Shown here: one piece after another, positions 1-64,000 of the stretch
Numbering within the stretch: the stretch's first letter is position 1
Layout: every line of letters begins with the position of its first letter
NCBI GenBank assembly: GCA_964596735.1
Contig: CAZQVF010000001.1
Span: 9,924 to 73,923 of the forward strand
Origin: an uncultured Gammaproteobacteria bacterium
Lineage (GTDB): Bacteria; Patescibacteriota; Patescibacteriia; UBA2591; UBA6264
Direction: 5' to 3'
DNA: 64,000 nucleotides
The notes under the pieces: generated by a model
What the model saw: the letters and a program-made list of their open reading frames with translations, nothing else
Database searches by the model: none
Told to the model about the DNA's origin: nothing
Made by a program: the position numbers and the translations under genes

Positions 1-1995
1 GGAGATTTTGACGGAGACAATGATTATATAAATGTTTCAAATAATGTAACCTTAGACCCTGGGTCAGGGAGTTATACTGGTATGGCTTGGATTAAAACAT
101 CAATTAGCACCGGCAATGCATATATATTTGGCTATTATGAAGGAGGAGAAACAGATCGCGTAGAGTTTAGAGTCCAAGACGGAAAAATACGCATCCTTAT
201 AAATGATAATGGTAATGTGATTTATAGAGATTCTCTTGCTTCGGTTGGTAATGGTTTATGGCATCATGTTGCTTTTGTTTGGAATACAGCCACTAACACT
301 CTTGATGTTTATGTTGATGGAAGTGCTTCAAACGGCAGTTTAACCGGCACCCCATCTAATATTGGCACAATTGACCCGGCTGGAGATTTGTCTATTGGAA
401 GGAGAAATAATAATGAGAGTTATTTTAATGGTTTTATGGATAATGTAGCAATTTATGACCGGGCTTTGCCGTCAACAGAAATCCAAGAAGCTTATAACAA
501 GAGCACACCTGCTTGTGTGGGCTGGGAAGATCATGATCATGATTATGATGACCCTCCTGAGCCCTTGGACTTTAATAGTTTAGCAGTGAATAATCCTGAT
601 AATTGTGAGCAATTATTAGTTTATTGGGATCCATCGGAGTGGGCTGAAGATTATACTTATTGGCGAGATCAACAAGACGGTATTGATCTCTGTGGCGTCT
701 GCACTTCTGAATCTACTTGTGAAACAAATGGTTATACAGAATATAATGTCTTGGCCGGCTCTTGCACAGAATCAGAATGTTCATTATCAGACACAGGTTT
801 ATCTTCTAACACAGGCTATTGTTATAACATCACTGCTTATAATGAAACTGGTTCAACCTGGGCAACTGATACCCCGCCAACTTATCCAGCCCCTTATTGG
901 AGAAGTACAACTCTTTGCGCGCCTGAAAATTTAGCTAGTGACGCAGATACCTGTGGACAAGTTACTCTTACCTGGGACAAAGGAACTAGTGTAGACGGGT
1001 ATAATATTTATCGTTCTTTAGCAACAGGTGATTGTGATAATCTATATAACAGTGGCTGTGAATTAACCGGACATTTAGCCGAGGCATTGGATTACGACGT
1101 TGATAATGACGACACTAATGACTTGATTGCTCAATGGAAAATGAATGAATCAAGCTGGAATGGAACAAATAAGGAGGTTAAAGATTCTTCAGCTCAGACA
1201 CCACTTAATCATGGAACAGCGGATTGTCATGGAACATGTTCAGTCCCAACTACTACGACTGGCATTTTTGATAAAGCAGGCAGTTTTGATGGAGTTGATG
1301 ATTATGTAGATTTAAACAAGTCTATAGCATTTGGTACTGGTGATTTTACTATCGAAGGCTGGGTATATGCTTCTTCGTCTGAAACAGGGTATGGAATGTT
1401 AATAGGTGATTATAGTACAGGGAAGTTAAATTTTTATGCTAGTAATTCAATATCTAATTCTCCAAGAGTAGAGTTAACTGCTTGTGATTCTTCACATTAT
1501 TTATATGGTGGTATGGACATACGTGATGCTTGGCACCATATAGCCCTGACCAGGGCTAGTGGGACTATTAAGCTTTGGGTTGATGGAGCGGTTAAAGACA
1601 CTGATACTTGTGCCGGAGACACTTATATGAATAATCCAAGAATAGGTTCAGCAACGCATGTAACCACAGAAGTATTTAATGGTTTGATTGATAATGTGGT
1701 TATTTATGATGTGGCAAAAACAGCCGAACAAATTAGAATTGATTATGAATCAGGCATAAATTCTAATTGTGAATCTGGCCAATGCGGACTAGCTTATGTC
1801 TGTGATGGGGCTTCATCCACTGATAAATGCGGAGCCAATAATACTTGTTGTTATACTGATTCTCGAATTATCCCATATGTTAATTATTATTATCGAGTAA
1901 CTGCTACAGGAGAAACAGGAGAGACCCCTTCTTCAACTGAAATTGGTCCAGCTCAAACAATTTGTTTCCCTGCTCCAGCCGAAGAAGAAGAGTAA
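1..1995 (+). CDS. Exported tandem LamG (Laminin_G_3 / concanavalin A-like lectin) domain protein, 5'-truncated at the window edge
   Basis: The frame is open from base 1 with no upstream stop; the ORF track starts at internal Met 82. There are two copies of the LamG_3 signature. One is W-H-H-[VI]-A ... [VL]-[YW]-V-D-G-[SA] (WHHVAFVWNTATNTLDVYVDGS and WHHIALTRASGTIKLWVDGAV). The other is F-N-G-[FL]-[MI]-D-N-V-[AV]-I-Y-D (FNGFMDNVAIYDRAL and FNGLIDNVVIYDVAK). The protein is Cys/Thr/Ser/Asn-rich with an acidic DYDDPPEP linker. Confidence 0.6.
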   Translation, partial: GDFDGDNDYINVSNNVTLDPGSGSYTGMAWIKTSISTGNAYIFGYYEGGETDRVEFRVQDGKIRILINDNGNVIYRDSLASVGNGLWHHVAFVWNTATNTLDVYVDGSASNGSLTGTPSNIGTIDPAGDLSIGRRNNNESYFNGFMDNVAIYDRALPSTEIQEAYNKSTPACVGWEDHDHDYDDPPEPLDFNSLAVNNPDNCEQLLVYWDPSEWAEDYTYWRDQQDGIDLCGVCTSESTCETNGYTEYNVLAGSCTESECSLSDTGLSSNTGYCYNITAYNETGSTWATDTPPTYPAPYWRSTTLCAPENLASDADTCGQVTLTWDKGTSVDGYNIYRSLATGDCDNLYNSGCELTGHLAEALDYDVDNDDTNDLIAQWKMNESSWNGTNKEVKDSSAQTPLNHGTADCHGTCSVPTTTTGIFDKAGSFDGVDDYVDLNKSIAFGTGDFTIEGWVYASSSETGYGMLIGDYSTGKLNFYASNSISNSPRVELTACDSSHYLYGGMDIRDAWHHIALTRASGTIKLWVDGAVKDTDTCAGDTYMNNPRIGSATHVTTEVFNGLIDNVVIYDVAKTAEQIRIDYESGINSNCESGQCGLAYVCDGASSTDKCGANNTCCYTDSRIIPYVNYYYRVTATGETGETPSSTEIGPAQTICFPAPAEEEE

Positions 1996-1996
1996 T

Positions 1997-4003
1997 ATGA
2001 ATAAAAATGAGGCAAAAAAAAGAATCGCCAGGCTTAGAAAAGAACTGGATCATCATCGTTATCTCTATCATGTTTTAGATAAACAAGAAATCTCTGATGG
2101 TGCTTGGGATTCTTTAAAACATGAATTATATAATTTAGAAAAAAAATATCCAGAACTTATTACTCCGGATTCGCCAACGCAAAGAGTAGGGGGAGATCCT
2201 TTAAAAAAATTTGTTAAAATACGGCATCCTCAACCAATGCTTTCTATTGAGGATGTTTTTAATTTCCAAGAATTACAAGACTGGGAAGATTATATGATAG
2301 ATTTTTTAAAAAAAAGATCTCATTTAAAATCAAAAAACAGTTTTTCATATTTTTGTGAACGTAAAATTGATGGAGTTAATATTGTTTTAACCTATAAAAA
2401 GGGAATATTAGTTACTGGGGTTACTCGAGGCAATGGTATAGTTGGAGAAGACGTTACTCAAAACATTAAGACGATTGAGGCTATTCCTTTACATCTAGAA
2501 AGACCAATTGATATTGTGGTTCGGGGAGAAATATTTATGCACCAAAAAGACTTTAAAAAACTTAATCAACAAAGAGAAAAACAAGGTTTACCAATTTATG
2601 CCAACCCAAGAAATGTGGCCGCTGGTTCTATTCGTCAGCTTGATTCAAAAATAACAGTTAAGAGGGTTCTTGATTGTTATGTTTTTGAGATTATTACTGA
2701 TTTGGGACAAAAAACACATGGACAGACTCATCAAATATTAAAACAACTTGGTTTTAAAACAGATCATCAGACAAGAATGTGTTCTAATTTAGAAGATGTT
2801 AAAAAATATTATAAAACTTATTTAACAAAGAGATTAAAAAATTCTTTTGACTATGATGGCGTGGTGGTTGTTTTAAATGAGATTTATTTAGAAAGGATTT
2901 TAAAGGCAGTGGGAAAGTCACCACGTTGGATGCGCGCCTATAAGTTTCCTGGTGAGCAAGCCACCACCATAGTTAAAGATATTGTGGTTCAAATTGGGCG
3001 AACCAGTGCTTTAACTCCAGTGGCTCAATTAAAACCAGTCCAGATAATGGGCAGTGTTGTTTCTAGGGCTACTTTGCATAATCAAGATGAAATAGACCGT
3101 TTAGATGTGAGAATTGGAGACACTGTTATTATTGAAAAAGCTGGTGACATTATTCCAGCCGTGGTCAGGGTTTTAAAAAATTTAAGAACAGGAAAAGCAA
3201 AGAGATTTCAAATGCCAAAACAATGTCCATTTTGTCGAGGCAAGATTAAACGAAGACCAAACAAAGTGGCTCATTATTGTTTAAATAAAAAATGTTTTGC
3301 CGCTCAGGAACAAAAAATTCGTCATTTTGTAGGTAAAAAAGGTTTTGACATTGAGGGCGTGGGCATAAAAATAGCTAAACAATTAATGGGACAAGGGTTA
3401 ATTAAAGACGCGGCAGATATCTTTACTCTTACTAGAGGAGACTTAGAGCCATTAGAGAGATTTGCTCAAAAATCAGCTGACAATTTAATTAAAGCCATAG
3501 CCCAAAGCAAAAAAATTGACTTGCCTCATTTTATTCAGGCCCTGGGCATTCGTCATATTGGAGAACAAACTGCTTTTGATTTAGCCCAACATTTTATTGA
3601 ATTAAAAAAAATAAAACAGACTAATAAAGAAATCTTAATGAGTTTGCCTGACTTGGGGCCAATTGCCAGTCAAAGTATTATTGATTGGTTTAAAGATGAA
3701 AATAATAAAAGTTTTTTGCAAAGATTAAAAAAAGCAGATGTTAAAATTAAAAGATTTTCTTCACCAATAAAAAAACAAACTTTAAAAAGTAAAAATTTTG
3801 TCATTACTGGCGTTTTAAAATCAATGTCACGAGAAAGAGCGAAAGAAAAGTTAAAAGCATTAGGAGGTAAAACACCGGTTCAAATTAGCAAAAAGACAGA
3901 CTTTCTTGTTTCTGGACAAAATCCTGGATCAAAGTATGATAAAGCCAAGCAATGGAAAATTAAAATAATTAATGAACAGGAATTTTTAAAAATGTTAAAG
4001 TGA
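1997..4003 (+). CDS. ligA: NAD-dependent DNA ligase LigA
   Basis: The true start is the ATG at 1997 (MNKNEAKKRIARLRKELDHHRYLY), 1 nt after the upstream stop. It has the adenylation motif K-I-D-G (CERKIDGVNIVLTYKKGILVTGVTRGNG), the Zn-finger CPFCRG...C..KKC, HhH motifs and a C-terminal BRCT domain. Length is 668 aa from the ATG. Confidence 0.93.
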   Translation: MNKNEAKKRIARLRKELDHHRYLYHVLDKQEISDGAWDSLKHELYNLEKKYPELITPDSPTQRVGGDPLKKFVKIRHPQPMLSIEDVFNFQELQDWEDYMIDFLKKRSHLKSKNSFSYFCERKIDGVNIVLTYKKGILVTGVTRGNGIVGEDVTQNIKTIEAIPLHLERPIDIVVRGEIFMHQKDFKKLNQQREKQGLPIYANPRNVAAGSIRQLDSKITVKRVLDCYVFEIITDLGQKTHGQTHQILKQLGFKTDHQTRMCSNLEDVKKYYKTYLTKRLKNSFDYDGVVVVLNEIYLERILKAVGKSPRWMRAYKFPGEQATTIVKDIVVQIGRTSALTPVAQLKPVQIMGSVVSRATLHNQDEIDRLDVRIGDTVIIEKAGDIIPAVVRVLKNLRTGKAKRFQMPKQCPFCRGKIKRRPNKVAHYCLNKKCFAAQEQKIRHFVGKKGFDIEGVGIKIAKQLMGQGLIKDAADIFTLTRGDLEPLERFAQKSADNLIKAIAQSKKIDLPHFIQALGIRHIGEQTAFDLAQHFIELKKIKQTNKEILMSLPDLGPIASQSIIDWFKDENNKSFLQRLKKADVKIKRFSSPIKKQTLKSKNFVITGVLKSMSRERAKEKLKALGGKTPVQISKKTDFLVSGQNPGSKYDKAKQWKIKIINEQEFLKMLK

Positions 4004-4007
4004 AAAT

Positions 4008-4307
4008 ATGATTAGCAAAAACCAAGTTAAACATATTGCTAAGCTAACTCGCTTAAAATTAAGCGAAGAAGAAGTAAGTAAATACCAAAAAGAATTGGCC
4101 AAGATTTTGGATTACGTTGGTCAATTACAAGAAATAGATACAAAAGATATTCCCCCATGTTCAGGGGGAACAGATTTAAAAAATGTTTTTCGTAAAGATG
4201 AATCAGAAATAAAAGTTAAGGAAAAGAGCCAAAAATTGGTAGACCAAGCCCCATCAAAGCAAAAAGATTTAATTAAAACCAAGGGAGTTTTTTATGAAAC
4301 TAAATAA
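4008..4307 (+). CDS. gatC: Asp/Glu-tRNA amidotransferase subunit C
   Basis: A 99-aa protein beginning MISKNQVKHIAKLTRLKLSEEEVSKYQKELAKILDYVGQLQEIDT, the typical GatC N-terminus. It lies immediately upstream of gatA and overlaps it by 14 nt. Confidence 0.85.
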   Translation: MISKNQVKHIAKLTRLKLSEEEVSKYQKELAKILDYVGQLQEIDTKDIPPCSGGTDLKNVFRKDESEIKVKEKSQKLVDQAPSKQKDLIKTKGVFYETK

Positions 4308-5727
4308 GTTAACCATTGGAGAAGCTCATCATGGGTTAAAGAAAAAAGAATTTTCTGTTAAAGAACTAACAAAAGACTGTTTAAATGAAATAAAAAAACA
4401 GGACAACAAGATCAATTCTTTTATTACTGTTTTTGAAAAACAAGCATTTAAACAAGCCGAAGAAACTGATCAGCGTATCAAGGTTCAGGGGGTGGAGAAT
4501 TTTCTTACCGGCATTCCTTTGGGGATAAAAGATAATATTTTAATTAAAGATACAGTTTGTACTGGTGGTTCTCAGATTTTAAAAAATTATCAGGCTAGTT
4601 ATGACGCAACAGTTATTAAAAAGTTAAAACAACAAGGAGTCATCTTTCTGGGCAAAACTAATTTAGATGAATTTGCCATGGGGGGTTCGACTGAGAATTC
4701 TGGCTTTGGTCCGACAAAAAATCCTTATAATCTAGAACATGTCCCCGGTGGATCTTCAGGGGGCTCAGCCGCCGCCCTGGCCAGTCAAATGTGTTTAGGA
4801 GCTTTAGGATCTGATACTGGAGGATCTATTCGTCAACCAGCTAGTTTTTGTGGCGTTGTTGGAGTTAAACCAAGTTATGGACGTGTTTCCCGTTATGGAT
4901 TAATGGCCATGGCTTCTTCTCTGGATCAAATTGGTTCTTTAGGTTCTTGCGTTGATGACGCCGCTATTTTATTACAGGCAATCGAAGGGAAAGACAGTTT
5001 AGACCCAACAAGCAAAAAAGCAGACTTTCCTATTAAAACACCAGAATTAAAAAGTTTAAAGAATTTTAAAATAGGTTTACCTAAAGAATATTTTGTTCAA
5101 GGACTTGATTTAGAGATAAAAGATTTAATTGATAAAGTAATTAAAAAATTAAAAGGTCAAGGGGCAGAAATTCTTGAGGTAAGTCTGCCGCACACAAAAC
5201 ACGCTTTGGCCTGTTATTATATTATTATGCCGGCAGAGGTCTCGGCCAATTTAGCCCGTTATGACGGGATTAAATATGGCCTTTCATCAGATCAGGGAAA
5301 AAATCTTTTAGATGTTTATTTAAACTCTCGCCGACAAGGGTTTGGTGAGGAAGCTCAAAGACGGATTATGTTAGGGGCCTATACTTTATCAGCTGGCTAT
5401 TATGACGCTTATTATTTACAAGCCCAAAAAGTAAGGACCTTAATTAAACAAGATTTTGAAAAGGTTTGGCAGAAAAACATTGATTGCTTGTTAACTCCAA
5501 CCACTCCAACACCAGCTTGGAAAATAGGGGAAAAAATTAATGATCCCTTAAGCATGTATTTAGCCGATGTTTATACTGTTTCGGTTAATTTAGCTGGTTT
5601 GCCGGGAATTTCTTTACCGGCTGGCAAGGTAAATGGCTTACCAGTTGGGTGCCAATTAATTGGTAATCATTTTCAAGAAAACAAGCTTTTACAAGTGGCT
5701 AAAATAGTTGAGAGCGTTAAATCTTAG
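4294..5727 (+). CDS. gatA: Glutamyl/aspartyl-tRNA amidotransferase subunit A (amidase)
   Basis: It carries the amidase signature GGSSGGSAAALAS and the Ser-cisSer-Lys context (GIKDNI, GGSIRQPASFCG). It is 477 aa and follows gatC in the conserved order. Confidence 0.93.
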   Translation: MKLNKLTIGEAHHGLKKKEFSVKELTKDCLNEIKKQDNKINSFITVFEKQAFKQAEETDQRIKVQGVENFLTGIPLGIKDNILIKDTVCTGGSQILKNYQASYDATVIKKLKQQGVIFLGKTNLDEFAMGGSTENSGFGPTKNPYNLEHVPGGSSGGSAAALASQMCLGALGSDTGGSIRQPASFCGVVGVKPSYGRVSRYGLMAMASSLDQIGSLGSCVDDAAILLQAIEGKDSLDPTSKKADFPIKTPELKSLKNFKIGLPKEYFVQGLDLEIKDLIDKVIKKLKGQGAEILEVSLPHTKHALACYYIIMPAEVSANLARYDGIKYGLSSDQGKNLLDVYLNSRRQGFGEEAQRRIMLGAYTLSAGYYDAYYLQAQKVRTLIKQDFEKVWQKNIDCLLTPTTPTPAWKIGEKINDPLSMYLADVYTVSVNLAGLPGISLPAGKVNGLPVGCQLIGNHFQENKLLQVAKIVESVKS

Positions 5728-5735
5728 TATTTATA

Positions 5736-5763
5736 TTGACAAAAAAAATAAAAGAATTATAAT
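5736..5763 (+). promoter_or_regulatory. Near-consensus sigma70-type promoter (TTGACA - 16 nt - TATAAT)
   Basis: TTGACA lies at 5736-5741 and TATAAT at 5758-5763 with a 16-nt A-rich spacer. A stable hairpin follows at 5765-5812. Confidence 0.45.
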
Positions 5764-5764
5764 A

Positions 5765-5812
5765 AAAAGCGGTTTTTGTCGGCCTAACTAAGAATGGCTA
5801 AAAACCGCTTAA
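5765..5812. other. Long-loop hairpin (AAAAGCGGTTTTT / AAAAACCGCTT stem), possible bidirectional terminator or ncRNA 5' stem-loop
   Basis: The 11-13-bp stem flanks a 22-nt loop, gtcggcctaactaagaatggct. A T-run follows on the minus strand (TTTTTATTAT). The loop contains the motif TTTGTCGGCCTAAC, which recurs at 5874-5888. Confidence 0.45.
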
Positions 5813-5927
5813 ATTATACAAAAAAAGATAACATTAGATTGCTTAGTGGTTATAAAAGACAGAAATGTTGAATTTTGTCGGCCTAACGCTTTTATAATTA
5901 AATTACTTTATTATTTATATGATGAAA

Positions 5928-5961
5928 TTTAATTTCAAGGTTCTGCGAAGCAGGTTCTTAT
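5928..5961 (-). repeat. 34-bp intergenic element ATAAGAACCTGCTTYGCAGAACCTTGAAATTAAA, copy 1 (reverse orientation, 33/34 identical to the others)
   Basis: The reverse complement of 5928-5961 matches 11598-11631 and 59002-59035 except for a single T/C change. The element contains the mini-hairpin CTGC-TTY-GCAG, a direct GAACC duplication and a TTGAAA (-35-like) hexamer. Confidence 0.75.
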
Positions 5962-5992
5962 AAATGAATTTCGTGATTAAAATAAATTTTTT

Positions 5993-7021
5993 ATGAAATA
6001 CATTAAAGAAAAAATAATTAAAAATAAAAAATATTATTATTTTAATTACACCCTTTCTCAGGTTTCAAACAAAAAAAAGATTTATTTGTCTAAATATATT
6101 GGTACGGAAATTCCCAACAATATTAAGGAGTTAATGTTAGGTTTTTTTCAAGAGAATGTTGCCCAAGTTTCATTAGAACGAATTAGTCGGTTAATTAGAA
6201 ATTATTTTCCTCAAAACACCATTGCGTATATTGAAAGAAATCGTTTTTGGTATACGTGTTTATTTCATAAATTTTTTAATAAAGATTTTAAATTATTTAG
6301 AACCCTATTTTATATATTGTTTGTTTTAAATTCTAATCGGGCTGAAGGTTCAAGGGTTGTCAGGCCCGATATAGAAAAGATTTTGGAAAAGAGAAGGGTT
6401 AAACCAAAGACTAATATAGACAAAGAAATTATTAATTCTGTTGAAGCTATAAATTTTGCTTTTTCAAAAAAAATGCAATGGAATATCAAGTCAGTTAAAA
6501 CAATTCATTATAAACTTTTTTATAACATAGCTCCAAATGCTGCGGGGCAATATAAAAAAGAACCAAATATTGCAGGGGACAATATTAGGGGGGAACTTGT
6601 TTCAACAACATTCCCTGAAGATGTCTCTAAAGAAATGAGAAATTTAATAAACTGGCTTAATCAAGAAAGAAGAAAGAAAACATACCCTCCTATTTTAGCC
6701 CTGGAATTTCACTGGCGTTTTGAAGCAATTCATCCTTTTCAGGACGGGAATGGAAGGGTGGGTAGAATTTTACTAAACGCTTTACTGGTAGAAAATAATT
6801 TTATGCCAGTAATATTTTTTAGCAAAAATCATCAATCTTATTGTTCAGCAATTTCTAAAGCTCGAACTGGTTACAGTAAAAAATTAGCTCAGCATTTTGT
6901 TGAACATTTAAAAAAGACAAAGATAAATATAGAAAAATACAGAAAGGAAAAGGTAATTAAAATAGCATCTCCTCAGACTGAAAAATGGGAAAAGGCCAGA
7001 GTAAATATAAAATTATATTAG
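5993..7021 (+). CDS. fic: Fic-family protein (AMPylase / adenylyltransferase), class II with an intrinsic inhibitory helix
   Basis: The Fic motif HPFQDGNGRVGR (HxFx[DE]GNGRxxR) is at about residue 237. An upstream inhibitory motif S-N-R-A-E-G ([ST]xxxE[GN]) is in LNSNRAEGSRV. Confidence 0.85.
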   Translation: MKYIKEKIIKNKKYYYFNYTLSQVSNKKKIYLSKYIGTEIPNNIKELMLGFFQENVAQVSLERISRLIRNYFPQNTIAYIERNRFWYTCLFHKFFNKDFKLFRTLFYILFVLNSNRAEGSRVVRPDIEKILEKRRVKPKTNIDKEIINSVEAINFAFSKKMQWNIKSVKTIHYKLFYNIAPNAAGQYKKEPNIAGDNIRGELVSTTFPEDVSKEMRNLINWLNQERRKKTYPPILALEFHWRFEAIHPFQDGNGRVGRILLNALLVENNFMPVIFFSKNHQSYCSAISKARTGYSKKLAQHFVEHLKKTKINIEKYRKEKVIKIASPQTEKWEKARVNIKLY

Positions 7022-7084
7022 GACTTGACCAAAATTAAAAACAATGTTAACTTAAATTAACTTTAATCAATTAATTTATTTTTT

Positions 7085-8092
7085 ATGGAAAAAACAGGTT
7101 TAACTCTTTGGAAAGCAATTGCTGGCATTCTACTGGTTATTTTAATTGCTTCGGTTTTGACCAATGGATTTGGCTTAAAACAAGTTTTAGTCAAAGTTCC
7201 TTCAGAGGAATTAGGTAATAAAACAATAGATTTTATTAATGAAAGCCTTCTTCAGCCAGGCACAACCGCCTCTTTGGCTAAGGCCGATTGTGAAGAAAGG
7301 CCAGGCCTTTGCAAATTAACAGTGAATATTGGTGATAATAGTTTTGATTCTTATATTTCAACAGATGGACAGCTTTTATTTCCAGAAGCAATTGAAATGG
7401 AAAAAGCAGAAGAATCAAACAATCAGGCGGCAACGGATCAACAAGTAGGTCAGTCAGCCTCTTTGGAAAATCTTCCCAAACAAGAGAAAGCAGACGTGAA
7501 GCTATTTATCATGTCTTATTGTCCATATGGTTTGCAAGCTCAAAAAGCCTTATTGCCCGCCTTTGATCTGTTAAAGGACCAAGCAGATATAAAAGTTCAC
7601 TTTGTTAATTATATTATGCATGACAAACAAGAAATTGATGAAAACTTAAGACAATATTGTATTCAAGAACAAGAACCAGAAAAGTTTATACCATATCTTG
7701 GTTGTTTTGTTGAAGCAGGGGATTTTGAAAAATGTTTAAGTCAGGTCAATATTAATAAATCAAACTTAAACACTTGTCTAGCTCAAACAGATGAAGAATA
7801 TGGACTTTATGCCGCCTACGAAGACAAAGAATCTTGGCTTAGCGGATTATATCCAGTCTTTAAGATTGATGATGAACTTAACAAACAATATGGTGTTCAA
7901 GGATCTCCGACCCTGGTTATTAATGACCAGGTGGTTCAACCAAATAGATCCCCAGAAGCTTATAAACAAGCGATTTGCCTGGGCTTTGAAACAATGCCTG
8001 ATCAATGCGCTCAAACATTGTCTAGTAAATCTCCCACACCAGGGCTTGGACTTGGAGAAACAGACTCTACGAGTGATGCCCAGTGTGAATAA
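7085..8092 (+). CDS. Membrane-anchored DsbA/thioredoxin-fold protein with a monothiol CPYG active-site variant
   Basis: An N-terminal TM segment (LLVILIASVLTNGF) is followed by a thioredoxin-like core, FIMSYCPYGLQAQK ... YGVQGSPTLVINDQ. This DsbA-like cis-Pro loop has CxxG in place of the canonical CxxC. Confidence 0.6.
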   Translation: MEKTGLTLWKAIAGILLVILIASVLTNGFGLKQVLVKVPSEELGNKTIDFINESLLQPGTTASLAKADCEERPGLCKLTVNIGDNSFDSYISTDGQLLFPEAIEMEKAEESNNQAATDQQVGQSASLENLPKQEKADVKLFIMSYCPYGLQAQKALLPAFDLLKDQADIKVHFVNYIMHDKQEIDENLRQYCIQEQEPEKFIPYLGCFVEAGDFEKCLSQVNINKSNLNTCLAQTDEEYGLYAAYEDKESWLSGLYPVFKIDDELNKQYGVQGSPTLVINDQVVQPNRSPEAYKQAICLGFETMPDQCAQTLSSKSPTPGLGLGETDSTSDAQCE

Positions 8093-8118
8093 AGTATAGT
8101 GCTTTAAAACAATAATTT

Positions 8119-8946
8119 ATGTTTAATCTATTTTTTGATTTTTTACATAATTTTGAGCCCCAACCAATTATTTTACGGTTGGGGTTTTTAAATATTTATT
8201 GGTACAGTTGTCTAATTGTTATTGCTCTTTTATTGGGTTTAATTCTTGTTTTTAAATTAAGTTCAAGATTTAAAATTGAAAAACAATTATTAGAAAACTT
8301 GTTTTTTTATTTAATTATTAGTGGTTTTTTAGGCGCTCGTCTTTACCATGTTTTAAGTGAATTTCCCTATTATCTAAGGCATCCTTGGCAGGTATTTGCG
8401 GTCTGGCAAGGGGGGCTGGGTATTTACGGAGCAGTTGTTGTTGGCAGCCTGGTTTTGCTTTGGTTTTGTAGAAAATACAAATTAAATTTTTTATCTTTAG
8501 CTGACTTATTAGCCCCTAGCTTAATATTGGGACAAGCCATTGGCCGTTGGGGAAATTATTTTAATCAAGAAGTCTTTGGAAAGCCAACCAGTCTGCCCTG
8601 GGGGATTCCTATTGAAACAATGGCCAGGCCTTTAGAATTTTTATCAAGTCAATATTTTCACCCTACTTTTTTATACGAATCAATTTGGAATTTTTTAGTA
8701 TTTTTAATTCTAATTTTTGTTTTAATAAAGATTTTTCCTAAGCCAGGCCGAATTTTTTCTCTTTATTTAATTCTTTATTCTTTTGGCAGGTTCTTTTTAG
8801 AGTTTTTAAGAATTGATTCTCAGCCAGTTTTATTTGATTTGCGTTTAGCTCAGATTATTTCTTTGTTGGTTTTTATTTTTGGTTTTTATTTATTAATAAA
8901 AAAGAGCCCCTGGAAAGACTCATCCGAATCTGAAAAAGATATTTAA
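8119..8946 (+). CDS. lgt: Prolipoprotein diacylglyceryl transferase
   Basis: A polytopic 275-aa protein with Lgt signatures (GARLYHVL, WQGGLGIYGAVVG, GRWGNYFNQE). Confidence 0.88.
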   Translation: MFNLFFDFLHNFEPQPIILRLGFLNIYWYSCLIVIALLLGLILVFKLSSRFKIEKQLLENLFFYLIISGFLGARLYHVLSEFPYYLRHPWQVFAVWQGGLGIYGAVVVGSLVLLWFCRKYKLNFLSLADLLAPSLILGQAIGRWGNYFNQEVFGKPTSLPWGIPIETMARPLEFLSSQYFHPTFLYESIWNFLVFLILIFVLIKIFPKPGRIFSLYLILYSFGRFFLEFLRIDSQPVLFDLRLAQIISLLVFIFGFYLLIKKSPWKDSSESEKDI

Positions 8947-9596
8947 CCCTGGGCCAAAACAATGGCCCAGATTTTTTTTGCCCCGGCTTGATACAGGGCT
9001 TTAGCGGCTTGTTCTAATGTGGCCCCAGTAGTTAAAATATCATCAATTAAAATAATATTTGGGACAATTTTTCCCTGAACCTTAAAAACGTTTTGCACAT
9101 TTAATTTTCTTTGTTCTCGACTAAGATTAGTTTGAGAAGGAGTATCCTTTACTTTTTTCAAGGATTTTTTTAAAGGCCAATTAAAAACAGTGGCTAATTC
9201 CTGAGCAATTAGATCGGCTTGATTAAAGCCTCGTTTGGCCAGTTTCTGCCTAAACAGAGGAATGGGAACTAAAATAAACCTGTTTTTAGATAAATAATTT
9301 AAAGCCAAAGGAGATTGTTTTAAGCATTTTATAAAAAGAGGGGAAAGGCTTTTTAAAACATTGAGATTATAAGGAGAATATTTAAAAGATTTGATGGCTT
9401 TCTTTAATAAAGGTTGTTGATAGTCAAAAATAGTAACAATCCTTTCAAGAGAATAAAGATTAGCCTCCCATTTGTTTAAGATAATAACTTTATCTAAACA
9501 TTTTTGGCAAACAATCTCGCCAATCTGACGGCAGCCAAGACATTCAATCGGAAACAGGGTGTTTAAAATTAAGTTCTTTAATTTATTTATCCACAT
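8943..9596 (-). CDS. comF: ComF-family competence protein (phosphoribosyltransferase domain)
   Basis: An N-terminal Zn-finger (CLGCRQ...CQKCLDK) and a C-terminal PRTase PRPP-binding loop (ILIDDILTTGATL). It is divergent from the pil operon. Confidence 0.75.
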   Translation of the reverse strand: MWINKLKNLILNTLFPIECLGCRQIGEIVCQKCLDKVIILNKWEANLYSLERIVTIFDYQQPLLKKAIKSFKYSPYNLNVLKSLSPLFIKCLKQSPLALNYLSKNRFILVPIPLFRQKLAKRGFNQADLIAQELATVFNWPLKKSLKKVKDTPSQTNLSREQRKLNVQNVFKVQGKIVPNIILIDDILTTGATLEQAAKALYQAGAKKIWAIVLAQG

Positions 9597-9601
9597 ACTT
9601 G

Positions 9602-9643
9602 TTGAAAATAGTATTATATTGTATAATATTATTGTATAATATT
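9602..9643 (+). promoter_or_regulatory. comF/pilM divergent promoter region with a perfect 13-bp tandem duplication carrying two TATAAT boxes
   Basis: TTGAAA lies at 9602-9607. ATTGTATAATATT is repeated exactly in tandem at 9618-9630 and 9631-9643, each copy containing TGTATAAT. Confidence 0.4.
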
Positions 9644-9677
9644 GGTATTAATAAAACAAATTAAGTATCAACTTAAT

Positions 9678-10727
9678 ATGGGTTTTTTTGGTTTTAAACA
9701 AAAAAAAAGTTTTCTAGGCATTGATATTGGGTCAACTAGTATTAAGTTAGTTGAGCTTAGTAAAGAAAAAGGAACTCCCACTTTAGTTACTTATGGTTAT
9801 GCAGAAAGGGCGATTAGTGATATTGTTAAGGGTGATGCTCAGAAAATTTTAAATAAAGTTGCTGCTTTATTAAAAAGGCTATATACAGATGCAGGAATTA
9901 CTAGTTTTCAGGCAGTAACAGCGTTGCCAAATTACTCTGTTTTTAATTCAGTGATTACCCTTCCAATGATGAATAAAAAAGAACTGGATTCCGCTGTTCG
10001 TTGGGAAGCTAAAAAGTTTGTTCCCATGCCCATTAATGACGTGGTCTTGGATTGGCGCATTATTGATACCATTGAAGTTGATAAAAGAAGAAAAAACTAT
10101 CGTATTCTTTTAACTGCAGCGGCCAAGAATTTGGTCAGAAGATATGTTGAAATTTTCAAAAAAGCTGATCTACAGCTCTTATCTTTAGAAACTGAATCAT
10201 TTGCTTTGTCGAGGGCCTTAATTGGCAAAAGTCAGGCAACGACTATGATTATTGATACTAGCGCCGTAACCACTGACATTCTTATTATTGAAAAAGGCGT
10301 GCCCGCTCTTAATCGTAGTATTGATGTTGGGGGGATTACTATTTCTCGGGCTATTGCTAATAGTTTAAATATTGATTTTAAAAGAGCAGAACAGTTTAAA
10401 AGAGATATTGGCATGGGTGGTTCTTCTAAAATTCCCAAGGTGATCGAGGGGATTCTTAAACCAGTAATTGATGAAATGCGTTATTCATTAAAACTTTATC
10501 AAGATCAGTCAGGCAAGGTAGTAGAACAGGTAATTTTTTCTGGCGGATCTGCTTATTTGCCTAATCTGGTTGAATATTTTTCTAAAATTTTAAATATACG
10601 TGTTATTATTGGCAATCCCTGGGCCAGAATTGCTTATCCAGAAGAATTAAAGCCGGCTTTGGAAGAGGTTGCTCCTCGTTTTGCTGTGGCCGTTGGATTA
10701 GCCTTAAGGGAAATTATAAGAACCTGA
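9678..10727 (+). CDS. pilM: Type IV pilus assembly protein PilM (actin-like ATPase fold)
   Basis: The ATG at 9678 gives MGFFGFKQKKSFLGIDIGSTSIKLVEL, the canonical PilM N-terminus. The ORF-track start at 9642 is a TTG. An FtsA/actin-like fold runs throughout. Confidence 0.85.
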   Translation: MGFFGFKQKKSFLGIDIGSTSIKLVELSKEKGTPTLVTYGYAERAISDIVKGDAQKILNKVAALLKRLYTDAGITSFQAVTALPNYSVFNSVITLPMMNKKELDSAVRWEAKKFVPMPINDVVLDWRIIDTIEVDKRRKNYRILLTAAAKNLVRRYVEIFKKADLQLLSLETESFALSRALIGKSQATTMIIDTSAVTTDILIIEKGVPALNRSIDVGGITISRAIANSLNIDFKRAEQFKRDIGMGGSSKIPKVIEGILKPVIDEMRYSLKLYQDQSGKVVEQVIFSGGSAYLPNLVEYFSKILNIRVIIGNPWARIAYPEELKPALEEVAPRFAVAVGLALREIIRT

Positions 10728-10797
10728 TTTTATCAGAATCTTGATTTTCAATTAAGTAAAACTTGAAATTAAAATCTTTAAATTTTTAAATAAATAT

Positions 10798-11601
10798 ATG
10801 GCCATTGTTCCCAATGTTTCTAGACAACCGGGGGATAGAAATGTCAATTCTCTTGCCCCTGAAAACAAGCCGTTAAAAAAGAGCTGGCTAGGTTCGATTT
10901 TTAAAAAAGAAAAAAAATCTTTGGCAGAGCCAAAAGAGCAAGCACCCTTGAGTGAAGAAGAGATTAGAAAACTGTCAGAGAAGAATTTAGAAAAAAAAGA
11001 AAAAAAAGGGTCTGTTGAAAAGTCGTTATTAAGCGACGAAGCTCAGACAGGCTCTTTAGATATTAGTTTAATGCCGGAAAAGGCAGTGATTATCCCCCGT
11101 ATTATTCGTTCCCGGTTATTAATTCTTATTGCCGCTTTAGCCGTTATTGTGCCCGCCTTTGTTTTAGTTTGGCTATACACTGATTATCATTTTGAAAAAA
11201 TGAGAAACGAGGTGATAGCGATGGAAAGAGAAATGCAGTTTTTAAAAGCGCAAAGCGGGTCACTTTTAAAGGTAAGAGATGAGATAATGAATCTGGAGAC
11301 TCAGGCAGCCCGGGCAGAGGAAATTTTAAATGATCATATTTATTGGACTAAATTTTTTAGTTTATTAGAGGCTTATACAATTCCAAATCTTTATTTTAGT
11401 GATTTCACAGCTGATACTAGTGGAATTATTCGACTAGATGCAATGGGTCGAGATTTAATTGATATTGCTCAGCAGATCATTGTCTTTACTCAAGCAGAAG
11501 ATTTTGCCAAAGAGGTAACCGCCTCTAATATTGCTCTGACCCCGGAAGGGATAAGGGCTTCTTTTAGTTTGCTTTTAAATGATAATGTTTTTAAAAAATA
11601 A
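10798..11601 (+). CDS. pilN: PilN-like bitopic pilus assembly protein
   Basis: A charged N-terminal region, a single TM (LLILIAALAVIVPAFVLVWLY), then coiled-coil. It sits between pilM and the pilO-like gene. The assignment rests on architecture and position only. Confidence 0.5.
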   Translation: MAIVPNVSRQPGDRNVNSLAPENKPLKKSWLGSIFKKEKKSLAEPKEQAPLSEEEIRKLSEKNLEKKEKKGSVEKSLLSDEAQTGSLDISLMPEKAVIIPRIIRSRLLILIAALAVIVPAFVLVWLYTDYHFEKMRNEVIAMEREMQFLKAQSGSLLKVRDEIMNLETQAARAEEILNDHIYWTKFFSLLEAYTIPNLYFSDFTADTSGIIRLDAMGRDLIDIAQQIIVFTQAEDFAKEVTASNIALTPEGIRASFSLLLNDNVFKK

Positions 11602-11631
11602 GAACCTGCTTTGCAGAACCTTGAAATTAAA
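11598..11631 (+). repeat. 34-bp intergenic element ATAAGAACCTGCTTTGCAGAACCTTGAAATTAAA, copy 2
   Basis: Identical to 59002-59035. It begins within the stop codon of the upstream gene and lies 20 nt upstream of the pilO-like start. TTGAAA plus a 17-nt spacer plus TATAGC gives a promoter-like arrangement. Confidence 0.75.
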
Positions 11632-11651
11632 AAACATTTTAATTATAGCAT

Positions 11652-12206
11652 ATGGCTCGGGTAAGAAGAGAACAAGTTAAAATAAGAAAATATCAAAATT
11701 TTGTTGTCAGACTTTATTGGTTGGTGATTATTTTACTTTTTCTAGCCGCAGTTTGCGTTGAGTATTTTTTAATTATTAAACCAAGACTAGAACAAACATA
11801 TAATGGTGGCCCATTGGATGTGGAAAGTCGACAAGTTATTTTAGAGGAACAAAGAATCTATTATGAAGCATTAAAAGCATTAGAAAAAGAAGCTAATGAG
11901 ATTAACCAAGCAGAATTAGAAAAAGTAAATTATGTTATTGCAGAGAAGATGAATATACCAGATATTTTAAATCAAATTTTTCTTTTAAATAAGCAAGAAG
12001 GGATGGAGCCACTTGGTTTTGATTTTGCTTTTGATCAAGGCGTTTTACAAATAAATCTACACCTTAAGACAAGTAATTATCAAGATATTAAGAAATATTT
12101 AGATGAAATCGAAAAAAATATTCGCATCATGGACATCACTAGCATATCAATTAAGGGAATAGGAACAGATCTTTCTTTAACTGTTCAAAGTTATTATCTA
12201 GAATAA
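11652..12206 (+). CDS. pilO: PilO-like bitopic pilus assembly protein
   Basis: An N-terminal TM (LYWLVIILLFLAAVCVEYFLII) plus coiled coil plus a C-terminal domain, in operon position after pilN. The call is architecture-based. Confidence 0.45.
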   Translation: MARVRREQVKIRKYQNFVVRLYWLVIILLFLAAVCVEYFLIIKPRLEQTYNGGPLDVESRQVILEEQRIYYEALKALEKEANEINQAELEKVNYVIAEKMNIPDILNQIFLLNKQEGMEPLGFDFAFDQGVLQINLHLKTSNYQDIKKYLDEIEKNIRIMDITSISIKGIGTDLSLTVQSYYLE

Positions 12207-12209
12207 GAC

Positions 12210-12524
12210 ATGGCTAAAATAAAAAGACAACACATTTTTCTTGTAATTTTTATCCTTTTAATTGGATTAATGATTTTTATTATTTCCAAGAATACAGAGA
12301 TACTAGGATTAAAAGGAGGTTCAGATTCAGGCCCTGGCATTGTTAAACCTGACTACTTAATGAAACCCATCCCTAAGATAAATAAGATTAAAACAGTTGT
12401 TGACAATCCAAAATTTAAAGAAATGAAATACGTTAAGGAATTTTTTGAACAAGTAGAAGTTGAAGAAAAAGGTCGGGCCAACCCTTTTATGCCTTATAGA
12501 CCAGACGAAATTCTTGAAGAATAA
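12210..12524 (+). CDS. Small bitopic membrane protein in the pil operon (possible PilP-like component)
   Basis: A 104-aa protein with one N-terminal TM, lying 4 nt after the pilO-like gene and before pilB. Confidence 0.35.
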   Translation: MAKIKRQHIFLVIFILLIGLMIFIISKNTEILGLKGGSDSGPGIVKPDYLMKPIPKINKIKTVVDNPKFKEMKYVKEFFEQVEVEEKGRANPFMPYRPDEILEE

Positions 12525-12541
12525 ATTCATTTAATTAAATT

Positions 12542-14290
12542 ATGATACAGTCTGAGAATAAAATTACCCGTTTTTTAGTTGAACACGGCAAGATTTCTCG
12601 AGCACAATATAAGGAATTGTTAGCCGAAGCTAGAGAAGTCCGCTTGCCTGCGGATAAACTTTTAGAGACAAAGAAAATTTTACCCGAAGAAGACATTGCT
12701 TGGGCTAAAGGCCAATTATATACAGTGCCAGTAATTGACTTATATGGTTTAATTGTTGACCGCAAGGTTCTTAGCTTAGTGCCTAAGGATGTGGCTGAGA
12801 ATTATCAAGTGGCCGCCTTTGCCAAAGAAGGAAATATTTTAAAAGTGGCCATGCTTAATCCAGGTGATTTTAAGGGAAGAGAGGCAATAGATTTTCTTGC
12901 CCGACGAAAAAAACTCAAGCCAGAATTTTATACAACCGCTAGTTCTGCTCTAAAAAATATTTTAGCTCAATATGGGGGCTTATCAGTAGAAGTTAGTGAA
13001 GCAGTTGGTGCAGAAGAATCCCGGTTTGCCCCCATCACCCCAGAGAAAAAATTAACAATCGGAGAAATGGATTTGGAAAAAATGGGTCAGGCAGCTCCAA
13101 TTTCTAAATTAGTCGGCTCTATCTTAAAATATGCGGTTGATAACAATGCTTCTGATGTTCATATTGAGCCCTATACAGACAAAACAAGGGTGCGTTATCG
13201 GGTAGATGGTATTTTAAGAGAAACAGCAATGTTGCCGGGACATCTTCATCCAGCCATTGTTTCTCGAGTTAAAGTGATGGCCAATCTTAAGCTTGACGAG
13301 ACTCGGGTTCCACAGGATGGGCGTATCAGAGTGATTGCCGCCAAAAGAAAGATAGATTTACGTGTTTCTGTATTTCCTTTATTTGACAAAGAAAAAGTAG
13401 TAATGAGGGTTCTTGACCCAGCTCGTCGCGTCTTTGATTTAAAGGATTTAGGTTTTTGGGGAAAAGGTTTGGAGATAATCAAAAAGAATTTAGCTCGAGC
13501 TCATGGTTTGGTTCTAATTACCGGGCCAACTGGTTGTGGTAAAACAACTACTATTTTCGCCTCTTTAAAAATACTTAATCAAGTGAGTGTTAATGTGGTT
13601 ACTTTAGAAGACCCTATTGAATATTTTTTAGCCGGGACTAATCAATCTCAGGTGCGCCCTAAAATTGGTTATTCTTTTGCTTCTGGCTTGCGTTCAGTTG
13701 TTCGTCAAGACCCAGACATTATCATGGTTGGTGAGATTCGTGATAATGAGACAGCCGAATTAGCCACTCACGCTGCCTTAACTGGACACGTTGTTCTTTC
13801 TACTCTTCATACTAATGATGCCTTTGGAGCAGTGCCTCGTTTAATTGATATGGACATAGAACCATTTTTAATTGCCTCTTCATTAAATTTAGTTGTTGCC
13901 CAAAGACTAGTCCGAAAGCTTTGTCCTCATTGTGCCGAACAAGCCGAGTTTTCTCCAGCAGTGGAAAAAACAATAGAACAGGCATTAAAAGACATCAGAG
14001 ATCTTGATTTAGATAAATATCGAGATAAAAAAACAAATCATTTAAAGTTTTATAGAGGCAAGGGCTGTCCTCGATGTAATAATGAAGGTTATCAAGGACG
14101 AGTAGCTATTTCAGAGGCACTAGAGATTACTGAACAAATGAAGGAAATTATTACTAGTGGCTGTAAAATTGATGAGGTTAGGAGGGAGTTTGCTAGACAA
14201 GGGATGTTAGAAATAATCAAAGATGGATACCTTAAGGTTTTACGAGGCGAAACAACAATTGAAGAGGTTTTAAGAGCGGCCAGTGAATAA
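12542..14290 (+). CDS. pilB: Type IV pilus extension ATPase PilB (GspE family)
   Basis: It has Walker A GPTGCGKTTT, Asp box LEDPIEY, Walker B DPDIIMVGEIRD, His box LTGHVVLSTLHTND and the tetracysteine Zn site CPHC...CPRC. An N-terminal GSPII_E_N-like domain is present. All catalytic motifs are intact. Confidence 0.92.
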   Translation: MIQSENKITRFLVEHGKISRAQYKELLAEAREVRLPADKLLETKKILPEEDIAWAKGQLYTVPVIDLYGLIVDRKVLSLVPKDVAENYQVAAFAKEGNILKVAMLNPGDFKGREAIDFLARRKKLKPEFYTTASSALKNILAQYGGLSVEVSEAVGAEESRFAPITPEKKLTIGEMDLEKMGQAAPISKLVGSILKYAVDNNASDVHIEPYTDKTRVRYRVDGILRETAMLPGHLHPAIVSRVKVMANLKLDETRVPQDGRIRVIAAKRKIDLRVSVFPLFDKEKVVMRVLDPARRVFDLKDLGFWGKGLEIIKKNLARAHGLVLITGPTGCGKTTTIFASLKILNQVSVNVVTLEDPIEYFLAGTNQSQVRPKIGYSFASGLRSVVRQDPDIIMVGEIRDNETAELATHAALTGHVVLSTLHTNDAFGAVPRLIDMDIEPFLIASSLNLVVAQRLVRKLCPHCAEQAEFSPAVEKTIEQALKDIRDLDLDKYRDKKTNHLKFYRGKGCPRCNNEGYQGRVAISEALEITEQMKEIITSGCKIDEVRREFARQGMLEIIKDGYLKVLRGETTIEEVLRAASE

Positions 14291-14307
14291 ATTATTAAAT
14301 TATATTT

Positions 14308-15381
14308 ATGAGCACACAAACAGAAGTTATTTTAAATCGTATTTGCCGGGGAGCGGCAGAAAGAAAGGCTTCAGAGATTTATTTATTACCAGCTCAATCT
14401 CCATTTATCAGAGTTGACGGCAAAATGAAAACATTAACCGGAGAGGGAATTGTTTCTTTGTCTTTTATTAACGATTTAATCCCAATTTTTTTAAATTCAG
14501 AAGAACAAGATGTTTTAAAAAAGGAAAGGCAAATCGAAACAATTAAACCTATCGGTAAAATTGGGAGCTCGCAGATAAATGTTTATTATCAAAAAAATGA
14601 ATTAGCTTGTCGTATAAAATTATTGGCCCAAGAAATTATTGCTTTGGAAAAGCTGGGATTACCAGAGATGGTTACTAATTTTACTAATTTATTAAGGGGA
14701 ATTGTTTTTATTACTGGGCCAAGAGACTCGGGTCGATCAACCCTATTAACCTCTTTATTGGATCATATTAATAAGACTCAGGTTAAATTTATTTCCACCT
14801 TAGAAAAGCCGATTAAAGCCACCTTAAGGGGGGTTAAAAGTGTGGTTGAGCAAAGAGAGGTTGGCAAAGATGTTCCTTCATTTTTAGATGGCCTGCGCTA
14901 TATTAGAAAAAGAAACGCAGAAATAGTTATGATTTCACAGATTAAACGAGTTGAAGAAGTAAAAGAAATTTTTGCTATTGCTGAAGCCGGAAGCCTAGTC
15001 TTTACAATTATGGATACCGCCTCAGCCGTTAAAACAATTAGAAGAATTTTACATTTTTTCCCAGCCGAAGAACAAGAAAGCGTCAGATACTTTTTAAGTG
15101 AAAACTTGGGCGGCATTGTTGCTTCTCGTTTAGTGCCCCGAATTGGCGGAGGACGCATTCGGGCCTTAGAGGTTTTGCCTGGAACCCAGGCAGTTAGATC
15201 TATTATTGCCAATGGACGCCTTCATCAGTTAACCGGAGTGATTCAAGCCAGTGAAGATCAGACTTCGATTTCTTTAGATCAATATTTAGCTGATTTGGTT
15301 ACTTCAGGTAAGGTAATGACTGAAGATGCAGTTAAGTATAGTGTTGATGAAGAGCTTTTCCACTCTTTATTAAGAAGATAA
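14308..15381 (+). CDS. PilT-family (retraction-ATPase-like) protein with degenerate catalytic motifs; putative pseudo-ATPase
   Basis: It is colinear with PilT (GIVFITGPRDSGRSTLL vs LVTGPTGSGKSTTL; ISTLEKPIKAT vs LTIEDPIEF; GGGRIRALEVLPGT vs GGGRVAAHEIMIGT; FFPAEEQ vs VFPAEEK). Walker A Lys is replaced by Arg, and the Gly becomes Asp. The Asp-box D is K. Walker B GE is replaced (IVMISQIK vs IILVGEMRD). The His-box His residues are lost (SLVFTIMDT vs HLVFGTLHT). Confidence 0.85.
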   Translation: MSTQTEVILNRICRGAAERKASEIYLLPAQSPFIRVDGKMKTLTGEGIVSLSFINDLIPIFLNSEEQDVLKKERQIETIKPIGKIGSSQINVYYQKNELACRIKLLAQEIIALEKLGLPEMVTNFTNLLRGIVFITGPRDSGRSTLLTSLLDHINKTQVKFISTLEKPIKATLRGVKSVVEQREVGKDVPSFLDGLRYIRKRNAEIVMISQIKRVEEVKEIFAIAEAGSLVFTIMDTASAVKTIRRILHFFPAEEQESVRYFLSENLGGIVASRLVPRIGGGRIRALEVLPGTQAVRSIIANGRLHQLTGVIQASEDQTSISLDQYLADLVTSGKVMTEDAVKYSVDEELFHSLLRR

Positions 15382-15409
15382 GAATGCAAAATCTTGTCAT
15401 ATTTAAAAG

Positions 15410-16621
15410 ATGTTATTTGAATACAAGGCAAAAAATTTAAAAGGAGAAACAGTTGAAGGAACTCTGGAAGCAATTAATCAGGAAGCAGCGGTCAATGTTT
15501 TGGCCGGCCGCAAAATGATTATTATTTCTTTAAAAGAATCTGGGGCGCTCCCTATTTGGCGTCGGCCTTTACGTATCGCTTTTTTGGAAAGAGTTAATCC
15601 AAAAGACATGGTTTTTATGTCTCGTCAGCTTTCCGTTATGGTTTTGGCCGGATTGCCATTAGTTAAGGCTCTGGAGGTTTTGGCCCGCCAGACAAGCAAG
15701 GCCTTTTTAAAGCAGGTGATTAATATTATCGCCGAAGACGTACGGGGAGGAACAAGATTTTCTACGGCCTTGGCTAAGTATCCTAAAATTTTTGATGATT
15801 TTTATGTTAATATGGTCCGAGCTGGAGAAACAGCTGGGAAGCTTGATGAGGTTTTAAATTATTTAGCTAATGAACAAGAAAAGAGTTATGATTTAATGAG
15901 CAAGATAAGGGGAGCAATGATTTATCCGGTTTTTGTTATTGTTGGGGTTGTTGGCGTAATGATTTTAATGATGGTTTTTGTTATTCCTCAGTTAACTGGT
16001 ATTTTAAAAGAATCAGGCGTGGCCTTGCCATTGCCAACCCTTGTTTTAATTAAAACTAGTGAGATTTTAAAGCAATATTTTGTTCTTGTTATGCTTGGGG
16101 CCATTGGGGCTGGTTTTGGCATAAGAGCTTTTTTCAAAAGCAAATCAGGCAAAGCCGCCTTAGACAGTCTTCTTTTAGGGCTTCCAGTTTTTGGTAATTT
16201 ATTTCAACAAGTCTATCTGGTTCGTTTCTCCCGCAGTCTCTCAACCTTAATTATTGGCGGCATTCCTTTAACTTCAGCTTTAAGAATAGTAGCCGGAGTA
16301 GTTAGTAATAATGTTTATAAAAATTTAATCCTTGATGCTGTTATTGATGTAGAAGAGGGTCGTTCAATAAGTAGTGCTTTTATGGATGAACCTCAGGTGC
16401 CTAAGATGCTCCCTCATTTAATGGCGATTGGAGAAGAAACTGGTCGGCTTGATGAGGTTTTACAAAAGATTGCTGATTTTTATTCTCGAGAAGTAGAAAA
16501 TATTTTAGCAAAATTAGTTACTCTACTTGAACCAATTATTATCATCTTCTTGGGTGTAGTTGTCGGCGGTATGGTTGCCTCTATTATCTTGCCTATGTAT
16601 AAATTAGCTTCTGCCTTTTAA
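15410..16621 (+). CDS. pilC: Type IV pilus inner-membrane platform protein PilC (GspF family)
   Basis: A 403-aa protein with two GspF repeats and three TM segments. It begins MLFEYKAKNLKGETVEG, typical for PilC. Confidence 0.88.
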   Translation: MLFEYKAKNLKGETVEGTLEAINQEAAVNVLAGRKMIIISLKESGALPIWRRPLRIAFLERVNPKDMVFMSRQLSVMVLAGLPLVKALEVLARQTSKAFLKQVINIIAEDVRGGTRFSTALAKYPKIFDDFYVNMVRAGETAGKLDEVLNYLANEQEKSYDLMSKIRGAMIYPVFVIVGVVGVMILMMVFVIPQLTGILKESGVALPLPTLVLIKTSEILKQYFVLVMLGAIGAGFGIRAFFKSKSGKAALDSLLLGLPVFGNLFQQVYLVRFSRSLSTLIIGGIPLTSALRIVAGVVSNNVYKNLILDAVIDVEEGRSISSAFMDEPQVPKMLPHLMAIGEETGRLDEVLQKIADFYSREVENILAKLVTLLEPIIIIFLGVVVGGMVASIILPMYKLASAF

Positions 16622-16693
16622 GGGCTCGTAGCTCAATGGTAGAGCGCTTGATTCACATTCAAGAGGTTGATGGTTCGATCCCATCTGGGCCCA
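16622..16693 (+). tRNA. tRNA-Val (anticodon CAC)
   Basis: Manual fold: acceptor GGGCUCG/UGGGCCC (two G-U pairs), D-arm GCUC/GAGC, anticodon stem CUUGA/UCAAG with loop UUCACAU, T-arm GAUGG-UUCGAUC-CCAUC, discriminator A. No CCA is encoded. It starts 1 nt after the pilC stop. Confidence 0.85.
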
Positions 16694-16705
16694 TTTTCTA
16701 AATAT

Positions 16706-17542
16706 ATGCCAGAATTACCAGAAGTTGAAACAATTAAAAATCAGTTAAAAGTCAAGATTAAATCAAAAACAATAAAAAAAATCGAGGTTAAACTGTCTAA
16801 GATGGTCAGAGATACCTCGGTGGTTTTTTTTAAGAAAATGGTGGTGGGAATAAAAATTAAAAACATTGAACGAAGAGCCAAACTTTTAATTATTCACTTG
16901 AATAATGGTTATTCATTGGTTATTCATTTAAAATTATCTGGTCAATTAGTTTATTATCCTAGTTTAGAACAAAAAAAAGAAAAACATACTCATTTAATTT
17001 ATTATTTTTCTGACAACAGTTGTCTCTGTCACAATGATCTAAGGCAATTTGGTTATGTTAAATTAATTAAAACAACAGATCTAGAAAAGTTTTTTCAACA
17101 ACAAGGCTTAGGCCCCGAGCCCCTGGATAAAAGTTTTACTTTAAAAAAATTTAAAGAATTATTAAACAAAAGACCTAATTCAAAGATTAAACCTCTTTTA
17201 ATAAACCAATCTTTTATTGCTGGCATTGGTAATATTTATGCCCAGGAAGCTTGCTGGGGTGCCCAGATTTTACCCATTAGATTAGTTAAGTCTTTAACAG
17301 AAAAAGAAATAAAAAAGCTACATCACTGTTTAATTAAAATTTTAAAACTAGCGATTAAAAGCAAGGGAACAACAGCGGCTGACGCTCATTATATTGATGC
17401 TCAGGGAAGAGAAGGGAGTTATAAAAGCAAATTAAAGGTTTATCAACGACAGAATAAAAAATGTTTTCGTTGTTCACAGAAGATTAAAAGAATAAAATTA
17501 GGCGGGAGAGGAACCAGTTATTGTCCGGGTTGTCAAAAATAA
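16706..17542 (+). CDS. mutM: Formamidopyrimidine-DNA glycosylase (Fpg/MutM)
   Basis: The true start is the ATG at 16706, giving MPELPEVETI (catalytic Pro2/Glu3). The ORF-track start at 16667 would overlap the tRNA. There is a C-terminal zinc finger CFRC...CPGCQK. Confidence 0.88.
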   Translation: MPELPEVETIKNQLKVKIKSKTIKKIEVKLSKMVRDTSVVFFKKMVVGIKIKNIERRAKLLIIHLNNGYSLVIHLKLSGQLVYYPSLEQKKEKHTHLIYYFSDNSCLCHNDLRQFGYVKLIKTTDLEKFFQQQGLGPEPLDKSFTLKKFKELLNKRPNSKIKPLLINQSFIAGIGNIYAQEACWGAQILPIRLVKSLTEKEIKKLHHCLIKILKLAIKSKGTTAADAHYIDAQGREGSYKSKLKVYQRQNKKCFRCSQKIKRIKLGGRGTSYCPGCQK

Positions 17543-17577
17543 AGAGGCTTTGGATTTTTTCTTTTTCCAAAGCCTAT

Positions 17578-18427
17578 TTACTGATTACTTATTTTGCTGG
17601 TTAAGGTGTAAGGAAGAACCGACTGACTGATTAAGACATAGGCATAAACAGTGGTTTTTACTTCTTTAATGCCAATGAAGGGGATGGGTAAAGGGACAAT
17701 GGCATCAACTTGTGCCATTAAAGGAAAGTGATATTGATCGTCACTTATCCAAACCTTAATATGATTTTCTTCACGGAAATAGTGTATTTTTTCCATAAGA
17801 GAGATGTCACACTTAAGGGCTTGGTATGCTTCATTTTCAATGTTGACGATTTCTTTTTGTTTAATAATCAGGGGCATTATTTTAGGAATGACCTGATTAT
17901 TATTCTTTCCTAAAATAGACAAATAATGAACATCATTAACCAATCCCTCCCTTGTTCTTAATTGCATGCCCAAGGTTATCACCTCTTGCAGATCTGTTGG
18001 AGAAAAGCTGGAATCAACAACCACTTTTTCAAAAAAAGGTGATTGCCCTGTCTGCAAGTACTTGTAGGTCATTTCCCGGCCGTTTTTAGTCAGATAAGTC
18101 CAACTAGTATCTGGTGAAGTAAGTAGATCGTCTGAAGCAGCAAAGCGATAGGTTTTTTTAAACTGACCAGTATAACGATTAAACTCAGTATAAATAGTAT
18201 CAACCGTAGCCACCAGCCCTCGGGCTAAACCTATTGTCTGTGAAGTCAGATAAACTGTCATTAAAGAGTCATTTTCTAGTGAAAGACCAATCTCAATATC
18301 AATGACCGCCACTTTTAGTGTTAGCCAGCGAACCTCGGCTGATATTTTTTCTCCAATGAATTTGTCAAATGATGTTTGTCCCCAAACTATTTTAACCAAC
18401 AAAAAAAGAACGATTATTTTTTTCAAG
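17578..18427 (-). CDS. Secreted hypothetical protein (signal peptide)
   Basis: The likely start is a TTG at 18427 preceded by GGAGG (aaaaaaGGAGGattgtaccTTG), giving LKKIIVLFLLVKIVWGQ, a signal peptide. The ORF-track Met at 18498 would add 24 non-signal residues. Confidence 0.5.
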
Positions 18428-18558
18428 GTACAATCCTCCTTTTTTAATATATTATATATTATAAATGAGAGAGGGTTTTTGTCAAATACCATAGACATGA
18501 AAAGCGGGGATGTGGATAACTTTATTGACCTAAATTATTTACCTGTTAATATGTACCT

Positions 18559-18577
18559 ATACCTATGGTCGGGGTAT
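18559..18577 (+). promoter_or_regulatory. Candidate CsoR operator (ATACC-N7-GGGGTAT pseudo-palindrome) overlapping a TATATAAT -10 element
   Basis: ATACCTATGGTCGGGGTAT lies 25 nt upstream of csoR. It resembles the GC-rich ATACC...GGGGGTAT operators bound by CsoR at copZA promoters. TATATAAT at 18576-18583 overlaps it. Confidence 0.5.
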
Positions 18578-18601
18578 ATATAATTTATTTATTTTAAAAA
18601 T

Positions 18602-18874
18602 ATGATTACTCAAAAACAAAAAACACTTATTAATTTTAAAAAAGCGCAAAGCCTAATGGTAAAAATTATTAAGATGACAGAAGACAATGAATATTGTATT
18701 GATATTATGCAGCAAAACTTGGCCGTGATAGGACTTTTAAAATCAGCCCATCAGATGTTAATGGAGGGACATTTAAATACTTGTTTTAAAAGAGCAATGG
18801 GAACAAAGAATGAGAAACGAAAAAAAGAAATGATTCAAGAGATTTTAAAAGTTACTAAATTATCTAATAAATAA
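18602..18874 (+). CDS. csoR: CsoR/RcnR-family (DUF156) metal-sensing transcriptional repressor
   Basis: A 90-aa protein. LMVKIIKMTEDNEYCIDIMQQNLAVIGLLKSAHQMLMEGHLNTCF matches the CsoR W-X-Y-Z fingerprint (Cys...His...Cys). It is the first gene of a copper operon ending in copA. Confidence 0.8.
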   Translation: MITQKQKTLINFKKAQSLMVKIIKMTEDNEYCIDIMQQNLAVIGLLKSAHQMLMEGHLNTCFKRAMGTKNEKRKKEMIQEILKVTKLSNK

Positions 18875-18877
18875 ATT

Positions 18878-19663
18878 ATGTTTAAAAAATATTTACCATT
18901 TATTATTATTGGTCTTGTTATAGTGATTGGTGGAGGAATAACATTTGGCCAAGGAGGGGTTGAAAAGAGTCAGGAGAATAACACTGAAGCTCAGTGTGAA
19001 ATCAATGAGATGGTTTTTTATTATCTTGATTCTTGTAGCTGGTGCCAAAAAGTTAAAAGCGAAAAAACTATTTCAAAATTAGAATCCTTGGGTGTGAGAG
19101 TCGAACAGATTAGAGCAAACGTTGGTCCGGTTCGTCATCAATTTCAAGGAGTGCCAACTTTTGTTATCAATGAAAATGTATATAGCGGTTACAAAACATT
19201 TGAGGAATTAAAAGAATTGTTAAAATGTTCAGAAGATAACCAAGTCTTGTCTCAACTTGAATCTCCCAAGTTTGAATTTATTGGAGAGAACGGAGAAAAT
19301 GTTTCTTTAATAAATAGACAGATAAGTTTAACGGCTAATATTCTTGATGATAATTTGGCTCATTATTACAACACAGAACTTCCCAGTGGAAAAACAGTCT
19401 ACTTTTTTGTGGTTAAAGACAAAAACGGTATTTATCGAGCGGCTGCCAATGCCTGCCAGGTTTGTTTTGATTCAAGGATGGGCTTTCGTCAACAGGGTGA
19501 TTTTATGGTCTGTAACACCTGTGGAAATAAATATCCTTTGGAAAAGATTGCCACAGAAAAAGGCGGATGTAATCCAGGCCCAATTAACCCAGATCTAAAA
19601 GTTAAAGATGGAAAGATAACCATTAAACAGGCAGAACTGGAGGAAATCGCCGAACTCTTCTAA
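18878..19663 (+). CDS. Membrane-anchored thioredoxin/glutaredoxin-fold protein with a C-terminal double-CxxC (zinc-ribbon-like) domain
   Basis: An N-terminal TM, then CSWC ... GVPTFVIN (a Trx-fold cis-Pro loop), then CQVCFDS...CNTCGNKYP...GGCNPGP. The gene is 4 nt downstream of csoR. Confidence 0.55.
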   Translation: MFKKYLPFIIIGLVIVIGGGITFGQGGVEKSQENNTEAQCEINEMVFYYLDSCSWCQKVKSEKTISKLESLGVRVEQIRANVGPVRHQFQGVPTFVINENVYSGYKTFEELKELLKCSEDNQVLSQLESPKFEFIGENGENVSLINRQISLTANILDDNLAHYYNTELPSGKTVYFFVVKDKNGIYRAAANACQVCFDSRMGFRQQGDFMVCNTCGNKYPLEKIATEKGGCNPGPINPDLKVKDGKITIKQAELEEIAELF

Positions 19664-19667
19664 ATAT

Positions 19668-20048
19668 ATGAAAAAACTTGTTATAATTTTTCTTATACTT
19701 TTAATCAGCGGCTTTATTGGATATTTAATTTTTAATATTCAAAATCCAAGCTTTGAAAAATTAAGTCTAATAGAGAAGTATGAAAAAGTTATTAGTCAAA
19801 GAAACCAGGCGATTGCTCAGGCAGTAAAGGCAGGAGTATATAAGTGTTGTATAAATCCCCCCTGCACCATGTGTTATTCAGAAGCTAATCAATGGAATAA
19901 CCATAAGGCAGGTACCTGCGCTTGTGATGATTTGATTGCTCAAGGGAAAGAACCATGTCCTCAATGCAAAAGAGGTTTGATTAGAGATACAGGTTCTTCT
20001 TGTGAAATTATTAGTGGAACCTGTGAACCAGAAATTAACAACCAATAA
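19668..20048 (+). CDS. Small membrane-anchored cysteine-rich protein (12 Cys in about 90 residues), putative metal-binding
   Basis: An N-terminal TM followed by YKCCINPPCTMCYSEANQWNNHKAGTCACDDLIAQGKEPCPQCKRG...SSCEIISGTCEP. It lies inside the CsoR-CopA operon. Confidence 0.5.
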   Translation: MKKLVIIFLILLISGFIGYLIFNIQNPSFEKLSLIEKYEKVISQRNQAIAQAVKAGVYKCCINPPCTMCYSEANQWNNHKAGTCACDDLIAQGKEPCPQCKRGLIRDTGSSCEIISGTCEPEINNQ

Positions 20049-20056
20049 ATAACAAT

Positions 20057-20392
20057 ATGAAATTAATAACTAAAATATTTTTAATGTCTTTCTTTGTTTT
20101 TTATCCCGGATTATTATTAGCTCATGGCGGGACTGAAGTTGCCCACCACCATATGATGGGAGCAATGTTTGGTTCAGGTGGTTATGGTTTTTTTGGCATG
20201 GGGTGGATAATGATAATATTCTGGTTGGTGGTTATAACGGGAGTGATTGGGTTGATTAAGTGGGTTTTTGCTGAAAAAAGACCTGAAATTAAAGGTGAAT
20301 CAGCCCTGGATATTTTAAAAGAACGTTATGCCAAAGGAGAGATAAATGAAGACGAATATAAGCAGAAGAAAAAAGATTTAATTAATAGTTAA
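20057..20392 (+). CDS. His/Met-rich membrane protein with a C-terminal SHOCT domain, putative Cu-binding
   Basis: A signal/TM, then HGGTEVAHHHMMGAMFGSGG (a His/Met cluster), a second TM, and a C-terminal LKERYAKGEINEDEYKQKKKDL (SHOCT-like). Confidence 0.5.
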   Translation: MKLITKIFLMSFFVFYPGLLLAHGGTEVAHHHMMGAMFGSGGYGFFGMGWIMIIFWLVVITGVIGLIKWVFAEKRPEIKGESALDILKERYAKGEINEDEYKQKKKDLINS

Positions 20393-20416
20393 ACATAAAA
20401 TTAAAAAAGTTAAATT

Positions 20417-21142
20417 ATGTCAAATAAAGAAAATTATCAAAAAAATAAGGGATCAAAAAATGATTTTATTTTAGGTATAACCACAGCCATTGCTGTCATT
20501 GCCATTATTGGTTTTTTTATTGTCTTGTCCCTGTATTTAAATCAAGACAAGAAAGTATTGGCAGAAGCATTACCAGCTGCTCCCAGTAAACCAGAAGTTG
20601 AAAAACAGGTCCTGCCAGCTAAGTTAGAAGTTCAATTAAGCAGAGATGATCATTTTAGAGGTGACCCCAATGCCTTAGTGACTGTTGTGGAATTTTCTGA
20701 TTTTCAATGTCCTTATTGTTCAAGTTTTCATCAGACCATGTTAAAAATAACCCAAGATTTTCCAAAAGAGGTAAAATGGGTTTATAAACATTTTCCCCTA
20801 GATTCTATTCATCCGTTTGCCAGAAAAGCAGCTGAGGCTTCAGAATGCGCGGCTGATCAAAACAAATTTTGGGAATACACTGACGAGTTATTTGTTAAGC
20901 AGAGAGAAATCAGCCCCGCCCTTTTTACAGAAATAGCCGGGACAACAGGGTTAGACAGGAATCAATTTAATAGTTGTTTGGAGTCGGGTAAATATGCTTC
21001 AAGGGTAGAGGCAGATTATCAACAGGGCATAAAAGCAGGGGTGCGGGGAACACCAGGTAGTTTTGTGAATGGACAATCCTTAGCCGGGGCTGTTCCTTAT
21101 AATGAAATGAAATCTATGATTAATGAATTACTAAATGAGTAA
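20417..21142 (+). CDS. DsbA/BdbD-family thiol:disulfide oxidoreductase (membrane-anchored)
   Basis: An N-terminal TM, FSDFQCPYCSSFH (CPYC active site), and GVRGTPGSFVNGQ (cis-Pro loop). Confidence 0.8.
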   Translation: MSNKENYQKNKGSKNDFILGITTAIAVIAIIGFFIVLSLYLNQDKKVLAEALPAAPSKPEVEKQVLPAKLEVQLSRDDHFRGDPNALVTVVEFSDFQCPYCSSFHQTMLKITQDFPKEVKWVYKHFPLDSIHPFARKAAEASECAADQNKFWEYTDELFVKQREISPALFTEIAGTTGLDRNQFNSCLESGKYASRVEADYQQGIKAGVRGTPGSFVNGQSLAGAVPYNEMKSMINELLNE

Positions 21143-21386
21143 AAAAATAAGGACAGTTTTTTTATCTATCCTCTCTTTTTTATCAGGAGGCTTAGGGATT
21201 GTTGGTCTTTCTGGCTGGTGTTGTACTTTAACCGGAGCCGCTATTCTGTCTTTATTGGGATTGGCTTCATTTAGTGTTTTTCTCGTGTCTTATAATAAGT
21301 TATTGTTACTTATCTCAATAATTTTTTTAATCCTGGCGATCATGTCCTTTGTTAAACATAAAAAAGCAAAAAGTTGCTTAAAATAA
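21135..21386 (+). CDS. Small two-TM membrane protein with a vicinal Cys pair (GWCC)
   Basis: An 83-aa protein in the operon, overlapping the dsbA-like stop by 8 nt. It has two hydrophobic helices and a CC pair within a Gly-rich turn. Confidence 0.4.
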   Translation: MSKKIRTVFLSILSFLSGGLGIVGLSGWCCTLTGAAILSLLGLASFSVFLVSYNKLLLLISIIFLILAIMSFVKHKKAKSCLK

Positions 21387-21389
21387 ACT

Positions 21390-22883
21390 ATGCTCAAAAA
21401 AATAGAAATTCAAATTAAAGGAATTCATTGCAAAAGCTGTAAAACCTTAATTGAAACAGAAGTAGATGTTTTACCTGGAGTTAAAGATGTTGATGTTAAT
21501 CATCAGACTGGGGAATGCCAGATAATTTTTGACGATCAAAAGGTTTCTCAAAGTAAGATTTTCAAGACCATTGAAAAATTAAATTATCAGGTTAAAGATT
21601 CATCAACAAAAGAAAAGAAAAAACAAAAACAAGTTTCTAAAAAATTTATCATCGCCGGAATTTTATTAGCGGTTTTTGTCCTTGGTTATTTTCTTATTAA
21701 ACACCTGGGCCTTTTAGAAACCCTTTCTAGACTTAATGACCAGAAAATAAGTTATTGGTTAATCTTTCTAATCGGTGTTTTAGTCAGCTTTCATTGCATA
21801 GGAATGTGCGGGGGGTTAGTGGTCGCTTATACAAGCCGGCACCAGATTAAAGAGGAAAAGAAGACTAATCTTTCTTTGCCTCATTTACAGTATAATGTAG
21901 GGAGAATGATTTCTTATACAGTGGTTGGCGGGATTTTAGGTGGTTTTGGTTCTTTTTTTGGTATAAACCCGACCTTTACCGGATCTATTATTTTAGTAGC
22001 TGGTGTTTTTATGGTTTTAATGGGACTATCTTTAATGACTAATTTTAAATGGCTAGAGAAGATTAAATTAAGAACCCCATTTTTTATTGCCAAATTTCTT
22101 TATAAACAACGTCATACGCGCAAACCAAAGGGGCCATTTATTATTGGTTTGCTCAATGGTTTTATGCCCTGTGGGCCCTTGCAAGCAATGCAGATTTATG
22201 CCCTGGCTTCAGGCAGCATTACCCAGGGGGCCTTATCAATGGGCGTTTATGGCTTAGGCACGGTTCCTTTAATGTTTGGTTTTGGTAGTTTTATTTCCTT
22301 GATTAGCCAGGATAAAATTAAACAAGTAATGAAGTTTTCTGGCTTAGTGGTTATTGTTTTAGGTCTAATAATGTTTAATCGAGGGTTGGTAAACTTTGGT
22401 TATGGTTTTCGTAGTTTTATTCCGCGAGAAGCAACCAGTCAGACAGAGTATTTAGTTACTGGTGATGTTGAAGAATATCAGGTAGCAAGAATGGATTTAA
22501 CTTATCGCGGTTATTCTCCTAATGTTATTTTTGTTAAAAAAGATATTCCGGTACGATGGATTATTAATGTTAAACAGATGTCTGGCTGTACAGATGAAAT
22601 TATCATGCCTGAGCATAACATTAAAAAGCCTCTGGAATATGGTGAAAATATTATTGAATTTGTGCCTAAAAAATTGGGGAATCTTAAATTTAGTTGTTGG
22701 ATGCAAATGGTTTGGGGAAAGTTTGTGGTTGTTGAAAAAGATAAACAGCCAACTTCACAAGATTTATATAAAGAGTCCCTTGACTTGCCTCAGGGCGGCA
22801 CTTGTGATGGCGGAGGAACATGTGGCGGTACTTGCGGGGTGCCTACCTGCGGATGCAGTAGCCGTATCAGAGGGTCTCGATAA
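21390..22883 (+). CDS. HMA (heavy-metal-associated) domain fused to a DsbD/CcdA- or TauE-like polytopic permease, a cupredoxin-like domain and a Gly/Cys-rich tail
   Basis: The N-terminus IKGIHCKSCKTLIE is an HMA fold with CxxC. The membrane core carries the paired motifs FHCIGMCGG and FMPCGPLQAM. A beta-rich C-domain (SGCTDEIIMPEH...FSCWMQMVWGKFVV) follows. The tail is GGTCDGGGTCGGTCGVPTCGCSS. Confidence 0.65.
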   Translation: MLKKIEIQIKGIHCKSCKTLIETEVDVLPGVKDVDVNHQTGECQIIFDDQKVSQSKIFKTIEKLNYQVKDSSTKEKKKQKQVSKKFIIAGILLAVFVLGYFLIKHLGLLETLSRLNDQKISYWLIFLIGVLVSFHCIGMCGGLVVAYTSRHQIKEEKKTNLSLPHLQYNVGRMISYTVVGGILGGFGSFFGINPTFTGSIILVAGVFMVLMGLSLMTNFKWLEKIKLRTPFFIAKFLYKQRHTRKPKGPFIIGLLNGFMPCGPLQAMQIYALASGSITQGALSMGVYGLGTVPLMFGFGSFISLISQDKIKQVMKFSGLVVIVLGLIMFNRGLVNFGYGFRSFIPREATSQTEYLVTGDVEEYQVARMDLTYRGYSPNVIFVKKDIPVRWIINVKQMSGCTDEIIMPEHNIKKPLEYGENIIEFVPKKLGNLKFSCWMQMVWGKFVVVEKDKQPTSQDLYKESLDLPQGGTCDGGGTCGGTCGVPTCGCSSRIRGSR

Positions 22884-22895
22884 TTAATTATAAAT

Positions 22896-23984
22896 ATGTC
22901 TGAATCTAAACAAAAACAGGTTGTTGTTGGTATGTCTGGGGGCATTGATTCTTCCATGGCCCTGGTTTTACTTAAAAAACAAGGGTGGCAGCCAATAGGT
23001 GTTTCTTTAAAATATGCGGTTTGGCAAGATAAAAAAAATCTATTACGAGAAAACGTTTGTTGCAGTACTCAGTCTTTTAAAATCGCCAGAGACATTTGTC
23101 AAAAACTAAAGGTTCCTTATTATATCTCAGACGTATCAACAGAGTTTAAAAAGCAGGTAATTGATTATTTTATTAGAGAATTAAAAAACAAAAAAACACC
23201 TAATCCCTGTATTATTTGTAATCGTTACCTTAAGTTTAAAAAACTTTTTGAATGGGCTAAAGAACATAACATTCAATATGTGGCCACAGGACATTATGCT
23301 CGTTTAAGAAAAAATCCTCAGACTCAAAAATATGAACTCTTAAGAGCTAAGGATAAAGAAAAAGACCAAACCTATTCTTTGTCTTTTTTACCTCAAAAAT
23401 GGCTTAAAAATATTGTTTTTCCCTTGGGTGATTTTCTCAAGCCAGAAATTTATAAAATAGCTAAGAAATATGATTTTGACGTTTTTCTTAAACAAAAAGA
23501 AAGTCAGGATTTTTGTTTTGTCGCCGGCAAGTCAATGAAATGTTTTTTAGAAAAAGAAATAGGAACAAAAGCAGGTTTGATTAAAGATAAAAAGGGAAAT
23601 ATTTTAGGCAAACACCAGGGACTTCATTTTTATACTATTGGCCAGAGAAAAGGAATTAATTTGCCAAAGGGACCATATTTTGTCGCAGAAATGGATAAGA
23701 AGGATAATATTTTAATAGTGACAAGAGATAATAATAAACTTTGCCAAAAACAGGTATTTGTTTCCCCTTGTCATTTTATTTCTGGAACATCTCCTCAAGG
23801 AAAAATTCAGGTTCAAGCAAAAATCCGTTATCGTCAAGAATTAAGCCGGGCGACTCTTTTTCCTATTTCAAAAACTAAAATAAAATTAGTATTTAATAAA
23901 CCACAGAGAGCAATTACTCCTGGGCAATTTGCTGTCTTTTATCAAAAAGATGTTTGTTTGGGAGGAGGAAGAATCATTTTATGA
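22896..23984 (+). CDS. mnmA: tRNA-specific 2-thiouridylase MnmA
   Basis: PP-loop [12 protein letters not shown], catalytic cysteines and a C-terminal beta-barrel. It is 362 aa. Confidence 0.9.
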
Positions 23985-26206
23985 AAACAAAAACTATTTT
24001 AAAAATTAAAGGAATGCATTGTGCTAGTTGTTCAGCTAGCATTGAGAGAGCATTAAAAAAACAATCAGGCATTGTTTCAATTGGTGTTAATCTTGCTACA
24101 GAAAAAGCAAACCTGGAGTTTGATCCAGAGAAAACAAATTTAAACAAAATTCAAAAGATAATAAAAAAAATGGGCTATCAAGCTGAGGAAGGGCATTTTT
24201 TAGAAAAGATAAAAGATGAAGAAGCAGGAAAAATTAAAAAATTAAGAAATACATTTTTATTTTCTTTGATTTTAGGACTACCTCTTTTCTATTTAGTCAT
24301 GGGAAAAATGATTGGCCTGCCCGTACCTAATTTACCATTGCGTTTAAATCTGATTATTCAACTGGTTTTGACTACGGCAATTATGGCTTTAAACTCACAC
24401 ATATATATTTCTGGTTTTAAGAAATTAATTCAGCGAAATCCCAATATGGACTCTTTAATAGAGACAGGGACCTTGGCCGCTTATTTTTATAGCTTAGTTA
24501 TATTTATTAGTATTTGGCGACAACCAAGCCTTTCTCAAGAAGTCCATGTTTATTTTGAGAGTGCGGCTTTTATTCTGGTTTTTATTTCTCTGGGAAAATA
24601 TTTAGAAGCTTTAACCAAGGGAAAAACAAGCCAGGCAATTAAAAAGTTGATTGGCTTACAACCCAAGCAGGCAACAATAATAAAAGATGGCGAGGAAATA
24701 CAAGTCCCTATTCCAGAGGTCAAAGTCAATGATATTGTTTTGGTTAAACCAGGGGAAAAAATTCCAGTTGATGGTTTAGTGGTAAATGGTTATTCCGGGG
24801 TTGATGAAAAAGCAATTACTGGAGAAAGTATTCCTGTTGAAAAAAATGTTGATGATAAAGTAATTGGAGCAACCATTAACAAGACAGGCGTTTTGCAGAT
24901 TAAAGCAAAACATGTTGGCGAAGAAACGATGCTGGCTCAGATTATCAAAATTGTTGAAGAGGCAATGGGATCTAAAGCACCAATCCAGGTTTTAGCTGAC
25001 AAGGTTTCTTTTTATTTTGTTCCAGCAGTAATTGGTCTGGCCATTTTAGCGTTTTTTGTTTGGATTCTTTTGGGTCAAGCTTTTGTTTTTGCTTTAACGG
25101 TTTTTGTGGCTGTTTTAATTATTGCCTGTCCTTGTTCTTTGGGCTTGGCTACTCCGACCGCAGTGATGATGGGAACAGGTTTGGCGGCCAAACAAGGCAT
25201 TTTAATTAAAAGCAGTCAGGCTTTAGAAATGGCGCAAAAAATAAGCATGATTGTTTTTGACAAGACTGGAACCTTAACAAAGGGCGAACCGGTTGTCACT
25301 GATATTATTGAGATTAATAATAAAAAGGAGCAGATTTTACAAATGGCCGGTTCTCTTGAAAAAAACTCAGAACATCCTTTGGCCCAGGCAATGGTGCAAA
25401 TGGCTAAAAAACAAGAAATTAAATTATTTGAAGTTCAGAAATTTGAGGCCATTCCAGGACAAGGAGTAGAGGCTTATTTAGATAAACAAAAAATATTTTT
25501 AGGAACTAAAAAGTTAATAAAGAATCATCAAATCAAAACAGATTTTATTAAAGAACAAATGGCCGGCCTGGAAAAACAAGGGAAAACAGTCATGATCTTA
25601 GGAAGGGATCAAGAGGTTATGGGCATTATTGCCGTGGCCGATACTTTAAAAGAATATTCAAAACAAGCCATTAAAATTTTGCATAAATTAGGCAAAAAAA
25701 CAGCCATGATTACTGGTGATAATGAAAGAACAGCCAGAGCAATAGCTGAACAATTAGGCATTGATTATGTTTTAGCTGGTGTTTTACCTCAAGAAAAAGC
25801 AAAAGAAATTAAAAGATTACAAGATCAAGGAGAAAAAGTAGCCATGGTCGGAGACGGCATTAATGATGCTCCAGCCTTGGCCCAGGCTGATTTAGGCATT
25901 GCTTTGGGCTCAGGGACTGATGTGGCCATGGAAACAGGGGAAATTGTTTTAATCAAAGATGATTTGCGAGATGTGGTTAGAGCAATTGACTTAAGCAAAT
26001 ATACTTTAAGAAAAATTAGACAAAATCTTTTTTGGGCCTTTTTTTACAATAGCGTCGGCATTCCTATTGCCGCTGGCGTGCTTTATCCTTTTACTGGCTG
26101 GCTTTTAAGTCCGATTTTTGCTGCAGCCGCCATGGCTTTTTCTTCTGTCAGTGTTGTTTCCAATGCCCTTTTAATGAGATTGTACAAACCAAGAACAATT
26201 AAGTAA
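23981..26206 (+). CDS. copA: Copper-translocating P1B-type ATPase CopA
   Basis: The start is the ATG at 23981 (ATGA overlap with the mnmA stop), preceded by GGAGGAGG. It has [15 protein letters not shown], the transmembrane metal site CPC, phosphorylation site DKTGTLT and hinge GDGINDAP. Confidence 0.93.
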
Positions 26207-26225
26207 ATATTCTATATCCATATAT

Positions 26226-26251
26226 AAAAATCCCTGAACAAGGGATTTTTT
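26226..26251. terminator. Bidirectional rho-independent terminator
   Basis: AAAAATCCCT-GAACA-AGGGATTTTTT: a perfect hairpin flanked by an A-tract and a T-tract, between the copA 3' end and the tRNA-Pro 3' end. Confidence 0.7.
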
Positions 26252-26254
26252 ATT

Positions 26255-26330
26255 TGGTCGGGGTGAGAGGAATTGCACCTCCGATCTCTGTCTCCCGAAG
26301 ACAGCGCCTTAGCTGCTAGGCTACACCCCG
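26255..26330 (-). tRNA. tRNA-Pro (anticodon CGG)
   Basis: Reverse-complement fold: acceptor CGGGGUG/CACCCCG, D-arm GCCU/AGGC, anticodon stem CUGUC/GACAG with loop UUCGGGA, T-arm GGAGG/CCUCU, discriminator A, encoded CCA. It is 76 nt. Confidence 0.85.
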
Positions 26331-26436
26331 TTTTGATTATTTTAGAGAAAAAATAATAGATTGGCAAGATAAATTTCTTGAAAGTTTTTAAAAAATATGT
26401 TAAGTTTAAACACTAAACAATTGCTTAATTTTAACC

Positions 26437-27597
26437 ATGTTCCGACTTTTTCATTTAACCTATTCTTTTACTCTTTCTCGTGATTTTAAGATTCTTTGTT
26501 TTTATCAAACAATGATTGCTTTGGCCAATGGCATGATGGGTTTGTTTTTACCCATTTTTTTATTTCAGCAGTTTAATTCTTCAATTTATTGGGTAATCAT
26601 TTTTTATTTAATTGGCCATCTTCTTTACGCTCTTTTAGTTCCTTTTGGAGCAATGATGATGAATAAGATTGGATTAAGAAGGTCAATGCTTATTGGCCGG
26701 AGTATGTGTATTCCTTTTTATGTTTTTCTTTATTTTTTTCATAATGATCCTTTGCTTTTTGCTATCTTAGCCAATGTTGTTTTATTGTTTTTCCGTTTAT
26801 TGTATTGGGTTCCCTACCATGTTGATTTTGTCCGTTTTACAGATGGTAAACACCGGGGGAGACAAATGTCCTATTTAGCCGTCTTGGGTTATTTGGTTAG
26901 TATTGGTGGGCCATTATTGGCAGGAATGTTGTTAACTCAATTCAGTTTTAATCCTTTATTTATTATTGTGATTATTATTAATGTTTTTGCTCTTATTCCT
27001 TTGGGGAAATTAAGTGAACCTAGGGCCAAATTTGAATTTTCTTATAAACAAACATTTAAAGAATTATTTAAAGAAGGCAATCGCCGTTTAAATGTGGCTT
27101 GTTTTTCTGATGGGGCCCAGACCATGGTCGGAGTAATGATTTGGCCCATTTTTATTTATCAGATTTTAAAACATGAATATATGGCTGTGGGCGCCGTAAC
27201 CGCCTTAATTATTATCGGGACTATTCTTTTTCAGTTATTAATAGGAAAATATACTGATGAATATCCCAAAAGAAAATTAATGCATATTGGTTCTTCATTT
27301 TATGCCTTGGGCTGGCTGGCCAAGGCTTTTGTGGCCACGGCTTTTCAGGTCTTTGTCGCTGGTGCTTTTCATAGTTTAATGGCCATTATCTTGCGCACTC
27401 CTTTTGATGCCCTGCGTTATGAACAAATTGGCAATACTGGTTCATATGTTGATGAATACACTGTTTTAAGGGAGATGAGCATAAACATGGGCTGGGTTTT
27501 AATGGGCGTTTTGCTAATGATTTTAATTGGATTAGTTGGTTTGCAAATAGCTTTTTTAATTGCCGCTGCCTTTAGTTTATTGGTTAATCTATTATGA
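26437..27597 (+). CDS. Polytopic membrane transporter, probably MFS-type
   Basis: About 12 predicted TM helices over 386 aa. No soluble-domain motifs are present. The call rests on topology only. Confidence 0.5.
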   Translation: MFRLFHLTYSFTLSRDFKILCFYQTMIALANGMMGLFLPIFLFQQFNSSIYWVIIFYLIGHLLYALLVPFGAMMMNKIGLRRSMLIGRSMCIPFYVFLYFFHNDPLLFAILANVVLLFFRLLYWVPYHVDFVRFTDGKHRGRQMSYLAVLGYLVSIGGPLLAGMLLTQFSFNPLFIIVIIINVFALIPLGKLSEPRAKFEFSYKQTFKELFKEGNRRLNVACFSDGAQTMVGVMIWPIFIYQILKHEYMAVGAVTALIIIGTILFQLLIGKYTDEYPKRKLMHIGSSFYALGWLAKAFVATAFQVFVAGAFHSLMAIILRTPFDALRYEQIGNTGSYVDEYTVLREMSINMGWVLMGVLLMILIGLVGLQIAFLIAAAFSLLVNLL

Positions 27598-28127
27598 AAA
27601 GTCTGCTCTTGCATATTTGTTGTGCCTGTTGTGCCACTATTCCCATTGAATTACTGCAAGATCAATTTAAAATAAAACTACTTTGGTATAATCCAAACAT
27701 TTATCCTAAAAAAGAATATAAAAAGAGGTTAAAGCAAGTAAAGAAATTAAAAAAAATATACAAGTTAAGTCTTGTTAAGGCCCCTTATCATTTAAAAGAC
27801 TGGCTGGCTTTGACCAAGGGGTTAGAACAAGAACCAGAAGGAGGAAAAAGATGTGATGTTTGTTTTCAGATGCGATTACAAAAAACAGCGGAGATAGGGC
27901 TTAAAAAAAGCTTTGACTATTTTGCCACTACCTTAACAATTGGTCCGCAGAAAAAAGCAGAAAGGGTTAATCAGATAGGTGAAGACTTGGCAAAAAAGTA
28001 TGACATTAAGTTTTATTCAGCTGATTTTAAAAAGAAAGACGGATTTAAAAAAAGCCTTGATTTGAGCAAAAAATATAATTTTTACCGGCAGAATTATTGC
28101 GGATGTATTTATTCAATAATTAATTAA
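27594..28127 (+). CDS. queH: Epoxyqueuosine reductase QueH (DUF208)
   Basis: The N-terminus LLLHICCACCATIP and C-terminus YRQNYCGCIYS match the QueH Cys-ligand pattern. It is 177 aa. Confidence 0.8.
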   Translation: MKSLLLHICCACCATIPIELLQDQFKIKLLWYNPNIYPKKEYKKRLKQVKKLKKIYKLSLVKAPYHLKDWLALTKGLEQEPEGGKRCDVCFQMRLQKTAEIGLKKSFDYFATTLTIGPQKKAERVNQIGEDLAKKYDIKFYSADFKKKDGFKKSLDLSKKYNFYRQNYCGCIYSIIN

Positions 28128-28140
28128 AAAATATTTATAC

Positions 28141-28488
28141 ATGAATCCAGGTAAATGGGAAAACTTAATCTTTTTAGCTGAGGAAAAGTTTGGCATTGAT
28201 AAAAAACATAAAGAAGACTTTGAAGTGGCCGAGCTTTCTACTGGTGAAAAAATTATGGGTCAAAGACAAATAGTTGAATTTCAAAGTCCTTTGGGACGGA
28301 TAAAATTAGAAAAGAATTCACGGCCGAAAGTCATTGATAAAAAAGTCTTGCACACTAAAAGAATTGGGGGGAGAGTAGCTGTAGATTTTGTTTATTCAGA
28401 AGAAGAAAAAGTAGAAAATTTAAAGATTTATCGCCTTAAAAACGACGAATGGGTTGAAATTAACCCAGAAGATATGGGCATTACTTAA
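28141..28488 (+). CDS. Hypothetical protein
   Basis: A 115-aa ORF with good start context. No recognisable motif. Confidence 0.4.
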   Translation: MNPGKWENLIFLAEEKFGIDKKHKEDFEVAELSTGEKIMGQRQIVEFQSPLGRIKLEKNSRPKVIDKKVLHTKRIGGRVAVDFVYSEEEKVENLKIYRLKNDEWVEINPEDMGIT

Positions 28489-28493
28489 ATATA

Positions 28494-29191
28494 TGATATC
28501 TAAATTATACATTTATTTACCGGTTATTTTTTGTTTAGTCTTATTTTTTGTTTTTCAAAGTAATAATCCGATTAATATAATAATTGGTTATAGTCTTATT
28601 CTAATATTGTCATTAGCCAGTGGAATTATTTTAATTAAAGGGAAAATTAAAAAGCGTTGGCCGATTTTGTTACAGATAATGGTTTTTTCTACTAGCGCTC
28701 TAGTCTTTTTTCTTTTCTTAAATGGCATTTTTTGGCAGATTGTTTTTGTCTTGTTTTTTTCAGGCGTTTCAGGTTTTTTTCTTTTTCATATTTGGCAATT
28801 TTTTTATCAGCCCCGCCTTTGCCAGCCCGAGGCATTAGAAAGAATGAGTTTTTGGCTGAATTTTGTTATTATTTACTGGGTTTTGGTTGGTTTGGGTATG
28901 ACCTTGGGATTAGAGCCCTTAAGTGGATTATTTTTTCTCAGCCTGATTTTAGTTTTTGCCTTGTTCTTCTGGATGGCCGGTTATCTTAATTTTGTTAAAG
29001 GTGATGATTTTAAGTTAATAAAGACAGATTCATTAGTTATTACTTTAGTTTTAACTGAGATTTATTTAGCGATTAATTTTTTACCCCTGGGCGTTTATTT
29101 TAATGCCTTGAGCCTTTCTATCTTATATATTATAATTATTAATCTATGGCAAAAGATTCCTCAAAAAAAGTTAACATCTCTGACGACTTAG
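28494..29191 (+). CDS. Hypothetical polytopic membrane protein
   Basis: Six or seven hydrophobic helices. The start is placed at internal Met 28494 to avoid overlap with the upstream gene; the ORF track gives 28454. Confidence 0.4.
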
Positions 29192-30444
29192 ATGGAGAAG
29201 AGGTTGCAGTAAAGAAGAGCAAACGCTTAAGCTCTAAAAAAGAATATCATCACAGAGTAGAAGACGAAGTGGCAGAGTTTTACAACAACAGAGAATATGA
29301 TCATTTGCAAAAACCAGTCCCTGAAAAAAAGGGTTTGGTATGGTTGATTATTGTCTGGTCAGTTGTTTTTGGCTTAATCGCCGGAACCGCGGCCAGTATT
29401 TTTGTTTTAACCCATGAGACAATAAAGGTGCCCTTTAAACAGGAGCCAATAGATTTAACCAAGTTTTTCCCCACTCGAGAATTAAAAACAATTACGGAAA
29501 AGAACATTACTATTTTAGCAGAGACCAGGATGTCAGACGTAATTAAAGACATAAGTTTAAAAACAGGAAGAATTTTTAAAGCTAAACAAGGACAAAATTT
29601 AAGCTTTTTAGATCAAGTTTATGCTCCCTGGCAAACTAAAGGCCTGGGCCTTTTTATTAGTGAAGACGGCTGGTTAATAACCGGAGCTGTTTTTGAACCA
29701 CAAATAGATTATGTAGTTATTGATGGAGAAAATAAAATATGGCCAATTAAAAAAATAATTACTGACTCTTTAACAAAGATTAGTTTTTGTAAAATTGAAG
29801 GAAACAGCTTTGCCAAGATTGAGTTGGGGGGAAAAGACAAAGTTTTTCAAGGTCAGCAGGTGTTTGTTCTAGATAAATCAGAAAAGGTTTATTTAACAGA
29901 AATTAGTCAGGTTTATGCAAAAAATATTAATAAAACAGAAGATTTGGTTTATTCTACTGATAAATTTGTTCATACATTTGTTTTAGGTTTTGAAACTTCA
30001 GCCAGGGCTTTTTCTCAGGCGTTAATTTTTGGATTAAACGGGAAAATGATTGGTATTATGCTCCAAGAAAAAGTTATTCCTAGCTGGCAAATAAAACCGT
30101 TAATCAATCAAGTTTTGAAAGGTCAGGACAATATTGTTCGCCCGTTTTTAGGAATTGATTATTTAAGACTTGAACAAGCCCCGGGACTGACTAGTCCGCG
30201 CTTTAAAGGATTAACCAAGGGAGCAATTGTTTATGGTCCGCCAAATGAAAACAGCCCGGCTTTAAAAGCAGGCATTAAAAACGCCGATGTTATTATTAAG
30301 ATAGATGATATTGTTCTTAATCAAGACCAAGATTTAACTTATTTGGTTCAAAATAAGATTCCAGGGCAAGAAATAGAGATAACAGTGTTGCGGGATGAGC
30401 AAGAAAAGACATTTAGCATTGTTTTGGGAGAATTAAAAGAATAA
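29146..30444 (+). CDS. Membrane-anchored HtrA-like protein with a C-terminal PDZ domain and a degenerate protease active site
   Basis: A TM at about residues 65-87. The PDZ is GLTKGAIVYGPPNENSPALKAGIKNADVIIKIDDIVL. The trypsin-like region has GNSFAKIELGG where catalytic GNSGGPL is expected. Confidence 0.55.
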   Translation: MAKDSSKKVNISDDLDGEEVAVKKSKRLSSKKEYHHRVEDEVAEFYNNREYDHLQKPVPEKKGLVWLIIVWSVVFGLIAGTAASIFVLTHETIKVPFKQEPIDLTKFFPTRELKTITEKNITILAETRMSDVIKDISLKTGRIFKAKQGQNLSFLDQVYAPWQTKGLGLFISEDGWLITGAVFEPQIDYVVIDGENKIWPIKKIITDSLTKISFCKIEGNSFAKIELGGKDKVFQGQQVFVLDKSEKVYLTEISQVYAKNINKTEDLVYSTDKFVHTFVLGFETSARAFSQALIFGLNGKMIGIMLQEKVIPSWQIKPLINQVLKGQDNIVRPFLGIDYLRLEQAPGLTSPRFKGLTKGAIVYGPPNENSPALKAGIKNADVIIKIDDIVLNQDQDLTYLVQNKIPGQEIEITVLRDEQEKTFSIVLGELKE

Positions 30445-30621
30445 AGTTTTCCACAGATTAAAAATCGAAAAAGTGCTATAATATCATCATAATTAAGCTT
30501 TTGTTTGTAATGTGCCATCAGCCACAAAAAACCAGTATTTATTTTGTTTTATATTAAGAACCTTTTGTAGAGGTTTTTATTTTTAATTAATAATAAAAAA
30601 TTAACATTTAATTTAAAAACT

Positions 30622-33600
30622 ATGACAAAATCAAAAAGAATTTTAGCAAGTATAGTAGCGGTGACCACTGTTTTATGGTCAATAGGCCCAGCCGCCCTTG
30701 CCTTATCAGTTACTAATGTGGCTGTTTCTCCATCTTCAATTGAGATTACTTTTGACGACGCTGTTTTAAGTACGACCTTAACAGCCGCCGCAGAATTAGG
30801 AGATTCAACTAAAAGCGCGGGAGATTTGCGCAATTATCTTTTTAAGGTGGGTGATCCCTTAGTAACTAAAAATCTTAGTCGGGCGGCACCCTATAATATG
30901 ACCACTGAATATTTTGCTGCGGAGAATAAAATGCGTATTTACGGTATTGAAAATTTATACCTGGATTCTGGTGATGATTGGGATTTTAGTATCCCGGCTA
31001 CGACTATTCAGCACGCAACAACAACAGATTCTTATGTTGAAGCTTATCATGTCACAGGCGTGATTATAGGAGTACAAGATCCAGTTATAAACTATATTAA
31101 AAATGATCCAACCGCGGCTAGCCCAGTGCCGGCCTCAGGGGATTGTCTTGGTTATCCCTGCGGAGCAGTCGGTGATGGTTTAAAAATTTTTGGTTCTAAT
31201 TTTACCACTTCAACCGTGGCTTATATTGGAGGGGCAACAGCCACGATTAATGCTCAAACCGCTACTCAGCTTGATATTGAAATTCCTTCCGACTTTTCCA
31301 GCACAGGAGATGTTGATGTGCAGTTATATGATTCAAACACGGGCCGGTATTCAATATCCAGAGGTATTGTTGTTTATGATTCAGATGTCGGAGTAGTGGT
31401 TGGTTATTTAACTTTATCAGACGAAACCACTGGTGTTGATAATGCCGAAATAACAGTTGACCAACCTTCTTATTGGGGTTCTGGCGGCACAGCTTATACT
31501 CACGCCAATGGTTATTATGCCGTGTCTGTTACAACAGCTGGAACTTATGAGGCCAGATTTAATACTCCGCCTGGCATTTCAGAATCAGCTCCATCTAAGG
31601 TAAGCAATCTTTCAGTTACCTTGGGAGCGATTACCAGTGTTGGGGCCAAGGTTTGCGGTACTCCAACTATTTCAGGCTATGTTTGTGCTCCTGGCTCTTC
31701 TCCTTGTCAAGGAGTAGAAGGAGTTAATGTCAGTGTTTACACCTATGATTGGACTGTTGAACAGACAACCATGACCAATCCAGACGGTTCATGGAGTGTT
31801 TATATTGATAACACCGGCTCTTGGATTAATGTTGGTGTTGATACAAATCCAAGCTATTACCACACCAATGTTTTGGGCTATTTTTCAAGTTTAAGAGGCC
31901 TTTATGATCAAACCCTTAGTTCAGGGGCTACGGTTGCTGATTTGGAAGTTTATTTAACTCAATATAATGTGGGAGGAACAGTTAAAACTCCGGCGGGCGA
32001 CACTAGTGAGGCCAATCCAGTTCCTAATACAGTGGCGCCAAACGCTAATGTTCAATTACGCACAGAAGATTGGTCTTATGAACAATGGACAAATACTGAC
32101 GATAATGGCGTTTTCAAATTTGGCGGTGTGCCGGCTGGTTCAACTTATATTTTAGAGATTGAACCGCCATACTCTGGTAATTTTTCAGCCTATGCTCGGA
32201 CCAGAATTGAAGATTTAGTGGTTGGTTCTTCAGCTATTGGGTGGGATGCGGGAACTGAAATAACAGATCTTAATCAGGACGCTAAAGCAACAAGCGGAGC
32301 CTTAAGATTTGGTCAGCCAAATGTTTGGGGTAAGGTTATGGCTGGCGGTTCAGCCGTTGAAAATGCCTGGGTTGAACTTCATAATTGGGGAGGATGGTAT
32401 AGTACTAATACTGATGCTGATGGTAAGTTTAAATTTGATGCAGCTATAGGGACTTATGAATTAGAAGTTAATCCACCTAGTGATAGCAGTTATTCTCGAC
32501 GTAGATTTGAAAATATACAAATAACTTCAGCCACGTCTAATGATTTAGCTGCTCAGGCTGATGCCATTGACGAGGTTGATGATGACGCTTTTACTTTGGC
32601 GGCGCCAAATGTTTCCGGCTATGTTTACGGACCAACCGGCACCACTGGCCAGGCAAATGTTGGAATGGATCTTTGTCCATACAATTCCCCAGGGATGTGT
32701 TATTGGGCGATGACTAATAACGCTGGATTGTTTGGTCTTGGCGGAGTGCCTGACGGAACCTGGAGAGTTGAAATAAGACCAGATACCTGGAGTACAATTT
32801 ATGTTGCGCCAGTTTCCCAGATTTTAGTTATTTCCGGAGGTTCACCAACTACCTTAGACGGCACAGCAATTTCAGGAAATTTGATTTTTAGGTTGGTTGA
32901 TCCATCAGAAGGTGGTTTAAAAGGAAAGGTTTGCGCTCCAGGGGACACTAGTTCTTGTGAACATCCTCAGGCAAACGTGGGAGTTAATTTGCGGCCGCAA
33001 AACGCCATGGAAGGATTTAGATGGGGTCAGACTGATTCCAATGGTGAATTTGCTTTTGGGGCAGTGGTTGCTGGCGTTTATGATTTAGAGGTAGAACCAT
33101 GGGGGAGTAGTGCTTATTCTCGCCAGACATATACGGTTACGGTTAATAGTGATGATTCAGTGACAGTAGGAAGTACTGAATATTCTACCCGGAACATTGT
33201 TCTTTATTTAAGTAGTCCTAATATTGCTGGTTATTTATATACTCCAAGATTTGCTGCTGGTCATACCTCAACTTCTAATCCTACTCCTGATCAGCCAATT
33301 CAATGGGCTTGGGTGAATTTACATCAAGAGGGTCCAATGATGGGTCCGGGTGGTTGGTATGGCGCCAGTACTGATGAAAATGGTTATTTCAATTTTGGCG
33401 GTGTTCAACCAGGTTCAAACTATGTTTTAGAAGCAGAAGCCCAATGGGGCGGTGCTTATACTCGTAAAAGATATTCAAATATTATTTTTACAGATACAAA
33501 TAGCGACGGAGTGGCTGATGAATGTAGTGTTGGAATTACAGATGATGGCGATGCTGAAGATGGAAGCTGTGACTTAAGTACTCTATTGGGTACAGCCGTT

Positions 33601-36600
33601 GCTTCTGGTACTCCAGTCAGAGCCGTCAGAGTTGGTATACCTAATTTAAGGGGACAGATAGTTGATCCAGATAGTAATGGAGTAAGAGATTGCTGGGTAA
33701 TGGTTCATGATAATATGTGGATGAATCAGGCCGGGGGCAACACTGATCAAAGCGGATACTTTAACTTGGGTGGATTAGATGATGGTACTTATCAAATTGA
33801 AATAAACATGCCTTGGGGCGGTGATCAGGCCTATACGCAACCCAGTGGCTTAACAGTGGTTATTGCCAATGATATTGCTGTGGTTAAGCAAAATAATGTG
33901 GCTTTGACTAATAACAAGATAACATTAACCACGCCTCAAAAGATCTTAACCGGTTATGTTTATAAAGACACTAATGACAATGGGTCTTATGATATTGGGG
34001 TTGATACAGCAATGGAAAATGTTCGAGTTGAAGGTCATCGAAACATGGGCGGCGGATTTTTTGAGGTTAGAACTAATTCTAGTGGTGAATACACTTTAAA
34101 AATTAGTGGTGGTTCTTGGTGGATTCAGCCAATGCCTGATTGGGGCAATGTCAATGTTGATTGGGTTTATTCTGAACCACCAACCAGAGTTACTTTCCCG
34201 TCAACTACGACTGAAGAATGCAAAGGAACAACAACTCGTTGTACAGCCGCTTCGGCTACGGCTACGGTTATTGATGACGGTCTTGATTTTAAAGTAGATG
34301 TGGCTAATAGTATTTTAACTGGTTATGTTAAATTGCCAGACGGTACGGCCGTGGCCAATACTTGGGTTGATGCGCACAAAGGCATGGGCCCGGGCAATGG
34401 GGCTAATACTGACAGCAATGGCCGGTTTAGCATTAATGTTCCAGCCGGAACATATGAAATAATGGCCATGCCCAATACCCCTGATTATGGCAGTCCAGAT
34501 CCAATTAAAGTAAAAGTAGCCGATGGCCAAACAACAGATGCCGGCACTTTATATTTAAAATCCAGAAGTTCTCACATTAAAGGTTCAGTTACTGATTCAG
34601 CTGGTAATGCTATTGGTAATGTTATGCTTAATGCCTGGCAATTTAATTCTCCTGGCTGGGCAACTGCCTTTACTGATAGTACTACTGGAAGATATGACTT
34701 AACAGTTAGTGATGGAGTTTGGGGTATCATGGTAATGCCCATGAGCGGAAGTTATATTTATCAAGGGGCGCCTTTAAATGTAACTGTTGACGAAAATGAG
34801 ACCTCTGATGCTAATGATTTTGTATTAAAAAATGCAGACACTACTCTTAAGGTTAGTATAGTTAATTCTAGTGGAACTCGAATAACTGATCTTTGGGGAG
34901 GTGTTTGGGTTAAAGATACTTCGGTTGATGATATGATTGATTTTGGCGGGCCAATGGAAGACATGATGATGAAAGGAGACATGATAACTGATACAGGCGG
35001 AATGATAGAAGGAGGTATGGGTTCTGGCGGAGGAGGCGCCATGGGTCCGGGTATGGAACAGGGTGGCTTCCAGGGCGGCGGATTAGTCAATGGTTATACT
35101 GAGATTAAAATTCCTGGTGGCTCTGAGGCAAGCCCTGAACAATATGAGCTTGGTTTGCATACACCACCCGGAGCAACCTATACTTTAAGTGCTACTAAAA
35201 TAGTCGATGTTGTTAGTAGTGTTGATCAAGAAATTGAATTAGTGGTGACTTTAAATGATGTCACCCTTCAAGGCCATTTATATATTGATGCCAATTCTAG
35301 TGGAGGATATGATTCTGGAGAAGAGGCAACAGGTCTTAGAGCCTTTGTTAATGCTCATCGAGCCGAAGGTGGTTGGCAAATGACCGAGACCAACAACGAT
35401 GGTTCTTATAGTATTCTTGTCTCTGCCGGAGAATGGAGACTTGATGCCTGGATTGATGTGTTTATGACTTTTGGGGCAAGTAAATATATGATTGTTAATG
35501 AAGACGTTAAAGATATTGTTAGCGCCGGAGATACAATCACTCGTAATTTTGAAGTTAAAGAATTAGGCTCAAGTATTTCTGGAACAGTGACTGACCCGGA
35601 CGGAGTAGCCATGGATAATGTTTGGATTTTTGTTGATTATGGTACAGAAGAAATGATTTCTGACTTTAAAGGACCGGGCGGTCCTGGAGTAGGAACCTTT
35701 ACTGATATTAGTGGTGATTATACTTTAAATGTGGCGGCCGGAGCCTATAAGGTTGGGGCTGGTATTCCTCCATGGGATACAAGAAATTTAATCAGTCCTG
35801 ATTTGTTAACAGTTACTGTAGCTGATTCAGCTGCTTCTACAGGCAATGATTTACAATTTAAATCATCTGATGCCACAATTGCAGGAACAATTACTTATGA
35901 TGGGGAAAACAAAGCGGCCTTTGTTAGAGCCTGGTCAGATAGCGGTGGCGGCAATGGAACTATTTCCACTGACGGCACTTACAGCTTAAATGTCAGTTCA
36001 GATGATACCTGGCACATTAGCGCCGCAACAGAAATCAGCAATGTATTTTACGAAAGCGCTGAAGCCAGTGTTACTACTGTAGCGGGAACAAATACGCAAA
36101 ATCTAGTTTTAGCCCAAAGTACATTATCTATTCCAGAATCCAAGACAGCCTCATTTGATTCTTCTAATAGTAAAAGTATTATCTTAGGAGATGGTTTAAA
36201 GGTTGATGCACCAGCCGGCAGTATTCAAAGTTCAGGTACGGTGACACTAACGGTTACGCCTAAAACAGATGCTAAGCCAGATTCTAAAGATAAACCAGTT
36301 GGCATTAGTTATGATTTTGTGGCCAAAGATGCCGATGGACAAGCCGTAACCAGTTTTGCCAATGATGTTACGGTCACTATTCCCTATAATGAAGACGTTA
36401 TTACCGCGGCTGGTTATTCTGAGACAGATTTAAGTCCCAAATATTATGATGAAACAACTGGAACCTGGGAGAATTGGAAAGCGGTTGTTCAGGATACAGA
36501 CGCAAATACATTTACCATTACCACAAATCACTTTACGCCAGGCGGTTTGACTGGTGGCCGAGTTACAGCGGCGGCGGTTACTCCTTCTACTCCTAGTAGT

Positions 36601-37560
36601 GGTACGCCAGCCGGAGGGTCAACTGGCAGCATATTATTACCAGAGGGGCCAACCAATGTTTCAGTTTGGATAAATTGGGGAGCAGAAACAACAGTAAACA
36701 GAACCATTACCTTGTCTCTTGGGGCTGATAACGCCACAGAAATGTTAATTAGTAATTCAATTGATTTTGTCGGAGCTACCTGGGAAGAATATAAGACCAG
36801 TAAATACTGGACATTAGAAGCTGGTAATGGTGAGAAAAATGTTTATGTTAAATACCGCGATGAAGACTATAATGACTCTTCTATTGTTTCCGATACCATT
36901 GTTTTAGCAGAGGTGTTGGCTGCAGCCGGAGAAAGAGATTTGGTTAAGACAGCTGATAGTTCAGGAGTATATTTAATCTTAAATGGCAGACGTCATGTGT
37001 TCCCGCATTTAGCTGTTTATACTTCATGGGCTTATCCAGATGATTTCTCAACAGTAAAAACAATATCCAGCGCTGACTTTAATGCTTTTGAAGAAGGCGA
37101 TCCAGTGCCATTTAGAGACGGTTCAATGTTCAGAGGCACAGCCGCTTCCTTACATGGCAAAGCCGCTTCAGCTGTTTTCTATGTTGAAGATGGAAAACTT
37201 AGGCCGGTTAATTCAGGAGAGGTTTATCAGGAATTGTTTAATGATCCAGGCTGGGGTTTGGTTACTTGGGTGCCAGACGATCTTTTGTCCAAGTTTGAAT
37301 ATTCATTAGGGGAAAACCTTGTTTCAAGCGATATTCATCCTAATGGTGCTTTGGTTAAATACGCTGATTCAGCTGCGGTTTATTTGATTGAAAATGGACA
37401 AAAAAGACAATTTACTTCTTGGGATGCTGTGGTAGATAATGGTTATCAAAAGAAAAAGATTCATATTATTCCAGCATCAGAAACCTATGTTACAGCTGAT
37501 TCAATTGGCAGCCTAGCCGAGTCTTTAATCACGCCAGTGATTGCGGCTATGTATCGTTAG
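30622..37560 (+). CDS. Giant (2312 aa) secreted surface protein with at least 11 tandem carboxypeptidase-regulatory-like / Cna-B-type beta-sandwich repeats, a Met/Gly-rich segment and a C-terminal shared module
   Basis: Signal peptide MTKSKRILASIVAVTTVLWSIGPAALA. The repeats have the form [IL]-x-G-[YK]-V-x(5-20)-[AV]-x-V-x-[LA]-H-x(5-12)-T-[DN]-x-[DN]-G-x-[FY] (e.g. LTGYVYKDTNDNGSYDIG...NVRVEGH, GKVMAGGSAVENAWVELHNWGGWYSTNTDADGKFKF). The Met-rich linker is MEDMMMKGDMITDTGGMIEGGMGSGGGG. There is no internal stop over 6.9 kb. Confidence 0.8.
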   Translation: MTKSKRILASIVAVTTVLWSIGPAALALSVTNVAVSPSSIEITFDDAVLSTTLTAAAELGDSTKSAGDLRNYLFKVGDPLVTKNLSRAAPYNMTTEYFAAENKMRIYGIENLYLDSGDDWDFSIPATTIQHATTTDSYVEAYHVTGVIIGVQDPVINYIKNDPTAASPVPASGDCLGYPCGAVGDGLKIFGSNFTTSTVAYIGGATATINAQTATQLDIEIPSDFSSTGDVDVQLYDSNTGRYSISRGIVVYDSDVGVVVGYLTLSDETTGVDNAEITVDQPSYWGSGGTAYTHANGYYAVSVTTAGTYEARFNTPPGISESAPSKVSNLSVTLGAITSVGAKVCGTPTISGYVCAPGSSPCQGVEGVNVSVYTYDWTVEQTTMTNPDGSWSVYIDNTGSWINVGVDTNPSYYHTNVLGYFSSLRGLYDQTLSSGATVADLEVYLTQYNVGGTVKTPAGDTSEANPVPNTVAPNANVQLRTEDWSYEQWTNTDDNGVFKFGGVPAGSTYILEIEPPYSGNFSAYARTRIEDLVVGSSAIGWDAGTEITDLNQDAKATSGALRFGQPNVWGKVMAGGSAVENAWVELHNWGGWYSTNTDADGKFKFDAAIGTYELEVNPPSDSSYSRRRFENIQITSATSNDLAAQADAIDEVDDDAFTLAAPNVSGYVYGPTGTTGQANVGMDLCPYNSPGMCYWAMTNNAGLFGLGGVPDGTWRVEIRPDTWSTIYVAPVSQILVISGGSPTTLDGTAISGNLIFRLVDPSEGGLKGKVCAPGDTSSCEHPQANVGVNLRPQNAMEGFRWGQTDSNGEFAFGAVVAGVYDLEVEPWGSSAYSRQTYTVTVNSDDSVTVGSTEYSTRNIVLYLSSPNIAGYLYTPRFAAGHTSTSNPTPDQPIQWAWVNLHQEGPMMGPGGWYGASTDENGYFNFGGVQPGSNYVLEAEAQWGGAYTRKRYSNIIFTDTNSDGVADECSVGITDDGDAEDGSCDLSTLLGTAVASGTPVRAVRVGIPNLRGQIVDPDSNGVRDCWVMVHDNMWMNQAGGNTDQSGYFNLGGLDDGTYQIEINMPWGGDQAYTQPSGLTVVIANDIAVVKQNNVALTNNKITLTTPQKILTGYVYKDTNDNGSYDIGVDTAMENVRVEGHRNMGGGFFEVRTNSSGEYTLKISGGSWWIQPMPDWGNVNVDWVYSEPPTRVTFPSTTTEECKGTTTRCTAASATATVIDDGLDFKVDVANSILTGYVKLPDGTAVANTWVDAHKGMGPGNGANTDSNGRFSINVPAGTYEIMAMPNTPDYGSPDPIKVKVADGQTTDAGTLYLKSRSSHIKGSVTDSAGNAIGNVMLNAWQFNSPGWATAFTDSTTGRYDLTVSDGVWGIMVMPMSGSYIYQGAPLNVTVDENETSDANDFVLKNADTTLKVSIVNSSGTRITDLWGGVWVKDTSVDDMIDFGGPMEDMMMKGDMITDTGGMIEGGMGSGGGGAMGPGMEQGGFQGGGLVNGYTEIKIPGGSEASPEQYELGLHTPPGATYTLSATKIVDVVSSVDQEIELVVTLNDVTLQGHLYIDANSSGGYDSGEEATGLRAFVNAHRAEGGWQMTETNNDGSYSILVSAGEWRLDAWIDVFMTFGASKYMIVNEDVKDIVSAGDTITRNFEVKELGSSISGTVTDPDGVAMDNVWIFVDYGTEEMISDFKGPGGPGVGTFTDISGDYTLNVAAGAYKVGAGIPPWDTRNLISPDLLTVTVADSAASTGNDLQFKSSDATIAGTITYDGENKAAFVRAWSDSGGGNGTISTDGTYSLNVSSDDTWHISAATEISNVFYESAEASVTTVAGTNTQNLVLAQSTLSIPESKTASFDSSNSKSIILGDGLKVDAPAGSIQSSGTVTLTVTPKTDAKPDSKDKPVGISYDFVAKDADGQAVTSFANDVTVTIPYNEDVITAAGYSETDLSPKYYDETTGTWENWKAVVQDTDANTFTITTNHFTPGGLTGGRVTAAAVTPSTPSSGTPAGGSTGSILLPEGPTNVSVWINWGAETTVNRTITLSLGADNATEMLISNSIDFVGATWEEYKTSKYWTLEAGNGEKNVYVKYRDEDYNDSSIVSDTIVLAEVLAAAGERDLVKTADSSGVYLILNGRRHVFPHLAVYTSWAYPDDFSTVKTISSADFNAFEEGDPVPFRDGSMFRGTAASLHGKAASAVFYVEDGKLRPVNSGEVYQELFNDPGWGLVTWVPDDLLSKFEYSLGENLVSSDIHPNGALVKYADSAAVYLIENGQKRQFTSWDAVVDNGYQKKKIHIIPASETYVTADSIGSLAESLITPVIAAMYR

Positions 37561-37594
37561 ATTTATTCCCTTTAAGGGAAGGGATAAGATATAG

Positions 37595-37626
37595 AAAAGG
37601 GGCTATAAAAAGCCCCTTTTCTTTTT
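37595..37626 (+). terminator. Rho-independent terminator of the giant gene
   Basis: AAAAGGGGCT-ATAAAA-AGCCCCTTTTCTTTTT. Confidence 0.7.
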
Positions 37627-37688
37627 AAATAATTATGCTAGAATTGAGGTTCATACCTCAAAGAGGTTGAACCTCTTAGGAAATAAAG

Positions 37689-38225
37689 ATGTTTAAAATC
37701 ACGGAAAAAATTCTTTTTCATCAAATTAGAAATGGTGATGAGCAGGCCTTCACCATCTTTTATAATAGGTACAAGACTAAGATTTACCGCTTTATTTATT
37801 TTAAAGTTTCTAATGAAGAAAAAGCCGATGATTTGACAAATGATACTTTTATAAAAGTATTTCGTTATTTGCGGAATGGAGAAGAGATTGAGAATTTTCA
37901 AGCTTTTTTGTATAAAACAGCTCGTAATTTGGTAATTGATTTTTACCGGACCAGAAAACAAGAGGTTTCTTTAGAAGATGCCAAAGAAGTTGAGGCTGAT
38001 ATAGACGTAAGCAAAGAGGTTGATGATAAAATAAAAGTAGAAACCATTAATAAGTATTTATCTGGTTTAAGTCCAGAATATATTAAAGTTGTTAAGCTTC
38101 ATTTTTTTGATGAACTCTCATTCAAAGAAATAGCTGAGATTACAGGTGATTCAGAGGGGAGTGTTAGAATGAGGGCTCATCGGGGAATGGCCCAGCTTAA
38201 AAAACAGCTAAAAGAGCGTGATTAA
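37689..38225 (+). CDS. ECF-type RNA polymerase sigma factor (sigma-70 regions 2 and 4)
   Basis: Region 2 is FTIFYNRYKTKIYRFIY...DLTNDTFIKVFRYL. Region 4 HTH is LSFKEIAEITGDSEGSVRMRAHRGMAQLKKQL. Confidence 0.85.
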   Translation: MFKITEKILFHQIRNGDEQAFTIFYNRYKTKIYRFIYFKVSNEEKADDLTNDTFIKVFRYLRNGEEIENFQAFLYKTARNLVIDFYRTRKQEVSLEDAKEVEADIDVSKEVDDKIKVETINKYLSGLSPEYIKVVKLHFFDELSFKEIAEITGDSEGSVRMRAHRGMAQLKKQLKERD

Positions 38226-38249
38226 TTTATTTTTTTATCGTCTTAATTA

Positions 38250-39191
38250 GTGATGGAAGTAAGAGAATTAAGAAAACTTTATAAGTCTATCAGACAAGAC
38301 TCTGTTCGCGAGCAAGAGTCCCATGATATTGTTTTGAATTCCTTTAGAGAAATGCTTCCATCTAAAACAAAACTTACCTACAATTTTTATTTATCTTTAA
38401 GGCCAGTGGCGGTTAGCTTGCTGGCTTTTGTTTTTGTTTTTGTCGCTGGATTTGGCACAATTGCTGTTGCCAAGAATACCGTGCCCGGAGACATATTATA
38501 CCCAGTTAAAAGAATAGCAGAGAAAAGTCGCATAGTATTGGTATTTGATAAATCTAAAAAAGCAGTCTTACGGGCAGAGATTTTAACCAATCGTTTATCT
38601 GAAGTTAAAGTTTTAACAGAAAAGGCAAAGGGTGGAGATAAAGAGTCTGAGCTTGAACTTAATGTTTTAGCTCAAAATTTTACCAATGAATTAAAAGTTT
38701 TAACAAAGCAAATTGGGGATCAAGTTATTGAACCTCAAGCTTTTATTACTCCTTTCCCTGAAGAAGAATTACTATATATTGACGAACAAATGATAGGCCA
38801 GGGTTCTTTGCCTGTTCAGGATAAACGGCAGGTGTTTACGGTTATGCCCACAGAAGATTTAGAAAAGCTTTTATCTGAAACTCAAGAGCTTTTGGCTGAG
38901 GAAAATTTAGCCTTGGCTTTTGTGAAATTACAAGAAGCAGAAAAATTAGTTCAGGAACAAGAACCAGTTACTGAACCAGATGTTGTTGTAGAAGACTCAG
39001 AAGAAGTAGAAAATCAAGCAGAAGAAGAAACACAAGGAGTATTACCTGTTCAGCCAGTTGAACCTGTAATAGAGGATGATATATCAGGGTCAGTTGGACA
39101 AATTTTATTAAAACAAGAAAAGGAAATAGATTTTCAGGTTAAGATTGAAAAAGATTCACCAGCCCGAACAGGAATGACTCGAGAACAATAA
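38250..39191 (+). CDS. Putative membrane-anchored anti-sigma factor (single TM, extracytoplasmic coiled-coil/acidic domain)
   Basis: Immediately downstream of the ECF sigma gene. It has a short cytoplasmic N-terminus, a TM (VAVSLLAFVFVFVAGFGTIAVA) and a long extracytoplasmic region. The call is positional/architectural. Confidence 0.45.
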   Translation: MMEVRELRKLYKSIRQDSVREQESHDIVLNSFREMLPSKTKLTYNFYLSLRPVAVSLLAFVFVFVAGFGTIAVAKNTVPGDILYPVKRIAEKSRIVLVFDKSKKAVLRAEILTNRLSEVKVLTEKAKGGDKESELELNVLAQNFTNELKVLTKQIGDQVIEPQAFITPFPEEELLYIDEQMIGQGSLPVQDKRQVFTVMPTEDLEKLLSETQELLAEENLALAFVKLQEAEKLVQEQEPVTEPDVVVEDSEEVENQAEEETQGVLPVQPVEPVIEDDISGSVGQILLKQEKEIDFQVKIEKDSPARTGMTREQ

Positions 39192-39462
39192 TCTTTAAAA
39201 TTATTTAATAATATTAATTAACTAATAATAATATCCCCTTGGCTGAAAGTGATTCTCAGGTCGTTTGAGTCATGATAAAGCCGAGCCTCAAGGGTATTAA
39301 AGGTCGAGCCTAGTTTTTGTAAAATTCTCAGAATGGGATATCCCCTGAGAGTTTTAAGAAAAAGGTGGGATAAAATATATTCTAACAGTAAATAGAATGA
39401 TTAGGTCAAACTTAATTAATTAGACCTAAAATCTACTATTTATTGCTCAGAGGATTAATTAA

Positions 39463-42400
39463 ATGAACAAACTTAAGAAATTGATTGCTTTAGGAACTAC
39501 CGTTTCAATGCTCTTGAGCTTAGTAGCAGTTTTACCTGCCAGCGCTATAACAATTGCTGATGGCGATTTAGTTAAAACCGCTGACAGTTCAGCTGTTTAC
39601 TATATTCAAGGAGCAAACAAACGTGTATTCCCACATTATAACGTTTATCTTTCTTGGGGCTATGCGGCAGACTTTTCAACAGTAAAAACAGTTAGTTCTT
39701 CAGAATTAGCTGCTTATGCTGATGCAAATGCCATGCCTTTCCGTGATGGTGCGCTATTTCGCGGAACAGCTGCCAGTTTAGGTGACAAAGACGCAACTGC
39801 GGTTTTCTATGTTGAAAACGCAATATTGCGCCCAGTTTTGTCAGAACAGGTCTATCAGGCTTTGTTCAGTGACTTAAGCTGGTCAAAGGTTACTTGGGTA
39901 CCAGATGATCTGTTGGTTAAGTTCAACTATGACATGGGCTCAGACCTTAGTTCATCTGCAACTCATCCTGATGGCGTTATCTTCAAATATTCTGGTTTAG
40001 ACCAGAAATATGTTGTTGAAAGTGGTAAAAAGCGCGCTATTTCAGACGCCGCTTTTGCTGCTAATCGCTACAGAGAAGCAGACGTTCTAACCCTTGATGT
40101 TAGTGAAACCTATGCTGATGGTTCAAGTGTCACTGGCGTTGAATCAGGATTATTAACTCCTGGTTGGCTTGGTGTTGTTGCTGAAGCAGCTGCTTTAACA
40201 GCGAGTTTATATAACACTCCAGCTGGAGGCACTGTTCCAGGCAACGCTAGTAATGTTTCTCTTCTCAGATTTAAACTAACGGCTGGTTCTTCAGCCGCTG
40301 CTGTTGATGGCTTAACCTTTAAAAGAACAAGCTTTGGAGAAACTACTGACTGGGATGCCCTTTATGTTTATGAAGGGAATGATTGTCTTACTCCAACTGG
40401 TAGAAGTTTAAGTTCAGATGATCACACCGTGGAATTTACTGCTTTAGGTCTTTCAGTTCCAGCGAATAGTTCTAAAATAATTGAACTACGTGGTGACATG
40501 ACTACCGCCGACAGCAATAGCAGTGCCTTTCAGTTAATCGCAGTTGAAAGTGCGGCTACTGTTAGTGGATTACCACTCACTGGTAATGTTATGGTTGTTG
40601 CCGCGGTTGATGTAACCACCGCTGCTCTTACTGATGGAACAGCTCCAATTAACCCTGCTGTTGGTGCCCAGAATGTGGAAATCGCTGCCTTTAAAATTCA
40701 GGCTAATGGCAATAATGATCTTACCTTTAGTCAGGCAGTGTTTACCTTTACTGGAACCATGTCAAGAAGTGACATCACCAATATAAATCTTTATTTACTT
40801 GGTGAAACTACTTCTTTAGCTAGCGCCGCTAGTATTGATTCTAATGATACCTTTACTATGACGCTTGCTTCTCCTTATGTCATTACCAAAGGTCAGACCA
40901 AAAACTTCTTATTAAAAGCTGATTTAGCTGGTGAAGTTGGTCGAACCTTGAAAATGTATATTGAGGAAACCTATCACTTAGCCGTTAGCGACAACCAGTA
41001 TAACTATGGAGCCAATGTTACCAATGGCTTTGATACTGGCGATGCCGCTACCTTGACCCTAGAGGGTGGTGAGATTACCATGACCGATAATGGTCCTGTT
41101 GCTGACGAGATTTCTCAAAATCAGCAAGATGTAGTTTTAACAAAAATTGCTGTAACCTCTAGTAGAGCCGTTGAGGTTCGCAAATTCTATGTCACTCTTG
41201 CTAGTGATGTTGCCGGAGGAGCAAATGATGCAGATGATATTACTGACTTAAGAATCAAAGACGAAGACACTGGTCAAACATTAATGACTACCAGTGCAAT
41301 AGGAACAACTATTGCTGGTAATTATTTAATGACTGGTACGTTTAATTTAACCGAAGACGTTACCCGTAATTTAATTATTACAGTTGACATTGGCGTTGAT
41401 GCAGACGACAGTCTTAGTGGTAAATATGTTTCTGGTGACCTAAAAGTAGTCGACAGAAGTGATGATTCAGTTGCTACTGGCGCTGCTTCAGAAGAAGCAC
41501 AAATAAGAGACGTGTCTACCGGTGATTGGGTTCTTACCGCTGATATCATTCCAATTACTATTAGTGGTGAAAATCAAACTGTTCAAGCACCTGCTTTAAC
41601 CATGGCTGAAGCTTCAACTCCAGTTAGTGGTTTAACAGTTGTTAAGGGAGCAGATAAAGTTGATGGTATTGGTATTGTATTTACAGCTGGCGATGCTTCT
41701 GCTATTAATATTAGGCAGTTTGCCGCTCGCGTTTATGTAAATACAGCCGCTACCTTCTTGGCCGCTGGTGAAGACTCTTCACCACAAGGCGAAGTAACCA
41801 CTGCTTATCTTTATGATGACAGTACTTTATTGTCTTCAAAGACTATTTCTGCTACTAGTGCTACCCATGATTACGGAGCAGTTACTTTTGACGGCCTTGA
41901 CGTTGATGTTTCTGCCGGTAGTACTAAAAAGTTAGTAATTAAGTATGATGTTAGCGATAGTTTAGCGGCTACCAGGTATGTAGCAGTTGGTATTTTAGAC
42001 TCAACTGTTACTGCTTATGACAGTCAAGGTGATGCAGTTACTGTCACTGATGATAGCGTTAACTATTACACTGACGATACAAGTGTACCAGATCACTATA
42101 AAACCCTTAGCACAGCTGGTTCATTAACTATGGCCCAAGATTCAGCAACACCTGATGCAGCAATTGTTTTAGCTGGAACAAGTAATGTTGAATTCTCTAA
42201 GATTAAGTTTACGGCTACCAATGAAAGTTGGACCATTAATAAACTTAGAGTAAAGATCGGTACCACAGCTAATGAAAGCAGTGTTTCCTCTGTCAAAATT
42301 ACCTACGAAGATACTACTAAGACAGGTTATTTGGCAAGTGGTTATGTTAACTTTACTAACTTAAATTGGGTTATTGGACAAGACAGTGAAGAGATTTTAA

Positions 42401-43200
42401 CCATTTCTGGTGATTTATCTGCAATAGATTCCAACATTGCCACCACCGGGCGTGAAATCAAACTTGGTATTGATGAAGACGAGGGCTTTGAAGCCGTTGG
42501 CGAATCATCTTCCACCACTACTGATTTAGCACTTGGTGATGTTGATGCCTGGGGCAATATTATGTATCTACGAAAGAGCATGCCAGCTCTAACCTCAGCT
42601 ACTGCCGACACAGCTTTAATTGCTAAATCAAATGCCATCATCCACTCCTTTACAGCGACCGCTTATTCAGCTGGTCCAATTACTGTAAAGAAGTTTAAGT
42701 GGGATGTTAATGTTGGTGATATTGACGGCGGAGGTGAATTAAAAGTGGATACCTGGAAGATCTACAAAAGCGGTAGCAGTACTGCTCTTGGTGGTCTTTG
42801 GTCTAATGGGACAACTACCAGTACAACCGGTGTTACTCCTCAACTTACAAATGGTTCTGGATACATACTTGTTGAACTTGATAGTGAAGTTGAAGTTGGC
42901 GCTGGAGAATCCAAGACCTTTACCTTGAAAGCAAGAGTTCAGGGTGTGGAAGAAAATGACAGTCTTGGTATTACCTTAGATTCTGATGGAGATACGACTA
43001 ATTTAACTGGTGGTTTAGCTAACCATGACACTGAAGGAGCTCGGCTTGATGATGGGACAACTGAATCAGCTGCTGAATTCCTATGGTCTGATAAGGCTCG
43101 TGGTGTGAATCACGCTGCAACAATGCAGAGCACTTATCTTGACTGGTCAAATGGTTACTTACTCAGTACCTTCCCACTTTCTAACACCCTGTCACAGTAA
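39463..43200 (+). CDS. Large (1245 aa) secreted Thr/Ser/Ala-rich surface protein with the N-terminal shared module
   Basis: Signal peptide MNKLKKLIALGTTVSMLLSLVAVLPASA. Residues about 30-200 are homologous to the C-terminus of the giant protein (DLVKTADSSAVYYIQGANKRVFPH...FRGTAASLGDKDATAVFYVEN...VTWVPDDLLVKF). The rest is beta-rich low-complexity Ig-like repeats. Confidence 0.75.
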   Translation: MNKLKKLIALGTTVSMLLSLVAVLPASAITIADGDLVKTADSSAVYYIQGANKRVFPHYNVYLSWGYAADFSTVKTVSSSELAAYADANAMPFRDGALFRGTAASLGDKDATAVFYVENAILRPVLSEQVYQALFSDLSWSKVTWVPDDLLVKFNYDMGSDLSSSATHPDGVIFKYSGLDQKYVVESGKKRAISDAAFAANRYREADVLTLDVSETYADGSSVTGVESGLLTPGWLGVVAEAAALTASLYNTPAGGTVPGNASNVSLLRFKLTAGSSAAAVDGLTFKRTSFGETTDWDALYVYEGNDCLTPTGRSLSSDDHTVEFTALGLSVPANSSKIIELRGDMTTADSNSSAFQLIAVESAATVSGLPLTGNVMVVAAVDVTTAALTDGTAPINPAVGAQNVEIAAFKIQANGNNDLTFSQAVFTFTGTMSRSDITNINLYLLGETTSLASAASIDSNDTFTMTLASPYVITKGQTKNFLLKADLAGEVGRTLKMYIEETYHLAVSDNQYNYGANVTNGFDTGDAATLTLEGGEITMTDNGPVADEISQNQQDVVLTKIAVTSSRAVEVRKFYVTLASDVAGGANDADDITDLRIKDEDTGQTLMTTSAIGTTIAGNYLMTGTFNLTEDVTRNLIITVDIGVDADDSLSGKYVSGDLKVVDRSDDSVATGAASEEAQIRDVSTGDWVLTADIIPITISGENQTVQAPALTMAEASTPVSGLTVVKGADKVDGIGIVFTAGDASAINIRQFAARVYVNTAATFLAAGEDSSPQGEVTTAYLYDDSTLLSSKTISATSATHDYGAVTFDGLDVDVSAGSTKKLVIKYDVSDSLAATRYVAVGILDSTVTAYDSQGDAVTVTDDSVNYYTDDTSVPDHYKTLSTAGSLTMAQDSATPDAAIVLAGTSNVEFSKIKFTATNESWTINKLRVKIGTTANESSVSSVKITYEDTTKTGYLASGYVNFTNLNWVIGQDSEEILTISGDLSAIDSNIATTGREIKLGIDEDEGFEAVGESSSTTTDLALGDVDAWGNIMYLRKSMPALTSATADTALIAKSNAIIHSFTATAYSAGPITVKKFKWDVNVGDIDGGGELKVDTWKIYKSGSSTALGGLWSNGTTTSTTGVTPQLTNGSGYILVELDSEVEVGAGESKTFTLKARVQGVEENDSLGITLDSDGDTTNLTGGLANHDTEGARLDDGTTESAAEFLWSDKARGVNHAATMQSTYLDWSNGYLLSTFPLSNTLSQ

Positions 43201-43244
43201 ACAATTGAAATAACGTTTTAATCGGAGCGTTAAACCGATTCATA

Positions 43245-43282
43245 ACAGGGGGCGGCAATAAAAGCCGCCGCCCTGTTTTTAT
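43245..43282 (+). terminator. Strong rho-independent terminator
   Basis: ACAGGGGGCGGC-AATAAAA-GCCGCCGCCCTGTTTTTATC. Confidence 0.75.
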
Positions 43283-43333
43283 CTAAAAAAAAGACATCTT
43301 GACAAAACGCCCATTTTGTGCTAAAATATTGAT

Positions 43334-44746
43334 ATGAAAATAAACAAAGCAATAACAATTCTGATTATTAGCTTTTTTGTTATCCCCTTGTTCCCCAGGG
43401 TAGCTTTGGCATTGGCTGCACCAATTGAACAGGATTATAAATGTTATACTTTTCGTTCCTCAGGCTCATGTGATAGGGATTACAGCACGGTTGATTATGA
43501 AGATAATAAGATTTTTTTAAGAGAACAAGAAACTGGTGTTTGCTGGACTAGAGAGATTCGTTTTCGAGAGTATATTTATTCTTTAATTCCTAGCGGTGTA
43601 TATTCTACACCAAATGGAACTCAAGTGAGGCCTTCTGTTAGCTTTGAAGATGAAATTCAAGTACATTCATTAAATTGGAATGTTAAATATAAGCCGGAAG
43701 GGCTGTATAAAAAGTTGCGTTTAAAGATATTTTTAATGACTGATAATCCAGATGTTTCACCTAATGTTGAAGAGATTTGCTTAAACCTTGAATTACAAGA
43801 TCGTTCTGAAAGAGGACTTAAAAAAAGAGACGATACTAGAGTTTCTGAATTAGAAAAAACGAAAAGAGTTTTAAGTAATTATTATAATGATTTCAGCAAT
43901 TACCCTGTCGTTAATGCCAATGTAAGTGACAAAGACAGACAATGGGCGTTATTTGAAAATATTTTAGAATCAGCTTCACTTAGCCGCCGGGAAAACTATA
44001 CCCGGGGCTTGGTTGATCAGCCTCAGGGAGTTGATGACGAGTATAAATATGGGTATTTAGCCAACAACTCAGGGGCATATTATTTACTCTGGACTAAATT
44101 AGAAAATGTTAATTCAGAGCATTTCCAAGATTCTTGGCAGGGACAAATATTAGACGTGGATTGCACCCCACCTACTTATTGTATTTATTCAAAATCTGAT
44201 TATGTGGCCGAACCTCTTTTGCAATATTTTGATCGAGAAAAAAGAACAAGCCAAATTGAACAGGCTGAATTTATTAAAACAGATAATAATCCTCAAGTAT
44301 GGCTTAAGTTAAATGATTATCGTTTTTGGTTAAGAACCCCTGATGTTTTTACTCGAGCCGGTGGTGATTGGGATAATATTTCTTTAGCTTCGAGCTTGGG
44401 AGACGTTCCTTTATTGAAACTTGTTAAAAAACAAGATGAGCCAGAGGTCTATCTTGTTACTGCCTCAGGGTTTAAAAGACATATGCCTAACAGTCAAATT
44501 CTTCATTATTACGGACAGGCCGAAGAGGTTGTTAGTTTTGAAGATACAAAAGTAATTGATCTTTTGCCTGAAAATTATTTAATTAGAGGCAGGGGACAAA
44601 CCAAAGTCTATTTTCTTGATCAAAAGATAAAGAGATGGATTACCTCACCAGAGGTATTAGAAAAACTAGGTTTTGACTGGTTAGACGTGGTGGTGGTAGA
44701 GCCTGAAGAAGTTGATTATTATGCTGAAGGAGCACCGATTTTTTAA
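43334..44746 (+). CDS. Secreted hypothetical protein (470 aa) with C-terminal repeats of the shared module motif
   Basis: A signal peptide/TM (ILIISFFVIPLFPRVALALA). The C-terminus carries two repeats: KLVKKQDEPEVYLVTASGFKRHMPNSQ and IRGRGQTKVYFLDQKIKRWITSPEV. Confidence 0.6.
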   Translation: MKINKAITILIISFFVIPLFPRVALALAAPIEQDYKCYTFRSSGSCDRDYSTVDYEDNKIFLREQETGVCWTREIRFREYIYSLIPSGVYSTPNGTQVRPSVSFEDEIQVHSLNWNVKYKPEGLYKKLRLKIFLMTDNPDVSPNVEEICLNLELQDRSERGLKKRDDTRVSELEKTKRVLSNYYNDFSNYPVVNANVSDKDRQWALFENILESASLSRRENYTRGLVDQPQGVDDEYKYGYLANNSGAYYLLWTKLENVNSEHFQDSWQGQILDVDCTPPTYCIYSKSDYVAEPLLQYFDREKRTSQIEQAEFIKTDNNPQVWLKLNDYRFWLRTPDVFTRAGGDWDNISLASSLGDVPLLKLVKKQDEPEVYLVTASGFKRHMPNSQILHYYGQAEEVVSFEDTKVIDLLPENYLIRGRGQTKVYFLDQKIKRWITSPEVLEKLGFDWLDVVVVEPEEVDYYAEGAPIF

Positions 44747-44768
44747 TTAAGACATTGAGATATATGTC

Positions 44769-44796
44769 AAAAGGGAGTCAAGAGACTCCCTTTTGT
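44769..44796 (+). terminator. Rho-independent terminator
   Basis: AAAAGGGAGTC-AAGA-GACTCCCTTTTGTG. Confidence 0.65.
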
Positions 44797-45049
44797 GTTG
44801 ACACTCCTTAATACTTTGTTATCCTTGATTTAGGAGGCTTTAATTTCCTTGTATGGAGTTTCAAGCTAATAATTTTATCAAAAAACAAAAAAGTTCCTTA
44901 TATTATAGGTGGATTTTTTAAGAACGGTATTTTTATTTCCGTTTTTTTATTTAAAAATAAAATATCATAAAAAAAGAGGATAAAATTTCAGTAGATAAAT
45001 TAGAGCAATTATTAAACAAAAACACCTTCTTATAAAGAAAGTGTTTTTG

Positions 45050-45125
45050 TGGGGTGGCCTAGGGGAATTGCACCCCTACTGAGAACTCCACAGGTTCCCG
45101 TGCTAACTGTTACACCAAGGCCACC
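45050..45125 (-). tRNA. tRNA-His (anticodon GTG) with an encoded G-1 and CCA
   Basis: Reverse-complement fold: extra 5' G(-1) opposite discriminator C73 (the bacterial tRNA-His hallmark), acceptor GUGGCCU/AGGCCAC, D-arm GUGU/GCAC, anticodon stem GGAAC/GUUCU with loop CUGUGGA, T-arm AGGGG-UGCAAUU-CCCCU, CCA encoded. An imperfect hairpin at 45017-45046 may terminate it. Confidence 0.85.
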
Positions 45126-45133
45126 ATGTGTTC

Positions 45134-46300
45134 TTATACCTTAGCTAATTTTTTCAATGCGGCAACTTTATTTAACTTTTCCCAAGGCAAGTCTAAATCA
45201 TTTCTACCAAAATGTCCATAAGCAGCTACTTGCCTATAAATCGGCCGGCGTAGCCTCAGGTTTTTAATTAACATGCCTGGGCGTAGGTCAAAAACCTTAT
45301 TAACAATCTTAGCAATTTTTTCATCTGGTATTTTACCAGTATTAAAGGTGTCAATATTAATTGATAAGGGCTTGGCCACACCAATAACATAGGCTAATTG
45401 CACTTCAACCTTGTCAGCTAATTTAGCGCCAACAATATTTTTAGCCACCCAGCGAGCTCCATAGCTGCCTGAGCGATCAACCTTGGTGGGATCTTTACTA
45501 GAAAAACAGCCGCCGCCATGACGACCAATTCCACCATAAGTATCAACAATAATTTTTCTTCCTGTTAAACCAGTATCAGCTGCTGGCCCGCCTAAGACAA
45601 AACGACCAGTAGCATTAATGAAATATTTAGTGTTTTTATCAATCAATCTTTTAGGAACAACTGGTAGAATAACCTTTTTAATTATATCTTTCCTGAGTTT
45701 TTCTAAAGAAATTTTAGGACTGTGCTGAGCAGCAATAACCACGTTTTCGATCCTTTTGGCCTTCCCATTTTCATATTCAATAGTAATTTGACTTTTGCCA
45801 TCTGGCTTAAGATAGGGGAGGATTTTTTGTTTTCTAACTTGAGCCAGCTTTTTAGATAATTTATGAGCTAAAACAATTGGTAAGGGCATAAATTCTTTTG
45901 TTTCATTGCTAGCATAACCGTACATTAAGCCTTGGTCACCAGCTCCCAAATTAGTTAGTTTTTCTTTTTTATTTCGAGAGATGCCCTGAGCAATGTCTGG
46001 TGATTGAGAGTGAATTAAGGTAATTATTCCGCAGGTATCAGCATCAAGTCCATCATCTGTATGAGTATAACCAATTTCACGGATAATTTTTCTCACAAGT
46101 CGCGGTATTTCTACATAACAATTTGTGGTAATTTCTCCAGAGATAATTACTAAGCCCTTGGTGGTTAAGGTTTCGCAGGCGATCCTTGAATAAGGATCTT
46201 TAGCCAACAAAGCGTCTACAATGCCGTCTGAAATCTGATCAGCCACTTTATCAGGATGGCCTTCGGTGACAGATTCAGAAGTTAAGAATTTTTTTGTCAT
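45134..46300 (-). CDS. metK: S-adenosylmethionine synthetase
   Basis: N-terminus [31 protein letters not shown], and the glycine-rich [16 protein letters not shown] loop. It is 388 aa. Confidence 0.93.
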
Positions 46301-46337
46301 AAAATTATTTTTAGATTCATTATACTTTAAAGTGATG

Positions 46338-46420
46338 TTGATAATTATAAGAACCTTTCGCTCCGCTCAAGAACCCCGCCAAAGTTTCTTCGAAATTTAG
46401 GCGGGAACCTTGAAATTAAA
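46338..46420 (+). repeat. Degenerate/expanded copy of the 34-bp element (AAGAACC ... GGGAACCTTGAAATTAAA) with a GC-rich hairpin inserted in place of the mini-hairpin
   Basis: The TAAGAACC head and GAACCTTGAAATTAAA tail are both conserved. The central CTGCTTTGCAG is replaced by CCCCGCC-aaagtttcttcgaaattta-GGCGGG. Confidence 0.4.
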
Positions 46421-46486
46421 TTATTATTGCATAAAAATTAATGTAATTTAATTATAACAGGAATCTAACAGAAATAAAGAGAGGTC

Positions 46487-46514
46487 AAAAGGGAGACAAA
46501 TGTCTCCCTTTTTT
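46487..46514. terminator. Hairpin terminator (GGGAGACA-AA-TGTCTCCC plus a T-run)
   Basis: A perfect 8-bp GC-rich stem followed by TTTTTT. It lies between the element copy at 46338-46420 and the minus-strand KWG-like gene. Confidence 0.5.
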
Positions 46515-46536
46515 GAAAACTTGTTTCATTGTCAGC

Positions 46537-46773
46537 TCAGTCAACTCTTGTTCCGTCAGGACGGATGTTAAAAGATTCCCCATTTTTTTTCACCGGCGCT
46601 AAACCATTATGAAAATCTTCTACCCAGTCAAATCTTTGCTCATAGGCTGGTTCGCCGTCTTCTTGACGAACATGGAAATATTTACCATTTATTCCCACTG
46701 AGATTAAACCCTCATAAGCATTTCCTACAATAGGGTAACGCTGAAACAATTCATAAAGACTAATCGGGCTCAT
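46537..46773 (-). CDS. Small KWG/WG-repeat-like hypothetical protein
   Basis: A 78-aa protein. YEGLISVGINGKYFHVRQEDGEPAYEQRFDWVEDFHNGLAPVKKNGESFNIRPDG resembles two KWG beta-repeats. Confidence 0.4.
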   Translation of the reverse strand: MSPISLYELFQRYPIVGNAYEGLISVGINGKYFHVRQEDGEPAYEQRFDWVEDFHNGLAPVKKNGESFNIRPDGTRVD

Positions 46774-46903
46774 GGTTTACCCCCTTTCTATGTTGTGTAT
46801 GTAAATATCAACTATTTATAGAATAACAAATATGAACATTTTGTCAATTATGAAAAAGAATACCCGCGAGGGTATTAAATTAATAGAAGTATTTAAAGAA
46901 AAA

Positions 46904-47170
46904 TTAAGAATATAAATTACTATGACTATCTACGACAACGAAAATACATTCTTCTTCACTAATAAATTTATAAATAGCCCTTAAATCTCCTGTTATGTTA
47001 ATACTCCGATAGTCAGTATATCTTCCTTTTAAGGAATGGTTATTAAGCTGAGCGTTAAACGGGTTTTTTAAAAATAATTCTAATCTTTCCCGCACTTTTT
47101 TTTGTTCTCTCTTTTTTAGTTTTTTATACTGTTTCTCAAAATTTTTGTGAAAACGAATATTCATAAGCAA
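46904..47170 (-). CDS. relE: Type II toxin, RelE/ParE (YoeB/Txe-like) family
   Basis: An 88-aa protein. YKKLKKREQKKVRERLELFLKNPF ... LKGRYTDYRSINITGDLRAIYKF ... VVVDSHSNLY matches the RelE-fold toxin pattern. Its start is a TTG at 47170 or an ATG at 47164, and the gene lies downstream of the antitoxin gene. Confidence 0.7.
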   Translation of the reverse strand: MLMNIRFHKNFEKQYKKLKKREQKKVRERLELFLKNPFNAQLNNHSLKGRYTDYRSINITGDLRAIYKFISEEECIFVVVDSHSNLYS

Positions 47171-47237
47171 AGCTTGAAATTTCTTCAGGACTCACAAATG
47201 TAAAAGTAAATTTTTCCATTTGATTCGCCCATTGAAA

Positions 47238-47513
47238 CTATAAAGAGGTAAAATGTTTCTTAATCTCTTTGTTAGAAGAAAAAATGCGGGAAATATTTCT
47301 ATTCCTCTGAATATCAAACTCTATTTTACCTAAAAGACTTTCCAGTTCCGGAGACATTTTAGGAGTAATAGTAAAATATACTTCTTTATTTCTGACAAAC
47401 TGCTTTAAGTAAGCATTAATTATTGCGCTTAAAGAAAAGCCCATTTCCTTGGCAAGTTTCTGGGCATGAATTTTCACATTTTTCTCGGTTTTAATATTGA
47501 TTACTGTTTTCAT
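47238..47513 (-). CDS. Type II antitoxin, DinJ/RelB family (ribbon-helix-helix)
   Basis: MKTVINIKTEKNVKIHAQKLAKEMGFSLSAIINAYLKQFVRNKEVYFTIT is a DinJ-like N-terminal RHH. The start is taken as the ATG at 47513; the ORF track extends to a TTG at 47549. It lies 60-70 nt upstream of relE. Confidence 0.65.
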   Translation of the reverse strand: MKTVINIKTEKNVKIHAQKLAKEMGFSLSAIINAYLKQFVRNKEVYFTITPKMSPELESLLGKIEFDIQRNRNISRIFSSNKEIKKHFTSL

Positions 47514-47666
47514 ACATCTAAAGTATATACAATGGTTAGTAGATGTCAAGAGGGAATTGTGGAAAACTTTAATAGGCTTCGTTGGTTTAATTTTAAATGG
47601 TACCCAAGCATTTCAAAACGATGTATTGAAAGGTATTTTTGCAATAACAAAAATAATTTACCATTT

Positions 47667-48386
47667 TTATAATCGAAGAGGATTACCATCATTATCTATT
47701 AAGTCATAAAAGGTCTTATTGTGATCAAATTTATGTTTTATCCAGTTCTTTAAGTCATCCGAAACTGGCTCGCTATTCCAAATGGTAATCGTATAATTTG
47801 GTTTTTGAATAAGGAGCTGTAATTCTGAATATGAAGATTTCAAATAACAAGCCCTGAGGGAAACAGTGATCGTGCCGTCAATTTTTTTGATTATGCCTAT
47901 CATTTGATTAATCATATTTTTCGTGTATTTTGTATTTGGTAAATATGCTGTTGTCCAGCCGATTGAAAGGATCCCCTCAGGATAGTGTTTTTTACAAAGA
48001 TCAATAAATTCCATTGCTCGAAATTTAGGAATCTTGCCACCTGGTCCTTGCAAAATATCTGCATGAAGAAAGATCGGATTTTTCAGATTCGCTTTTTGTA
48101 ATTTTTTAAGGCAAAGGAGAACCACTGATGATTCCCTGAAATCCAGTTTTGCCCCTTTTTTTGAATCAGCTATTTTTTCAATCCAAACGTCAAAAGTCAA
48201 ATCAATTTCTTGGTTTGAGTCATGAGCTATGACAACGGTTTTCCCTTTCAGACAAATATCGCTTTCAATTACCATAATTTGTGGAGAATTACAGTATTTT
48301 TCTAGTTTTTGGAAACGATTTACCGCGTGTGCCCACCTTATATCCCACGGACATTCCACTTTAAAAAAAGATAATAAATTTTTCAT
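47667..48386 (-). CDS. Menorin/FAM151 (DUF2181)-like, PLC/GDPD-like phosphodiesterase-fold protein (tentative)
   Basis: The N-terminus has W-A-H-A-V-N (DIRWAHAVNRFQKLE), the family hallmark as I recall it. There is an internal VVIAHDSNQEIDLTFDVWIE. It is 239 aa and is the last gene of a three-gene minus-strand operon. Confidence 0.45.
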   Translation of the reverse strand: MKNLLSFFKVECPWDIRWAHAVNRFQKLEKYCNSPQIMVIESDICLKGKTVVIAHDSNQEIDLTFDVWIEKIADSKKGAKLDFRESSVVLLCLKKLQKANLKNPIFLHADILQGPGGKIPKFRAMEFIDLCKKHYPEGILSIGWTTAYLPNTKYTKNMINQMIGIIKKIDGTITVSLRACYLKSSYSELQLLIQKPNYTITIWNSEPVSDDLKNWIKHKFDHNKTFYDLIDNDGNPLRL

Positions 48387-48388
48387 TA

Positions 48389-49291
48389 TTATTTTCCACT
48401 AAAAATTTCTTCTGATACTTGATATTCCTTTCCTCTGTAGCTAAACGTAACCCTATTTCCTTTTACTACGACTTTGCCGGATTCTGGTTGCTGTATTGGT
48501 TCAGATCCAAATAGCCTTTCAAATGCTTTCGCATTCACTTTTCCATTGTTGGCAAGATATACAGCCAAGGCATCAAGTTGCCATCCGTGCCCTACAAATC
48601 CTATACTAACAGACCTTTGACTTATCATGCTTTGAGCAAACTCTTTTAGTCTTTGAATGCCTAATAGGTGTTTTTCGGCTGTTTGTTGTGGGCTCGGTAC
48701 TTGGAATATTTTATCCCCGCTTACCAGTTTGCCTTCATTTCGGAACCATTCTAAAACGGCTTTATTCTCATTATTACCAACTTGTTTTAACAACCTTTTC
48801 ATGTAAGGGGTATGTTCGCCCGTATCTTTGTCGCGATGATGAGGCCTTAAGCTGAATTCTTTTAGAAATAATGGGTATGTAAAAACTAATTTTTGATCGG
48901 GATTGCCTTCTATGGCTTGCCTTATTTTATCCAAAACTTTGCCGCCTTTTTCTTTCACCTCGTTTCGCCAATTATCTATATCTTTTTTAGTAAAAATATT
49001 AATACTTCCATCCTCTTGATATTTATTAGACAGTTCATCGCCTATTACTTCAGTGGTGGCCTTTGTTCTTTTTTCCTCGGATGAACCGCCTACGAAGAGT
49101 ATGCCATCCTTATCCATACTATCAACTATTTCTCCAAATTTATGATCAGCCATTTCTCGTGCTTTTCTTTCTCCCTTTTTGGTTATAGATGGATAACGCT
49201 CCGATATTTTTTCCGCATCTTCAGGCGAATAGCCCATGCTTCTATCGGCACGTTCAGTGTGTCTGGTAAAAATTGTGTTTTCAGATTTCAT
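48389..49291 (-). CDS. Histidine-phosphatase-superfamily-like protein (RHxE ... GHG motifs), function unknown
   Basis: FTRHTERAD (RHG-like motif) lies near the N-terminus and IGFVGHGWQLDAL (the second catalytic His motif) near the C-terminus. It is 300 aa. The call is motif-based only. Confidence 0.45.
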   Translation of the reverse strand: MKSENTIFTRHTERADRSMGYSPEDAEKISERYPSITKKGERKAREMADHKFGEIVDSMDKDGILFVGGSSEEKRTKATTEVIGDELSNKYQEDGSINIFTKKDIDNWRNEVKEKGGKVLDKIRQAIEGNPDQKLVFTYPLFLKEFSLRPHHRDKDTGEHTPYMKRLLKQVGNNENKAVLEWFRNEGKLVSGDKIFQVPSPQQTAEKHLLGIQRLKEFAQSMISQRSVSIGFVGHGWQLDALAVYLANNGKVNAKAFERLFGSEPIQQPESGKVVVKGNRVTFSYRGKEYQVSEEIFSGK

Positions 49292-49309
49292 AATTATAGC
49301 TTATAAATT

Positions 49310-50665
49310 TTAAGTTTTTATTTTTGATATGATTCCATTGTTTGCATTAACTTCTACAAAATCTCCGTCTTTAAAAATACGGGTAGCGTGTTTTGTGCCG
49401 ACTATGCACGGCAAGCCGATCTCCCTGCTAATTATTGCCGCATGCGAAGTTATACCCCCCATATCAGTAACAATTGCCGCAGCTCTATAGGTGGCCGGCA
49501 CAAAATCAGGTGTTGTTTCAGAGGCGATCATGACGTCTCCCTTATTTACTTTATCTGTTTCATGCGGCGATAAAACAATCTTAGCGGTCCCTTTTATCCT
49601 TCCTGGATTAGCAACAGTACCTTTTACTTGCGATTTTTGAGACACGCTTTCCAATGCGGAATTTATACTTTTTATTAATTCTTCACCGGTTAAAATTATA
49701 ATTTTCCCTCTTTTTATTATCAAACCAAAAGCTTTTCTCCGCCTTTTTAAGATCTGTCTGGAAGGGATTATTTTACCTTGCAAACCATTTAAAAACTCTT
49801 GAGGCGAAAGCCATCCTGCCAGGTCGTATTTAAGCCCCATACCCCTAGAACCTTCTTCAAATTTGCTCAAAGCTATATAACTTACTACTCCGCAAATTTC
49901 CGCTATATAGTTACGCCAGTAGGAAAGTTCCTGCGTCTGTTTTTGTAGCCAATCTAGATCTCTTGGTAATTTGATTGTGTTTTTCTTCACTTTATCTCTG
50001 GTAATGGAAATATTCTTTAATTGTTCTAAAAATTTTTTTTCTGAGAACGGCTCTCCCCACATGTGCATCATTCCGAACCATTTATATTTTGAAATATGCT
50101 TATTTATTCTTTTATATATGTTCGGATAACGAAGCCTTAAAAATTCAAAAATTTGTTTAGTGGAAAATTTTTTTATCTTGTCCAGTATTTTATTTTTAAC
50201 TAATTCTTTCTTGATAATAACTATGTCTCTTTTTTGTTGCATCAACAAAGAGGGTTTTTGGGGTGTTAAAAATAACTGTAAATAGTCTTCTGGCAAATTA
50301 CGAGTCGTTAGTTCTTCTTTAATAATTTTTTCCAATTTATCGTTCATCGGCAGGACAAAAAACCAAGGATATTCCATTTGATTCATTGCCTGGAAAAATT
50401 CATTAAAGTCGCCGGCTCTCAAACCTTTGCTTTGCTTCAGCTTTTTAACTACCATAAGCATCTTGCTGATTTTAGCTTCCATTAGTTGAAAAATGGCCTT
50501 AAATGATTTTTCATCTTTTTCTTTGACAATTTTCTGCGTCCACTTTTCTATTGTCTCCCAATCTTTTCTATAAAGAAGAAGGTATCCGTCCAATAACAAA
50601 AGTCTTCCGTCTAATTTAGGCAAGCCATATTTTTCACCAGCTTGATTATCGGCCCACTTCTGCAA
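49310..50665 (-). CDS. Orphan PEP-utilizing-enzyme mobile (phosphohistidine swivel) domain protein with a novel helical N-terminal region
   Basis: The C-terminal 90 aa read GTAKIVLSPHETDKVNKGDVMIASETTPDFVPATYRAAAIVTDMGGITSHAAIISREIGLPCIVG. This is the PPDK/PEP-synthase/rifampin-phosphotransferase swivel domain, with the catalytic His in TSHAAI. No ATP-grasp or PEP-binding domain is present in this protein or its neighbours. Confidence 0.65.
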   Translation of the reverse strand: MQKWADNQAGEKYGLPKLDGRLLLLDGYLLLYRKDWETIEKWTQKIVKEKDEKSFKAIFQLMEAKISKMLMVVKKLKQSKGLRAGDFNEFFQAMNQMEYPWFFVLPMNDKLEKIIKEELTTRNLPEDYLQLFLTPQKPSLLMQQKRDIVIIKKELVKNKILDKIKKFSTKQIFEFLRLRYPNIYKRINKHISKYKWFGMMHMWGEPFSEKKFLEQLKNISITRDKVKKNTIKLPRDLDWLQKQTQELSYWRNYIAEICGVVSYIALSKFEEGSRGMGLKYDLAGWLSPQEFLNGLQGKIIPSRQILKRRRKAFGLIIKRGKIIILTGEELIKSINSALESVSQKSQVKGTVANPGRIKGTAKIVLSPHETDKVNKGDVMIASETTPDFVPATYRAAAIVTDMGGITSHAAIISREIGLPCIVGTKHATRIFKDGDFVEVNANNGIISKIKT

Positions 50666-50888
50666 AAGCCAATTATATATTAGGGGTGTTTTATACTGAC
50701 CAAGATATGTGTAATTTTTTTATCAAGATTTCTAGACATAGCAATATTTATAATAAGTCGTTTTCGGAGCGATAACGGAGAAAATATCTTGCTTTTCTCT
50801 CTCTAAAAAAACAAAAAATAAATTTCTAATTTTTTACAAAAATGTGATTCGAGCCGATGTTTTTATATATTCTCTGACATTTTCTCGG

Positions 50889-50963
50889 TGGTACCCCCAA
50901 GAGGAGTCGAACCTCTATCTAGAGATTAGAAGTCTCTCGTTCTATCCGTTGAACTATGGGGGC
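50889..50963 (-). tRNA. tRNA-Arg (anticodon TCT)
   Basis: Reverse-complement fold: acceptor GCCCCCA/UGGGGGU, D-arm GUUC-AACGGAUA-GAAC, anticodon stem AGAGA/UCUCU with loop CUUCUAA, T-arm AGAGG-UUCGACU-CCUCU, discriminator A plus CCA. Its 5' end abuts the htpX stop codon. Confidence 0.85.
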
Positions 50964-51848
50964 TTACATTTTCCTTAAAGCATTAACCCGTTCTTTAATT
51001 GGTGGATGAGTGGAAAAAAGCTTACTAGTAATATTTTTTTTCGCGCCAAAAGGACTGGCAATATATAAATGGGCTGTCGCACCATTGGCTTTTTTTAATG
51101 GCTGGTTGTTTTGTGATATTTTTTCCAAAGCCTTGGCCAAGCCTTCTGGGTAACGGGTTAAAAGAGAAGCTGAAGCGTCAGCTAAAAATTCTCTTTTACG
51201 GGAAATGGCCAGTTTAATTAGTTGTGCAATTATAGGGGAAAGAATCATCAATACCAAGCCGATAATTAAAAGGATTGTTCCCACTGATCCTTGTTTGTTA
51301 TTTCGGCTGCGTCCACCCATTAAATTAAAACGCAAAAACCAATGAGCTAAAAGACTAACAATGCCGACAAGAACGACAACTAATGTCATTAATCTAATAT
51401 CATAGTTTTTAATATGGGATAATTCATGAGCAATTACGCCTTCTAATTCTTCATTCTCTAATTTATCAATAATGCCAGTGGTTAAGGCAATAGAGGCATG
51501 TTTAGGGTCTCGGCCAGTAGCAAAGGCATTAGGAGAAGAATCATTGATAATATATACTTTGGGGGCGGGGACACCAGCAGTAATGCAGAGATTTTCAACC
51601 ATATTATAGACATAGGGATTATCTGTCTTTTTTATTTCCTTGGCCCCAGCACTCCACAGAGCCATTTTATCGCCAGAATAATAACCACTCAAACTCATAA
51701 ACAAGGCAATAATAGCGGCAATAACAACTCCGGCATAACCAGCATTACTTATTTGACCAATAACCCAGCCCAAGAAAAGAACAAAGATAACAAAAAAAAT
51801 GATGAGGAGGAAAGACTTTCTTTTATTAGTATCAATTTGTGAATACAT
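50964..51848 (-). CDS. htpX: Zinc metalloprotease HtpX (M48 family)
   Basis: Two N-terminal TM helices, HExxH (IAHELSHIKNYD) and downstream TM helices. It is 294 aa. Confidence 0.88.
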   Translation of the reverse strand: MYSQIDTNKRKSFLLIIFFVIFVLFLGWVIGQISNAGYAGVVIAAIIALFMSLSGYYSGDKMALWSAGAKEIKKTDNPYVYNMVENLCITAGVPAPKVYIINDSSPNAFATGRDPKHASIALTTGIIDKLENEELEGVIAHELSHIKNYDIRLMTLVVVLVGIVSLLAHWFLRFNLMGGRSRNNKQGSVGTILLIIGLVLMILSPIIAQLIKLAISRKREFLADASASLLTRYPEGLAKALEKISQNNQPLKKANGATAHLYIASPFGAKKNITSKLFSTHPPIKERVNALRKM

Positions 51849-51849
51849 A

Positions 51850-52785
51850 TTAATTTTTTCTTTTTTTATCGTGAAAAGACTGATAAATTTCTCTTAAATG
51901 CTGATCAGTGACATGAGTGTAAATTTGAGTCGTAGTAATGTTTTTATGCCCTAACATTTCCTGAACCGCCCTTATATCTGCTCCGCCTGATAATAAGTCA
52001 GTGGCGAAGCTATGACGGATGCTGTGGACAGTGATTTTTTTAGTTATCCCAGCAACCTTGGCATATTTCTTAACTAATCTTTGAATAGAGCGGGGAGTTA
52101 AGCCTGGATTTGCCTTTTTAGAGTCTTTTTTAGCGGCCCGGTCATAACGGAGAAACAAACAAGATTCCATATCTTTTCTTGCTTCTAAGTATTTTTTTAA
52201 TCGATACTGAGCTTGATTAGAAAGAAAAACGACTCGCCAACGACCGCCTTTTCCCTTTACACTAAATTCATTTTTCTTAAGATTAATATCTCCTTTTTTT
52301 AATCTGGATAATTCAGAAACCCTTAGACCAGTAGAGAATAATAGTTCTAAGATGGCCTTATCTCTTAATTTAATAATATCTTGTTGTTTTATGGTTAGGG
52401 GTGCGTCTAAGAATTTTTCCAAATCACTACCCTCTAAAAATGAGATTTGTCTTTCACTGGTTTTGGCCAGGTCAATTTTTTCCCCAGCCAATGCTTTAAT
52501 ATCTCTTTTAGCTAAATATTTTAAAAGCACTCTTAAGGCAATTAAATGATAATTCTGAGTAGCCGGAGAAAGATTTCCCCCTCTGGGATTTTTTAATCGA
52601 GAGAGCCAGAGACGATATTTTCTTACTATTTCAAGGCTAATCTGAGCAGGGGAGTTAATCTTGGTTTGTTTTAAAAATCGGTTTAAATAAAAATGGTAGT
52701 TACGGACAGTTAATTTACTAGAGCCCTTTTCAATTTCCAAGTATTCTAAAAATTCAATAATTAAATTTTTGAGATCTTGTGGCAT
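51850..52785 (-). CDS. Tyrosine site-specific recombinase, XerC/XerD family
   Basis: The C-terminal catalytic region is HSIRHSFATDLLSGGADIRAVQEMLGHKNITTTQIYTHV (R-H-R-Y motifs). An N-terminal SAM-like core-binding domain is present. It is 311 aa. Confidence 0.88.
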   Translation of the reverse strand: MPQDLKNLIIEFLEYLEIEKGSSKLTVRNYHFYLNRFLKQTKINSPAQISLEIVRKYRLWLSRLKNPRGGNLSPATQNYHLIALRVLLKYLAKRDIKALAGEKIDLAKTSERQISFLEGSDLEKFLDAPLTIKQQDIIKLRDKAILELLFSTGLRVSELSRLKKGDINLKKNEFSVKGKGGRWRVVFLSNQAQYRLKKYLEARKDMESCLFLRYDRAAKKDSKKANPGLTPRSIQRLVKKYAKVAGITKKITVHSIRHSFATDLLSGGADIRAVQEMLGHKNITTTQIYTHVTDQHLREIYQSFHDKKRKN

Positions 52786-52811
52786 AATAGGAATATCTTA
52801 ACAAAATTATT

Positions 52812-53177
52812 TTAACGCGTCAAGATTTTGCGACACCTATTAATTCTCAACTGAACCAAATATCCAAGCAAAACTCCAACTGAATCAAAACAAATATCTA
52901 ATAAAGCCATATTTCTCCCAGGAACAAAACTTTGGTGAAATTCATCTGAAATAGCGTATAAAACAGAAAGAATAACAGGCCAAATTAATGGTTTTTTCAT
53001 GGCTCTGGCTAAAAGCAGGAAAAAAATACCATATTCTACCATATGAGCAATTTTCCTTAAAATAGTGTCCCAAAACGTTTCCAAACTGGTTTTTAAATCA
53101 GGAACAGAGGATAAATAAAAGATTAATCCAGCCCAGATAATAACAGGCAGCCATAAAATAATGAATTTTTTAAGCAT
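52812..53177 (-). CDS. VanZ-like family small membrane protein
   Basis: A 121-aa protein with four TM helices and a VanZ-like arrangement (LWLPVIIWAGLIFYLSS ... GYLVQ). Confidence 0.5.
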   Translation of the reverse strand: MLKKFIILWLPVIIWAGLIFYLSSVPDLKTSLETFWDTILRKIAHMVEYGIFFLLLARAMKKPLIWPVILSVLYAISDEFHQSFVPGRNMALLDICFDSVGVLLGYLVQLRINRCRKILTR

Positions 53178-53297
53178 ATTCTTATCTTATTCAACAGGCC
53201 TAAATTAGTCAATAATCTATTAAGAAATAAGTTGCTTTTTATTTGGTTTTATGTTAAAATATGACCTACTTAATATTGATGTATAAACTTTTAATTT

Positions 53298-53576
53298 ATG
53301 GCAAAAACAAAAAAATCCAAAAAACCAGTAAAGAAAAAGATAATAGAAGAGAATAAAAAGAGCGACCAAGATACTGGTTCAGCTCAAGTTCAAATCAGCT
53401 TATTAACCAAAGAAATCAATGATCTAAATGAACATTTAAAAACTCATATTCATGACTATTCTTCTCGTCGAGGCTTATTAAAAAAGGTTAGTCAGCGAAG
53501 AAAAAATTTAAAATATCTACAGGTTCATGACAGCAGGGCTTATGAAAGAATAATTAAAAAACTTAAAAAGAAATAA
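53298..53576 (+). CDS. rpsO: 30S ribosomal protein S15
   Basis: GSAQVQISLLTKEINDLNEHLKTHIHDYSSRRGLLKKVSQRRKNLKYL matches S15. It is upstream of pnp, as is typical. Confidence 0.9.
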   Translation: MAKTKKSKKPVKKKIIEENKKSDQDTGSAQVQISLLTKEINDLNEHLKTHIHDYSSRRGLLKKVSQRRKNLKYLQVHDSRAYERIIKKLKKK

Positions 53577-53588
53577 AAATTCAATTAT

Positions 53589-54092
53589 ATGACTAAATAT
53601 AAAGATCAACGGGCCGGCATTTTTGTCGACGTCGCCAATATGTATCATTCAGCTAAGAATTTATACAAAGCAAATGTTAATTTTGCCAAAATCTTAGAAA
53701 CAGCAATTGGCAATCGTCAACTCATCCGAGCTATTGCTTATGTGGTTCGTTCAAAATCAAAAGAAGAACAAAGCTTTTTTGACGCTATTTCCAAGCAGGG
53801 ATTTGAATTAAAAGTAAAGGATTTGCAAATTTTTCCAGGGGGAATGAAAAAAGCTGATTGGGATGTTGGCTTAACAGTTGATGCCATTAAAATGGCAAAC
53901 AGATTAGATGTCGTTACCCTGGTTACAGGTGATGGCGATTATATACCCTTGGTTAATTATTTAAGAGAAAACAAGGGATGTTTGGTCGAACTTTTAGGTT
54001 TTAAGGAGACAACCTCAGCTAAATTAATTGAAACAGTTGATGTGTTTACTGACCTAAGTAGATATAAGAAAAGATTTTTAATTAAAAAATAA
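53589..54092 (+). CDS. NYN/LabA-like (PIN-related) domain protein
   Basis: RAGIFVDVANMYHS ... VTGDGDYIPLV. Acidic residues sit at NYN positions. It is 167 aa and is inserted between rpsO and pnp. Confidence 0.65.
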   Translation: MTKYKDQRAGIFVDVANMYHSAKNLYKANVNFAKILETAIGNRQLIRAIAYVVRSKSKEEQSFFDAISKQGFELKVKDLQIFPGGMKKADWDVGLTVDAIKMANRLDVVTLVTGDGDYIPLVNYLRENKGCLVELLGFKETTSAKLIETVDVFTDLSRYKKRFLIKK

Positions 54093-56318
54093 ATGAAATT
54101 TACTACAGAAATAGGAGAAAGAGAATTAATTGTTAAAACTGGTGAAGTAGCTGGACAGGCAAACGGAAGTTGTGTTGTTCAATATGGCGAAACAACTGTT
54201 TTAGCCACAGCAGTTTTAGGAGAAGAGGAAAAAGAATTAGACTATTTTCCTCTTTCAGTAGACTATGAAGAGAAGTTTTATGCCGCCGGACGGATTAAAG
54301 GTTCTCGTTTTATTAAAAGAGAAACTCGCCCGCCAGATGAGGCGATTTTAACAGGTCGATTAATTGATCGTTCAATTCGACCTTTTTTTAATGAAGAAAG
54401 TCGGCGAGCGGTTCAAGTTATTTTAACCGTACTCTCAGTTGATCAAGAAAACGACCCGGATATTGTTGCCCTTTGGGGAGCGGCAATTGCCTTAAGTATT
54501 TCTGACATTGCCTGGGATGGGCCGATTTCAGGGGTTAGAGTTAGTCGAACTCCTGTTGAATCAGGAAAAGAAGGTAAATGGATTTTAAATCCATCTTATG
54601 AAGACAGAGAAAAAAGTGATTTAGAAGTAATAGTTTGTGGCACCAAGGATAGAATAATTATGCTAGAAGCAGAAGCCAAAGAAATAGATAACATGGTTAC
54701 AAATGAAGCAGTTAAATATGGTTTAAGCCGCTTGGAAAAAATTAATAAATTTATTAAAAGTATTCAGAAGAAAGTTGGCAAAGAGAAAACTCCCCTAGTG
54801 GCTGATTTGACAGATGAAGAGTCTTCAGCTAAACAAGAGTTAAAAAGAATTACTAAAGACATAATTGAAAAAGAAGCACCCAAGTATTTATTTGAACATG
54901 TTTTAAAAACAAAAAAAGATAGAATAGGTGCGGCGGAAAAAATTAGAGCCCGCTTAGATGAACTTTTAATCGAGAAACAAATTGGCAAGGAAAAAAGACA
55001 AAAAATGATTGATTTTGCTAATAAATTGATTTATCGTCAGGTTAGTCAGAGAATTTTAGACAAAGACCAACGGATTGATGGACGCCAACTTGATGAAATT
55101 AGAGAGCTTGATTGTCAGGTGGGAATTTTACCAAGAGTTCATGGTTCAGCTCTTTTTTCTCGAGGAGAAACCCAAACTCTTTCCATTGTCACCTTGGCCG
55201 CTCCTGGTTCAGAACAATATCTAGACACCATGGAAGGAGAGGGGCGTAAGCGCTTTATGCACCATTACAATTTTCCACCTTATTGTTCAGGTGAGGTAAG
55301 ATATATGAGATCAACTAACCGAAGAGAAGTTGGTCACGGAGCTTTAGCTGAAAAAGGAATTTTACCAATCTTGCCAGAGAAGGAAGAGTTTCCTCATACG
55401 ATTCGTATTGTCTCTGAATCGCTTTCTTCTAATGGTTCAACTTCAATGGGAGCCGTTTGTGCTTCTGTTTTGGCCGCTATGGACGCTGGTATTCCTATTA
55501 AAAAGCCAGTAGCTGGAATCGCTATTGGTTTGGCCTCAGAAGAGGATGAAAAGGGATTTAAAAGATACAAGCTTTTGACCGACATCCAGGATTTAGAAGA
55601 CGGCCCTGGGGGCATGGATTTTAAGGTAATTGGAACAGCAGATAAAATTACCGCTATTCAGATGGACACTAAAACCAGGGGTCTTAATCTTGATATAGTA
55701 GAAAAAACCTTAGCTACTTCTTCAAAAGCGCGTCAACAGGTTTTAGAAAAAATGACCCGGGTTTTATCTCAAGCAAGAGAAGAATTGTCTCCTTATGCAC
55801 CAAAGATAACGGTGGTGACAATTAATCCAGACAAAATTAGAGATGTTGTTGGCCCAGGCGGTAGGGTCATCAATGAGATTATTGACAAAACAGGGGCGAT
55901 GATTGACATTGAACAAGACGGGACAGTTTCTATTACCTCTGAAGACGATGAATCATTAAAGAGAGCCGTTCAATGGGTTAAAGACATTACTCGAGAATTT
56001 AAAGTTGGGGAAACATTTCAGGGCAAGGTAGTAAGAATTATGGATTTTGGCGCTTTTGTGGAACTTGTCCCTGGTCAAGACGGCATGGTTCATGTTTCAG
56101 AAATGGAATACCATCATGTAAAACATCCAGATGATGTGGTAAAAATTGGAGACATTGTTCCGGTAAAGATAATAGAAATTGACAAACAAGGGAGAATCAA
56201 CCTTTCAATGAAGGCATTAAAAGAGAGACCAGCATATTCGTCAAATAATAATAAGTCTTTTCAAGAGAAGCGTTCAGATAAACGTCCGTTTCACCGCCCC
56301 TTCAGACCTAAAAAATAA
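54093..56318 (+). CDS. pnp: Polyribonucleotide nucleotidyltransferase (PNPase)
   Basis: Two RNase PH-like domains, KH (ITVVTINPDKIRDVVGPGGRVINEII) and S1 (GETFQGKVVRIMDFGAFVEL), plus a basic C-terminal tail. It is 741 aa. Confidence 0.93.
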   Translation: MKFTTEIGERELIVKTGEVAGQANGSCVVQYGETTVLATAVLGEEEKELDYFPLSVDYEEKFYAAGRIKGSRFIKRETRPPDEAILTGRLIDRSIRPFFNEESRRAVQVILTVLSVDQENDPDIVALWGAAIALSISDIAWDGPISGVRVSRTPVESGKEGKWILNPSYEDREKSDLEVIVCGTKDRIIMLEAEAKEIDNMVTNEAVKYGLSRLEKINKFIKSIQKKVGKEKTPLVADLTDEESSAKQELKRITKDIIEKEAPKYLFEHVLKTKKDRIGAAEKIRARLDELLIEKQIGKEKRQKMIDFANKLIYRQVSQRILDKDQRIDGRQLDEIRELDCQVGILPRVHGSALFSRGETQTLSIVTLAAPGSEQYLDTMEGEGRKRFMHHYNFPPYCSGEVRYMRSTNRREVGHGALAEKGILPILPEKEEFPHTIRIVSESLSSNGSTSMGAVCASVLAAMDAGIPIKKPVAGIAIGLASEEDEKGFKRYKLLTDIQDLEDGPGGMDFKVIGTADKITAIQMDTKTRGLNLDIVEKTLATSSKARQQVLEKMTRVLSQAREELSPYAPKITVVTINPDKIRDVVGPGGRVINEIIDKTGAMIDIEQDGTVSITSEDDESLKRAVQWVKDITREFKVGETFQGKVVRIMDFGAFVELVPGQDGMVHVSEMEYHHVKHPDDVVKIGDIVPVKIIEIDKQGRINLSMKALKERPAYSSNNNKSFQEKRSDKRPFHRPFRPKK

Positions 56319-56346
56319 TTATTTTAAAAATTTTTAAAATAAATTT

Positions 56347-57399
56347 ATGAAAATAGGGAGAAAACAAAAGTTTTATCCCGGTAAAACAAAAAATATTTTA
56401 ATTACCGGGGGAGCAGGATTTATTGGTTCACATTTATGTGACCGATTAATCAAAGACAACAATGTTATTTGTTTAGATAACTTTGTGGGAGGGGGACACG
56501 TTAATAAAATCAAGCATTTATTGCAAAATCCAAACTTCCGTTTTATCAAACACGACATTAACGAGCCGATTGATTTTAAGAGCTTCCCAGAGCTGAAGGA
56601 TTTTAAAATAAAGATTCGCGGTATACAAGAAATTTATCATTTAGCCTGCCCGACTTCGGCTAAAAATTTTAATGAACTGCGCATTCAAACACTACAGACT
56701 AATTCAACGGGCGTTCTTAATGTTTTAGAAATGGCCTGTTCTTATAACGCGAAAATGCTTTTTACTTCTTCGGCAGTAGTCTATGGTCCACGAAGTAAAG
56801 AAAAACAAGTTTTTAAAGAAGATGATGTTGGAGCCGTGAATTTTACTAGCCCAAGAGCTTGTTATGACGAGGGGAAGAGATTTGCTGAGTCAGCCATTGT
56901 CACTTATAGAGATGTTTATCGAGTTGATGTCAAAATTGCTCGTGTTTTCAGAACTTATGGACCAAGAGAAGCTCTTTTTGACGGACAAATGGTGCCTGAT
57001 TTTGTTCTTCAGGCAATTAATAACAAACCTCTAGTTATTTATGGTAATGACCAATTTGCCACTTCTCTTTGTGAGGTTGGTGATATGGTTGGTGGGCTAG
57101 TGGCGTTAATGAATTCAGAAGAGCCAGGGCCAATGAATTTAGGCCATCCTCAAAAGTATAAATTAGTTGATTTAGCTCAGAAAATCATTCAATTAACTGG
57201 CTCTCAATCAAAGGTTGAGTATAGGCCGGCTTTACTTTTTATGACGGCGTTGGGTTTGCCAGACATTTCTTTAGCTAGACGAAAATTAAATTGGTTCCCT
57301 GTTATTCAAGTGGATGATGGCCTTAGAAAATTAATTGATTATGTTAGAGCTAATCGCATCCTTCTTCAACCTTTAGTCAATAAATATGATCAAGAATAA
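56347..57399 (+). CDS. NAD-dependent epimerase/dehydratase, UDP-glucuronate decarboxylase (UXS)-like
   Basis: Rossmann motif ILITGGAGFIGSHL and the catalytic YxxxK in CYDEGKRFAES, which is the UXS-type Y-D-E-G-K-R pattern. Confidence 0.78.
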   Translation: MKIGRKQKFYPGKTKNILITGGAGFIGSHLCDRLIKDNNVICLDNFVGGGHVNKIKHLLQNPNFRFIKHDINEPIDFKSFPELKDFKIKIRGIQEIYHLACPTSAKNFNELRIQTLQTNSTGVLNVLEMACSYNAKMLFTSSAVVYGPRSKEKQVFKEDDVGAVNFTSPRACYDEGKRFAESAIVTYRDVYRVDVKIARVFRTYGPREALFDGQMVPDFVLQAINNKPLVIYGNDQFATSLCEVGDMVGGLVALMNSEEPGPMNLGHPQKYKLVDLAQKIIQLTGSQSKVEYRPALLFMTALGLPDISLARRKLNWFPVIQVDDGLRKLIDYVRANRILLQPLVNKYDQE

Positions 57400-58057
57400 A
57401 ATTATTGTTGTCACCCCTGCATATAATGAAGAAAAAACAATTGTTGAAGTAATTAATAAGGTTAAACCACTGGTTGATGAAATAGTTATTGTTGATGATG
57501 GCTCAAGTGATCAAACAGTCCAATTAGCCGAACAACAAGGAGTAACTGTTTTGCGACATTTAATAAACCGCGGGCAAGGAGCGGCATTACAAACAGGCAA
57601 TCAATATGCTTTAAAGAATAATGCTGATATTATTGTTCATTTTGACGCTGATGGACAATTTTTAGCTGAAGAAATTAAAGATATTGTTCAACCCTTAGAA
57701 CAAGGTGAGGCAGAAGTGGTTTTTGGCTCTCGTTTTTTAGAAAAGAAATCAGAAATTCCTTGGTTTAAGGAAAAAATAATTCTGCCAATCGGGAGAATAG
57801 TTAATAAATTTTTTGTTGGAAAAAGTTTAACTGATTCGCAGAATGGATTTCGGGCTTTATCAAGAAAAGCAGCAGAAAAAATTAAAATTGAAAATAATGA
57901 AATGGCTCATAACACAGAGATTCAGGCAAAGGTTTTTAAAAATAAATTAAAAGTAAAAGAGGTGCCGGTTACGATCATCTTTAATGATTTTGGTCAACGT
58001 TTTGGCGGGGGAATTAAAATAATTAAAGACCTATTTTTGGCAAAATTAATGGACTAA
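57386..58057 (+). CDS. Family 2 glycosyltransferase (Dpm1/GtrB-like)
   Basis: IVVTPAYNEEKTI, IVDDGSSDQT and DADGQ, the GT-A DxD fold. It is 223 aa and overlaps the upstream gene by 14 nt. Confidence 0.8.
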   Translation: MIKNKIIVVTPAYNEEKTIVEVINKVKPLVDEIVIVDDGSSDQTVQLAEQQGVTVLRHLINRGQGAALQTGNQYALKNNADIIVHFDADGQFLAEEIKDIVQPLEQGEAEVVFGSRFLEKKSEIPWFKEKIILPIGRIVNKFFVGKSLTDSQNGFRALSRKAAEKIKIENNEMAHNTEIQAKVFKNKLKVKEVPVTIIFNDFGQRFGGGIKIIKDLFLAKLMD

Positions 58058-58061
58058 ATTT

Positions 58062-58388
58062 ATGTTTCAACAGATACTTGCTTTAGTTATTATTGCTTTT
58101 TTCTTAATACGGCTTTTTTGGCAAAAACGAAAGAAGCAAATTGGGGCTAATGAATTTATTTTTTGGCTGGTTTTTTGGTGTTTAGCAGCCATTTTAATTC
58201 TTTCTTTAAAGTGGATTGATAAATTGGTAGCCGATTTAGGCTTCTCAGGTATGGGAATAGAAGTCTTACTTTATTTAGGAATAGCCGTCCTATTTTATTT
58301 TATTTTTAGATTAAGATTAAAATTAGAAAAGATAGAAAAAAATATCACCAAGATAATTAGAGAAATGGCCATTAAAGATAAGGAATAA
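58062..58388 (+). CDS. DUF2304-like small membrane protein (GT2-associated)
   Basis: A 108-aa protein with three TM helices. Such proteins are commonly found next to GtrB-like GT2 genes. Confidence 0.45.
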   Translation: MFQQILALVIIAFFLIRLFWQKRKKQIGANEFIFWLVFWCLAAILILSLKWIDKLVADLGFSGMGIEVLLYLGIAVLFYFIFRLRLKLEKIEKNITKIIREMAIKDKE

Positions 58389-59002
58389 TGTCAGAAAATA
58401 TTCTACAGAATAAAGGAGAAAACAAGAAACGGTTTTTTAAAGAAATGTCACCCTTTTTATCTTTTGTTTTTGATGCAATTAAACTAGTTATCCTAGCCTT
58501 TATTATCGTCTGGCCTATTCATCGTTTTGTTTTTCAACCGTTTTATGTTGTCGGACCGTCAATGGAGCCAAGTTTTTATGATAATGAATATTTAATTATT
58601 GAAAAAATTACCTACCGTTTTCGTGAACCAAAGAGAGGAGAAGTAATTGTTTTTCAATCACCATCTAACCCCAAAGATTATTTAATTAAAAGAATTATTG
58701 GTCTGCCAAATGAAAAAATTTTAATTGAAAAAGGCGATGTTTTGATTGAAAATACTCAGTTTGTTCAGGGCCTAGAACTAAAAGAAGACACTTATCTAGC
58801 TTCTGGAACAACGACTCCTGGCCAAATTAATGTTGAATTACAAGATGGTCAATATTATGTTTTAGGTGATAATCGTAACATGAGTTTAGATTCACGGGTT
58901 TTTGGCCCAATAAGTAGGGAGAACATTAGTGGTCGGGCCTGGTTCAGAGGCTGGCCTTTTAAAGAAATTGGCTTAATTAAAATGCCTGTTTTTAGTTATT
59001 AA
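58388..59002 (+). CDS. lepB: Signal peptidase I (S26 family)
   Basis: A TM anchor and catalytic Ser in VVGPSMEPSF. The Lys box is LIKRIIGLPNE. GDNRNMSLDSRVFGPI is also present. Confidence 0.88.
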   Translation: MSENILQNKGENKKRFFKEMSPFLSFVFDAIKLVILAFIIVWPIHRFVFQPFYVVGPSMEPSFYDNEYLIIEKITYRFREPKRGEVIVFQSPSNPKDYLIKRIIGLPNEKILIEKGDVLIENTQFVQGLELKEDTYLASGTTTPGQINVELQDGQYYVLGDNRNMSLDSRVFGPISRENISGRAWFRGWPFKEIGLIKMPVFSY

Positions 59003-59035
59003 TAAGAACCTGCTTTGCAGAACCTTGAAATTAAA
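59002..59035 (+). repeat. 34-bp intergenic element ATAAGAACCTGCTTTGCAGAACCTTGAAATTAAA, copy 3
   Basis: Identical to 11598-11631. It starts inside the lepB stop codon and lies about 50 nt upstream of hisS. Confidence 0.75.
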
Positions 59036-59086
59036 TATTATTATATAAACAGTAAAGTAATTTAATTATAAATAATTAATTAAAAT

Positions 59087-60628
59087 ATGCCTAAAAAAGT
59101 AAAAAAGCCTAAAAAAAGAGTTATTAAAAGGGCAAAGCCTAAAAAAGTTCAAAAGAAAAAAAAGAAATTGATCAAGAAAAAACCCAAAAGGGTTATAAAA
59201 AAGAAAGCAACAAAAAAACCCAAAAGGGTTATAAAAAAACGAATCAGATCAAAAGGCAAGCCGGTTAAAGTAAAAAGGAGAGGAAAATATGTACCACAGG
59301 TTTTAAGAGGGATGAAAGATATTTTGCCCGAAGAAGTAAAGACTTGGAATTATGTTTTTAAAAAAGCGACTGACTTAGCTGAGGCATATGGCTTTAAAAA
59401 GATTATGGTTCCGGTTCTTGAGGAACAAATGCTTTACGTGAAATCTACGGGATTAACTTCTGATATAGTTGGAAAACAAATGTATCAATTTACTGATCGG
59501 AGCGGGACCAAAGTGGCCATGCGCCCTGAATTTACGCCTTCAATTGTTCGGGCATATATTGAACAAGGGATGTTTAATTTGTCTCAACCAGTTAAGCTTT
59601 TTTGTTATGGGCCTCTTTTCCGTTACGAACGACCCCAAGCCGGTCGTTATCGCCAACTCCATCAATTTGATTTAGAAATCTTAGGATCAGAAAAAGCTTC
59701 TATTGATGCTCAAATCATTCTTTTTTCCCAAGCCCTTTTTAATATATTAGGAATTCAAATAGCTATTCAGGTTAATAGCTTGGGTTGTCCAGAATGTCGC
59801 AAGCCTTATCGTTCAAAATTAGTCAGTTATTTTCGGGCAAAACAAAGATGGCTATGTTCTGATTGTCAGAAGAGACTGAAATCAAATCCTTTGAGAATCT
59901 TAGATTGCCAAAACCCTGGTTGTAAAGACTTAATTTCACAAGCCCCTCAGTTAGTAGATGATTTATGTCCAGAATGCCAAAGTCATTTTGTTAAAGTTTT
60001 AGAATATCTTGATGAGGCAGGTGTTATTTATAGGTTAAATCCTTATTTAGTCAGAGGTTTAGATTATTATACCAGAACCGTTTTTGAGATTTGGCCGGAA
60101 CGACCAGAACCAAAAGAACAAAAACAGAAAAAAGAGGAGAACGAACAAGAGGGAGAAGAGAAAAAAGAGAAAGAAATTGTTGTTGCACCTGGCCCCCAAT
60201 CAGCATTAGGTGGGGGAGGAAGATATGATACTTTAATAGAAAGTTTCGGGGGGCGACCATCACCAGCTATTGGAGTAGCTTATGGGTTAGAAAGAATTAT
60301 TCAGGAGATAAAGATACAAAGGGTAAAAATTCCTAAAGTACGCGGGCCATTGATTTTTCTTGCCCAGATTGGTGAAGCCGCCTGCCGCAGAGCTTTAAAA
60401 CTTTTTGAAGATCTTCGCCAACAAGGCTTTAAAGTTGTAGAGAATTTAGGCAAAGATAGTTTAAAGGCCCAAATGGAAATGGCTAATAAATTAGGAGTAA
60501 AATTAACCCTGATTCTTGGCCAGCAAGAAGTTTTAGACAAAACTATTATTATTCGCGACATGCACACAGGCAATCAAGAAATAGTTGATCAAGGAAAAAT
60601 AGCTAAAGAGTTAAAAAGGAGATTGTAA
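59087..60628 (+). CDS. hisS: Histidyl-tRNA synthetase with a Lys-rich N-terminal extension and a Cys4 zinc-ribbon insertion domain
   Basis: The HisRS core motifs are present: RGMKDILPEE, motif 2 FRYERPQAGRYRQLHQFDLEILG, GGGRYD, and an anticodon-binding C-domain. There is an extra N-terminal roughly 65 aa, MPKKVKKPKKRVIKRAKPKKVQKKKKKLIKKKPKRVIKKKATKKPKRVIKKRIRSKGK. The insertion domain carries CPEC...CSDC...CQNPGC...CPEC. A charged EQKQKKEENEQEGEEKKEKE insertion is also present. Confidence 0.85.
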   Translation: MPKKVKKPKKRVIKRAKPKKVQKKKKKLIKKKPKRVIKKKATKKPKRVIKKRIRSKGKPVKVKRRGKYVPQVLRGMKDILPEEVKTWNYVFKKATDLAEAYGFKKIMVPVLEEQMLYVKSTGLTSDIVGKQMYQFTDRSGTKVAMRPEFTPSIVRAYIEQGMFNLSQPVKLFCYGPLFRYERPQAGRYRQLHQFDLEILGSEKASIDAQIILFSQALFNILGIQIAIQVNSLGCPECRKPYRSKLVSYFRAKQRWLCSDCQKRLKSNPLRILDCQNPGCKDLISQAPQLVDDLCPECQSHFVKVLEYLDEAGVIYRLNPYLVRGLDYYTRTVFEIWPERPEPKEQKQKKEENEQEGEEKKEKEIVVAPGPQSALGGGGRYDTLIESFGGRPSPAIGVAYGLERIIQEIKIQRVKIPKVRGPLIFLAQIGEAACRRALKLFEDLRQQGFKVVENLGKDSLKAQMEMANKLGVKLTLILGQQEVLDKTIIIRDMHTGNQEIVDQGKIAKELKRRL

Positions 60629-61866
60629 TGAGAATTCATTTTCATACTTTTGGTTGTAAATTAAATCAAGCGGAGACAGAAGAATTAGAGAAAAGATTTA
60701 AAGACCAAGACTGGCAAATCGTTGATAAAACAAAAGCCAATATTCATTTTATAAACGCCTGTGTGGTAACCCAAAAGGCAGAGAAAGAGGTGAGGCAGTT
60801 GATTCATCTTGTCAAAAGAAAATTTCCATGTTGTTTTTTAGTTGTCGCCGGTTGTTTTACCCCAGAGATGAAAGTTAAGGAAAAACAAAATGTTGATCTT
60901 TGGCTCGAGGACCAAGAAAAGCAAAAAATAGAAAGGATTTTACTAAAGGGTTTAGAAAAAAAGTCTTCAATAAAAAAATCAAAGATAAAAGTAAAAAAAA
61001 GAACCCGTTCTTTAATAAAAATTCAATCAGGTTGTCAGCATTACTGCACTTATTGCATCGTTCCTTTTTTAAGGAAAAAAGTTGTCAGTCGTTCGGCAAA
61101 AAATATTATTGAGGAGATTAAAAGAAAAGAAGAACAAGATTGCCAAGAAATAGTTCTAGTTGGTACTAATATCGGCCTTTATTCTGATCCTAAAAAAGGT
61201 TTAAACTTAACAGATTTATTAAAAGAAATCTTAACAAAGACAAGCATTCCTCGTATTCGACTTTCCTCGCTTTGGCCTACTAATATTAATTCAGAATTGC
61301 TTTCTTTAATTAAAAAAGAGCCTCGTATTTGCCCACATTTTCATTTGTCAGTTCAATCAGCCAGTAATAAAATTTTGAAAAGAATGGACAGACAATATAC
61401 CCAAACAGACTTAAAAAAGATCATTAAAAAAATTTATCAAATCCCCAATGTTAATTTAACCACTGACATGATTGTCGGTTTTCCAAATGAAACGGATTCA
61501 GATTTTGCTCAAACTATGGAATTTATTCAAAAAAGCAAATTTTTAAAAGTACATGTTTTTCGTTTTTCTCCTCGACTTAAAACCAAGGCCGCAGATTTTA
61601 AAGAACAAATTTCAAAACAAGTAAAACAAAGACGCAGCAGAGAATTGATTAAATTAAGTGAAAAAGTTGGTCAACAACGTAGAAAAGATTTTCTTGGCCA
61701 GCAATCATCTGTTTTAGTTGAAACTAAACAGGGAAGATATTGGCAAGGACTAACATCAAACTATTTAAAAGTTTTTATTCAAAGTAAGAAAGATTTAACC
61801 AACAAGGTTATCCAGATTAAATTGGTTTGTTTATACAAAGACGGCATCATTGGTGTTTTAAATTAA
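60628..61866 (+). CDS. Radical-SAM methylthiotransferase, MiaB/MtaB/RimO family
   Basis: MTTase N-domain (IHFHTFGCKLNQAETE), radical-SAM CxxxCxxC (CQHYCTYCIVP) and a C-terminal TRAM-like region. It is 412 aa. Confidence 0.8.
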   Translation: MRIHFHTFGCKLNQAETEELEKRFKDQDWQIVDKTKANIHFINACVVTQKAEKEVRQLIHLVKRKFPCCFLVVAGCFTPEMKVKEKQNVDLWLEDQEKQKIERILLKGLEKKSSIKKSKIKVKKRTRSLIKIQSGCQHYCTYCIVPFLRKKVVSRSAKNIIEEIKRKEEQDCQEIVLVGTNIGLYSDPKKGLNLTDLLKEILTKTSIPRIRLSSLWPTNINSELLSLIKKEPRICPHFHLSVQSASNKILKRMDRQYTQTDLKKIIKKIYQIPNVNLTTDMIVGFPNETDSDFAQTMEFIQKSKFLKVHVFRFSPRLKTKAADFKEQISKQVKQRRSRELIKLSEKVGQQRRKDFLGQQSSVLVETKQGRYWQGLTSNYLKVFIQSKKDLTNKVIQIKLVCLYKDGIIGVLN

Positions 61867-61873
61867 AAAAATA

Positions 61874-63181
61874 ATGCCTTTGACAAAAATTTACAAACGT
61901 GACGGAACCCTTGTTCCTTTTGACAAAGAAAGGATTAGTCGAGCTATCTATAAAGCCTTTGCCGAGGTGTCTCAGCCTGACTTAAAATTAGCCCAAGACC
62001 TTGCTGATAAAGTGGTTGATATTTTAAAACATCAATTTCCCAAAACAACGCCGACAGTAGAAAATATTCAAGATATTGTAGAACAGGTTTTAATCAAACA
62101 GGGACATAATCGATTGGCCAAGGCCTATATCCTTTATCGTCAAAAGCGCAAGGAGATAAGAGAAAAAATGGAAAAAGGAAGAATAGAAAACGTTCCTTAT
62201 CAATCAATTTGGCAGACCTTGGCTTGGAACATGAATCACCAATGTGAAACAGTTGAGAAGTTAAATAAATATGTTAAAGATAAAAAATTAGGCAAGTTAA
62301 TTCAGATAGAAGAGGAAAGATATAATCAAGAGATTTTAAATATCAGTTCTTTAATAAGAAAACAAATAAACCAAATTAAGCTTTTAATTGTTACCGGTCC
62401 TTCTTCTTCAGGGAAAACAACGACGACTGATCGTTTAAGTCAGGAATTAAAAAAGAAAAAAATAAGTTTTGCTAAGCTTAATGTTGATCATTATTTTTAC
62501 AGCCTTAAGGTTTACCTTAAAGACGAATTTGGTGATTTTGACTTTGAGGGGCCTTATGCCCTGGACCTTCCTTTATTAAATCAGCATTTAAAAGATTTAT
62601 TAACAGGGAAAAAAGTAAGGATTCCTCAATATGATTTTAAAACAGGCAGCCGTAAGAAAGAAACAAAAGAGTTTTCCCTTAAATCAAACCAGATTTTATT
62701 AATAGATTCTCATTATGGTATTTATCCTAGATTAACAGAAAGCGTGCCTGATTCTCAGAAGTATAAAGTTTATTTGGAAACACTTTGTCAACTAAAGACA
62801 AAAAATGGTCGTTTTGTCCGCTGGACCGACATTAGACTATTGCGACGAATGATTAGAGATAGTCGAATCAGAGCCTATAACCCAGCAGAAATTGTTGGTC
62901 ACTGGCATTATGTTAGACAAGGAGAATTAAAAAATATTATTCCCTATATCTCCACGGCTGATTATGTATTTAATGCCGCTCTGGCCTATGAATTGCCCAT
63001 TTTAAAACATTATCTTTTTCATTATTTTCCTGAAATCATCAAGATTTATCAAAAAGACAAAAAAAGACAAGACGCTCATTTCCGGGCTAAACGAGTCAAT
63101 GAATTACTTAAAGAAGTTAATGAGTGGCCCAATGATAAGCTTGTTCCTAAAAATTCAATTTTAAGAGAATTTATTGGTTAA
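61874..63181 (+). CDS. ATP-cone domain fused to a uridine-kinase/phosphoribulokinase-family nucleoside kinase
   Basis: The N-terminal ATP-cone, KIYKRDGTLVPFDKERISRAIYKA, is NrdR/RNR-like. The kinase has P-loop IVTGPSSSGKTTTT and the Udk motifs IPQYDFKTGSRK and RRMIRDSRIRAYNPAEIV. Confidence 0.7.
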   Translation: MPLTKIYKRDGTLVPFDKERISRAIYKAFAEVSQPDLKLAQDLADKVVDILKHQFPKTTPTVENIQDIVEQVLIKQGHNRLAKAYILYRQKRKEIREKMEKGRIENVPYQSIWQTLAWNMNHQCETVEKLNKYVKDKKLGKLIQIEEERYNQEILNISSLIRKQINQIKLLIVTGPSSSGKTTTTDRLSQELKKKKISFAKLNVDHYFYSLKVYLKDEFGDFDFEGPYALDLPLLNQHLKDLLTGKKVRIPQYDFKTGSRKKETKEFSLKSNQILLIDSHYGIYPRLTESVPDSQKYKVYLETLCQLKTKNGRFVRWTDIRLLRRMIRDSRIRAYNPAEIVGHWHYVRQGELKNIIPYISTADYVFNAALAYELPILKHYLFHYFPEIIKIYQKDKKRQDAHFRAKRVNELLKEVNEWPNDKLVPKNSILREFIG

Positions 63182-63194
63182 ATAAATTATTTTT

Positions 63195-64000
63195 ATGTCA
63201 AAATCAAGCGCAAAAAATCCATTAGGTAAAGGCGGACGTCAATATCATATTGGCTGTCGTCAAGGGGACTTAGCCCCCTATGTTCTTTTGCCTGGTGACC
63301 CAGGACGTGTTTTAAAAATTTCTGAGAATTGGCAAAGGAAAAAACAAGTTGCTTTTAATCGAGAATATCGTTCTATGACAGGGTATTTTAAAAAAGTTAA
63401 AATTTCTTGTCTTTCTACAGGTATTGGCGCTCCCTCAACAGCGATTGCCATTGAAGAGATGGCTCGTTTAAATGTTAAGACTTTGATTAGGGTGGGCAGT
63501 ACCGGAGCTATTCAAAAAGGAATCAATCCAGGTGATTTAATTATTAATACAGCCGCAGTTCGTTTAGAGGGAACATCAAAAAATTATGTTCAGACAGAAT
63601 ATCCTGCTGTGGCCAATTATGAAGTAGTTTTAGCCTTGATTGAAGCTTGCGAAAAATTAAAATTTAAATATCATTTAGGTATCACTGCTTCTACAGATGC
63701 CTTTTATGTCGGAGAGGGGAGAGAAGGTTTTCAAGGCTATATTCAATCAAAACACAAAAATATTTTACCTGATTTGCAAAAAGCCAAAGTGGTTAACCTT
63801 GAAATGGAAACCTCACTCATCTTTACTTTAGCCAATCTTTATAATTTAAGAGCCGGAGCAATCTGTGCAGTTTTCGACAACCTATTAACTAATAAATGGG
63901 CGGTTAAAGGAGAGAAAGATGTTGGCAAAGTGGCTTCAGAAGCAGTAGTTATTTTTGATCAATGGGATAAAATTAAAAAAAGAAAAAAGAAAAGATATTT
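63195..64000 (+). CDS. Nucleoside phosphorylase, PNP/UDP family (uridine/purine nucleoside phosphorylase-like), 3'-truncated by the window edge
   Basis: GGRQYHIGCRQGDLAPYVLLPGDPGRV ... STGIGAPSTAIAIEEMARLNVKTLIRVGSTGAIQ ... LEMETS. It has the DeoD/Udp-type phosphate- and ribose-binding motifs. There is no stop before position 64000. Confidence 0.7.
   Translation, partial: MSKSSAKNPLGKGGRQYHIGCRQGDLAPYVLLPGDPGRVLKISENWQRKKQVAFNREYRSMTGYFKKVKISCLSTGIGAPSTAIAIEEMARLNVKTLIRVGSTGAIQKGINPGDLIINTAAVRLEGTSKNYVQTEYPAVANYEVVLALIEACEKLKFKYHLGITASTDAFYVGEGREGFQGYIQSKHKNILPDLQKAKVVNLEMETSLIFTLANLYNLRAGAICAVFDNLLTNKWAVKGEKDVGKVASEAVVIFDQWDKIKKRKKKRY

What the first reader, a model, noticed from the sequence alone, without database searches (positions are those of the whole stretch)
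5928..5961. Near-identical 34-bp element in three intergenic sites, abutting stop codons, with a fourth expanded copy
ATAAGAACCTGCTT[T/C]GCAGAACCTTGAAATTAAA occurs at 11598-11631 (+), 59002-59035 (+) and 5928-5961 (-). The three copies are 33/34 or 34/34 identical, far beyond chance in 64 kb of AT-rich DNA. Two copies begin inside the stop codon of the upstream gene and lie 20-50 nt upstream of the next start (the pilO-like gene and hisS). The element has a CTGC-TTY-GCAG mini-hairpin, a GAACC direct duplication and a TTGAAA hexamer about 17 nt before a TATA-like box. At 46338-46420 the head and tail are conserved but the mini-hairpin is replaced by a longer GC hairpin. A TAAGAACC head also occurs at 30556. 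Possible roles are a shared promoter or UP-element, a transcription-factor site, an RNA processing or attenuation signal, or a small REP-like mobile repeat.
Basis: seen in the sequence. Interest (0 to 1): 0.6.

Follow-up and report, generated by a model that had tools for sequence, protein, structure and literature searches.

The report
Small mobile hairpin repeat of CPR bacteria
The repeated 34-bp motif is the conserved core of a 45-105-bp hairpin-forming insertion element that has recently copied itself into at least four places between genes in this genome and occurs in dozens of other Patescibacteria (CPR) genomes; it is a new family of a familiar kind of selfish intergenic repeat, and evidence that it is a shared promoter is weak.

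Summary
The 34-mer occurs three times, with 0 matches in 100 shuffles, and a fourth expanded copy and a fifth degenerate copy exist. It is the core of a longer unit: AT | AAG-AAC-[C-hairpin1-G]-AAC-[CTTGAAATT...loop...AATT] | AT. Both hairpins covary.

The same architecture is present in at least 100 loci from about 40 assemblies, nearly all labelled Patescibacteria. It is often in head-to-tail tandem arrays.

Close relatives with the same gene order have clean empty sites for four of the five window copies. These relatives are 92-93% (GatA, HisS), 87% (HisS) or 76% (GatA) identical in the neighbouring protein. Four clean filled/empty pairs (two window copies, two relatives' copies) fit one rule: insertion with a 2-bp AT at both junctions, into TTATAA-like sequence. 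That sequence can be a -10 box, the surroundings of a stop codon, or the AT of an ATG.

Orientation is random with respect to genes (25 vs 29) and GC skew (42 vs 43). There are no terminal inverted repeats, no Rfam match, and almost no copies in viral contigs.

Best reading: a non-autonomous mobile element, like a MITE, REP or PATE, whose mobilising enzyme is unknown. Promoter activity is possible but not supported by consensus scans. I rate it a new variant of a known kind and moderately interesting.

The parts
5894..5961 (-). Copy c1, the finding's own coordinates. It has a 64-bp body (5959->5896 on the minus strand) flanked by AT (5961-5960 and 5895-5894). Layout: AAGAACC, hairpin1 TGCTTCGCA, GAACCTTGA, then hairpin2 AATTAAAT...ATTTAATT.
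   Evidence: 75 nt, 91% identical to c3. The site is empty in L131 (GatA 92% identical): gattttAT|AAATATATTTTTatg against window gcttttAT[AATTAAATTAC..GGTTCTT AT]AAATGAATTT.
11598..11646 (+). Copy c2, the short-loop variant. It has a 45-bp body (11600-11644) between AT 11598-11599 and AT 11645-11646. Hairpin2 is TTAAAA-AACA-TTTTAA. The TAA stop of the pilN-like gene lies at 11599-11601 inside ATAAG.
   Evidence: One search gives an MFE that forms both hairpins (z = -3.2). In L133 (GatA 76%) the pilN-pilO spacer is only 6 nt, against 50 nt here.
59002..59069 (+). Copy c3. It has a 64-bp body (59004-59067) between AT 59002-59003 and AT 59068-59069, and lies between lepB (Peptidase_S26) and hisS.
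   Evidence: The site is empty in L119/L120 (HisS 93%) and L121 (87%): ttattaAT|AAATAATTAATTAAAATatg, an 18-nt spacer against 84 nt here.
46347..46455 (+). Copy c4, expanded, with a 105-bp body. Layout: AAGAACC, hairpin TTTCGCTCCGCTCAA, GAACC, hairpin CCGCC...GGCGG, GAACCTTGA, then hairpin2 with a class-A loop. It lies antisense to, and 47 nt upstream of, metK (45134..46300, minus strand).
   Evidence: One search gives an MFE of -15.9 kcal/mol (z = -3.6). The copy is identical in contigs from three samples.
10716..10797 (+). Copy c5, a degenerate tandem copy: ATAAGAACC-TGATTTTATCA-GAATCTTGATTTTCAATTAAG-TAAAACTTGAAATTAAAATCTTTAAATTTTT. The pilM-like ORF now ends on a TGA inside hairpin1 (10725-10727).
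   Evidence: The pilM-pilN spacer is 7 nt in L133, about 20 nt in L054, and 70 nt here.
30555..30621 (+). Possible remnant: a TAAGAACC head followed by TTTTGTAGAGGTT and AT-rich sequence up to the ATG at 30622. Membership is uncertain.
   Evidence: There is no GAACCTTGA core.
53286..53300 (+). Unoccupied target site upstream of rpsO: cttttaattt|AT|GGCAAAA. The relative L096 carries an element inserted exactly here, at the AT of the start codon.
   Evidence: Flanks are 82-88% identical, and L122 is also empty.
46895..46912 (+). Unoccupied target site aattaagaat|AT|AAATTAC, next to the ParE/YafQ-like toxin gene end. The relative L027 carries an element here.

Best explanation
The 34-mer is the conserved core of a small non-autonomous mobile DNA element that resembles MITE, REP and PATE repeats. 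The element body is 45-105 bp in this window.

**Layout.** The unit reads AAG-AAC-[C-hairpin1-G]-AAC-[CTTGAAATT-xxx...loop...xxx'-AATT]. It is two structurally conserved hairpins joined by invariant AAC linkers. It has no terminal inverted repeats.

**Shown here.**
- The element is a discrete unit that is present or absent at orthologous sites in close relatives.
- Every clean junction carries AT on both sides. This fits either a 2-bp duplication or a blunt insertion into A|T.
- The target resembles the element's own joined ends, AATT-AT-AAG (a TTATAA core).
- It inserts in either orientation and forms head-to-tail arrays with a single AT between units.

**Inferred.**
- A trans-acting recombinase or transposase that has not been identified recognises the hairpins and AAC/GAACC boxes. 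It joins the ends at the AT core, possibly through a circular or tandem intermediate. The enzyme could be a 2-bp-core site-specific type or a single-strand HUH type.
- TTATAA-like targets are typical of -10 boxes, TAA stops and AT-rich start-codon surroundings. That would explain why the element ends up against stop codons and start codons.
- Each junction regenerates TTATAA, or the ATG itself, and the element does not look like an efficient terminator. Insertions inside operons would therefore be tolerated.
- Any promoter contribution is secondary and unproven.
For: **Real and non-random**
- Three exact copies, with 0 of 100 shuffles giving any match.
- 75 nt at 91% identity between c1 and c3, with unrelated flanks.

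**Family**
- One of these assemblies, JAHIMV01, contributed 20 loci.
- 154 units were found; with the stricter GAACCTTGAAA anchor, 133 units fall into 114 arrays, 18 of them array-internal, with periods of 65-107 nt.

**Structure**
- Hairpin1 outer pairs are paired in 0.81 and 0.64 of 98 distinct inserts, against 0.47 and 0.49 in partner shuffles (0 of 500 shuffles reach this).
- One hairpin2 pair reads AU 50, GC 8, UA 6, CG 2, with 0 unpaired in 66 distinct sequences.
- The covariation score is 0.145 against 0.076 for shuffles (0/500), and 0.02-0.07 for slid controls.

**Mobility**
- c3 is absent in L119/L120 (HisS 93%) and L121 (87%).
- c1 is absent in L131 (GatA 92%).
- c2 and c5 are absent in L133, where the spacers are 6 and 7 nt.
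- Conversely, L096 and L027 carry copies at sites that are empty in the window.
- L013/L086 and L082/L093 are further filled/empty pairs.
- L045 has 1 unit and L076 has 2 at one orthologous site.
- L047 and L051 differ by an 8-nt indel in hairpin1.

**Junctions and target**
- All four clean pairs fit an AT junction. A TA junction does not fit.
- The left-flank consensus of 119 solo copies is AATTAT, with A at -5 in 81%. This matches the element's own 3' end.

**Orientation**
- Co-oriented with flanking genes 25, anti-oriented 29, in divergent regions 18, in convergent regions 3.
- The forward strand is G-rich in 42 arrays and C-rich in 43.
Against: - No transposase or recombinase could be tied to the element.
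- None is encoded in the window apart from a conserved XerC/D-like gene.
- About 1 Mb of element-bearing loci contains a single Y1_Tnp gene, and it has its own unrelated flanking inverted repeats.
- No autonomous parent with the same ends was found.
- The invariant core is conserved across assemblies labelled as different CPR classes (Daviesbacteria, Parcubacteria, Falkowbacteria). That is stronger conservation than is usual for REP or MITE families, and it could mean a host function.
- The loop of hairpin2 is conserved in sequence (TTrTATAnAAATTAAnGTA; 51 of 66 have TAnnnT 9 nt before the element end). A purely structural recognition site does not require this.
- Copies are depleted in convergent intergenic regions (3 against 18 in divergent regions). 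For a neutral selfish element this needs a target-preference explanation that has not been proven.
Confidence: 0.72

Rival explanations
1. A portable or shared promoter module, possibly bidirectional. TTGAAA would act as the -35 box. The -10 would be either a box in the hairpin2 loop or the terminal TTATAA. On the other strand, GGTTCT-TATAAT would face outward. The module would feed leaderless or short-leader mRNAs, and the GAACC boxes would be an activator or UP-like site.
For: - This organism does use TTGACA-N17-TAnnnT-N6-ATG promoters, for example at genes 43334 and 53177.
- c2 reads TTGAAA-N17-TATAGC, and c1 reads TTGAAA-17-AATAAT (10/12).
- On the reverse strand the sequence TAnnnT-N6-ATG occurs in L013, L020, L025 and L026. 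On the forward strand TA(A/T)TTT-AATT(AT)-ATG occurs in L008, L051, L058, L079 and L096.
- Some divergent intergenic regions consist of little more than the element (L026, L020), so at least one promoter must overlap it.
- A conserved TAAnGT lies 9 nt before the 3' end.
- Only 3 of 75 arrays with both neighbours called lie in convergent regions.
Against: - The element is absent at orthologous sites of close relatives, whose spacers of 6-18 nt leave no room for a promoter. The downstream genes therefore did not need one.
- 29 of 75 arrays point away from the nearest gene start, toward the 3' end of a gene on the other strand.
- The TTGAAA-to-TATA spacing ranges from 13 to more than 60 nt, because the hairpin2 loop varies.
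- Consensus scans are not above shuffled controls: 2 against 1.0, 4 against 1.0 +/- 1.2, and 3 against 3.1.
- The ATG adjacency is explained by insertion into the AT of the start codon (L096, L082).
- Covarying hairpins are not a promoter property.
Confidence: 0.12
2. A structured RNA element acting in cis in read-through transcripts. It could serve as an intercistronic processing or stabilising site, a 5' leader, or a weak terminator or insulator. Alternatively it could be a small RNA gene family.
For: - Both hairpins covary.
- Hairpin1 loops are C(UUC)G or cUUCGg on one strand and cGAAg on the other.
- Many copies sit inside operons, abutting the upstream stop codon (-2 to +6 nt in 11 of 25), so they must be transcribed.
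- On the antisense strand, hairpin1 plus TTCTTAT is flagged as terminator-like in c1, c2 and c3.
Against: - Orientation relative to the flanking genes is random (25 against 29), so the transcribed strand differs from copy to copy.
- No Rfam family matches at gathering or E-value thresholds.
- The unit has no consistent promoter and terminator of its own.
- Wobble-pair asymmetry is contradictory. There are 27 A.C-type against 9 G.T-type departures on the forward strand in the variable pairs, but an invariant G.T at the base of hairpin2 on the same strand.
- The hairpins are thermodynamically weak (z = -0.5 to -1.7 for c1 and c3).
Confidence: 0.1
3. A guide-RNA or defence-type array, either a TIGR-Tas tigRNA array or something CRISPR-like, given the tandem units of 65-107 nt in CPR genomes.
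For: - Tandem interspaced units occur in Patescibacteria.
- TIGR stem-loop arrays are reported in CPR and are processed at a CUU at the base of the stem (bioRxiv 10.64898/2026.09.09.750476).
- The core of this element contains CCUUGA.
Against: - Units within an array are near-identical and have no variable spacers (L091, L089, L079).
- There are no box C/D motifs.
- Most copies are solitary and dispersed between housekeeping genes.
- No tas or cas gene is present in the window.
Confidence: 0.02

Closest known systems
Correia repeat-enclosed elements (CREE/NEMIS) of Neisseria. This comparison rests on my own knowledge of the literature and was not tested here.
   Same: - Both are about 100-bp non-coding elements present in many copies per genome, in intergenic regions right next to genes.
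- Both show presence/absence polymorphism between relatives.
- Both insert at an A/T dinucleotide with a 2-bp duplication.
- In both, the junctions create TATA(A/T)-type -10-like boxes facing outward.
- Both are co-transcribed with neighbouring genes and can fold into a hairpin.
   Different: - Correia elements have 26-bp terminal inverted repeats and a TA duplication. This element has no terminal inverted repeats, and only AT fits the junctions.
- This element has two internal, covarying hairpins separated by AAC linkers.
- It forms head-to-tail tandem arrays.
- Its host range is CPR-wide and not limited to one genus.
REP/REPIN sequences mobilised by RAYT (Y1 HUH) transposases, and IS200/IS605-derived PATEs
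   Same: - Both are short extragenic palindromes in which the structure is conserved more than the sequence.
- In both, a conserved short motif adjoins the foot of the hairpin (GTAG in REPs, GAAC(C) here).
- Neither has terminal inverted repeats or an obvious target duplication.
- The left flank has a preferred sequence ((A)ATTAT), as with insertion 3' of a fixed tetra- or pentanucleotide.
- The hairpin loop cGAAg is the very stable DNA mini-hairpin motif.
   Different: - REPs lie mostly downstream of genes and occur as inverted pairs. These elements avoid convergent regions (3 of 75) and repeat in direct orientation.
- The two hairpins are unlike each other, whereas IS200/IS605 ends have similar hairpins.
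- There is no strand bias relative to GC skew (42 against 43).
- No cognate Y1 gene was found. The only Y1_Tnp gene seen has unrelated flanking repeats.
Elements that integrate through a 2-bp crossover core (the IS607 serine-recombinase family and IS110/IS1111). This is a working analogy only and rests on my own knowledge.
   Same: - Neither has terminal inverted repeats.
- The apparent 2-bp 'duplication' equals the crossover dinucleotide.
- The target resembles the joined ends of a circular form.
- The tandem junction AATT-AT-AAGAACC looks like a circle junction.
- A palindromic core (AT) would allow both orientations.
   Different: - Those are autonomous elements of 1-2.5 kb that carry their own recombinase.
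- No such gene was linked to this element.
- No circular form was observed.
- Their mechanisms do not explain hairpin covariation.

Membership tests
MITE of the DDE cut-and-paste type (e.g. Correia, RUP) | Terminal inverted repeats | tested here: not met
   The ends are AAGAACCTGC... and ...GTAATTTAATT. The only symmetry is the palindromic TTATAA formed with the flanks.
MITE of the DDE cut-and-paste type (e.g. Correia, RUP) | Fixed-length target-site duplication | tested here: inconclusive
   All four clean filled/empty pairs fit a 2-bp AT at both junctions, and TA does not fit. Blunt insertion into A|T is an equivalent description.
MITE of the DDE cut-and-paste type (e.g. Correia, RUP) | Many dispersed copies with presence/absence polymorphism between relatives | tested here: met
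MITE of the DDE cut-and-paste type (e.g. Correia, RUP) | An autonomous IS with the same ends in the same genomes | not testable with these tools
   Only about 1 Mb of element-flanking sequence was held, and whole genomes could not be scanned again. None was seen.
REP/REPIN-RAYT | An imperfect palindrome of 20-40 nt with a conserved tetranucleotide at its foot | tested here: inconclusive
   The hairpins are flanked by an invariant (A)GAAC(C), but the unit is composite, with two different hairpins.
REP/REPIN-RAYT | Inverted doublets, with location mainly at gene 3' ends and in convergent regions | tested here: not met
   Repeats are in direct tandem. Only 3 of 75 arrays lie in convergent regions.
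REP/REPIN-RAYT | A single-copy RAYT gene flanked by the same REPs | tested here: not met
   The one Y1_Tnp gene found (L100 1755-2460; Pfam PF01797, E = 2.8e-17) is flanked by GGGGTCAACTC/GAGCTGACCCC and not by this element. A genome-wide test was not possible.
IS200/IS605-derived PATE | Similar subterminal hairpins at both ends, and insertion 3' of a fixed short target | tested here: inconclusive
   The left flank has the consensus AATTAT, which fits. Hairpin1 (GC-rich, short) and hairpin2 (AT-rich, long) are dissimilar.
IS200/IS605-derived PATE | Orientation bias with respect to the replication strand | tested here: not met
   The forward strand is G-rich in 42 arrays and C-rich in 43 (p = 1.0).
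Sigma-70-type promoter | -35 and -10 hexamers 16-18 nt apart | tested here: inconclusive
   c1 scores 10/12 and c4 scores 9/12. c2 lacks the T at position 6. c3 has no TTGAAA-based match. Counts are not above shuffled controls.
Sigma-70-type promoter | Points toward a gene or RNA, and is conserved at orthologous positions | tested here: not met
   29 of 75 arrays are anti-oriented between co-directional genes. The element is absent from orthologous sites of close relatives.
Structured RNA family (Rfam) | A match to a curated covariance model | tested here: not met
   Only tRNAs were found in the window and in 17 array-bearing loci. The E-value searches returned noise only.
Structured RNA family (Rfam) | Covariation together with a constant transcribed strand | tested here: inconclusive
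   Covariation is clear, but orientation relative to genes is random.
TIGR-Tas array | Box C/D motifs, variable spacer pairs and an adjacent tas gene | tested here: not met
   Units within an array are identical, there is no box C/D, and there is no Nop-domain gene in the window.

The most novel reading that the evidence does not exclude
This is a CPR-wide family of 'stealth' mobile cassettes moved by a recombination system that has not been described. A hairpin-structured element of about 64 bp would integrate through a palindromic 2-bp AT core into TTATAA-like sequence, including the -10 hexamer of leaderless genes and the AT of start codons. It would rebuild a -10-like box or the ATG at both junctions. 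An internal TAAnGT box 9 nt from its end would re-create a near-leaderless transcript for the gene it lands in front of. The element would then be both a new transposition chemistry or substrate and a generator of promoters in streamlined genomes.
Probability: 0.2. Interest if true: 0.8.

Novelty: new variant of a known kind. Interest (0 to 1): 0.55.

Why it matters
- **Genome plasticity.** Patescibacteria have tiny, tightly packed genomes and are usually described as poor in mobile DNA. This family has copies between pilM, pilN and pilO, between lepB and hisS, between rpsB and tsf, and in front of rpsO. Relatives have spacers of only 6-18 nt at the lepB-hisS, pilM-pilN and pilN-pilO sites compared. 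Intergenic space in these genomes is therefore being remodelled actively and recently.
- **Strain marker.** The element is a ready marker for strain-level and species-level divergence.
- **Possible source of regulatory change.** Insertions could create new promoters or leaders.
- **Entry point to an unknown enzyme.** The element gives a defined substrate (two hairpins, AAC linkers, AT core) with which to search for the enzyme that moves it.
- **Annotation.** Gene callers will mis-set stop and start codons where the element overlaps them. For example, the pilM-like ORF here ends inside the element.

Tried and rejected
- **Rfam.** I ran gathering-threshold scans on the window and on 17 array-bearing loci, and E-value scans on c1 and on the L091 array. 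They returned only tRNAs and noise. The C/D snoRNA-like hits come from an ATGATGA that occurs by chance in the c1 loop.
- **TIGR-Tas arrays.** I read the paper. I rejected this because there is no spacer variation and no box C/D.
- **Literature.** Searches for the core sequence, CPR promoters, leaderless genes, and MITEs or repeats in CPR found nothing describing this element.
- **Phage origin.** There is 1 hit in 2.9 million viral contigs.
- **Small RNA driven by c1 or c4.** Terminator-bearing stretches do follow both copies. However, L131 has the same 5736-5890 region without c1, and the terminator after c4 belongs to the convergent ORF.
- **Folded-strand choice from wobble pairs.** The result is contradictory.
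- **Thermodynamic support.** It is weak for the AT-rich copies. Covariation is the real evidence for structure.
- **Replication-strand bias.** None was found.
- **Transposase hunt.** I used regular-expression searches over 2019 ORFs in about 1 Mb. They found one unrelated Y1_Tnp gene and no serine-recombinase motif.
- **LexA (GAAC direct repeats), ECF/sigma-32-like -35 boxes, boxA/nut, IS91 GAAC/CAAG targets, and 16S helix 45 similarity.** I considered these from memory. I dropped them because the spacing between GAACC boxes varies from 8 to 60 nt and nothing testable supported them.
- **TA duplication (IS630/Correia type).** It is incompatible with the c3 and L096 junctions taken together.
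Full report
**1.

The 34-mer ATAAGAACCTGCTTYGCAGAACCTTGAAATTAAA is present at 5928-5961(-), 11598-11631(+) and 59002-59035(+) with no mismatch. No match occurred in 100 dinucleotide-preserving shuffles. The copy at 11598 contains the TAA stop of ORF 10798..11601. The copy at 59002 starts on the last base of the stop of ORF 58388..59002.

The expanded copy at 46338-46420 and the TAAGAACC head at 30555 exist.
- Copies 1 and 3 are 91% identical over 75 nt (I1).
- A tail GTAATTTAATTATAA follows in copies 1, 3 and 4.
- A fifth, degenerate tandem copy lies at 10716-10797.

Contigs assembled independently from several samples are 99.97-100% identical to the window and carry the same copies. Assembly duplication is therefore excluded.

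**2. Anatomy of the family**

These come from about 40 assemblies, nearly all labelled Patescibacteria:
- Labels include Daviesbacteria, Parcubacteria, Falkowbacteria and Minisyncoccales.
- Several automatically labelled 'Saccharibacteria' or 'Gammaproteobacteria' MAGs are included. One of them, CAZDOL01, is syntenic with this window.
- One assembly, JAHIMV01, contributed 20 loci.
- One or two hits look like chance matches (L081 and L071, inside ORFs).

Reading 154 units gives this layout:

[AT] AAG-AAC-[C - hairpin1 - G]-AAC-[CTTGAAATT xxx ... loop ... xxx' AATT] [AT]

- **Hairpin1** is 8-60 nt. Short forms are xGC-TTC-GCx or C(TTCG)G. Long forms are a-TC-GC-TTC-GC-TC-a'. On the other strand these read cGAAg with tandem GA.
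- **Hairpin2** has a 4-60 nt loop. Class A has a roughly 22-nt conserved loop, TTrTATAnAAATTAAnGTA. Class B/C, which includes the copy at 11598, has a 4-5-nt loop.
- **Iteration.** The 'GAACC-hairpin' module can repeat within one element (the window copy at 46347, also L016, L054, L099). Whole units occur head-to-tail with periods of 65-107 nt.

**3. The hairpins are selected**

- **Hairpin1.** Boundaries were fixed by the invariant flanks. The second and third outer positions pair in 81% and 64% of 98 distinct inserts. With partners shuffled the values are 47% and 49%, and no shuffle of 500 reached the observed values.
- **Hairpin2.** The 3' strand was located by the invariant AATTAT, not by complementarity. 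One pair reads AU 50, GC 8, UA 6, CG 2, with no unpaired case in 66 distinct sequences. The covariation score is 0.145 against 0.076 for shuffles (0/500) and 0.02-0.07 when the partner is slid by 1-3 columns.
- **Thermodynamics.** Folding energies are unremarkable for the AT-rich copies (z = -0.5 to -1.7). They are better for the copies at 11598 and 46347 (z about -3 to -3.6).
- **Databases.** No Rfam family matches.

**4. It is an insertion**

Four of the five window copies have empty orthologous sites in close relatives.

| Site | Relative (identity of neighbouring protein) | Relative's state | Window |
|---|---|---|---|
| lepB-hisS (c3) | L119/L120 (HisS 93%), L121 (87%) | 18-nt spacer, ...ttattaAT\|AAATAATTAATTAAAATatg | 84 nt; differs by exactly the element plus AT |
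| lepB-hisS (c3) | L123, L124 (HisS 76%, 74%) and relatives at about 60% | element also absent | as above |
| gatA-fic (c1, the finding's coordinates) | L131 (GatA 92%) | gattttAT\|AAATATATTTTTatg | gcttttAT[AATTAAATTAC...GGTTCTT AT]AAATGAATTT... |
| pilM-pilN (c5) | L133 (GatA 76%) | 7-nt spacer | 70 nt |
| pilN-pilO (c2) | L133 (GatA 76%) | 6-nt spacer | 50 nt |

No close relative was obtained for the copy at 46347.

The reverse also occurs, with relatives filled where the window is empty:
- L096 (flanks 82-88% identical) has an element inserted exactly at the AT of the rpsO start codon. The window (53299) and L122 are empty there.
- L027 has one at a site that is empty in the window, near 46900.

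Other comparisons:
- L013/L086 and L082/L093 are filled/empty pairs.
- L045 has one unit and L076 has two at one orthologous site.
- L047 and L051 differ by an 8-nt indel in hairpin1.
- L054 carries a tandem array in the opposite orientation downstream of gatA.

Several lineages, including outgroups, are empty at these sites. Insertion is therefore more parsimonious than repeated precise deletion.

**5. Junction rule and target**

All four clean pairs fit AT on both sides of a body AAGAACC...AATT. In element orientation the targets are:
- TCATTT-AT-AAAAGC
- TTATTA-AT-AAATAA
- TAATTT-AT-GGCAAA
- AAGAAT-AT-AAATTA

A TA duplication cannot fit the c3 and L096 junctions together. A blunt insertion into A|T is an equivalent description.

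The left flank of 119 solo copies has the consensus AATTAT (A at -5 in 81%). The two bases after the right-hand AT are A in 73% and 65%. The target therefore mimics the element's own joined ends, AATT-AT-AAG, which contains the palindromic TTATAA. There are no terminal inverted repeats.

- **Stop-codon contact.** The TAA lies within or next to TTATAA-like sequence.
- **Closeness to start codons.** The AT of the ATG, or a -10 box 6 nt upstream of a leaderless ATG, is a target. Examples are L013, L025, L096 and L082.
- **The TATA-like box.** It is the junction itself.

**6. Orientation and context**

Of the 75 arrays with both neighbours called (of 114):

| Context | Arrays |
|---|---|
| Between co-directional genes, same orientation as the genes | 25 |
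| Between co-directional genes, opposite orientation | 29 |
| Divergent regions | 18 |
| Convergent regions | 3 |

Orientation is also random relative to local GC skew, 42 against 43.

Neighbouring genes are ordinary housekeeping genes: dnaK, tsf, rplK, rpsO, rpsF, rpsA, metG, truB, miaA, recR and pilins. The element is almost absent from viral contigs, with 1 hit.

**7. What it does**

Shown: it is a discrete, multicopy, recently and repeatedly inserted unit with structure-constrained hairpins.

Inferred: it is mobilised in trans by an enzyme that reads the hairpins and AAC/GAACC boxes and joins the ends at AT.

I could not identify that enzyme:
- The window encodes no transposase. It has only a conserved XerC/D-like recombinase and an ECF sigma factor.
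- In about 1 Mb of element-bearing loci, the only Y1 transposase has unrelated flanking repeats.

Evidence on the class of mechanism:
- A DDE cut-and-paste mechanism is unlikely, given the lack of terminal inverted repeats, the hairpins and the left-flank specificity.
- A single-strand HUH-type mechanism fits the hairpins and the cGAAg loops.
- A site-specific mechanism with a 2-bp core fits the palindromic AT core, the random orientation and the circle-like tandem junction.
- The lack of strand bias and the dissimilarity of the two hairpins speak against a classical IS200/IS605 relationship.

**8. Promoter question**

This organism does use TTGACA-N17-TAnnnT-N6-ATG promoters. Parts of the element look promoter-like: TTGAAA, a conserved TAAnGT 9 nt before the 3' end (51 of 66), and TTATAA at both junctions.

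The case against a promoter role is stronger:
- Consensus scans are not above shuffled controls.
- The TTGAAA-to-TATA distance is not constant.
- The element is inserted into operon junctions that have no promoter in relatives.
- Half of the copies point the wrong way.

On the strand opposite to the element, hairpin1 followed by TTCTTAT is repeatedly flagged as a weak terminator. Because insertions inside the pilMNO and lepB-hisS strings are tolerated, the element probably neither terminates nor is needed for transcription.

A promoter contribution remains possible in particular cases. In L096 it separates rpsO from its old -10 box. In L026 it fills a divergent region. I rate a primary promoter role at about 0.12.

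**9. Comparison with known systems, and novelty**

It works most like the Neisseria Correia elements: small size, 2-bp A/T junction, -10-like boxes at the ends, location next to genes, co-transcription. It also shares features with REP/PATE repeats (structure-conserved palindromes with a conserved foot motif). It fails defining features of each:
- No terminal inverted repeats.
- No inverted doublets.
- No replication-strand bias.
- No linked RAYT or TnpA gene.

Nothing describing it turned up in Rfam or in the paper library. That search is limited and does not prove absence from the literature.

I file it as a new variant of a known kind, namely small non-autonomous interspersed repeats. Three features are unusual: the two-hairpin/AAC-linker build, the AT core, and an invariant core shared across assemblies labelled as different CPR classes.

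Noticed in passing
L119 (JAHIMV010000060) 6848-7137, 8847-9035, 12840-13006, 17607-17791: A second, unrelated family of intergenic inserts of about 165-290 nt fills the space from the stop codon to the next ATG. It reads AGAGTTTTGTC...AAAACCTTTACCCTGTTAAATAATTTCGCTTTTAGCGAAATTGCCGCAGGGCGGCATTTAACAGGGTGCTCAAA...AACAAATTTGGC|ATG. The relative L121 has only 4-28 nt at the same places. CPR intergenic space seems to host several insertion families.
   Followed up: partly
L119 13839-13943 and 18210-18316; L123 11494-11588: A third kind of palindromic intergenic filler is built from CAACTAAACAA / TTGTTAAATTG repeats. It too is absent from L121.
   Followed up: no
window 5736-5890: A perfect TTGACA-16-TATAAT promoter (12/12) lies on the + strand just after gatA. 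It is followed by a 14-mer repeated exactly twice (TTTGTCGGCCTAAC at 5775 and 5874) and by a hairpin AAGCGGTTTTT...AAAAACCGCTT. The whole block is conserved in L131, which lacks the element. It may be a small RNA or a long fic leader.
   Followed up: partly
window 59087-59250 and relatives L106-L112, L119-L125: HisS carries a Lys-rich N-terminal extension of 50-90 residues (MPKKVKKPKKRVIKRAKPKK...) with internal 36-nt DNA repeats. The extension is conserved as a feature across relatives but varies in sequence.
   Followed up: no
window 9596-9642: A divergent intergenic region is made of tandem TATTATATTGTATAATATTATTGTATAATA. This gives repeated extended -10-like boxes facing both genes.
   Followed up: no
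window 10700-10727: The pilM-like ORF (9642..10727) reads into the degenerate element and stops on a TGA inside hairpin1. Its last residues therefore differ from those of L054 and L133. This is an example of the element rewriting a gene's 3' end.
   Followed up: yes
window 30622-43200: An ECF sigma factor (37689-38225) with a DUF5667 partner (38250-39191) lies between two giant ORFs of 2312 aa (30622-37560) and 1245 aa (39463-43200). The larger one has only faint Pfam hits to surface-repeat domains (SdrD_B, SpaA, CarboxypepD_reg); the other has none.
   Followed up: no
L020 (JAGMAD010000001), ORF downstream of the element: The downstream ORF looks like a TFIIB/TFB zinc-ribbon protein ([42 protein letters not shown]). 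That is unexpected in a MAG labelled Parcubacteria. It was judged by eye only.
   Followed up: no
L100 1755-2460: An IS200-like Y1 transposase (PF01797, E = 2.8e-17) is flanked by its own inverted repeats GGGGTCAACTC / GAGCTGACCCC. It lies 2 kb from an element array but is not bounded by it.
   Followed up: yes
L108 about 1480-1545 (upstream of hisS): In a relative that lacks the element, the lepB-hisS spacer contains three tandem AGAACATT repeats: tagacatAGAACattAGAACattAGAACataaatttaatatataatatATG. It may be a decayed relic or an unrelated GAAC motif.
   Followed up: no
L079 about 4085-4162 and L008 up to about 5341: Runs of N (database masking) fall inside or next to tandem arrays of the element. 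Array lengths there are therefore lower bounds.
   Followed up: no

What the first reader, a model, noticed from the sequence alone, without database searches (positions are those of the whole stretch)
14308..15381. PilT-family retraction-ATPase homolog with every catalytic motif degenerate, inside an otherwise intact type IV pilus operon
The protein aligns end-to-end with PilT. Walker A reads GPRDSGRST, so the catalytic Lys is lost. The Asp box is EKP instead of EDP. Walker B lacks the Gly-Glu catalytic pair (IVMISQIK). The His box is IMDT instead of LHT. The adjacent PilB, by contrast, has all four motifs intact plus its Zn tetracysteine site. A catalytically dead PilT paralog sits exactly where the retraction motor is expected. 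This suggests a pseudo-ATPase that may cap or regulate the PilB hexamer or PilC platform. It could alternatively form heterohexamers or lock pili in an extended state. That would be relevant to episymbiont attachment or DNA uptake, given the adjacent comF.
Basis: partly seen in the sequence, partly recalled or inferred. Interest (0 to 1): 0.7.

Follow-up and report, generated by a model that had tools for sequence, protein, structure and literature searches.

The report
Conserved catalytically dead PilT ortholog
The gene between pilB and pilC encodes a full-length PilT look-alike that has lost every ATP-hydrolysing residue. It is nonetheless tightly conserved across many candidate-phyla-radiation (CPR) bacteria, so their type IV pilus machines seem to carry a non-motor protein where the retraction motor normally sits.

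Summary
ORF 14308-15381 (+) is a 357-aa, end-to-end PilT homologue. It has a PilT fold (AF2 pLDDT 94, TM 0.93 to PilT4-ATP). Its Walker A Lys, Asp box, Walker B Gly-Glu and both His-box histidines are replaced. So are the N-domain arginines (P. aeruginosa R80, R82, R97) and T220.

It is neither an error nor a decaying gene:
- The identical protein lies on 18 independently assembled contigs.
- Restoring K, D, G or H would each need two base changes.
- dN/dS is 0.07-0.09, as low as for pilB, pilC and fpg.

It is also not a one-off. About 128 of 194 related single-domain proteins are degenerate, and nearly all form one clade. This clade spans many Patescibacteria lineages.

The gene is the positional ortholog of PilT, not an extra paralog. 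Canonical CPR PilTs occupy the same pilB-pilT-pilC slot.

I found no second PilT in the 64-kb window or in any ~20-kb related locus. Whole genomes could not be checked.

Most likely it is a non-catalytic PilT ring that docks on PilC/PilM and gates pilus dynamics without powering retraction. That mechanism is inferred, not shown.

I found no description of this in the searchable literature. I rate it a new variant of a known kind.

The parts
14308..15381 (+). pilT* : full-length PilT-fold protein (357 aa) lacking all catalytic residues
   Evidence: dN/dS 0.07-0.09; identical protein on 18 contigs
14716..14742 (+). Remodelled P-loop GPRDSGRST (aa 137-145). The Walker A Lys is replaced by Arg, and an Arg-Asp pair lies inside the loop.
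   Evidence: R139, D140, S141, G142 and R143 are invariant in 18 clade members at 41-86% identity; strand 131-136, loop, helix 143-157 predicted at pLDDT ~95
14797..14817 (+). Degenerate Asp box TLEKPIK (aa 164-170). P. aeruginosa D160 becomes K and E163 becomes K.
14920..14949 (+). Degenerate Walker B EIVMISQIKR (aa 205-214). G203 becomes S and the catalytic E204 becomes Q.
   Evidence: the E204 position is variable in the clade (Q, E, K, D, S, R ...)
14989..15018 (+). Degenerate His box GSLVFTIMDT (aa 228-237). H222 becomes S and H229 becomes D. The preceding T220 becomes A.
14566..14619 (+). N-domain stretch in which the conserved arginines of canonical PilT (P. aeruginosa R80, R82, R97) are S, Q and K
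   Evidence: canonical R 0.94/0.98/1.00 against Q-clade N/S, Q, K
15190..15213 (+). Weakened AIRNLIRE-like motif AVRSIIAN. The P. aeruginosa R294 equivalent is Ala.
12542..14290 (+). pilB, extension ATPase with all four motifs and CPHC...CPRC
15410..16621 (+). pilC platform protein (two T2SSF domains)
9642..10727 (+). pilM (actin-like)
10798..12524 (+). Three small ORFs (267, 184 and 104 aa) in the pilN/pilO position. No significant Pfam hit in this window. The syntenic 190-aa ORF in L001 has a weak PilO hit.
8943..9596 (-). comF-type phosphoribosyltransferase with zinc ribbon, divergent from pilM. Its position is syntenically conserved.
16622..16693 (+). tRNA gene that ends the pil block

Best explanation
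pilT* is the positional ortholog of the pilus retraction ATPase PilT. It has lost ATP hydrolysis and is maintained as a non-catalytic component of the type IV pilus machine.

Shown:
- It keeps the two-domain PilT fold.
- It keeps several packing-unit (closed-interface) residues.
- It keeps the pilB-pilT-pilC operon slot.
- It is under purifying selection as strong as that on pilB and pilC.
- It has lost the Walker A Lys, the Mg/water-coordinating acids of the Asp box, the Walker B catalytic Glu, both His-box histidines, the N-domain arginines and T220.

Inferred:
- It still assembles into a PilT-like ring.
- The ring docks on the PilC/PilM base in competition with PilB.
- Docking ends or gates extension. 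Pilus disassembly, or holding, then proceeds without a dedicated ATP-driven retraction motor.
- The invariant remodelled pocket (R139-D140...R143, K167/K170, D236) fixes the subunit interface in one state instead of cycling.
For: PilT identity and fold:
- End-to-end match to the PilT/PilU model and to solved PilTs.
- AF2 pLDDT 94.1, pTM 0.90.
- TM 0.93, rmsd 1.7 A to ATP-bound G. metallireducens PilT4 6OJX.

Loss of catalysis:
- 0 of 5 catalytic residues in this protein and in 85 of 194 related single-domain proteins; 1 of 5 in 32 more.
- The catalytic-Glu position drifts within the clade: E 40, Q 32, K 10, D 9, S 6, R 6 ....
- Canonical invariant residues equivalent to P. aeruginosa R80, R82, R97, R194, R206, D207 and T220 are also lost.
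- E204A and H229A abolish PilT function in P. aeruginosa (PMC6858323).

A functional gene:
- dN/dS 0.071-0.087, against pilB 0.085, pilC 0.095-0.162 and fpg 0.098-0.135.
- Amino-acid identity tracks PilB and PilC among relatives.
- The identical protein is on 18 contigs from several samples.
- The P-loop residues 139-143 are invariant in the clade.

Ortholog rather than extra copy:
- 32 of 41 degenerate genes, and all 24 canonical genes with CPR-type titles or loci, lie in pilB-pilT-pilC.
- With the motif columns masked, a neighbour-joining tree gives a 117-member clade with no canonical member.

No second PilT was seen in the 64-kb window or in any related locus.

Docking is plausible:
- Equivalents of R239, E219, D31 and L268 are retained.
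- Engineered ATPase-dead PilT K136A still self-interacts and binds PilC, and still has an in vivo role (PMC6821130).
Against: - No biochemical data exist. Nucleotide binding, oligomeric state and partner binding are all unknown.
- The equivalent of R294 is lost in this clade. Its mutation reduced PilC interaction in P. aeruginosa.
- An active PilT or PilU elsewhere in the genome could not be excluded. Only +-10 kb around each hit is readable, and the window is a small part of a genome.
- In V. cholerae, a dead PilT is functional only together with PilU.
- The homologue sample was collected by similarity to this protein, so the proportions are not prevalences.
- The tree is neighbour-joining, midpoint-rooted and without support values.
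Confidence: 0.45

Rival explanations
1. ATP-binding but non-hydrolysing lock or sensor. The Arg-for-Lys P-loop still binds nucleotide. This holds the ring in the closed, PilC-binding (CCCCCC-like) state. pilT* would then stabilise extended pili or report the ATP level, rather than being an empty scaffold.
For: - The P-loop geometry is predicted intact and G137, G142 and S/T144-145 are kept.
- Residues 139-143 are invariant, which argues that the pocket still does something.
- Lys-to-Arg Walker A mutants of RecA and Rad51 bind but barely hydrolyse ATP (my own knowledge).
- ATP favours the closed CCCCCC form, which is needed for PilC binding (PMC6858323).
- V. cholerae PilT E204A behaves as an ATP-locked, hyperpiliated allele.
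- The model's best match is the ATP-bound PilT4.
Against: - The Mg-coordinating acids are charge-reversed (D160 and E163 become K).
- The phosphate-contacting N-domain arginines are gone.
- An Asp sits inside the P-loop.
- Together these argue against Mg-ATP binding.
- An AF2 monomer pose is not evidence for a nucleotide state.
Confidence: 0.2
2. Adaptor for a separate active retraction ATPase. pilT* would play the role that ATPase-dead PilT plays for PilU in Vibrio and Acinetobacter. It would dock at the machine and recruit or license a PilU-like motor encoded elsewhere in the genome.
For: PilU retracts pili only in the presence of PilT, even when PilT is the K136A mutant (PMC6821130; PMC9815625).
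Against: - No second PilT/PilU-family gene is in the 64-kb window or in any ~20-kb locus.
- Every canonical PilT sampled from CPR genomes sat in the pilB-pilC slot; none was an orphan.
- A closed CPR genome is reported to have all T4P genes, with one PilT, at a single locus (PMC7143001). The motif state of that PilT is unknown.
- These genomes are very small.
Confidence: 0.15
3. It is still a working ATPase that uses non-canonical catalytic residues.
For: The fold and P-loop architecture are retained. The gene is strongly constrained.
Against: - All five catalytic positions are lost together.
- There is no conserved acidic residue at or next to the catalytic-Glu position. That position is Q, E, K, D, S, R, G or L across the clade.
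- The arginine fingers are lost.
- The single mutants E204A and H229A already kill PilT.
Confidence: 0.06
4. It co-assembles with PilB into mixed rings, or caps the PilB hexamer, and so modulates the extension motor directly.
For: - The two genes are adjacent, separated by 17 nt.
- Tandem fused PilT-PilT proteins, some with one degenerate module, exist in the protein library. This shows that mixed rings are feasible in the family.
Against: - PilT and PilU form separate homohexamers even though they are much closer to each other.
- PilB and pilT* match only weakly (PilB model 57 bits).
- pilT* lacks the PilB N-terminal domains.
Confidence: 0.06
5. Artefact or dying gene: a sequencing or frameshift error, or a pseudogene in decay.
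For: None beyond the missing motifs.
Against: - The ORF is intact and full length.
- The identical protein is on 18 contigs.
- The same motifs occur in dozens of clusters down to ~40% identity.
- Each restoration needs two nucleotide changes, and no alternative frame holds the motifs.
- dN/dS is about 0.08.
Confidence: 0.01

Closest known systems
PilT retraction ATPase (P. aeruginosa 3JVV, A. aeolicus 2EWV, G. metallireducens PilT4 6OJX)
   Same: - Length, two-domain fold and end-to-end alignment.
- The QREVG, GGGR and closed-interface residues (R239, E219, D31, L268 equivalents).
- The operon slot between pilB and pilC.
   Different: - Lacks the Walker A Lys, Asp-box D160 and E163, Walker B G203 and E204, His-box H222 and H229, the N-domain arginines, T220 and the final Arg of AIRNLIRE.
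- Scores below the TIGR01420 cutoff.
Engineered ATPase-dead PilT (V. cholerae / A. baylyi PilT K136A, E204A)
   Same: A PilT that cannot hydrolyse ATP yet still self-associates, binds PilC and has a phenotype (PMC6821130).
   Different: - Those are laboratory point mutants that depend on PilU.
- Here the loss is natural, multi-site, ancient and fixed in a large clade.
- No PilU-like partner was seen nearby.
Canonical PilT of other CPR bacteria (for example Saccharibacteria TM7x PilT; loci L005 and L011)
   Same: The same operon architecture, pilM...pilB-(RR)-pilT-pilC, often with comF upstream.
   Different: Those proteins keep GP(T/V)G(H/S/V)GKST, EDPIE, VGEMR(D/N) and LHT. About 29-34% identical to the window protein.
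FlaH of the archaellum and TadZ/CpaE of Tad pili (recalled from my own knowledge, not tested here)
   Same: Non-hydrolysing or atypical P-loop proteins that act as structural or regulatory partners of a type IV filament motor.
   Different: They belong to unrelated families (KaiC/RecA-like and ParA/MinD-like). They are not derived from the motor ATPase itself and do not sit in its place.

Membership tests
PilT/PilU family type IVa pilus ATPase (TIGR01420) | Whole-protein HMM score at or above the curated cutoff (319.1 bits) | tested here: not met
   256.6 bits, although the alignment is end to end (9-347 against 2-340 of 343)
PilT/PilU family type IVa pilus ATPase (TIGR01420) | Two-domain PilT fold (N-terminal PAS-like domain plus RecA-like C-terminal domain) | tested here: met
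   AF2 pLDDT 94.1; TM 0.93 and rmsd 1.7 A to 6OJX_A; all top hits are PilT or PilU
PilT/PilU family type IVa pilus ATPase (TIGR01420) | Walker A GxxGxGK[ST] with the catalytic Lys (P. aeruginosa K136) | tested here: not met
   GPRDSGRST; R143, codon CGA
PilT/PilU family type IVa pilus ATPase (TIGR01420) | Asp box EDPIE (P. aeruginosa D160, E163) | tested here: not met
   EKPIK
PilT/PilU family type IVa pilus ATPase (TIGR01420) | Walker B hhhhGE with the catalytic Glu (P. aeruginosa E204) | tested here: not met
   VMISQ; this position is variable across the clade
PilT/PilU family type IVa pilus ATPase (TIGR01420) | His box with H222 and H229 | tested here: not met
   S229 and D236
PilT (as opposed to PilU) | AIRNLIRE motif near the C-terminus | tested here: inconclusive
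   AVRSIIAN: A, V/I, R and I are kept, while N291, R294 and E295 are changed
PilT (as opposed to PilU) | Gene located between pilB and pilC in the T4aP machinery operon | tested here: met
   The window, plus 32 of 41 degenerate and 27 of 39 canonical loci
PilT (as opposed to PilU) | ATP-driven pilus retraction | not testable with these tools
   Needs biochemistry or genetics
T2SSE superfamily (Pfam PF00437) | Score above the gathering threshold (24.9 bits) | tested here: met
   59.1 bits, residues 123-279
PilB/GspE extension ATPases | N-terminal MshEN/GSPII domain, tetracysteine Zn site, about 560-600 aa | tested here: not met
   357 aa, no MshEN hit, no CxxC pairs; PilB model 57 bits against a cutoff of 676

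The most novel reading that the evidence does not exclude
In a large, old branch of the candidate phyla radiation, the retraction motor of the type IV pilus has been replaced altogether by a ring-shaped pseudo-ATPase derived from it. The branch includes lineages labelled Parcubacteria, Microgenomates, Kerfeld-, Buchanan-, Uhr-, Veblen- and Komeilibacteria.

These cells would have no ATP-driven retraction. A non-catalytic clutch would control their pili. Its remodelled nucleotide pocket exists in two alternative, clade-specific versions and would mimic one fixed nucleotide state. This would be a distinct way of running a type IV filament machine. It would also mean that 'PilT present' in CPR genome papers does not imply twitching or forceful retraction.
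Probability: 0.3. Interest if true: 0.8.

Novelty: new variant of a known kind. Interest (0 to 1): 0.62.

Why it matters
Type IV pili are regarded as central to how ultrasmall CPR bacteria attach to hosts and take up DNA. Genome papers routinely read a PilT hit as evidence for retraction or twitching (for example PMC5220378, PMC6744442, PMC7143001).

If many lineages carry only a dead PilT, those inferences need revisiting. Pilus retraction in these organisms must then be motor-independent, PilB-driven, or absent.

The protein is also a natural, evolutionarily optimised version of the ATPase-dead PilT alleles used to dissect PilT/PilU/PilC coupling. It could show which PilT functions (docking, displacement of PilB, interface state) are separable from hydrolysis.

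It adds a bacterial secretion-ATPase example to the growing list of conserved pseudoenzymes.

Tried and rejected
1. Sequencing error, frameshift or pseudogene. Rejected.

2. A canonical PilT elsewhere in the window. tblastn with four canonical PilTs found only pilB and pilT*.

3. Pilin or PilD genes in the window. Two regex scans for prepilin signals found nothing credible.

4. The two degenerate PilTs attributed to one MAG (Parcubacteria 4484_255; P0020 and P0023) as evidence for two loci per genome. Rejected. Both lie in the same syntenic locus, ligA-gatCA-x-lgt-comF-pilM..pilC, so the MAG is a strain mixture.

5. Genome-wide co-occurrence with an active PilT. This could not be done, because the tools expose only +-10 kb around a hit. 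I considered matching contig lengths through another protein search and dropped the idea as uninformative.

6. The first GTDB scan with a broad 68-sequence alignment failed for lack of a conserved stretch. I repeated it with 18 clade members.

7. The long, high-scoring library hits (P0121 and others) are tandem PilT-PilT fusions or PilTs with added N-terminal domains. They are not relatives of the dead clade.

8. Salt-bridge compensation in the pocket (D140 with R139/K170; F/Y139 with R229). These pairs co-occur strongly. They are clade signatures, however, so this is not independent evidence.

9. Literature searches for a degenerate or pseudo-ATPase PilT, or for CPR PilT motif loss, found nothing. 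The library lacks most subscription journals.
Full report
**1. What is in the window**

Between 9642 and 16621 on the + strand lies one tightly packed gene block:
- pilM (9642-10727; PilM_2, 162 bits).
- Three small ORFs in the pilN/pilO position (10798-12524).
- pilB (12542-14290; T2SSE 411 bits plus MshEN).
- The ORF in question (14308-15381, 357 aa).
- pilC (15410-16621; two T2SSF domains).

A tRNA gene follows at 16622-16693. A comF-type phosphoribosyltransferase with a zinc ribbon is divergently transcribed upstream (8943-9596, -).

The window holds no other T2SSE-family gene (tblastn with four canonical PilTs). I found no prepilin-type signal peptide in it. The block is therefore the machinery sub-operon, not a complete pilus locus.

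**2.

The ORF aligns end to end with the PilT/PilU family model: residues 9-347 against model positions 2-340 of 343, 256.6 bits. That is below the curated cutoff of 319.1. It also aligns with solved PilTs: A. aeolicus 2EWV at E = 3e-61 and P. aeruginosa 3JVU/3JVV at E = 6e-52.

An AlphaFold2 model built on a 93-sequence alignment is confident (pLDDT 94.1, pTM 0.90). It has the strand-loop-helix of a P-loop at 131-157. Foldseek ranks only PilT and PilU structures at the top. The best match is ATP-bound G. metallireducens PilT4 (6OJX_A, TM 0.93, rmsd 1.7 A).

Against P. aeruginosa numbering the substitutions are:
- K136 to R, T132-G133 to R-D.
- D160 to K, E163 to K.
- G203-E204 to S-Q, R206-D207 to K-R.
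- H222 to S, H229 to D.

Comparing 62 canonical with 56 clade members shows further losses at positions that are 94-100% invariant in canonical PilTs. These are the N-domain arginines R80, R82 and R97 (here S, Q, K), plus R194, T220 and the last Arg of AIRNLIRE. E204A and H229A alone abolish PilT function in P. aeruginosa (PMC6858323).

**3. Not an error and not decay**

- The identical 357-aa protein is encoded on 18 contigs from different JGI and ENA assemblies. The longest is 83.8 kb.
- No other reading frame of the region contains a Walker A or Walker B motif.
- Restoring K, D, G or H at four of the positions would each take two nucleotide changes.
- Nei-Gojobori dN/dS against two relatives (92% and 86% identical proteins; loci L008 and L010) is 0.071-0.087. 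In the same genome pairs it is 0.085 for pilB, 0.095-0.162 for pilC and 0.098-0.135 for fpg.
- Across more distant relatives the protein keeps pace with PilB and PilC (61-92% against 62-90% identity). It falls behind only at greater depth: 42-46% against 59-63% for PilB.
- The P-loop residues R139, D140, S141, G142 and R143 are invariant in 18 clade members down to 41% identity.

**4. It is a family, not a curiosity**

A word-indexed search of 5.8 billion proteins returned about 60 clusters with the same signature, down to ~40% identity. The signature is GPRDSGRST, E[KQ]P, VMxS[Q/E/R...] and MDT. Most come from metagenomes. The named ones are Parcubacteria or Patescibacteria MAGs.

Beyond them lies a wider set with a second signature: GP[FY]GSGR[ST]T, E[KRQ]PIE, S-E/x and [RK]...MNT.

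Among 194 single-domain homologues collected from this search and from an exhaustive phmmer search of 1.84 billion representatives:
- 85 have none of the five catalytic residues.
- 32 have one and 11 have two.
- 62 have four or five.
The distribution is bimodal.

I masked the motif columns and built a midpoint-rooted neighbour-joining tree. It puts 117 sequences, none canonical, in one clade. All 62 canonical sequences fall in the other clade, together with 15 non-canonical ones.

Within the dead clade the catalytic-Glu position is E 40, Q 32, K 10, D 9, S 6, R 6 and so on. This is the pattern expected when that position is no longer used.

A scan of one genome per GTDB species found 41 degenerate and 39 canonical genes among the best 80 hits:
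- Degenerate genes occur in MAGs titled Patescibacteria group, Parcubacteria, Microgenomatus, and Kerfeld-, Buchanan-, Uhr-, Veblen- and Komeilibacteria.
- Canonical genes occur in Saccharibacteria, Moranii-, Berkel-, Yanofsky- and Doudnabacteria, and in non-CPR phyla.
- Only eight of these species representatives are at least 40% identical to the window protein.

These samples were gathered by similarity to the query, so they are not prevalence estimates.

**5. Ortholog, not extra paralog**

Loci carrying relatives at 92, 86, 69-61, 63, 46 and 42% identity all show comF(-)-pilM-x-x-x-pilB-pilT*-pilC. Often they also share the upstream ligA-gatC-gatA-x-lgt block.

Canonical PilTs of other CPR bacteria sit in exactly the same place:
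- L005: pilB-RR-pilT-pilC-pilin...pilD.
- L011: pilB-pilT-pilC-pilin.

In the GTDB sample, 32 of 41 degenerate genes are in the B-T-C slot and 5 more are on truncated contigs. All 24 canonical genes with CPR-type titles or loci are in the slot. The 8 canonical genes outside the slot are from Acidobacteriota, Actinomycetota, Omnitrophota and Chloroflexia.

No CPR locus holds two PilT-like genes.

One sub-clade is an exception (P0062; L026, L029, L030, L102). There a degenerate PilT forms an overlapping two-gene module with a pilM homologue next to mfd-dprA-topA, away from pilB and pilC.

**6. What could not be settled**

I could not establish whether carriers also encode an active PilT or PilU elsewhere. 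The tools return at most 10 kb on each side of a hit.

The indirect evidence points to replacement rather than addition:
- No such gene is in the 64-kb window.
- None is in about 100 related loci.
- No orphan canonical PilT appeared among the sampled CPR genomes.
- A closed CPR genome is reported to have all T4P genes at one locus with a single PilT (PMC7143001). The motif state of that PilT is unknown.

This is suggestive only.

**7. How it most likely works**

Shown:
- A PilT fold.
- Loss of all residues needed for Mg-ATP hydrolysis and for coupling it across subunits.
- Strong constraint on the whole protein, and especially on the remodelled pocket.
- The PilT slot in the operon.

Partly shown: retention of the closed-interface or packing residues R239, E219, D31 and L268. 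The open-interface R294 and the proposed proton-relay T220 are lost (residue roles from PMC6858323).

Inferred: the protein still forms a PilT-like ring and docks on PilC/PilM in competition with PilB. It would thereby terminate or gate extension. Disassembly, or holding, would then proceed without a dedicated motor. The precedent is that PilT K136A still self-associates, binds PilC and has an in vivo role (PMC6821130).

The pocket has two clade-specific 'solutions':
- R139/D140 with K170 and D236.
- F/Y139 with R/K229 and N236.
Each may replace the bound nucleotide with the protein's own side chains. This is conjecture, and the correlations are confounded by phylogeny.

The rivals are:
- An ATP-binding lock. 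Lys-to-Arg P-loops often bind but do not hydrolyse, and ATP drives PilT into the PilC-binding closed form.
- An adaptor for an unseen PilU-like motor.
- Residual non-canonical catalysis.
- Mixed rings with PilB.

**8. Comparison with what is known**

The protein is a member of the T2SSE superfamily (Pfam threshold met). By fold, length, alignment and gene position it is a PilT derivative. It fails the curated PilT/PilU cutoff and every catalytic criterion. It should therefore not be annotated as a retraction ATPase.

Saccharibacteria TM7x PilT is reported to have intact Walker boxes (PMC11623550). CPR genome papers list 'PilT' without comment on motifs.

Full-text searches for a degenerate, pseudo- or inactive PilT in CPR or elsewhere found nothing. 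The library omits most subscription journals.

I rate it a new variant of a known kind: a naturally fixed, widely distributed pseudo-ATPase form of PilT.

**9. Verdict**

The gene is dead as an enzyme and alive as a gene. It is an ortholog rather than a paralog. Its mechanism is still open.
- Interest 0.62. A pilus specialist would be surprised by the breadth and the constraint. The finding changes how 'PilT present' should be read in CPR genomes. The decisive facts, a whole-genome census and biochemistry, are still missing.

Noticed in passing
window 16622-16693 (+) and 16667-17542 (+): A tRNA gene starts one base after the pilC stop codon. It overlaps the TTG start listed for the fpg (MutM) ORF. 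The real fpg start is probably the ATG near 16706 (MPELPEVE...).
   Followed up: partly
L102 10001-12143 (also L026, L029, L030): A sub-clade of degenerate PilT (GSFGSGKTT / EKP / SELST / NLEA) is not in a pilus operon. It forms an overlapping two-gene module with a pilM homologue, between pth and mfd-dprA-topA.
   Followed up: partly
proteins P0121, P0123, P0125-P0131, P0144, P0163, P0171: Tandem PilT-PilT fusion proteins of 700-1000 aa exist in the protein library. Most have two canonical modules. P0171 has a GANGSGRTT module followed by a canonical one. P0163 has a canonical module followed by a GPRNSGKST/EYP module.
   Followed up: partly
L005 9612-10004; L006 9613-9990; L007 9289-9666: A receiver-only response-regulator gene of about 125-130 aa lies between pilB and pilT. 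It occurs in CPR loci with a canonical PilT and in the wider degenerate clade. It is absent from the window and from its close relatives.
   Followed up: no
L098 and L100/L101: The MAG 'Candidatus Parcubacteria bacterium 4484_255' carries two different versions (P0020, P0023) of the same syntenic locus. This indicates a mixed-strain bin rather than two pilus loci.
   Followed up: yes
window 5993-7021 (+): A Fic-domain gene interrupts the ligA-gatC-gatA-x-lgt-comF block, which is otherwise conserved. In the relative L001, a Fic gene with an HTH neighbour lies downstream of pilC instead.
   Followed up: no
window 30622-37560, 39463-43200, 43334-44746 (+): There is a 2312-aa protein made of CarboxypepD_reg, SdrD-B and SpaA-type repeats. 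It is followed by ORFs of 1245 and 470 aa with no Pfam match. These are possible surface or adhesion proteins.
   Followed up: no
window 18602-26206 (+): A run of small Cys-rich or thioredoxin-like ORFs is followed by a 497-aa membrane protein with an N-terminal CxxC metal-binding-like start and a Cys/Gly-rich tail. A heavy-metal P-type ATPase-like ORF (23954-26206) comes after it. I read this from the translations only and did not run it against family libraries.
   Followed up: no
loci L015, L018, L025, L028, L039-L041, L061, L065, L069, L077, L090: Several TPA_asm MAG records titled 'uncultured Gammaproteobacteria bacterium' carry CPR-type pilM-pilB-pilT*-pilC loci. The titles look like placeholder or wrong taxonomy.
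   Followed up: no

What the first reader, a model, noticed from the sequence alone, without database searches (positions are those of the whole stretch)
18559..26206. Nine-gene CsoR-controlled operon coupling copper export to an extracytoplasmic thiol/disulfide and metal-binding toolkit
A candidate CsoR operator (ATACC-N7-GGGGTAT overlapping TATATAAT) precedes csoR. Eight tightly spaced genes follow, with gaps of -8 to 25 nt, all on the plus strand. In order they are: a membrane thioredoxin-fold protein with an extra double-CxxC domain; a 12-Cys small protein; a His/Met-rich SHOCT protein; a CPYC DsbA; a GWCC mini-membrane protein; an HMA-permease-cupredoxin fusion; mnmA; and copA. The array is far richer than a canonical csoR-copZ-copA operon. 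It resembles a dedicated envelope copper-handling and disulfide-repair module. Copper catalyses non-native disulfides, which would explain the oxidoreductase content.
Basis: partly seen in the sequence, partly recalled or inferred. Interest (0 to 1): 0.6.

Follow-up and report, generated by a model that had tools for sequence, protein, structure and literature searches.

The report
Copper-defence operon of a CPR bacterium
This is a copper-sensing (CsoR-repressed) detoxification operon of an uncultured Patescibacteria (CPR) bacterium: the usual copper pump CopA is paired with an uncharacterised but widespread membrane protein that carries copper-binding domains on both faces of the membrane, plus a variable set of outward-facing cysteine-rich and thiol-oxidoreductase proteins.

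Summary
The nine plus-strand ORFs (18602-26206) and their domain content are real, and they are packed with gaps of -8 to +24 nt. One strong hairpin follows copA. No internal terminator or promoter signal exceeds chance.

- The operator is a 23-bp nested palindrome, TACCTATACC-N3-GGTATAGGTA (18554-18576). It lies just downstream of a TTGACC-16-TAATAT promoter. It recurs once per locus upstream of csoR in 13 other CPR loci.
- The small Cys protein has 10 Cys, not 12; 8 are invariant.
- The "cupredoxin" is a CupA-type Cu(I) site (E 5e-14, all four ligands conserved), predicted to face outward.
- mnmA is not part of the conserved set. It comes from a neighbouring iscS-iscU-mnmA cluster.

Comparative loci show a core of csoR, the HMA/DsbD-like/CupA-like protein (g7) and copA. 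DUF2318, 8-Cys, DsbA-like and SHOCT genes recur in shuffled order. Relatives of g7 sit beside P-type ATPases in Clostridia, spirochaetes, Actinobacteria and Deinococcus.

Best reading: a Cu(I)-induced envelope copper-handling module. Whether g7 moves Cu(I) or reducing equivalents is unresolved. I rate it a new variant of a known kind, of moderate interest.

The parts
18525..18552 (+). Likely sigma-70 promoter of the operon: TTGACC (18525-18530), 16 nt spacer, TAATAT (18547-18552), with TG before the -10.
   Evidence: scan. Searches show TTGACA-16/17-TAnnAT in the same position, directly 5' of the operator, in most of 13 related CPR loci.
18554..18576 (.). CsoR operator candidate: nested palindrome TACCTATACC-TAT-GGTCGGGGTA. 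The invariant core is ACC-N3-ACC-N3-GGT-N3-GGT. It covers roughly +1 to +25 of the transcript.
   Evidence: unique in the window, and 0 of 100 shuffles match; one copy per locus, 37-53 nt (once 121 nt) upstream of csoR in 13 other loci, and none elsewhere in 1.42 Mb; alignment with its invariant columns.
18602..18874 (+). g1, csoR: Cu(I)-sensing repressor of 90 aa with ligands C32, H57 and C61.
   Evidence: alignment to M. tuberculosis CsoR (2HH7) and Geobacillus CsoR (4M1P).
18878..19663 (+). g2: membrane-anchored protein predicted to face outward. It has a small Grx/Trx-like domain (CSWC53, cis-Pro VP92) and an FtrD-like/DUF2318 domain (CQVC193, CNTC212, C231).
   Evidence: The DUF2318 part recurs next to g7 homologues in CPR and in 22 of 62 non-CPR loci.
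19668..20048 (+). g3: membrane-anchored, outward-facing Cys-rich protein with 10 Cys. The invariant pattern is CC-x4-C-x2-C...C-x-C...C-x2-C. No Pfam family matches; it is remotely linked to PCYCGC.
   Evidence: Genomic linkage to copper loci is shown.
20057..20392 (+). g4: signal/anchor helix, outward His/Met-rich segment (HGGTEVAHHHMMGAM), TM helix, then a cytoplasmic SHOCT domain.
   Evidence: It recurs in CPR loci and near some clostridial g7 homologues (L043, L054, L072).
20417..21142 (+). g5: membrane-anchored DsbA-like thiol:disulfide oxidoreductase (CPYC98, TP212).
   Evidence: It recurs in CPR copper loci.
21135..21386 (+). g6: 83-aa membrane protein with a vicinal Cys pair (C29, C30) in the first hydrophobic stretch and C81 in a basic C-terminal tail.
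   Evidence: Only 5 homologous clusters exist. A 73%-identical homologue again lies between the DUF2318 gene and g7 (L168). Cys positions are conserved in all homologues.
21390..22883 (+). g7: 497-aa fusion. HMA domain (CxxC; residues 1-70; 21390-21599). One extra TM helix. Six-TM DsbD_2 core (residues 125-326; 21762-22367) with HCxxMC (135-140) and MPCGP (259-263). CupA-type cupredoxin-like domain (residues 360-449; 22467-22736; C400, C436, M438, M440). Cys/Gly-rich tail (22791-22880).
   Evidence: CupA match at 5e-14 with aligned ligands; residue conservation in 83 family members; charge alternation places HMA inside and the CupA-like domain outside. C261 aligns with the active-site Cys of DsbD/CcdA.
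22896..23984 (+). g8, mnmA: tRNA 2-thiouridine(34) synthase. It sits inside the transcription unit but is not part of the conserved copper gene set.
   Evidence: It is absent from 17 of 18 g7-anchored CPR loci. It lies between g7 and copA only in the window's own lineage (L105, L107, L115). Elsewhere it belongs to iscS-iscU-mnmA.
23981..26206 (+). g9, copA: P1B-1 Cu(I)-exporting ATPase of 741 aa, with an N-terminal HMA (GMHCASC), CPC383, DKTGT427, N-x6-YN-x4-P at 682 and MxxSS at 718.
26226..26250 (.). Terminator-like hairpin (10 bp stem) with U/A tracts on both sides. It lies between the copA stop and the 3' end of a convergent tRNA-Pro(CGG) gene (26255-26330, minus strand).

Best explanation
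This is one Cu(I)-inducible transcription unit.

Regulation. At low copper, CsoR sits on the nested TACC/GGTA palindrome that starts 1-2 nt after the -10 box and blocks transcription. Cu(I) bound at C32/H57/C61 releases it. This is inferred from homology and conservation.

Export. CopA then pumps cytoplasmic Cu(I) outward (family assignment shown; activity inferred).

The conserved partner, g7. It takes the place that copZ holds in canonical csoR-copZ-copA operons, and it carries soft-metal ligands in every module. These are a cytoplasmic HMA CxxC, a DsbD/CcdA-type six-helix core with invariant membrane-embedded Cys, His and Met (HCxxMC, MPCGP), an outward CupA-type binuclear Cu(I) site (C, C, M, M), and an outward Cys/Gly tail. 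I commit to g7 being a membrane-integrated Cu(I) relay that works with CopA. Its HMA exchanges Cu(I) with CopA's HMA, like a tethered CopZ. The core passes Cu(I) as a thiolate-bound ion to the outward CupA-like domain.

The accessories. The outward-facing proteins finish the job outside the membrane. The 8-Cys protein g3 and the His/Met segment of g4 buffer Cu(I). DsbA-like g5 and the Grx/DUF2318 protein g2 keep exposed thiols in the right redox state. g6 is a lineage-specific helper of g7. mnmA is a passenger.

Shown: gene content, residue conservation, operator and promoter conservation, synteny, CupA homology, DsbD homology.

Inferred: topology, direction of transfer, and every biochemical activity.
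For: Regulator and operator:
- The C-H-C ligands align with solved CsoRs.
- The 23-bp palindrome is unique in the window. It is conserved once per locus upstream of csoR in 13 other loci and absent elsewhere in 1.42 Mb. TTGACA-17-TAnnAT lies directly 5' of it.
- TAC/GTA dyads flanking C/G runs are the known CsoR operator signature (PMC3902906).

Single unit:
- Gaps run from -8 to +24 nt.
- No + strand terminator appears before 26226, and promoter-like sites are at chance.

Core:
- In 18 g7-anchored CPR loci, csoR is immediately upstream in 17 and copA follows g7 in 17 (usually adjacent, in some after one to three intervening genes).
- About half of 62 non-CPR loci carry copA within 10 kb, and 22 carry a DUF2318 gene.
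- Actinobacterial and Deinococcus plasmids have DsbD_2+Cupredoxin_1 followed by an HMA gene, preceded by a P-type ATPase on the two actinobacterial plasmids.

g7 ligands:
- C136, P260, C261, G262 and C436 are invariant. H135, M139, C140 and M259 occur in 80 of 83 members. C400, M438 and M440 occur in 82 of 83.
- The C-terminal domain matches S. pneumoniae CupA (2MRY/4F2E) at 5e-14, with Cys74, Cys111, Met113 and Met115 aligned. CupA is an established Cu(I) chaperone for CopA (PMC7558416).

Topology and chaperone role:
- Loop net charges alternate +4.4, +0.8, +3.7, 0, +7.4, +0.6, +2.5, -0.8.
- Homologues that lack HMA also lack the extra first helix (L016; plasmid homologues).
- No free copZ exists in the 64-kb window.

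Accessories:
- In g3-anchored, dereplicated loci with at least 2.5 kb on both sides (n=15), g7 is present in 14, copA in 13, g2 in 12, csoR in 11 and DsbA in 5.
- A g3 relative is fused to a membrane plus HMA-like protein (P0279), and distant relatives carry His/Met-rich linkers.
- Prior computational inference placed COG2836 and DUF2318 in Firmicutes CsoR regulons.
Against: - No experiment exists on any member of the g7, g3 or g6 families. None was found in four literature searches.
- The g7 core is homologous to DsbD/CcdA, which move electrons and not metal. Across the deepest homologues only one Cys per half (C136, C261) is universal, and that is exactly the DsbD/CcdA pattern. This fits the rival reading equally well.
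- A ligand-exchange relay has no obvious energy source for outward transport against the cell's tight Cu(I) buffering.
- S. pneumoniae CupA is considered to act on the cytoplasmic side, whereas the g7 domain is predicted to face outward.
- The topology rests on the positive-inside rule and on homology only. The AlphaFold model of g7 was poor (pLDDT 52).
- Accessory genes are absent from many loci, so their link to g7 function may be loose.
- Co-transcription is inferred from spacing, not from RNA data.
Confidence: 0.5

Rival explanations
1. Same operon, different job for g7. Its DsbD/CcdA-like core carries reducing equivalents, not copper, from cytoplasmic thioredoxin to the outside. There it keeps the Cys pair of its own CupA-like domain reduced, along with the partner proteins g5 (DsbA-like), g2 (Grx-like/DUF2318) and g3, so that they can bind Cu(I) or repair copper-damaged thiols. 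This would be a monoderm, CsoR-controlled analogue of the ScsB/ScsC/ScsD system. The HMA domain would then be only a tethered CopZ or a copper-sensing regulatory domain.
For: - DsbD_2 and DsbD_TM hits, and NCBIfam DsbD at 1.4e-5 over residues 112-333.
- The family HMM aligns the g7 'MPCGP' Cys261 with E. coli DsbD Cys304 (mature Cys285) and with the CcdA 'PC' motif.
- Only C136 and C261 in the membrane, and C400 and C436 outside, are conserved in the deepest homologues: two plus two Cys, as in DsbD beta plus alpha/gamma.
- DsbA-like and Trx-like genes recur in the loci.
- The copper-induced Scs system is a precedent (PMC10907172).
- ScsC binds Cu(I) (PMC8900818, title listed).
- DUF2318 works with thioredoxins in C. 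jejuni FetA-F.
Against: - His and Met flanking the membrane Cys (80 of 83 members) are not needed for thiol-disulfide exchange, but they are typical Cu(I) ligands.
- An HMA domain is fused to, or encoded next to, essentially every family member.
- Many loci have g7 without any Trx or DsbA-like client.
- The DsbD similarity is weak: 22 bits with high compositional bias. hhalign against a single CcdA sequence found nothing.
Confidence: 0.3
2. g7, with g6, works inward like the Mer transport proteins. The outward CupA-like domain captures a thiophilic metal outside, namely Cu(I), Ag(I) or Hg(II). The membrane Cys pass it in, and the cytoplasmic HMA hands it to CopA or another sink. The module would then clear metal from the cell surface or supply copper, or its real substrate is not copper.
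For: - Distant DsbD_2+Cupredoxin_1 homologues with adjacent HMA genes lie beside merA or merB on Tsukamurella and Deinococcus plasmids.
- Ligand-exchange relays run thermodynamically toward the tightly buffering cytoplasm.
- g6 resembles MerF in size, in its vicinal Cys pair in the first helix, and in its C-terminal Cys. The pairwise BLASTP E-value is 0.002, against a MerF sequence recalled from memory.
Against: - The regulator has the Cu(I) C-H-C fingerprint, and derepression by excess metal argues for defence rather than uptake.
- The constant partner is a Cu(I)-type P1B-1 exporter.
- No merA or merB lies in any CPR locus examined.
- The known actinobacterial transporter MerH is a MerC-family protein unrelated to g7.
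- The MerF similarity is a weak match between hydrophobic segments.
Confidence: 0.08
3. There is no dedicated toolkit. Only csoR, g7 and copA are copper genes. g2-g6 are general envelope disulfide-formation or housekeeping genes that, like mnmA, merely share a long co-directional transcription unit, as is typical of small CPR genomes.
For: - mnmA shows that unrelated genes can sit inside this unit.
- The accessory genes are missing from most g7-anchored CPR loci.
- CPR genomes have long same-strand gene runs. Genes for pilus assembly, Fpg, an MFS transporter and QueH flank this cluster.
Against: - When anchored on g3 rather than on g7, 14 of 15 well-flanked, dereplicated loci contain g7 and 13 contain copA. 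g2, g5 and g4 recur in different orders, which is the signature of functional rather than inherited linkage.
- DUF2318 and SHOCT genes also neighbour g7 in Clostridia and spirochaetes.
- g3 relatives are fused to HMA-like domains or carry His/Met linkers.
Confidence: 0.1

Closest known systems
Canonical CsoR-regulated copZ-copA / csoR-copA-copZ operons (B. subtilis, L. monocytogenes, S. lividans, M. tuberculosis)
   Same: A CsoR with C-H-C ligands that is autoregulated. An operator built from TAC/GTA dyads around C/G runs, overlapping the promoter. A P1B-1 CopA as the effector.
   Different: There is no free CopZ. Its slot is taken by a 497-aa membrane protein, g7. Five further envelope genes and mnmA are inserted. 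The operator has two nested dyads (ACC-N3-ACC-N3-GGT-N3-GGT) instead of the single TAC-N9-GTA.
CupA / CopA(N-terminal cupredoxin) of Streptococcus pneumoniae (PDB 2MRY, 4F2E, 4F2F)
   Same: The g7 C-terminal domain is homologous (5e-14). It keeps the Cys, Cys-x-Met-x-Met ligands of the binuclear Cu(I) site. It is membrane-tethered and encoded next to copA.
   Different: CupA is a single-helix-anchored chaperone reported from only a few streptococci. It is regulated by CopY, pairs with a cupredoxin-type CopA domain, and is held to act on the cytoplasmic side. Here the domain is fused behind a seven-helix DsbD-like membrane region and is predicted to face outward. CopA has an HMA-type domain, and the regulator is CsoR.
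ScsABCD (suppressor of copper sensitivity) system of Salmonella, Proteus and Caulobacter
   Same: A copper-induced set made of a DsbD-family membrane protein, a DsbA-like protein, a membrane-anchored Trx-like protein and a small membrane protein with Cys. It protects the envelope under copper stress.
   Different: Scs is proteobacterial and periplasmic, and it is controlled by CpxRA. ScsB has eight helices with Ig-like alpha and Trx-like gamma domains and no HMA or CupA-like domain. Scs is not linked to copA. No sequence-level orthology was shown here.
DsbD / CcdA transmembrane electron transporters
   Same: A six-helix core of the same Pfam clan. One conserved Cys lies in the first and one in the fourth core helix, and the 'PC' motif aligns with DsbD Cys285 and the CcdA motif.
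   Different: g7 adds His, Met and Cys ligands next to both membrane Cys, has metal-binding domains on both faces, and is genomically bound to a copper ATPase rather than to cytochrome c maturation or DsbC/G.
COG2836 (HMA+DsbD_2) and DUF2318 members of the inferred gut-Firmicutes CsoR meta-regulon (Hobbs et al. 2016, PMC4938975)
   Same: The same protein families, predicted to lie behind CsoR sites and sometimes in operons with copA. Clostridial homologues of g7 are 34-40% identical, with adjacent DUF2318, CupA-like, copZ and copA genes.
   Different: That work was a statistical regulon inference. It treated the proteins as possible chaperones. It did not note the CupA-type site, the DsbD-type Cys pair or the topology. 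The CPR version adds g3, DsbA-like, SHOCT and g6, and fuses a Grx-like domain to DUF2318.
C. jejuni FetMP-FetABCDEF iron-uptake cluster (FetA DUF2318; FetE/F thioredoxins)
   Same: An outward DUF2318 domain with two CxxC motifs, working alongside membrane-associated thioredoxin-fold proteins in a metal-transport cluster.
   Different: That is an iron-uptake system with an Ftr1-type permease, P19 and an ABC transporter. FetA has eight helices and a YHS domain. There is no CsoR or CopA.

Membership tests
CsoR (Cu(I)-sensing branch of the CsoR/RcnR family) | Homology to PF02583, the all-helical repressor family | tested here: met
   PF02583 at 4.7e-14 and 53 bits against a cutoff of 22.8. Matches solved CsoRs 2HH7 at 8e-9 and 4M1P at 6e-8.
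CsoR (Cu(I)-sensing branch of the CsoR/RcnR family) | x-C-H-C ligand fingerprint (Cys36, His61, Cys65 of M. tuberculosis CsoR) | tested here: met
   C32, H57 and C61 align residue for residue with 2HH7.
CsoR (Cu(I)-sensing branch of the CsoR/RcnR family) | Pseudopalindromic operator with TAC/GTA dyads and C/G tracts at its own or the copA promoter | tested here: met
   TACCTATACC-N3-GGTATAGGTA is conserved upstream of csoR in 14 loci. The dyad spacing differs from the published TAC-N9-GTA.
CsoR (Cu(I)-sensing branch of the CsoR/RcnR family) | Cu(I)-dependent release from DNA | not testable with these tools
   This needs EMSA or anisotropy with and without Cu(I).
CopA, P1B-1 Cu(I)/Ag(I) ATPase | DKTGT, CPC in TM4, N-x6-YN-x4-P in TM5, M-xx-SS in TM6, and an N-terminal HMA CxxC | tested here: met
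   DKTGT427, CPC383, [14 protein letters not shown] at 682, MAFSS at 718, GMHCASC at 11. TIGR01511 at 640 bits against a cutoff of 397.
CupA-type Cu(I)-binding cupredoxin-like domain | Sequence homology to the CupA soluble domain | tested here: met
   phmmer of g7 residues 340-460 against 2MRY/4F2E gives 5.2e-14, and against the CopA N-terminal domain 4F2F gives 7.8e-10. The profile search gives 2.2e-17.
CupA-type Cu(I)-binding cupredoxin-like domain | Ligands of the binuclear site: Cys74, Cys111, Met113, Met115 | tested here: met
   These align with C400, C436, M438 and M440. They are conserved in 82-83 of 83 family members.
CupA-type Cu(I)-binding cupredoxin-like domain | Single N-terminal helix anchor with the domain acting on the cytoplasmic face, feeding a cupredoxin-type CopA domain | tested here: not met
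   The domain follows seven predicted helices and is predicted to face outward. This CopA has an HMA, not a cupredoxin, N-terminal domain. It is therefore a CupA-like domain, not a CupA orthologue.
DsbD/CcdA transmembrane thiol-disulfide transporters | Six-helix core with one essential Cys in the first and one in the fourth core helix | tested here: met
   DsbD_2 at 1.2e-50. C136 and C261 are invariant in 83 of 83 members. C261 aligns with DsbD C304 (precursor numbering) and the CcdA PC motif. The first-helix alignment was not recovered.
DsbD/CcdA transmembrane thiol-disulfide transporters | Electron transfer from cytoplasmic thioredoxin to outward Trx-fold partners | not testable with these tools
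   Biochemistry is needed. Trx-fold partners (g2, g5) are present in this locus but absent from many others.
Scs (suppressor of copper sensitivity) system | ScsB with tandem Ig-like alpha and Trx-like gamma domains, ScsC, ScsD and ScsA, under CpxRA control | tested here: not met
   g7 has HMA and CupA-like domains instead, and the regulator is CsoR. This is a functional analogy only.
DsbA-like oxidoreductase (g5) | Thioredoxin fold with CxxC and a cis-Pro loop | tested here: met
   Thioredoxin_4 at 6.8e-30, DSBA at 3.6e-22. CPYC98 and TP212.
DsbA-like oxidoreductase (g5) | A DsbB or VKOR re-oxidising partner | not tested
   None lies in the operon. The rest of the genome is not available.
DUF2318 / FtrD-like (g2 C-terminal domain) | Pfam PF10080 domain with two CxxC motifs | tested here: met
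   1.1e-26 and 93 bits against a cutoff of 26.3. CQVC193 and CNTC212.
PCYCGC family, PF13798 (g3) | Match to the Pfam model | tested here: inconclusive
   g3 itself gives no hit even at E up to 10. One of 42 distant relatives found with the g3 profile hits PF13798 at 1.5e-5.
MerF-like small thiol transporters (g6) | About 80 aa, two helices, a vicinal Cys pair in helix 1 and C-terminal Cys, with sequence homology | tested here: inconclusive
   Size and Cys layout fit. There is no Pfam or NCBIfam hit. The pairwise BLASTP E-value is 0.002, against a MerF sequence recalled from memory.

The most novel reading that the evidence does not exclude
The g7 family is a previously unrecognised class of copper transporter. 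A DsbD/CcdA-type 'elevator' fold would have been re-purposed to carry Cu(I) as a bis-thiolate across the membrane, with a CopZ-like domain inside and a CupA-like domain outside. It would act as the standard partner of CopA in anaerobic monoderm lineages (CPR, Clostridia, spirochaetes and others). In CPR it would be coupled to an extracellular Cu(I)-thiolate sink (the 8-Cys g3 family) and to dedicated thiol oxidoreductases. Its repeated placement next to iscS-iscU-mnmA would reflect co-protection of sulfur and Fe-S trafficking from copper.
Probability: 0.25. Interest if true: 0.75.

Novelty: new variant of a known kind. Interest (0 to 1): 0.5.

Why it matters
How monoderm and anaerobic bacteria handle Cu(I) once CopA has expelled it is poorly understood. 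They have no periplasm, no CusCFBA system and no oxygen for multicopper oxidases.

This locus points to a concrete, widespread candidate. The candidate is a membrane protein with copper sites on both faces and a DsbD-like core, always next to a copper ATPase.

The analysis also shows that the CupA-type Cu(I) site, reported from only a few streptococci, is common across phyla. It defines a conserved CPR CsoR operator that can be used to map copper regulons in uncultured Patescibacteria. It also gives a functional context to two families with no annotation (g3, g6) and to DUF2318.

The operon type itself, CsoR plus CopA, is ordinary.

Tried and rejected
- AlphaFold models. g3 reached pLDDT 70 overall and about 55 in the Cys domain. 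g7 reached pLDDT 52. Both are too poor for fold searches, so none was run.
- MerH as a relative of g7. Rejected: MerH is a MerC-family protein and hhalign gave probability 0.1.
- hhalign of a single CcdA sequence against the g7 alignment. Nothing was found. The DsbD link rests instead on Pfam and NCBIfam hits and on a family HMM.
- PDB sequence search with g2. No meaningful match.
- Pfam at E up to 10 for g3 and g6. Only noise.
- Second operator inside the cluster or elsewhere in the window. None.
- Free copZ, a second CupA-like gene, iscS or iscU in the window. None.
- Rfam scan of the window. Only four tRNAs, and no riboswitch or leader RNA.
- Literature searches for COG2836, DsbD_2 plus cupredoxin, and TauE plus CsoR. 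No experimental work on the family was found.
- Compositional island. GC content (0.29-0.39) is like the flanks.
- The idea that mnmA is a functional copper gene. Set aside, because it is absent from most loci.

Full report
**Origin.** The window is identical to JGI metagenome contig Ga0117912_1000106 (83.8 kb) and related contigs. The closest named relatives of its proteins are from the Patescibacteria group, Parcubacteria and Nealsonbacteria. The host is therefore an uncultured CPR bacterium. GC content across the cluster (0.29-0.39) matches the flanks.

**Observation.** Nine + strand ORFs run from 18602 to 26206, and the JGI gene calls agree. Pfam and NCBIfam give the following:
- g1: CsoR.
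- g2: a weak Grx/Trx-like stretch plus FtrD-like/DUF2318 (1e-26).
- g3: nothing.
- g4: SHOCT.
- g5: DsbA/Thioredoxin_4.
- g6: nothing.
- g7: HMA, DsbD_2 (1e-50) and Cupredoxin_1.
- g8: MnmA.
- g9: a copper P1B ATPase.

Gaps between genes are 3, 4, 8, 24, -8, 3, 12 and -4 nt. copA should start at ATG 23981, behind a GGAGGAGG Shine-Dalgarno sequence, not at TTG 23954. g3 has 10 Cys, not 12. CopA has CPC, DKTGT, N-x6-YN-x4-P and MxxSS, the P1B-1 Cu(I) signature. The CsoR residues C32, H57 and C61 align with the Cu(I) ligands of M. tuberculosis CsoR.

**Boundaries and continuity.** Promoter-like and terminator-like hits inside the cluster are at the level of shuffled sequence. The only strong + strand hairpin (10 pairs) is at 26226-26250. 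It lies between the copA stop and a convergent tRNA-Pro gene. Upstream, a divergent gene has its own perfect sigma-70 promoter. One transcription unit is therefore the simplest reading, but this is inferred.

**Operator and promoter.** I extracted the regions upstream of csoR from related loci and found a longer conserved element, TACCTATACC-N3-GGTATAGGTA.
- In the window it lies at 18554-18576, with 3 mismatches, and no shuffle matches it.
- At up to 4 mismatches it occurs exactly once in each of 13 other CPR loci. It lies 37-53 nt upstream of the csoR ATG, with one case at 121 nt. It occurs nowhere else in 1.42 Mb of fetched sequence.
- The alignment shows the invariant core ACC-N3-ACC-N3-GGT-N3-GGT. 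TTGACA-16/17-TAnnAT ends 1-7 nt before it.
- In the window the promoter is TTGACC (18525), 16 nt, TAATAT (18547-18552).

The operator therefore covers the transcription start. Published CsoR operators are TAC-N9-GTA dyads around G-tracts (PMC3902906). The CPR site uses the same TAC/GTA and C/G-run vocabulary but with two nested dyads.

**Synteny anchored on g7.** A search of 5.8 billion proteins returned 3,135 relatives at E <= 1e-10 among the 8,000 candidates scored. The best 120 are mostly from Patescibacteria and are named "sulfite exporter TauE/SafE family".
- In the 18 CPR loci, csoR is immediately upstream of g7 in 17 and copA follows g7 in 17, usually adjacent and in some after one to three intervening genes. 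g2, g3, g4 and g5 appear only in some of them (L005, L008, L009, L011).
- In the 62 other loci (Clostridia, Treponema, Flexilinea, Ignavibacteriales, Synergistales; 34-40% identity), about half have copA, often with copZ. Twenty-two have a DUF2318 gene. Many have an extra CupA-like gene next to g7.
- On actinobacterial and Deinococcus plasmids, shorter homologues (DsbD_2+Cupredoxin_1, no HMA) are followed by a separate HMA gene and, on the two actinobacterial plasmids, preceded by a P-type ATPase. On the Tsukamurella and Deinococcus plasmids merA or merB lies nearby.

**Synteny anchored on g3.** The family has about 283 clusters at 90% identity, with no Pfam domain and no name. A profile search of 1.84 billion representatives found only 98 clusters. 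Eighty metagenome loci carrying g3 homologues were screened with all window proteins. I dereplicated them to 49 and then required at least 2.5 kb on both sides, which left 15. Of these, 14 contain g7, 13 copA, 12 g2, 11 csoR, 5 the DsbA-like gene, 4 mnmA and 3 SHOCT. The genes are always on one strand but in several different orders. That pattern argues for functional linkage.

**g6.** It has only five homologous clusters. One homologue, 73% identical, again sits between the DUF2318 gene and g7.

**mnmA.** It lies between g7 and copA only in the window's own lineage (L105, L107, L115). In L146 the order is g7, iscS, iscU, mnmA. In L149 and L123 an iscS-iscU-mnmA cluster lies just upstream of the copper genes. 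So mnmA is a neighbour that copA was placed behind. It is not a member of the copper set.

**Anatomy of g7.**
- The C-terminal domain matches S. pneumoniae CupA (2MRY/4F2E) at 5e-14 and the cupredoxin-like N-terminal domain of pneumococcal CopA at 8e-10. The four ligands of the binuclear Cu(I) site align with C400, C436, M438 and M440. CupA is an established membrane-anchored Cu(I) chaperone, reported from only a few streptococci (PMC7558416).
- In an 83-member alignment spanning several phyla, C136, P260, C261, G262 and C436 are invariant. H135, M139, C140 and M259 are present in 80 members. C400, M438 and M440 are present in 82.
- A family HMM aligns the MPCGP Cys with the active-site Cys of E. 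coli DsbD (precursor C304) and with the CcdA PC motif. This agrees with the NCBIfam DsbD hit.
- Net loop charges alternate +4.4, +0.8, +3.7, 0, +7.4, +0.6, +2.5 and -0.8 across 16 homologues. That gives seven helices, with HMA inside and the CupA-like domain and Cys/Gly tail outside.
- This agrees with the N-out/C-out topology of the DsbD/CcdA core (established knowledge). It also agrees with the fact that homologues lacking HMA also lack the extra first helix.

**Location of the other proteins.** g2, g3 and g5 each have one N-terminal anchor helix preceded by Lys/Arg, so their domains should face outward. g4 has an outward His/Met segment and a cytoplasmic SHOCT domain.

**Mechanism.** The evidence supports a Cu(I)-derepressed envelope copper-handling module built around CopA and g7. 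For g7 itself, two readings survive.
- Cu(I) relay, which I prefer (about 0.45). Every module carries invariant soft-metal ligands. His and Met flank the membrane Cys. An HMA domain is fused to, or encoded next to, essentially every family member. g7 also replaces copZ in the operon.
- DsbD-like reductant conduit, as in the Scs system (about 0.3). It is favoured by the homology, by the universal pattern of two plus two Cys, and by the Trx-fold neighbours.

An inward, Mer-like direction or a different metal is possible but fits CsoR control poorly.

**The accessory proteins.** These are best read as outward Cu(I) buffers (g3, and the His/Met segment of g4) and thiol-state keepers (g5, g2). Some support comes from g3 relatives. 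One is fused to an HMA-like membrane protein, and distant ones carry His/Met-rich linkers. One distant relative also hits the PCYCGC family. DUF2318 also works with thioredoxins in C. jejuni FetA-F.

**Prior knowledge and novelty.** CsoR-CopA operons are textbook. COG2836 (HMA+DsbD_2) and DUF2318 proteins were already inferred statistically to belong to the CsoR regulon of gut Firmicutes (PMC4938975). I found no experimental study of the family. Five points appear to be new:
- The CupA-type site on these proteins.
- Their predicted outward orientation and the DsbD-type Cys pair.
- The breadth of the g7-ATPase partnership.
- The CPR operator.
- The CPR accessory set (g3, g5, g4, g6, and the Grx-DUF2318 fusion).

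I rate this a new variant of a known kind.

**Limits.** Both AlphaFold models were poor, so no fold search was made. Topology, co-transcription and all activities are inferred. The MerF comparison used a sequence recalled from memory. tblastn thresholds probably undercount the short SHOCT and g6 genes.

Noticed in passing
L149:1296-4761; L123:927-3563; L146:3211-5207; L047, L062, L029: A cysteine desulfurase - IscU - MnmA cluster lies directly beside g7-type copper loci in at least three CPR lineages and in some Bacillota. In the window only mnmA remains, wedged between g7 and copA (22896-23984). This could be old synteny, or it could be a link between copper defence and sulfur/Fe-S trafficking, which copper is known to poison.
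   Followed up: partly
L123:3666-5081; L141:164-1565: In two CPR loci csoR is replaced by a Penicillinase_R (BlaI/CopY-family) repressor plus a BlaR1-like M56 membrane peptidase, upstream of the same g7/DsbA/g3/DUF2318/copA set. The regulator has been swapped around a constant effector set.
   Followed up: partly
window 18577-23980 (25 nt upstream of each start codon): Eight of the nine genes have no recognisable Shine-Dalgarno sequence and only AT-rich leaders. Only copA has one (GGGAGGAGGAAG, inside the 3' end of mnmA).
   Followed up: no
window 17578-18498 (minus strand): The divergent upstream ORF (306 aa, no Pfam hit, not conserved in related loci) contains a perfect TTGACA-16-TATAAT promoter at 18485-18458 inside its annotated 5' end. 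Its true start is probably further downstream, near the LKKIIVLFLL signal-peptide-like segment.
   Followed up: no
window 26226-26330: tRNA-Pro(CGG) on the minus strand converges on copA. A single hairpin with A/T runs on both sides (26226-26250) could terminate both transcripts.
   Followed up: partly
L170:3423-10484; L171:5953-10260; L173:2274-6128: Actinobacterial and Deinococcus plasmids carry DsbD_2+Cupredoxin_1 followed by an HMA gene, preceded by a P-type ATPase on the two actinobacterial plasmids; the Tsukamurella plasmid also has merA and a multicopper oxidase, the Deinococcus plasmid merB and a MerR regulator, and the two actinobacterial plasmids have TlpA (Tsukamurella also CcdA) genes nearby. 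The wider family may serve mercury as well as copper.
   Followed up: partly
L018 (Nanoarchaeia MAG); L006, L010, L014 (MAGs labelled Gammaproteobacteria): Contigs with CPR-like csoR-g7-copA loci and the CPR operator are assigned to a DPANN archaeon and to Gammaproteobacteria MAGs. This suggests mis-binning or lateral transfer.
   Followed up: no
P0207; P0279: P0207 (191 aa) joins the C-terminal half of a CsoR to a g3-type protein, which may be a gene-call fusion of adjacent genes. P0279 (293 aa) joins a Cys-containing membrane region and an HMA-like domain to a g3-type domain.
   Followed up: no
L149:5044-6111: In one CPR locus an Fe/Mn superoxide dismutase and a plastocyanin/azurin-type cupredoxin are encoded immediately upstream of csoR.
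   Followed up: no
window about 12540-16620 and 26437-28127, and beyond 30600: The flanks hold type IV pilus / type II secretion genes (two T2SSE ATPases and a T2SSF protein), tRNA-Val, Fpg, an MFS transporter, QueH (another tRNA wobble-base enzyme) and the start of a surface protein of more than 2,300 aa. This is read from the JGI annotation of the identical contig.
   Followed up: no
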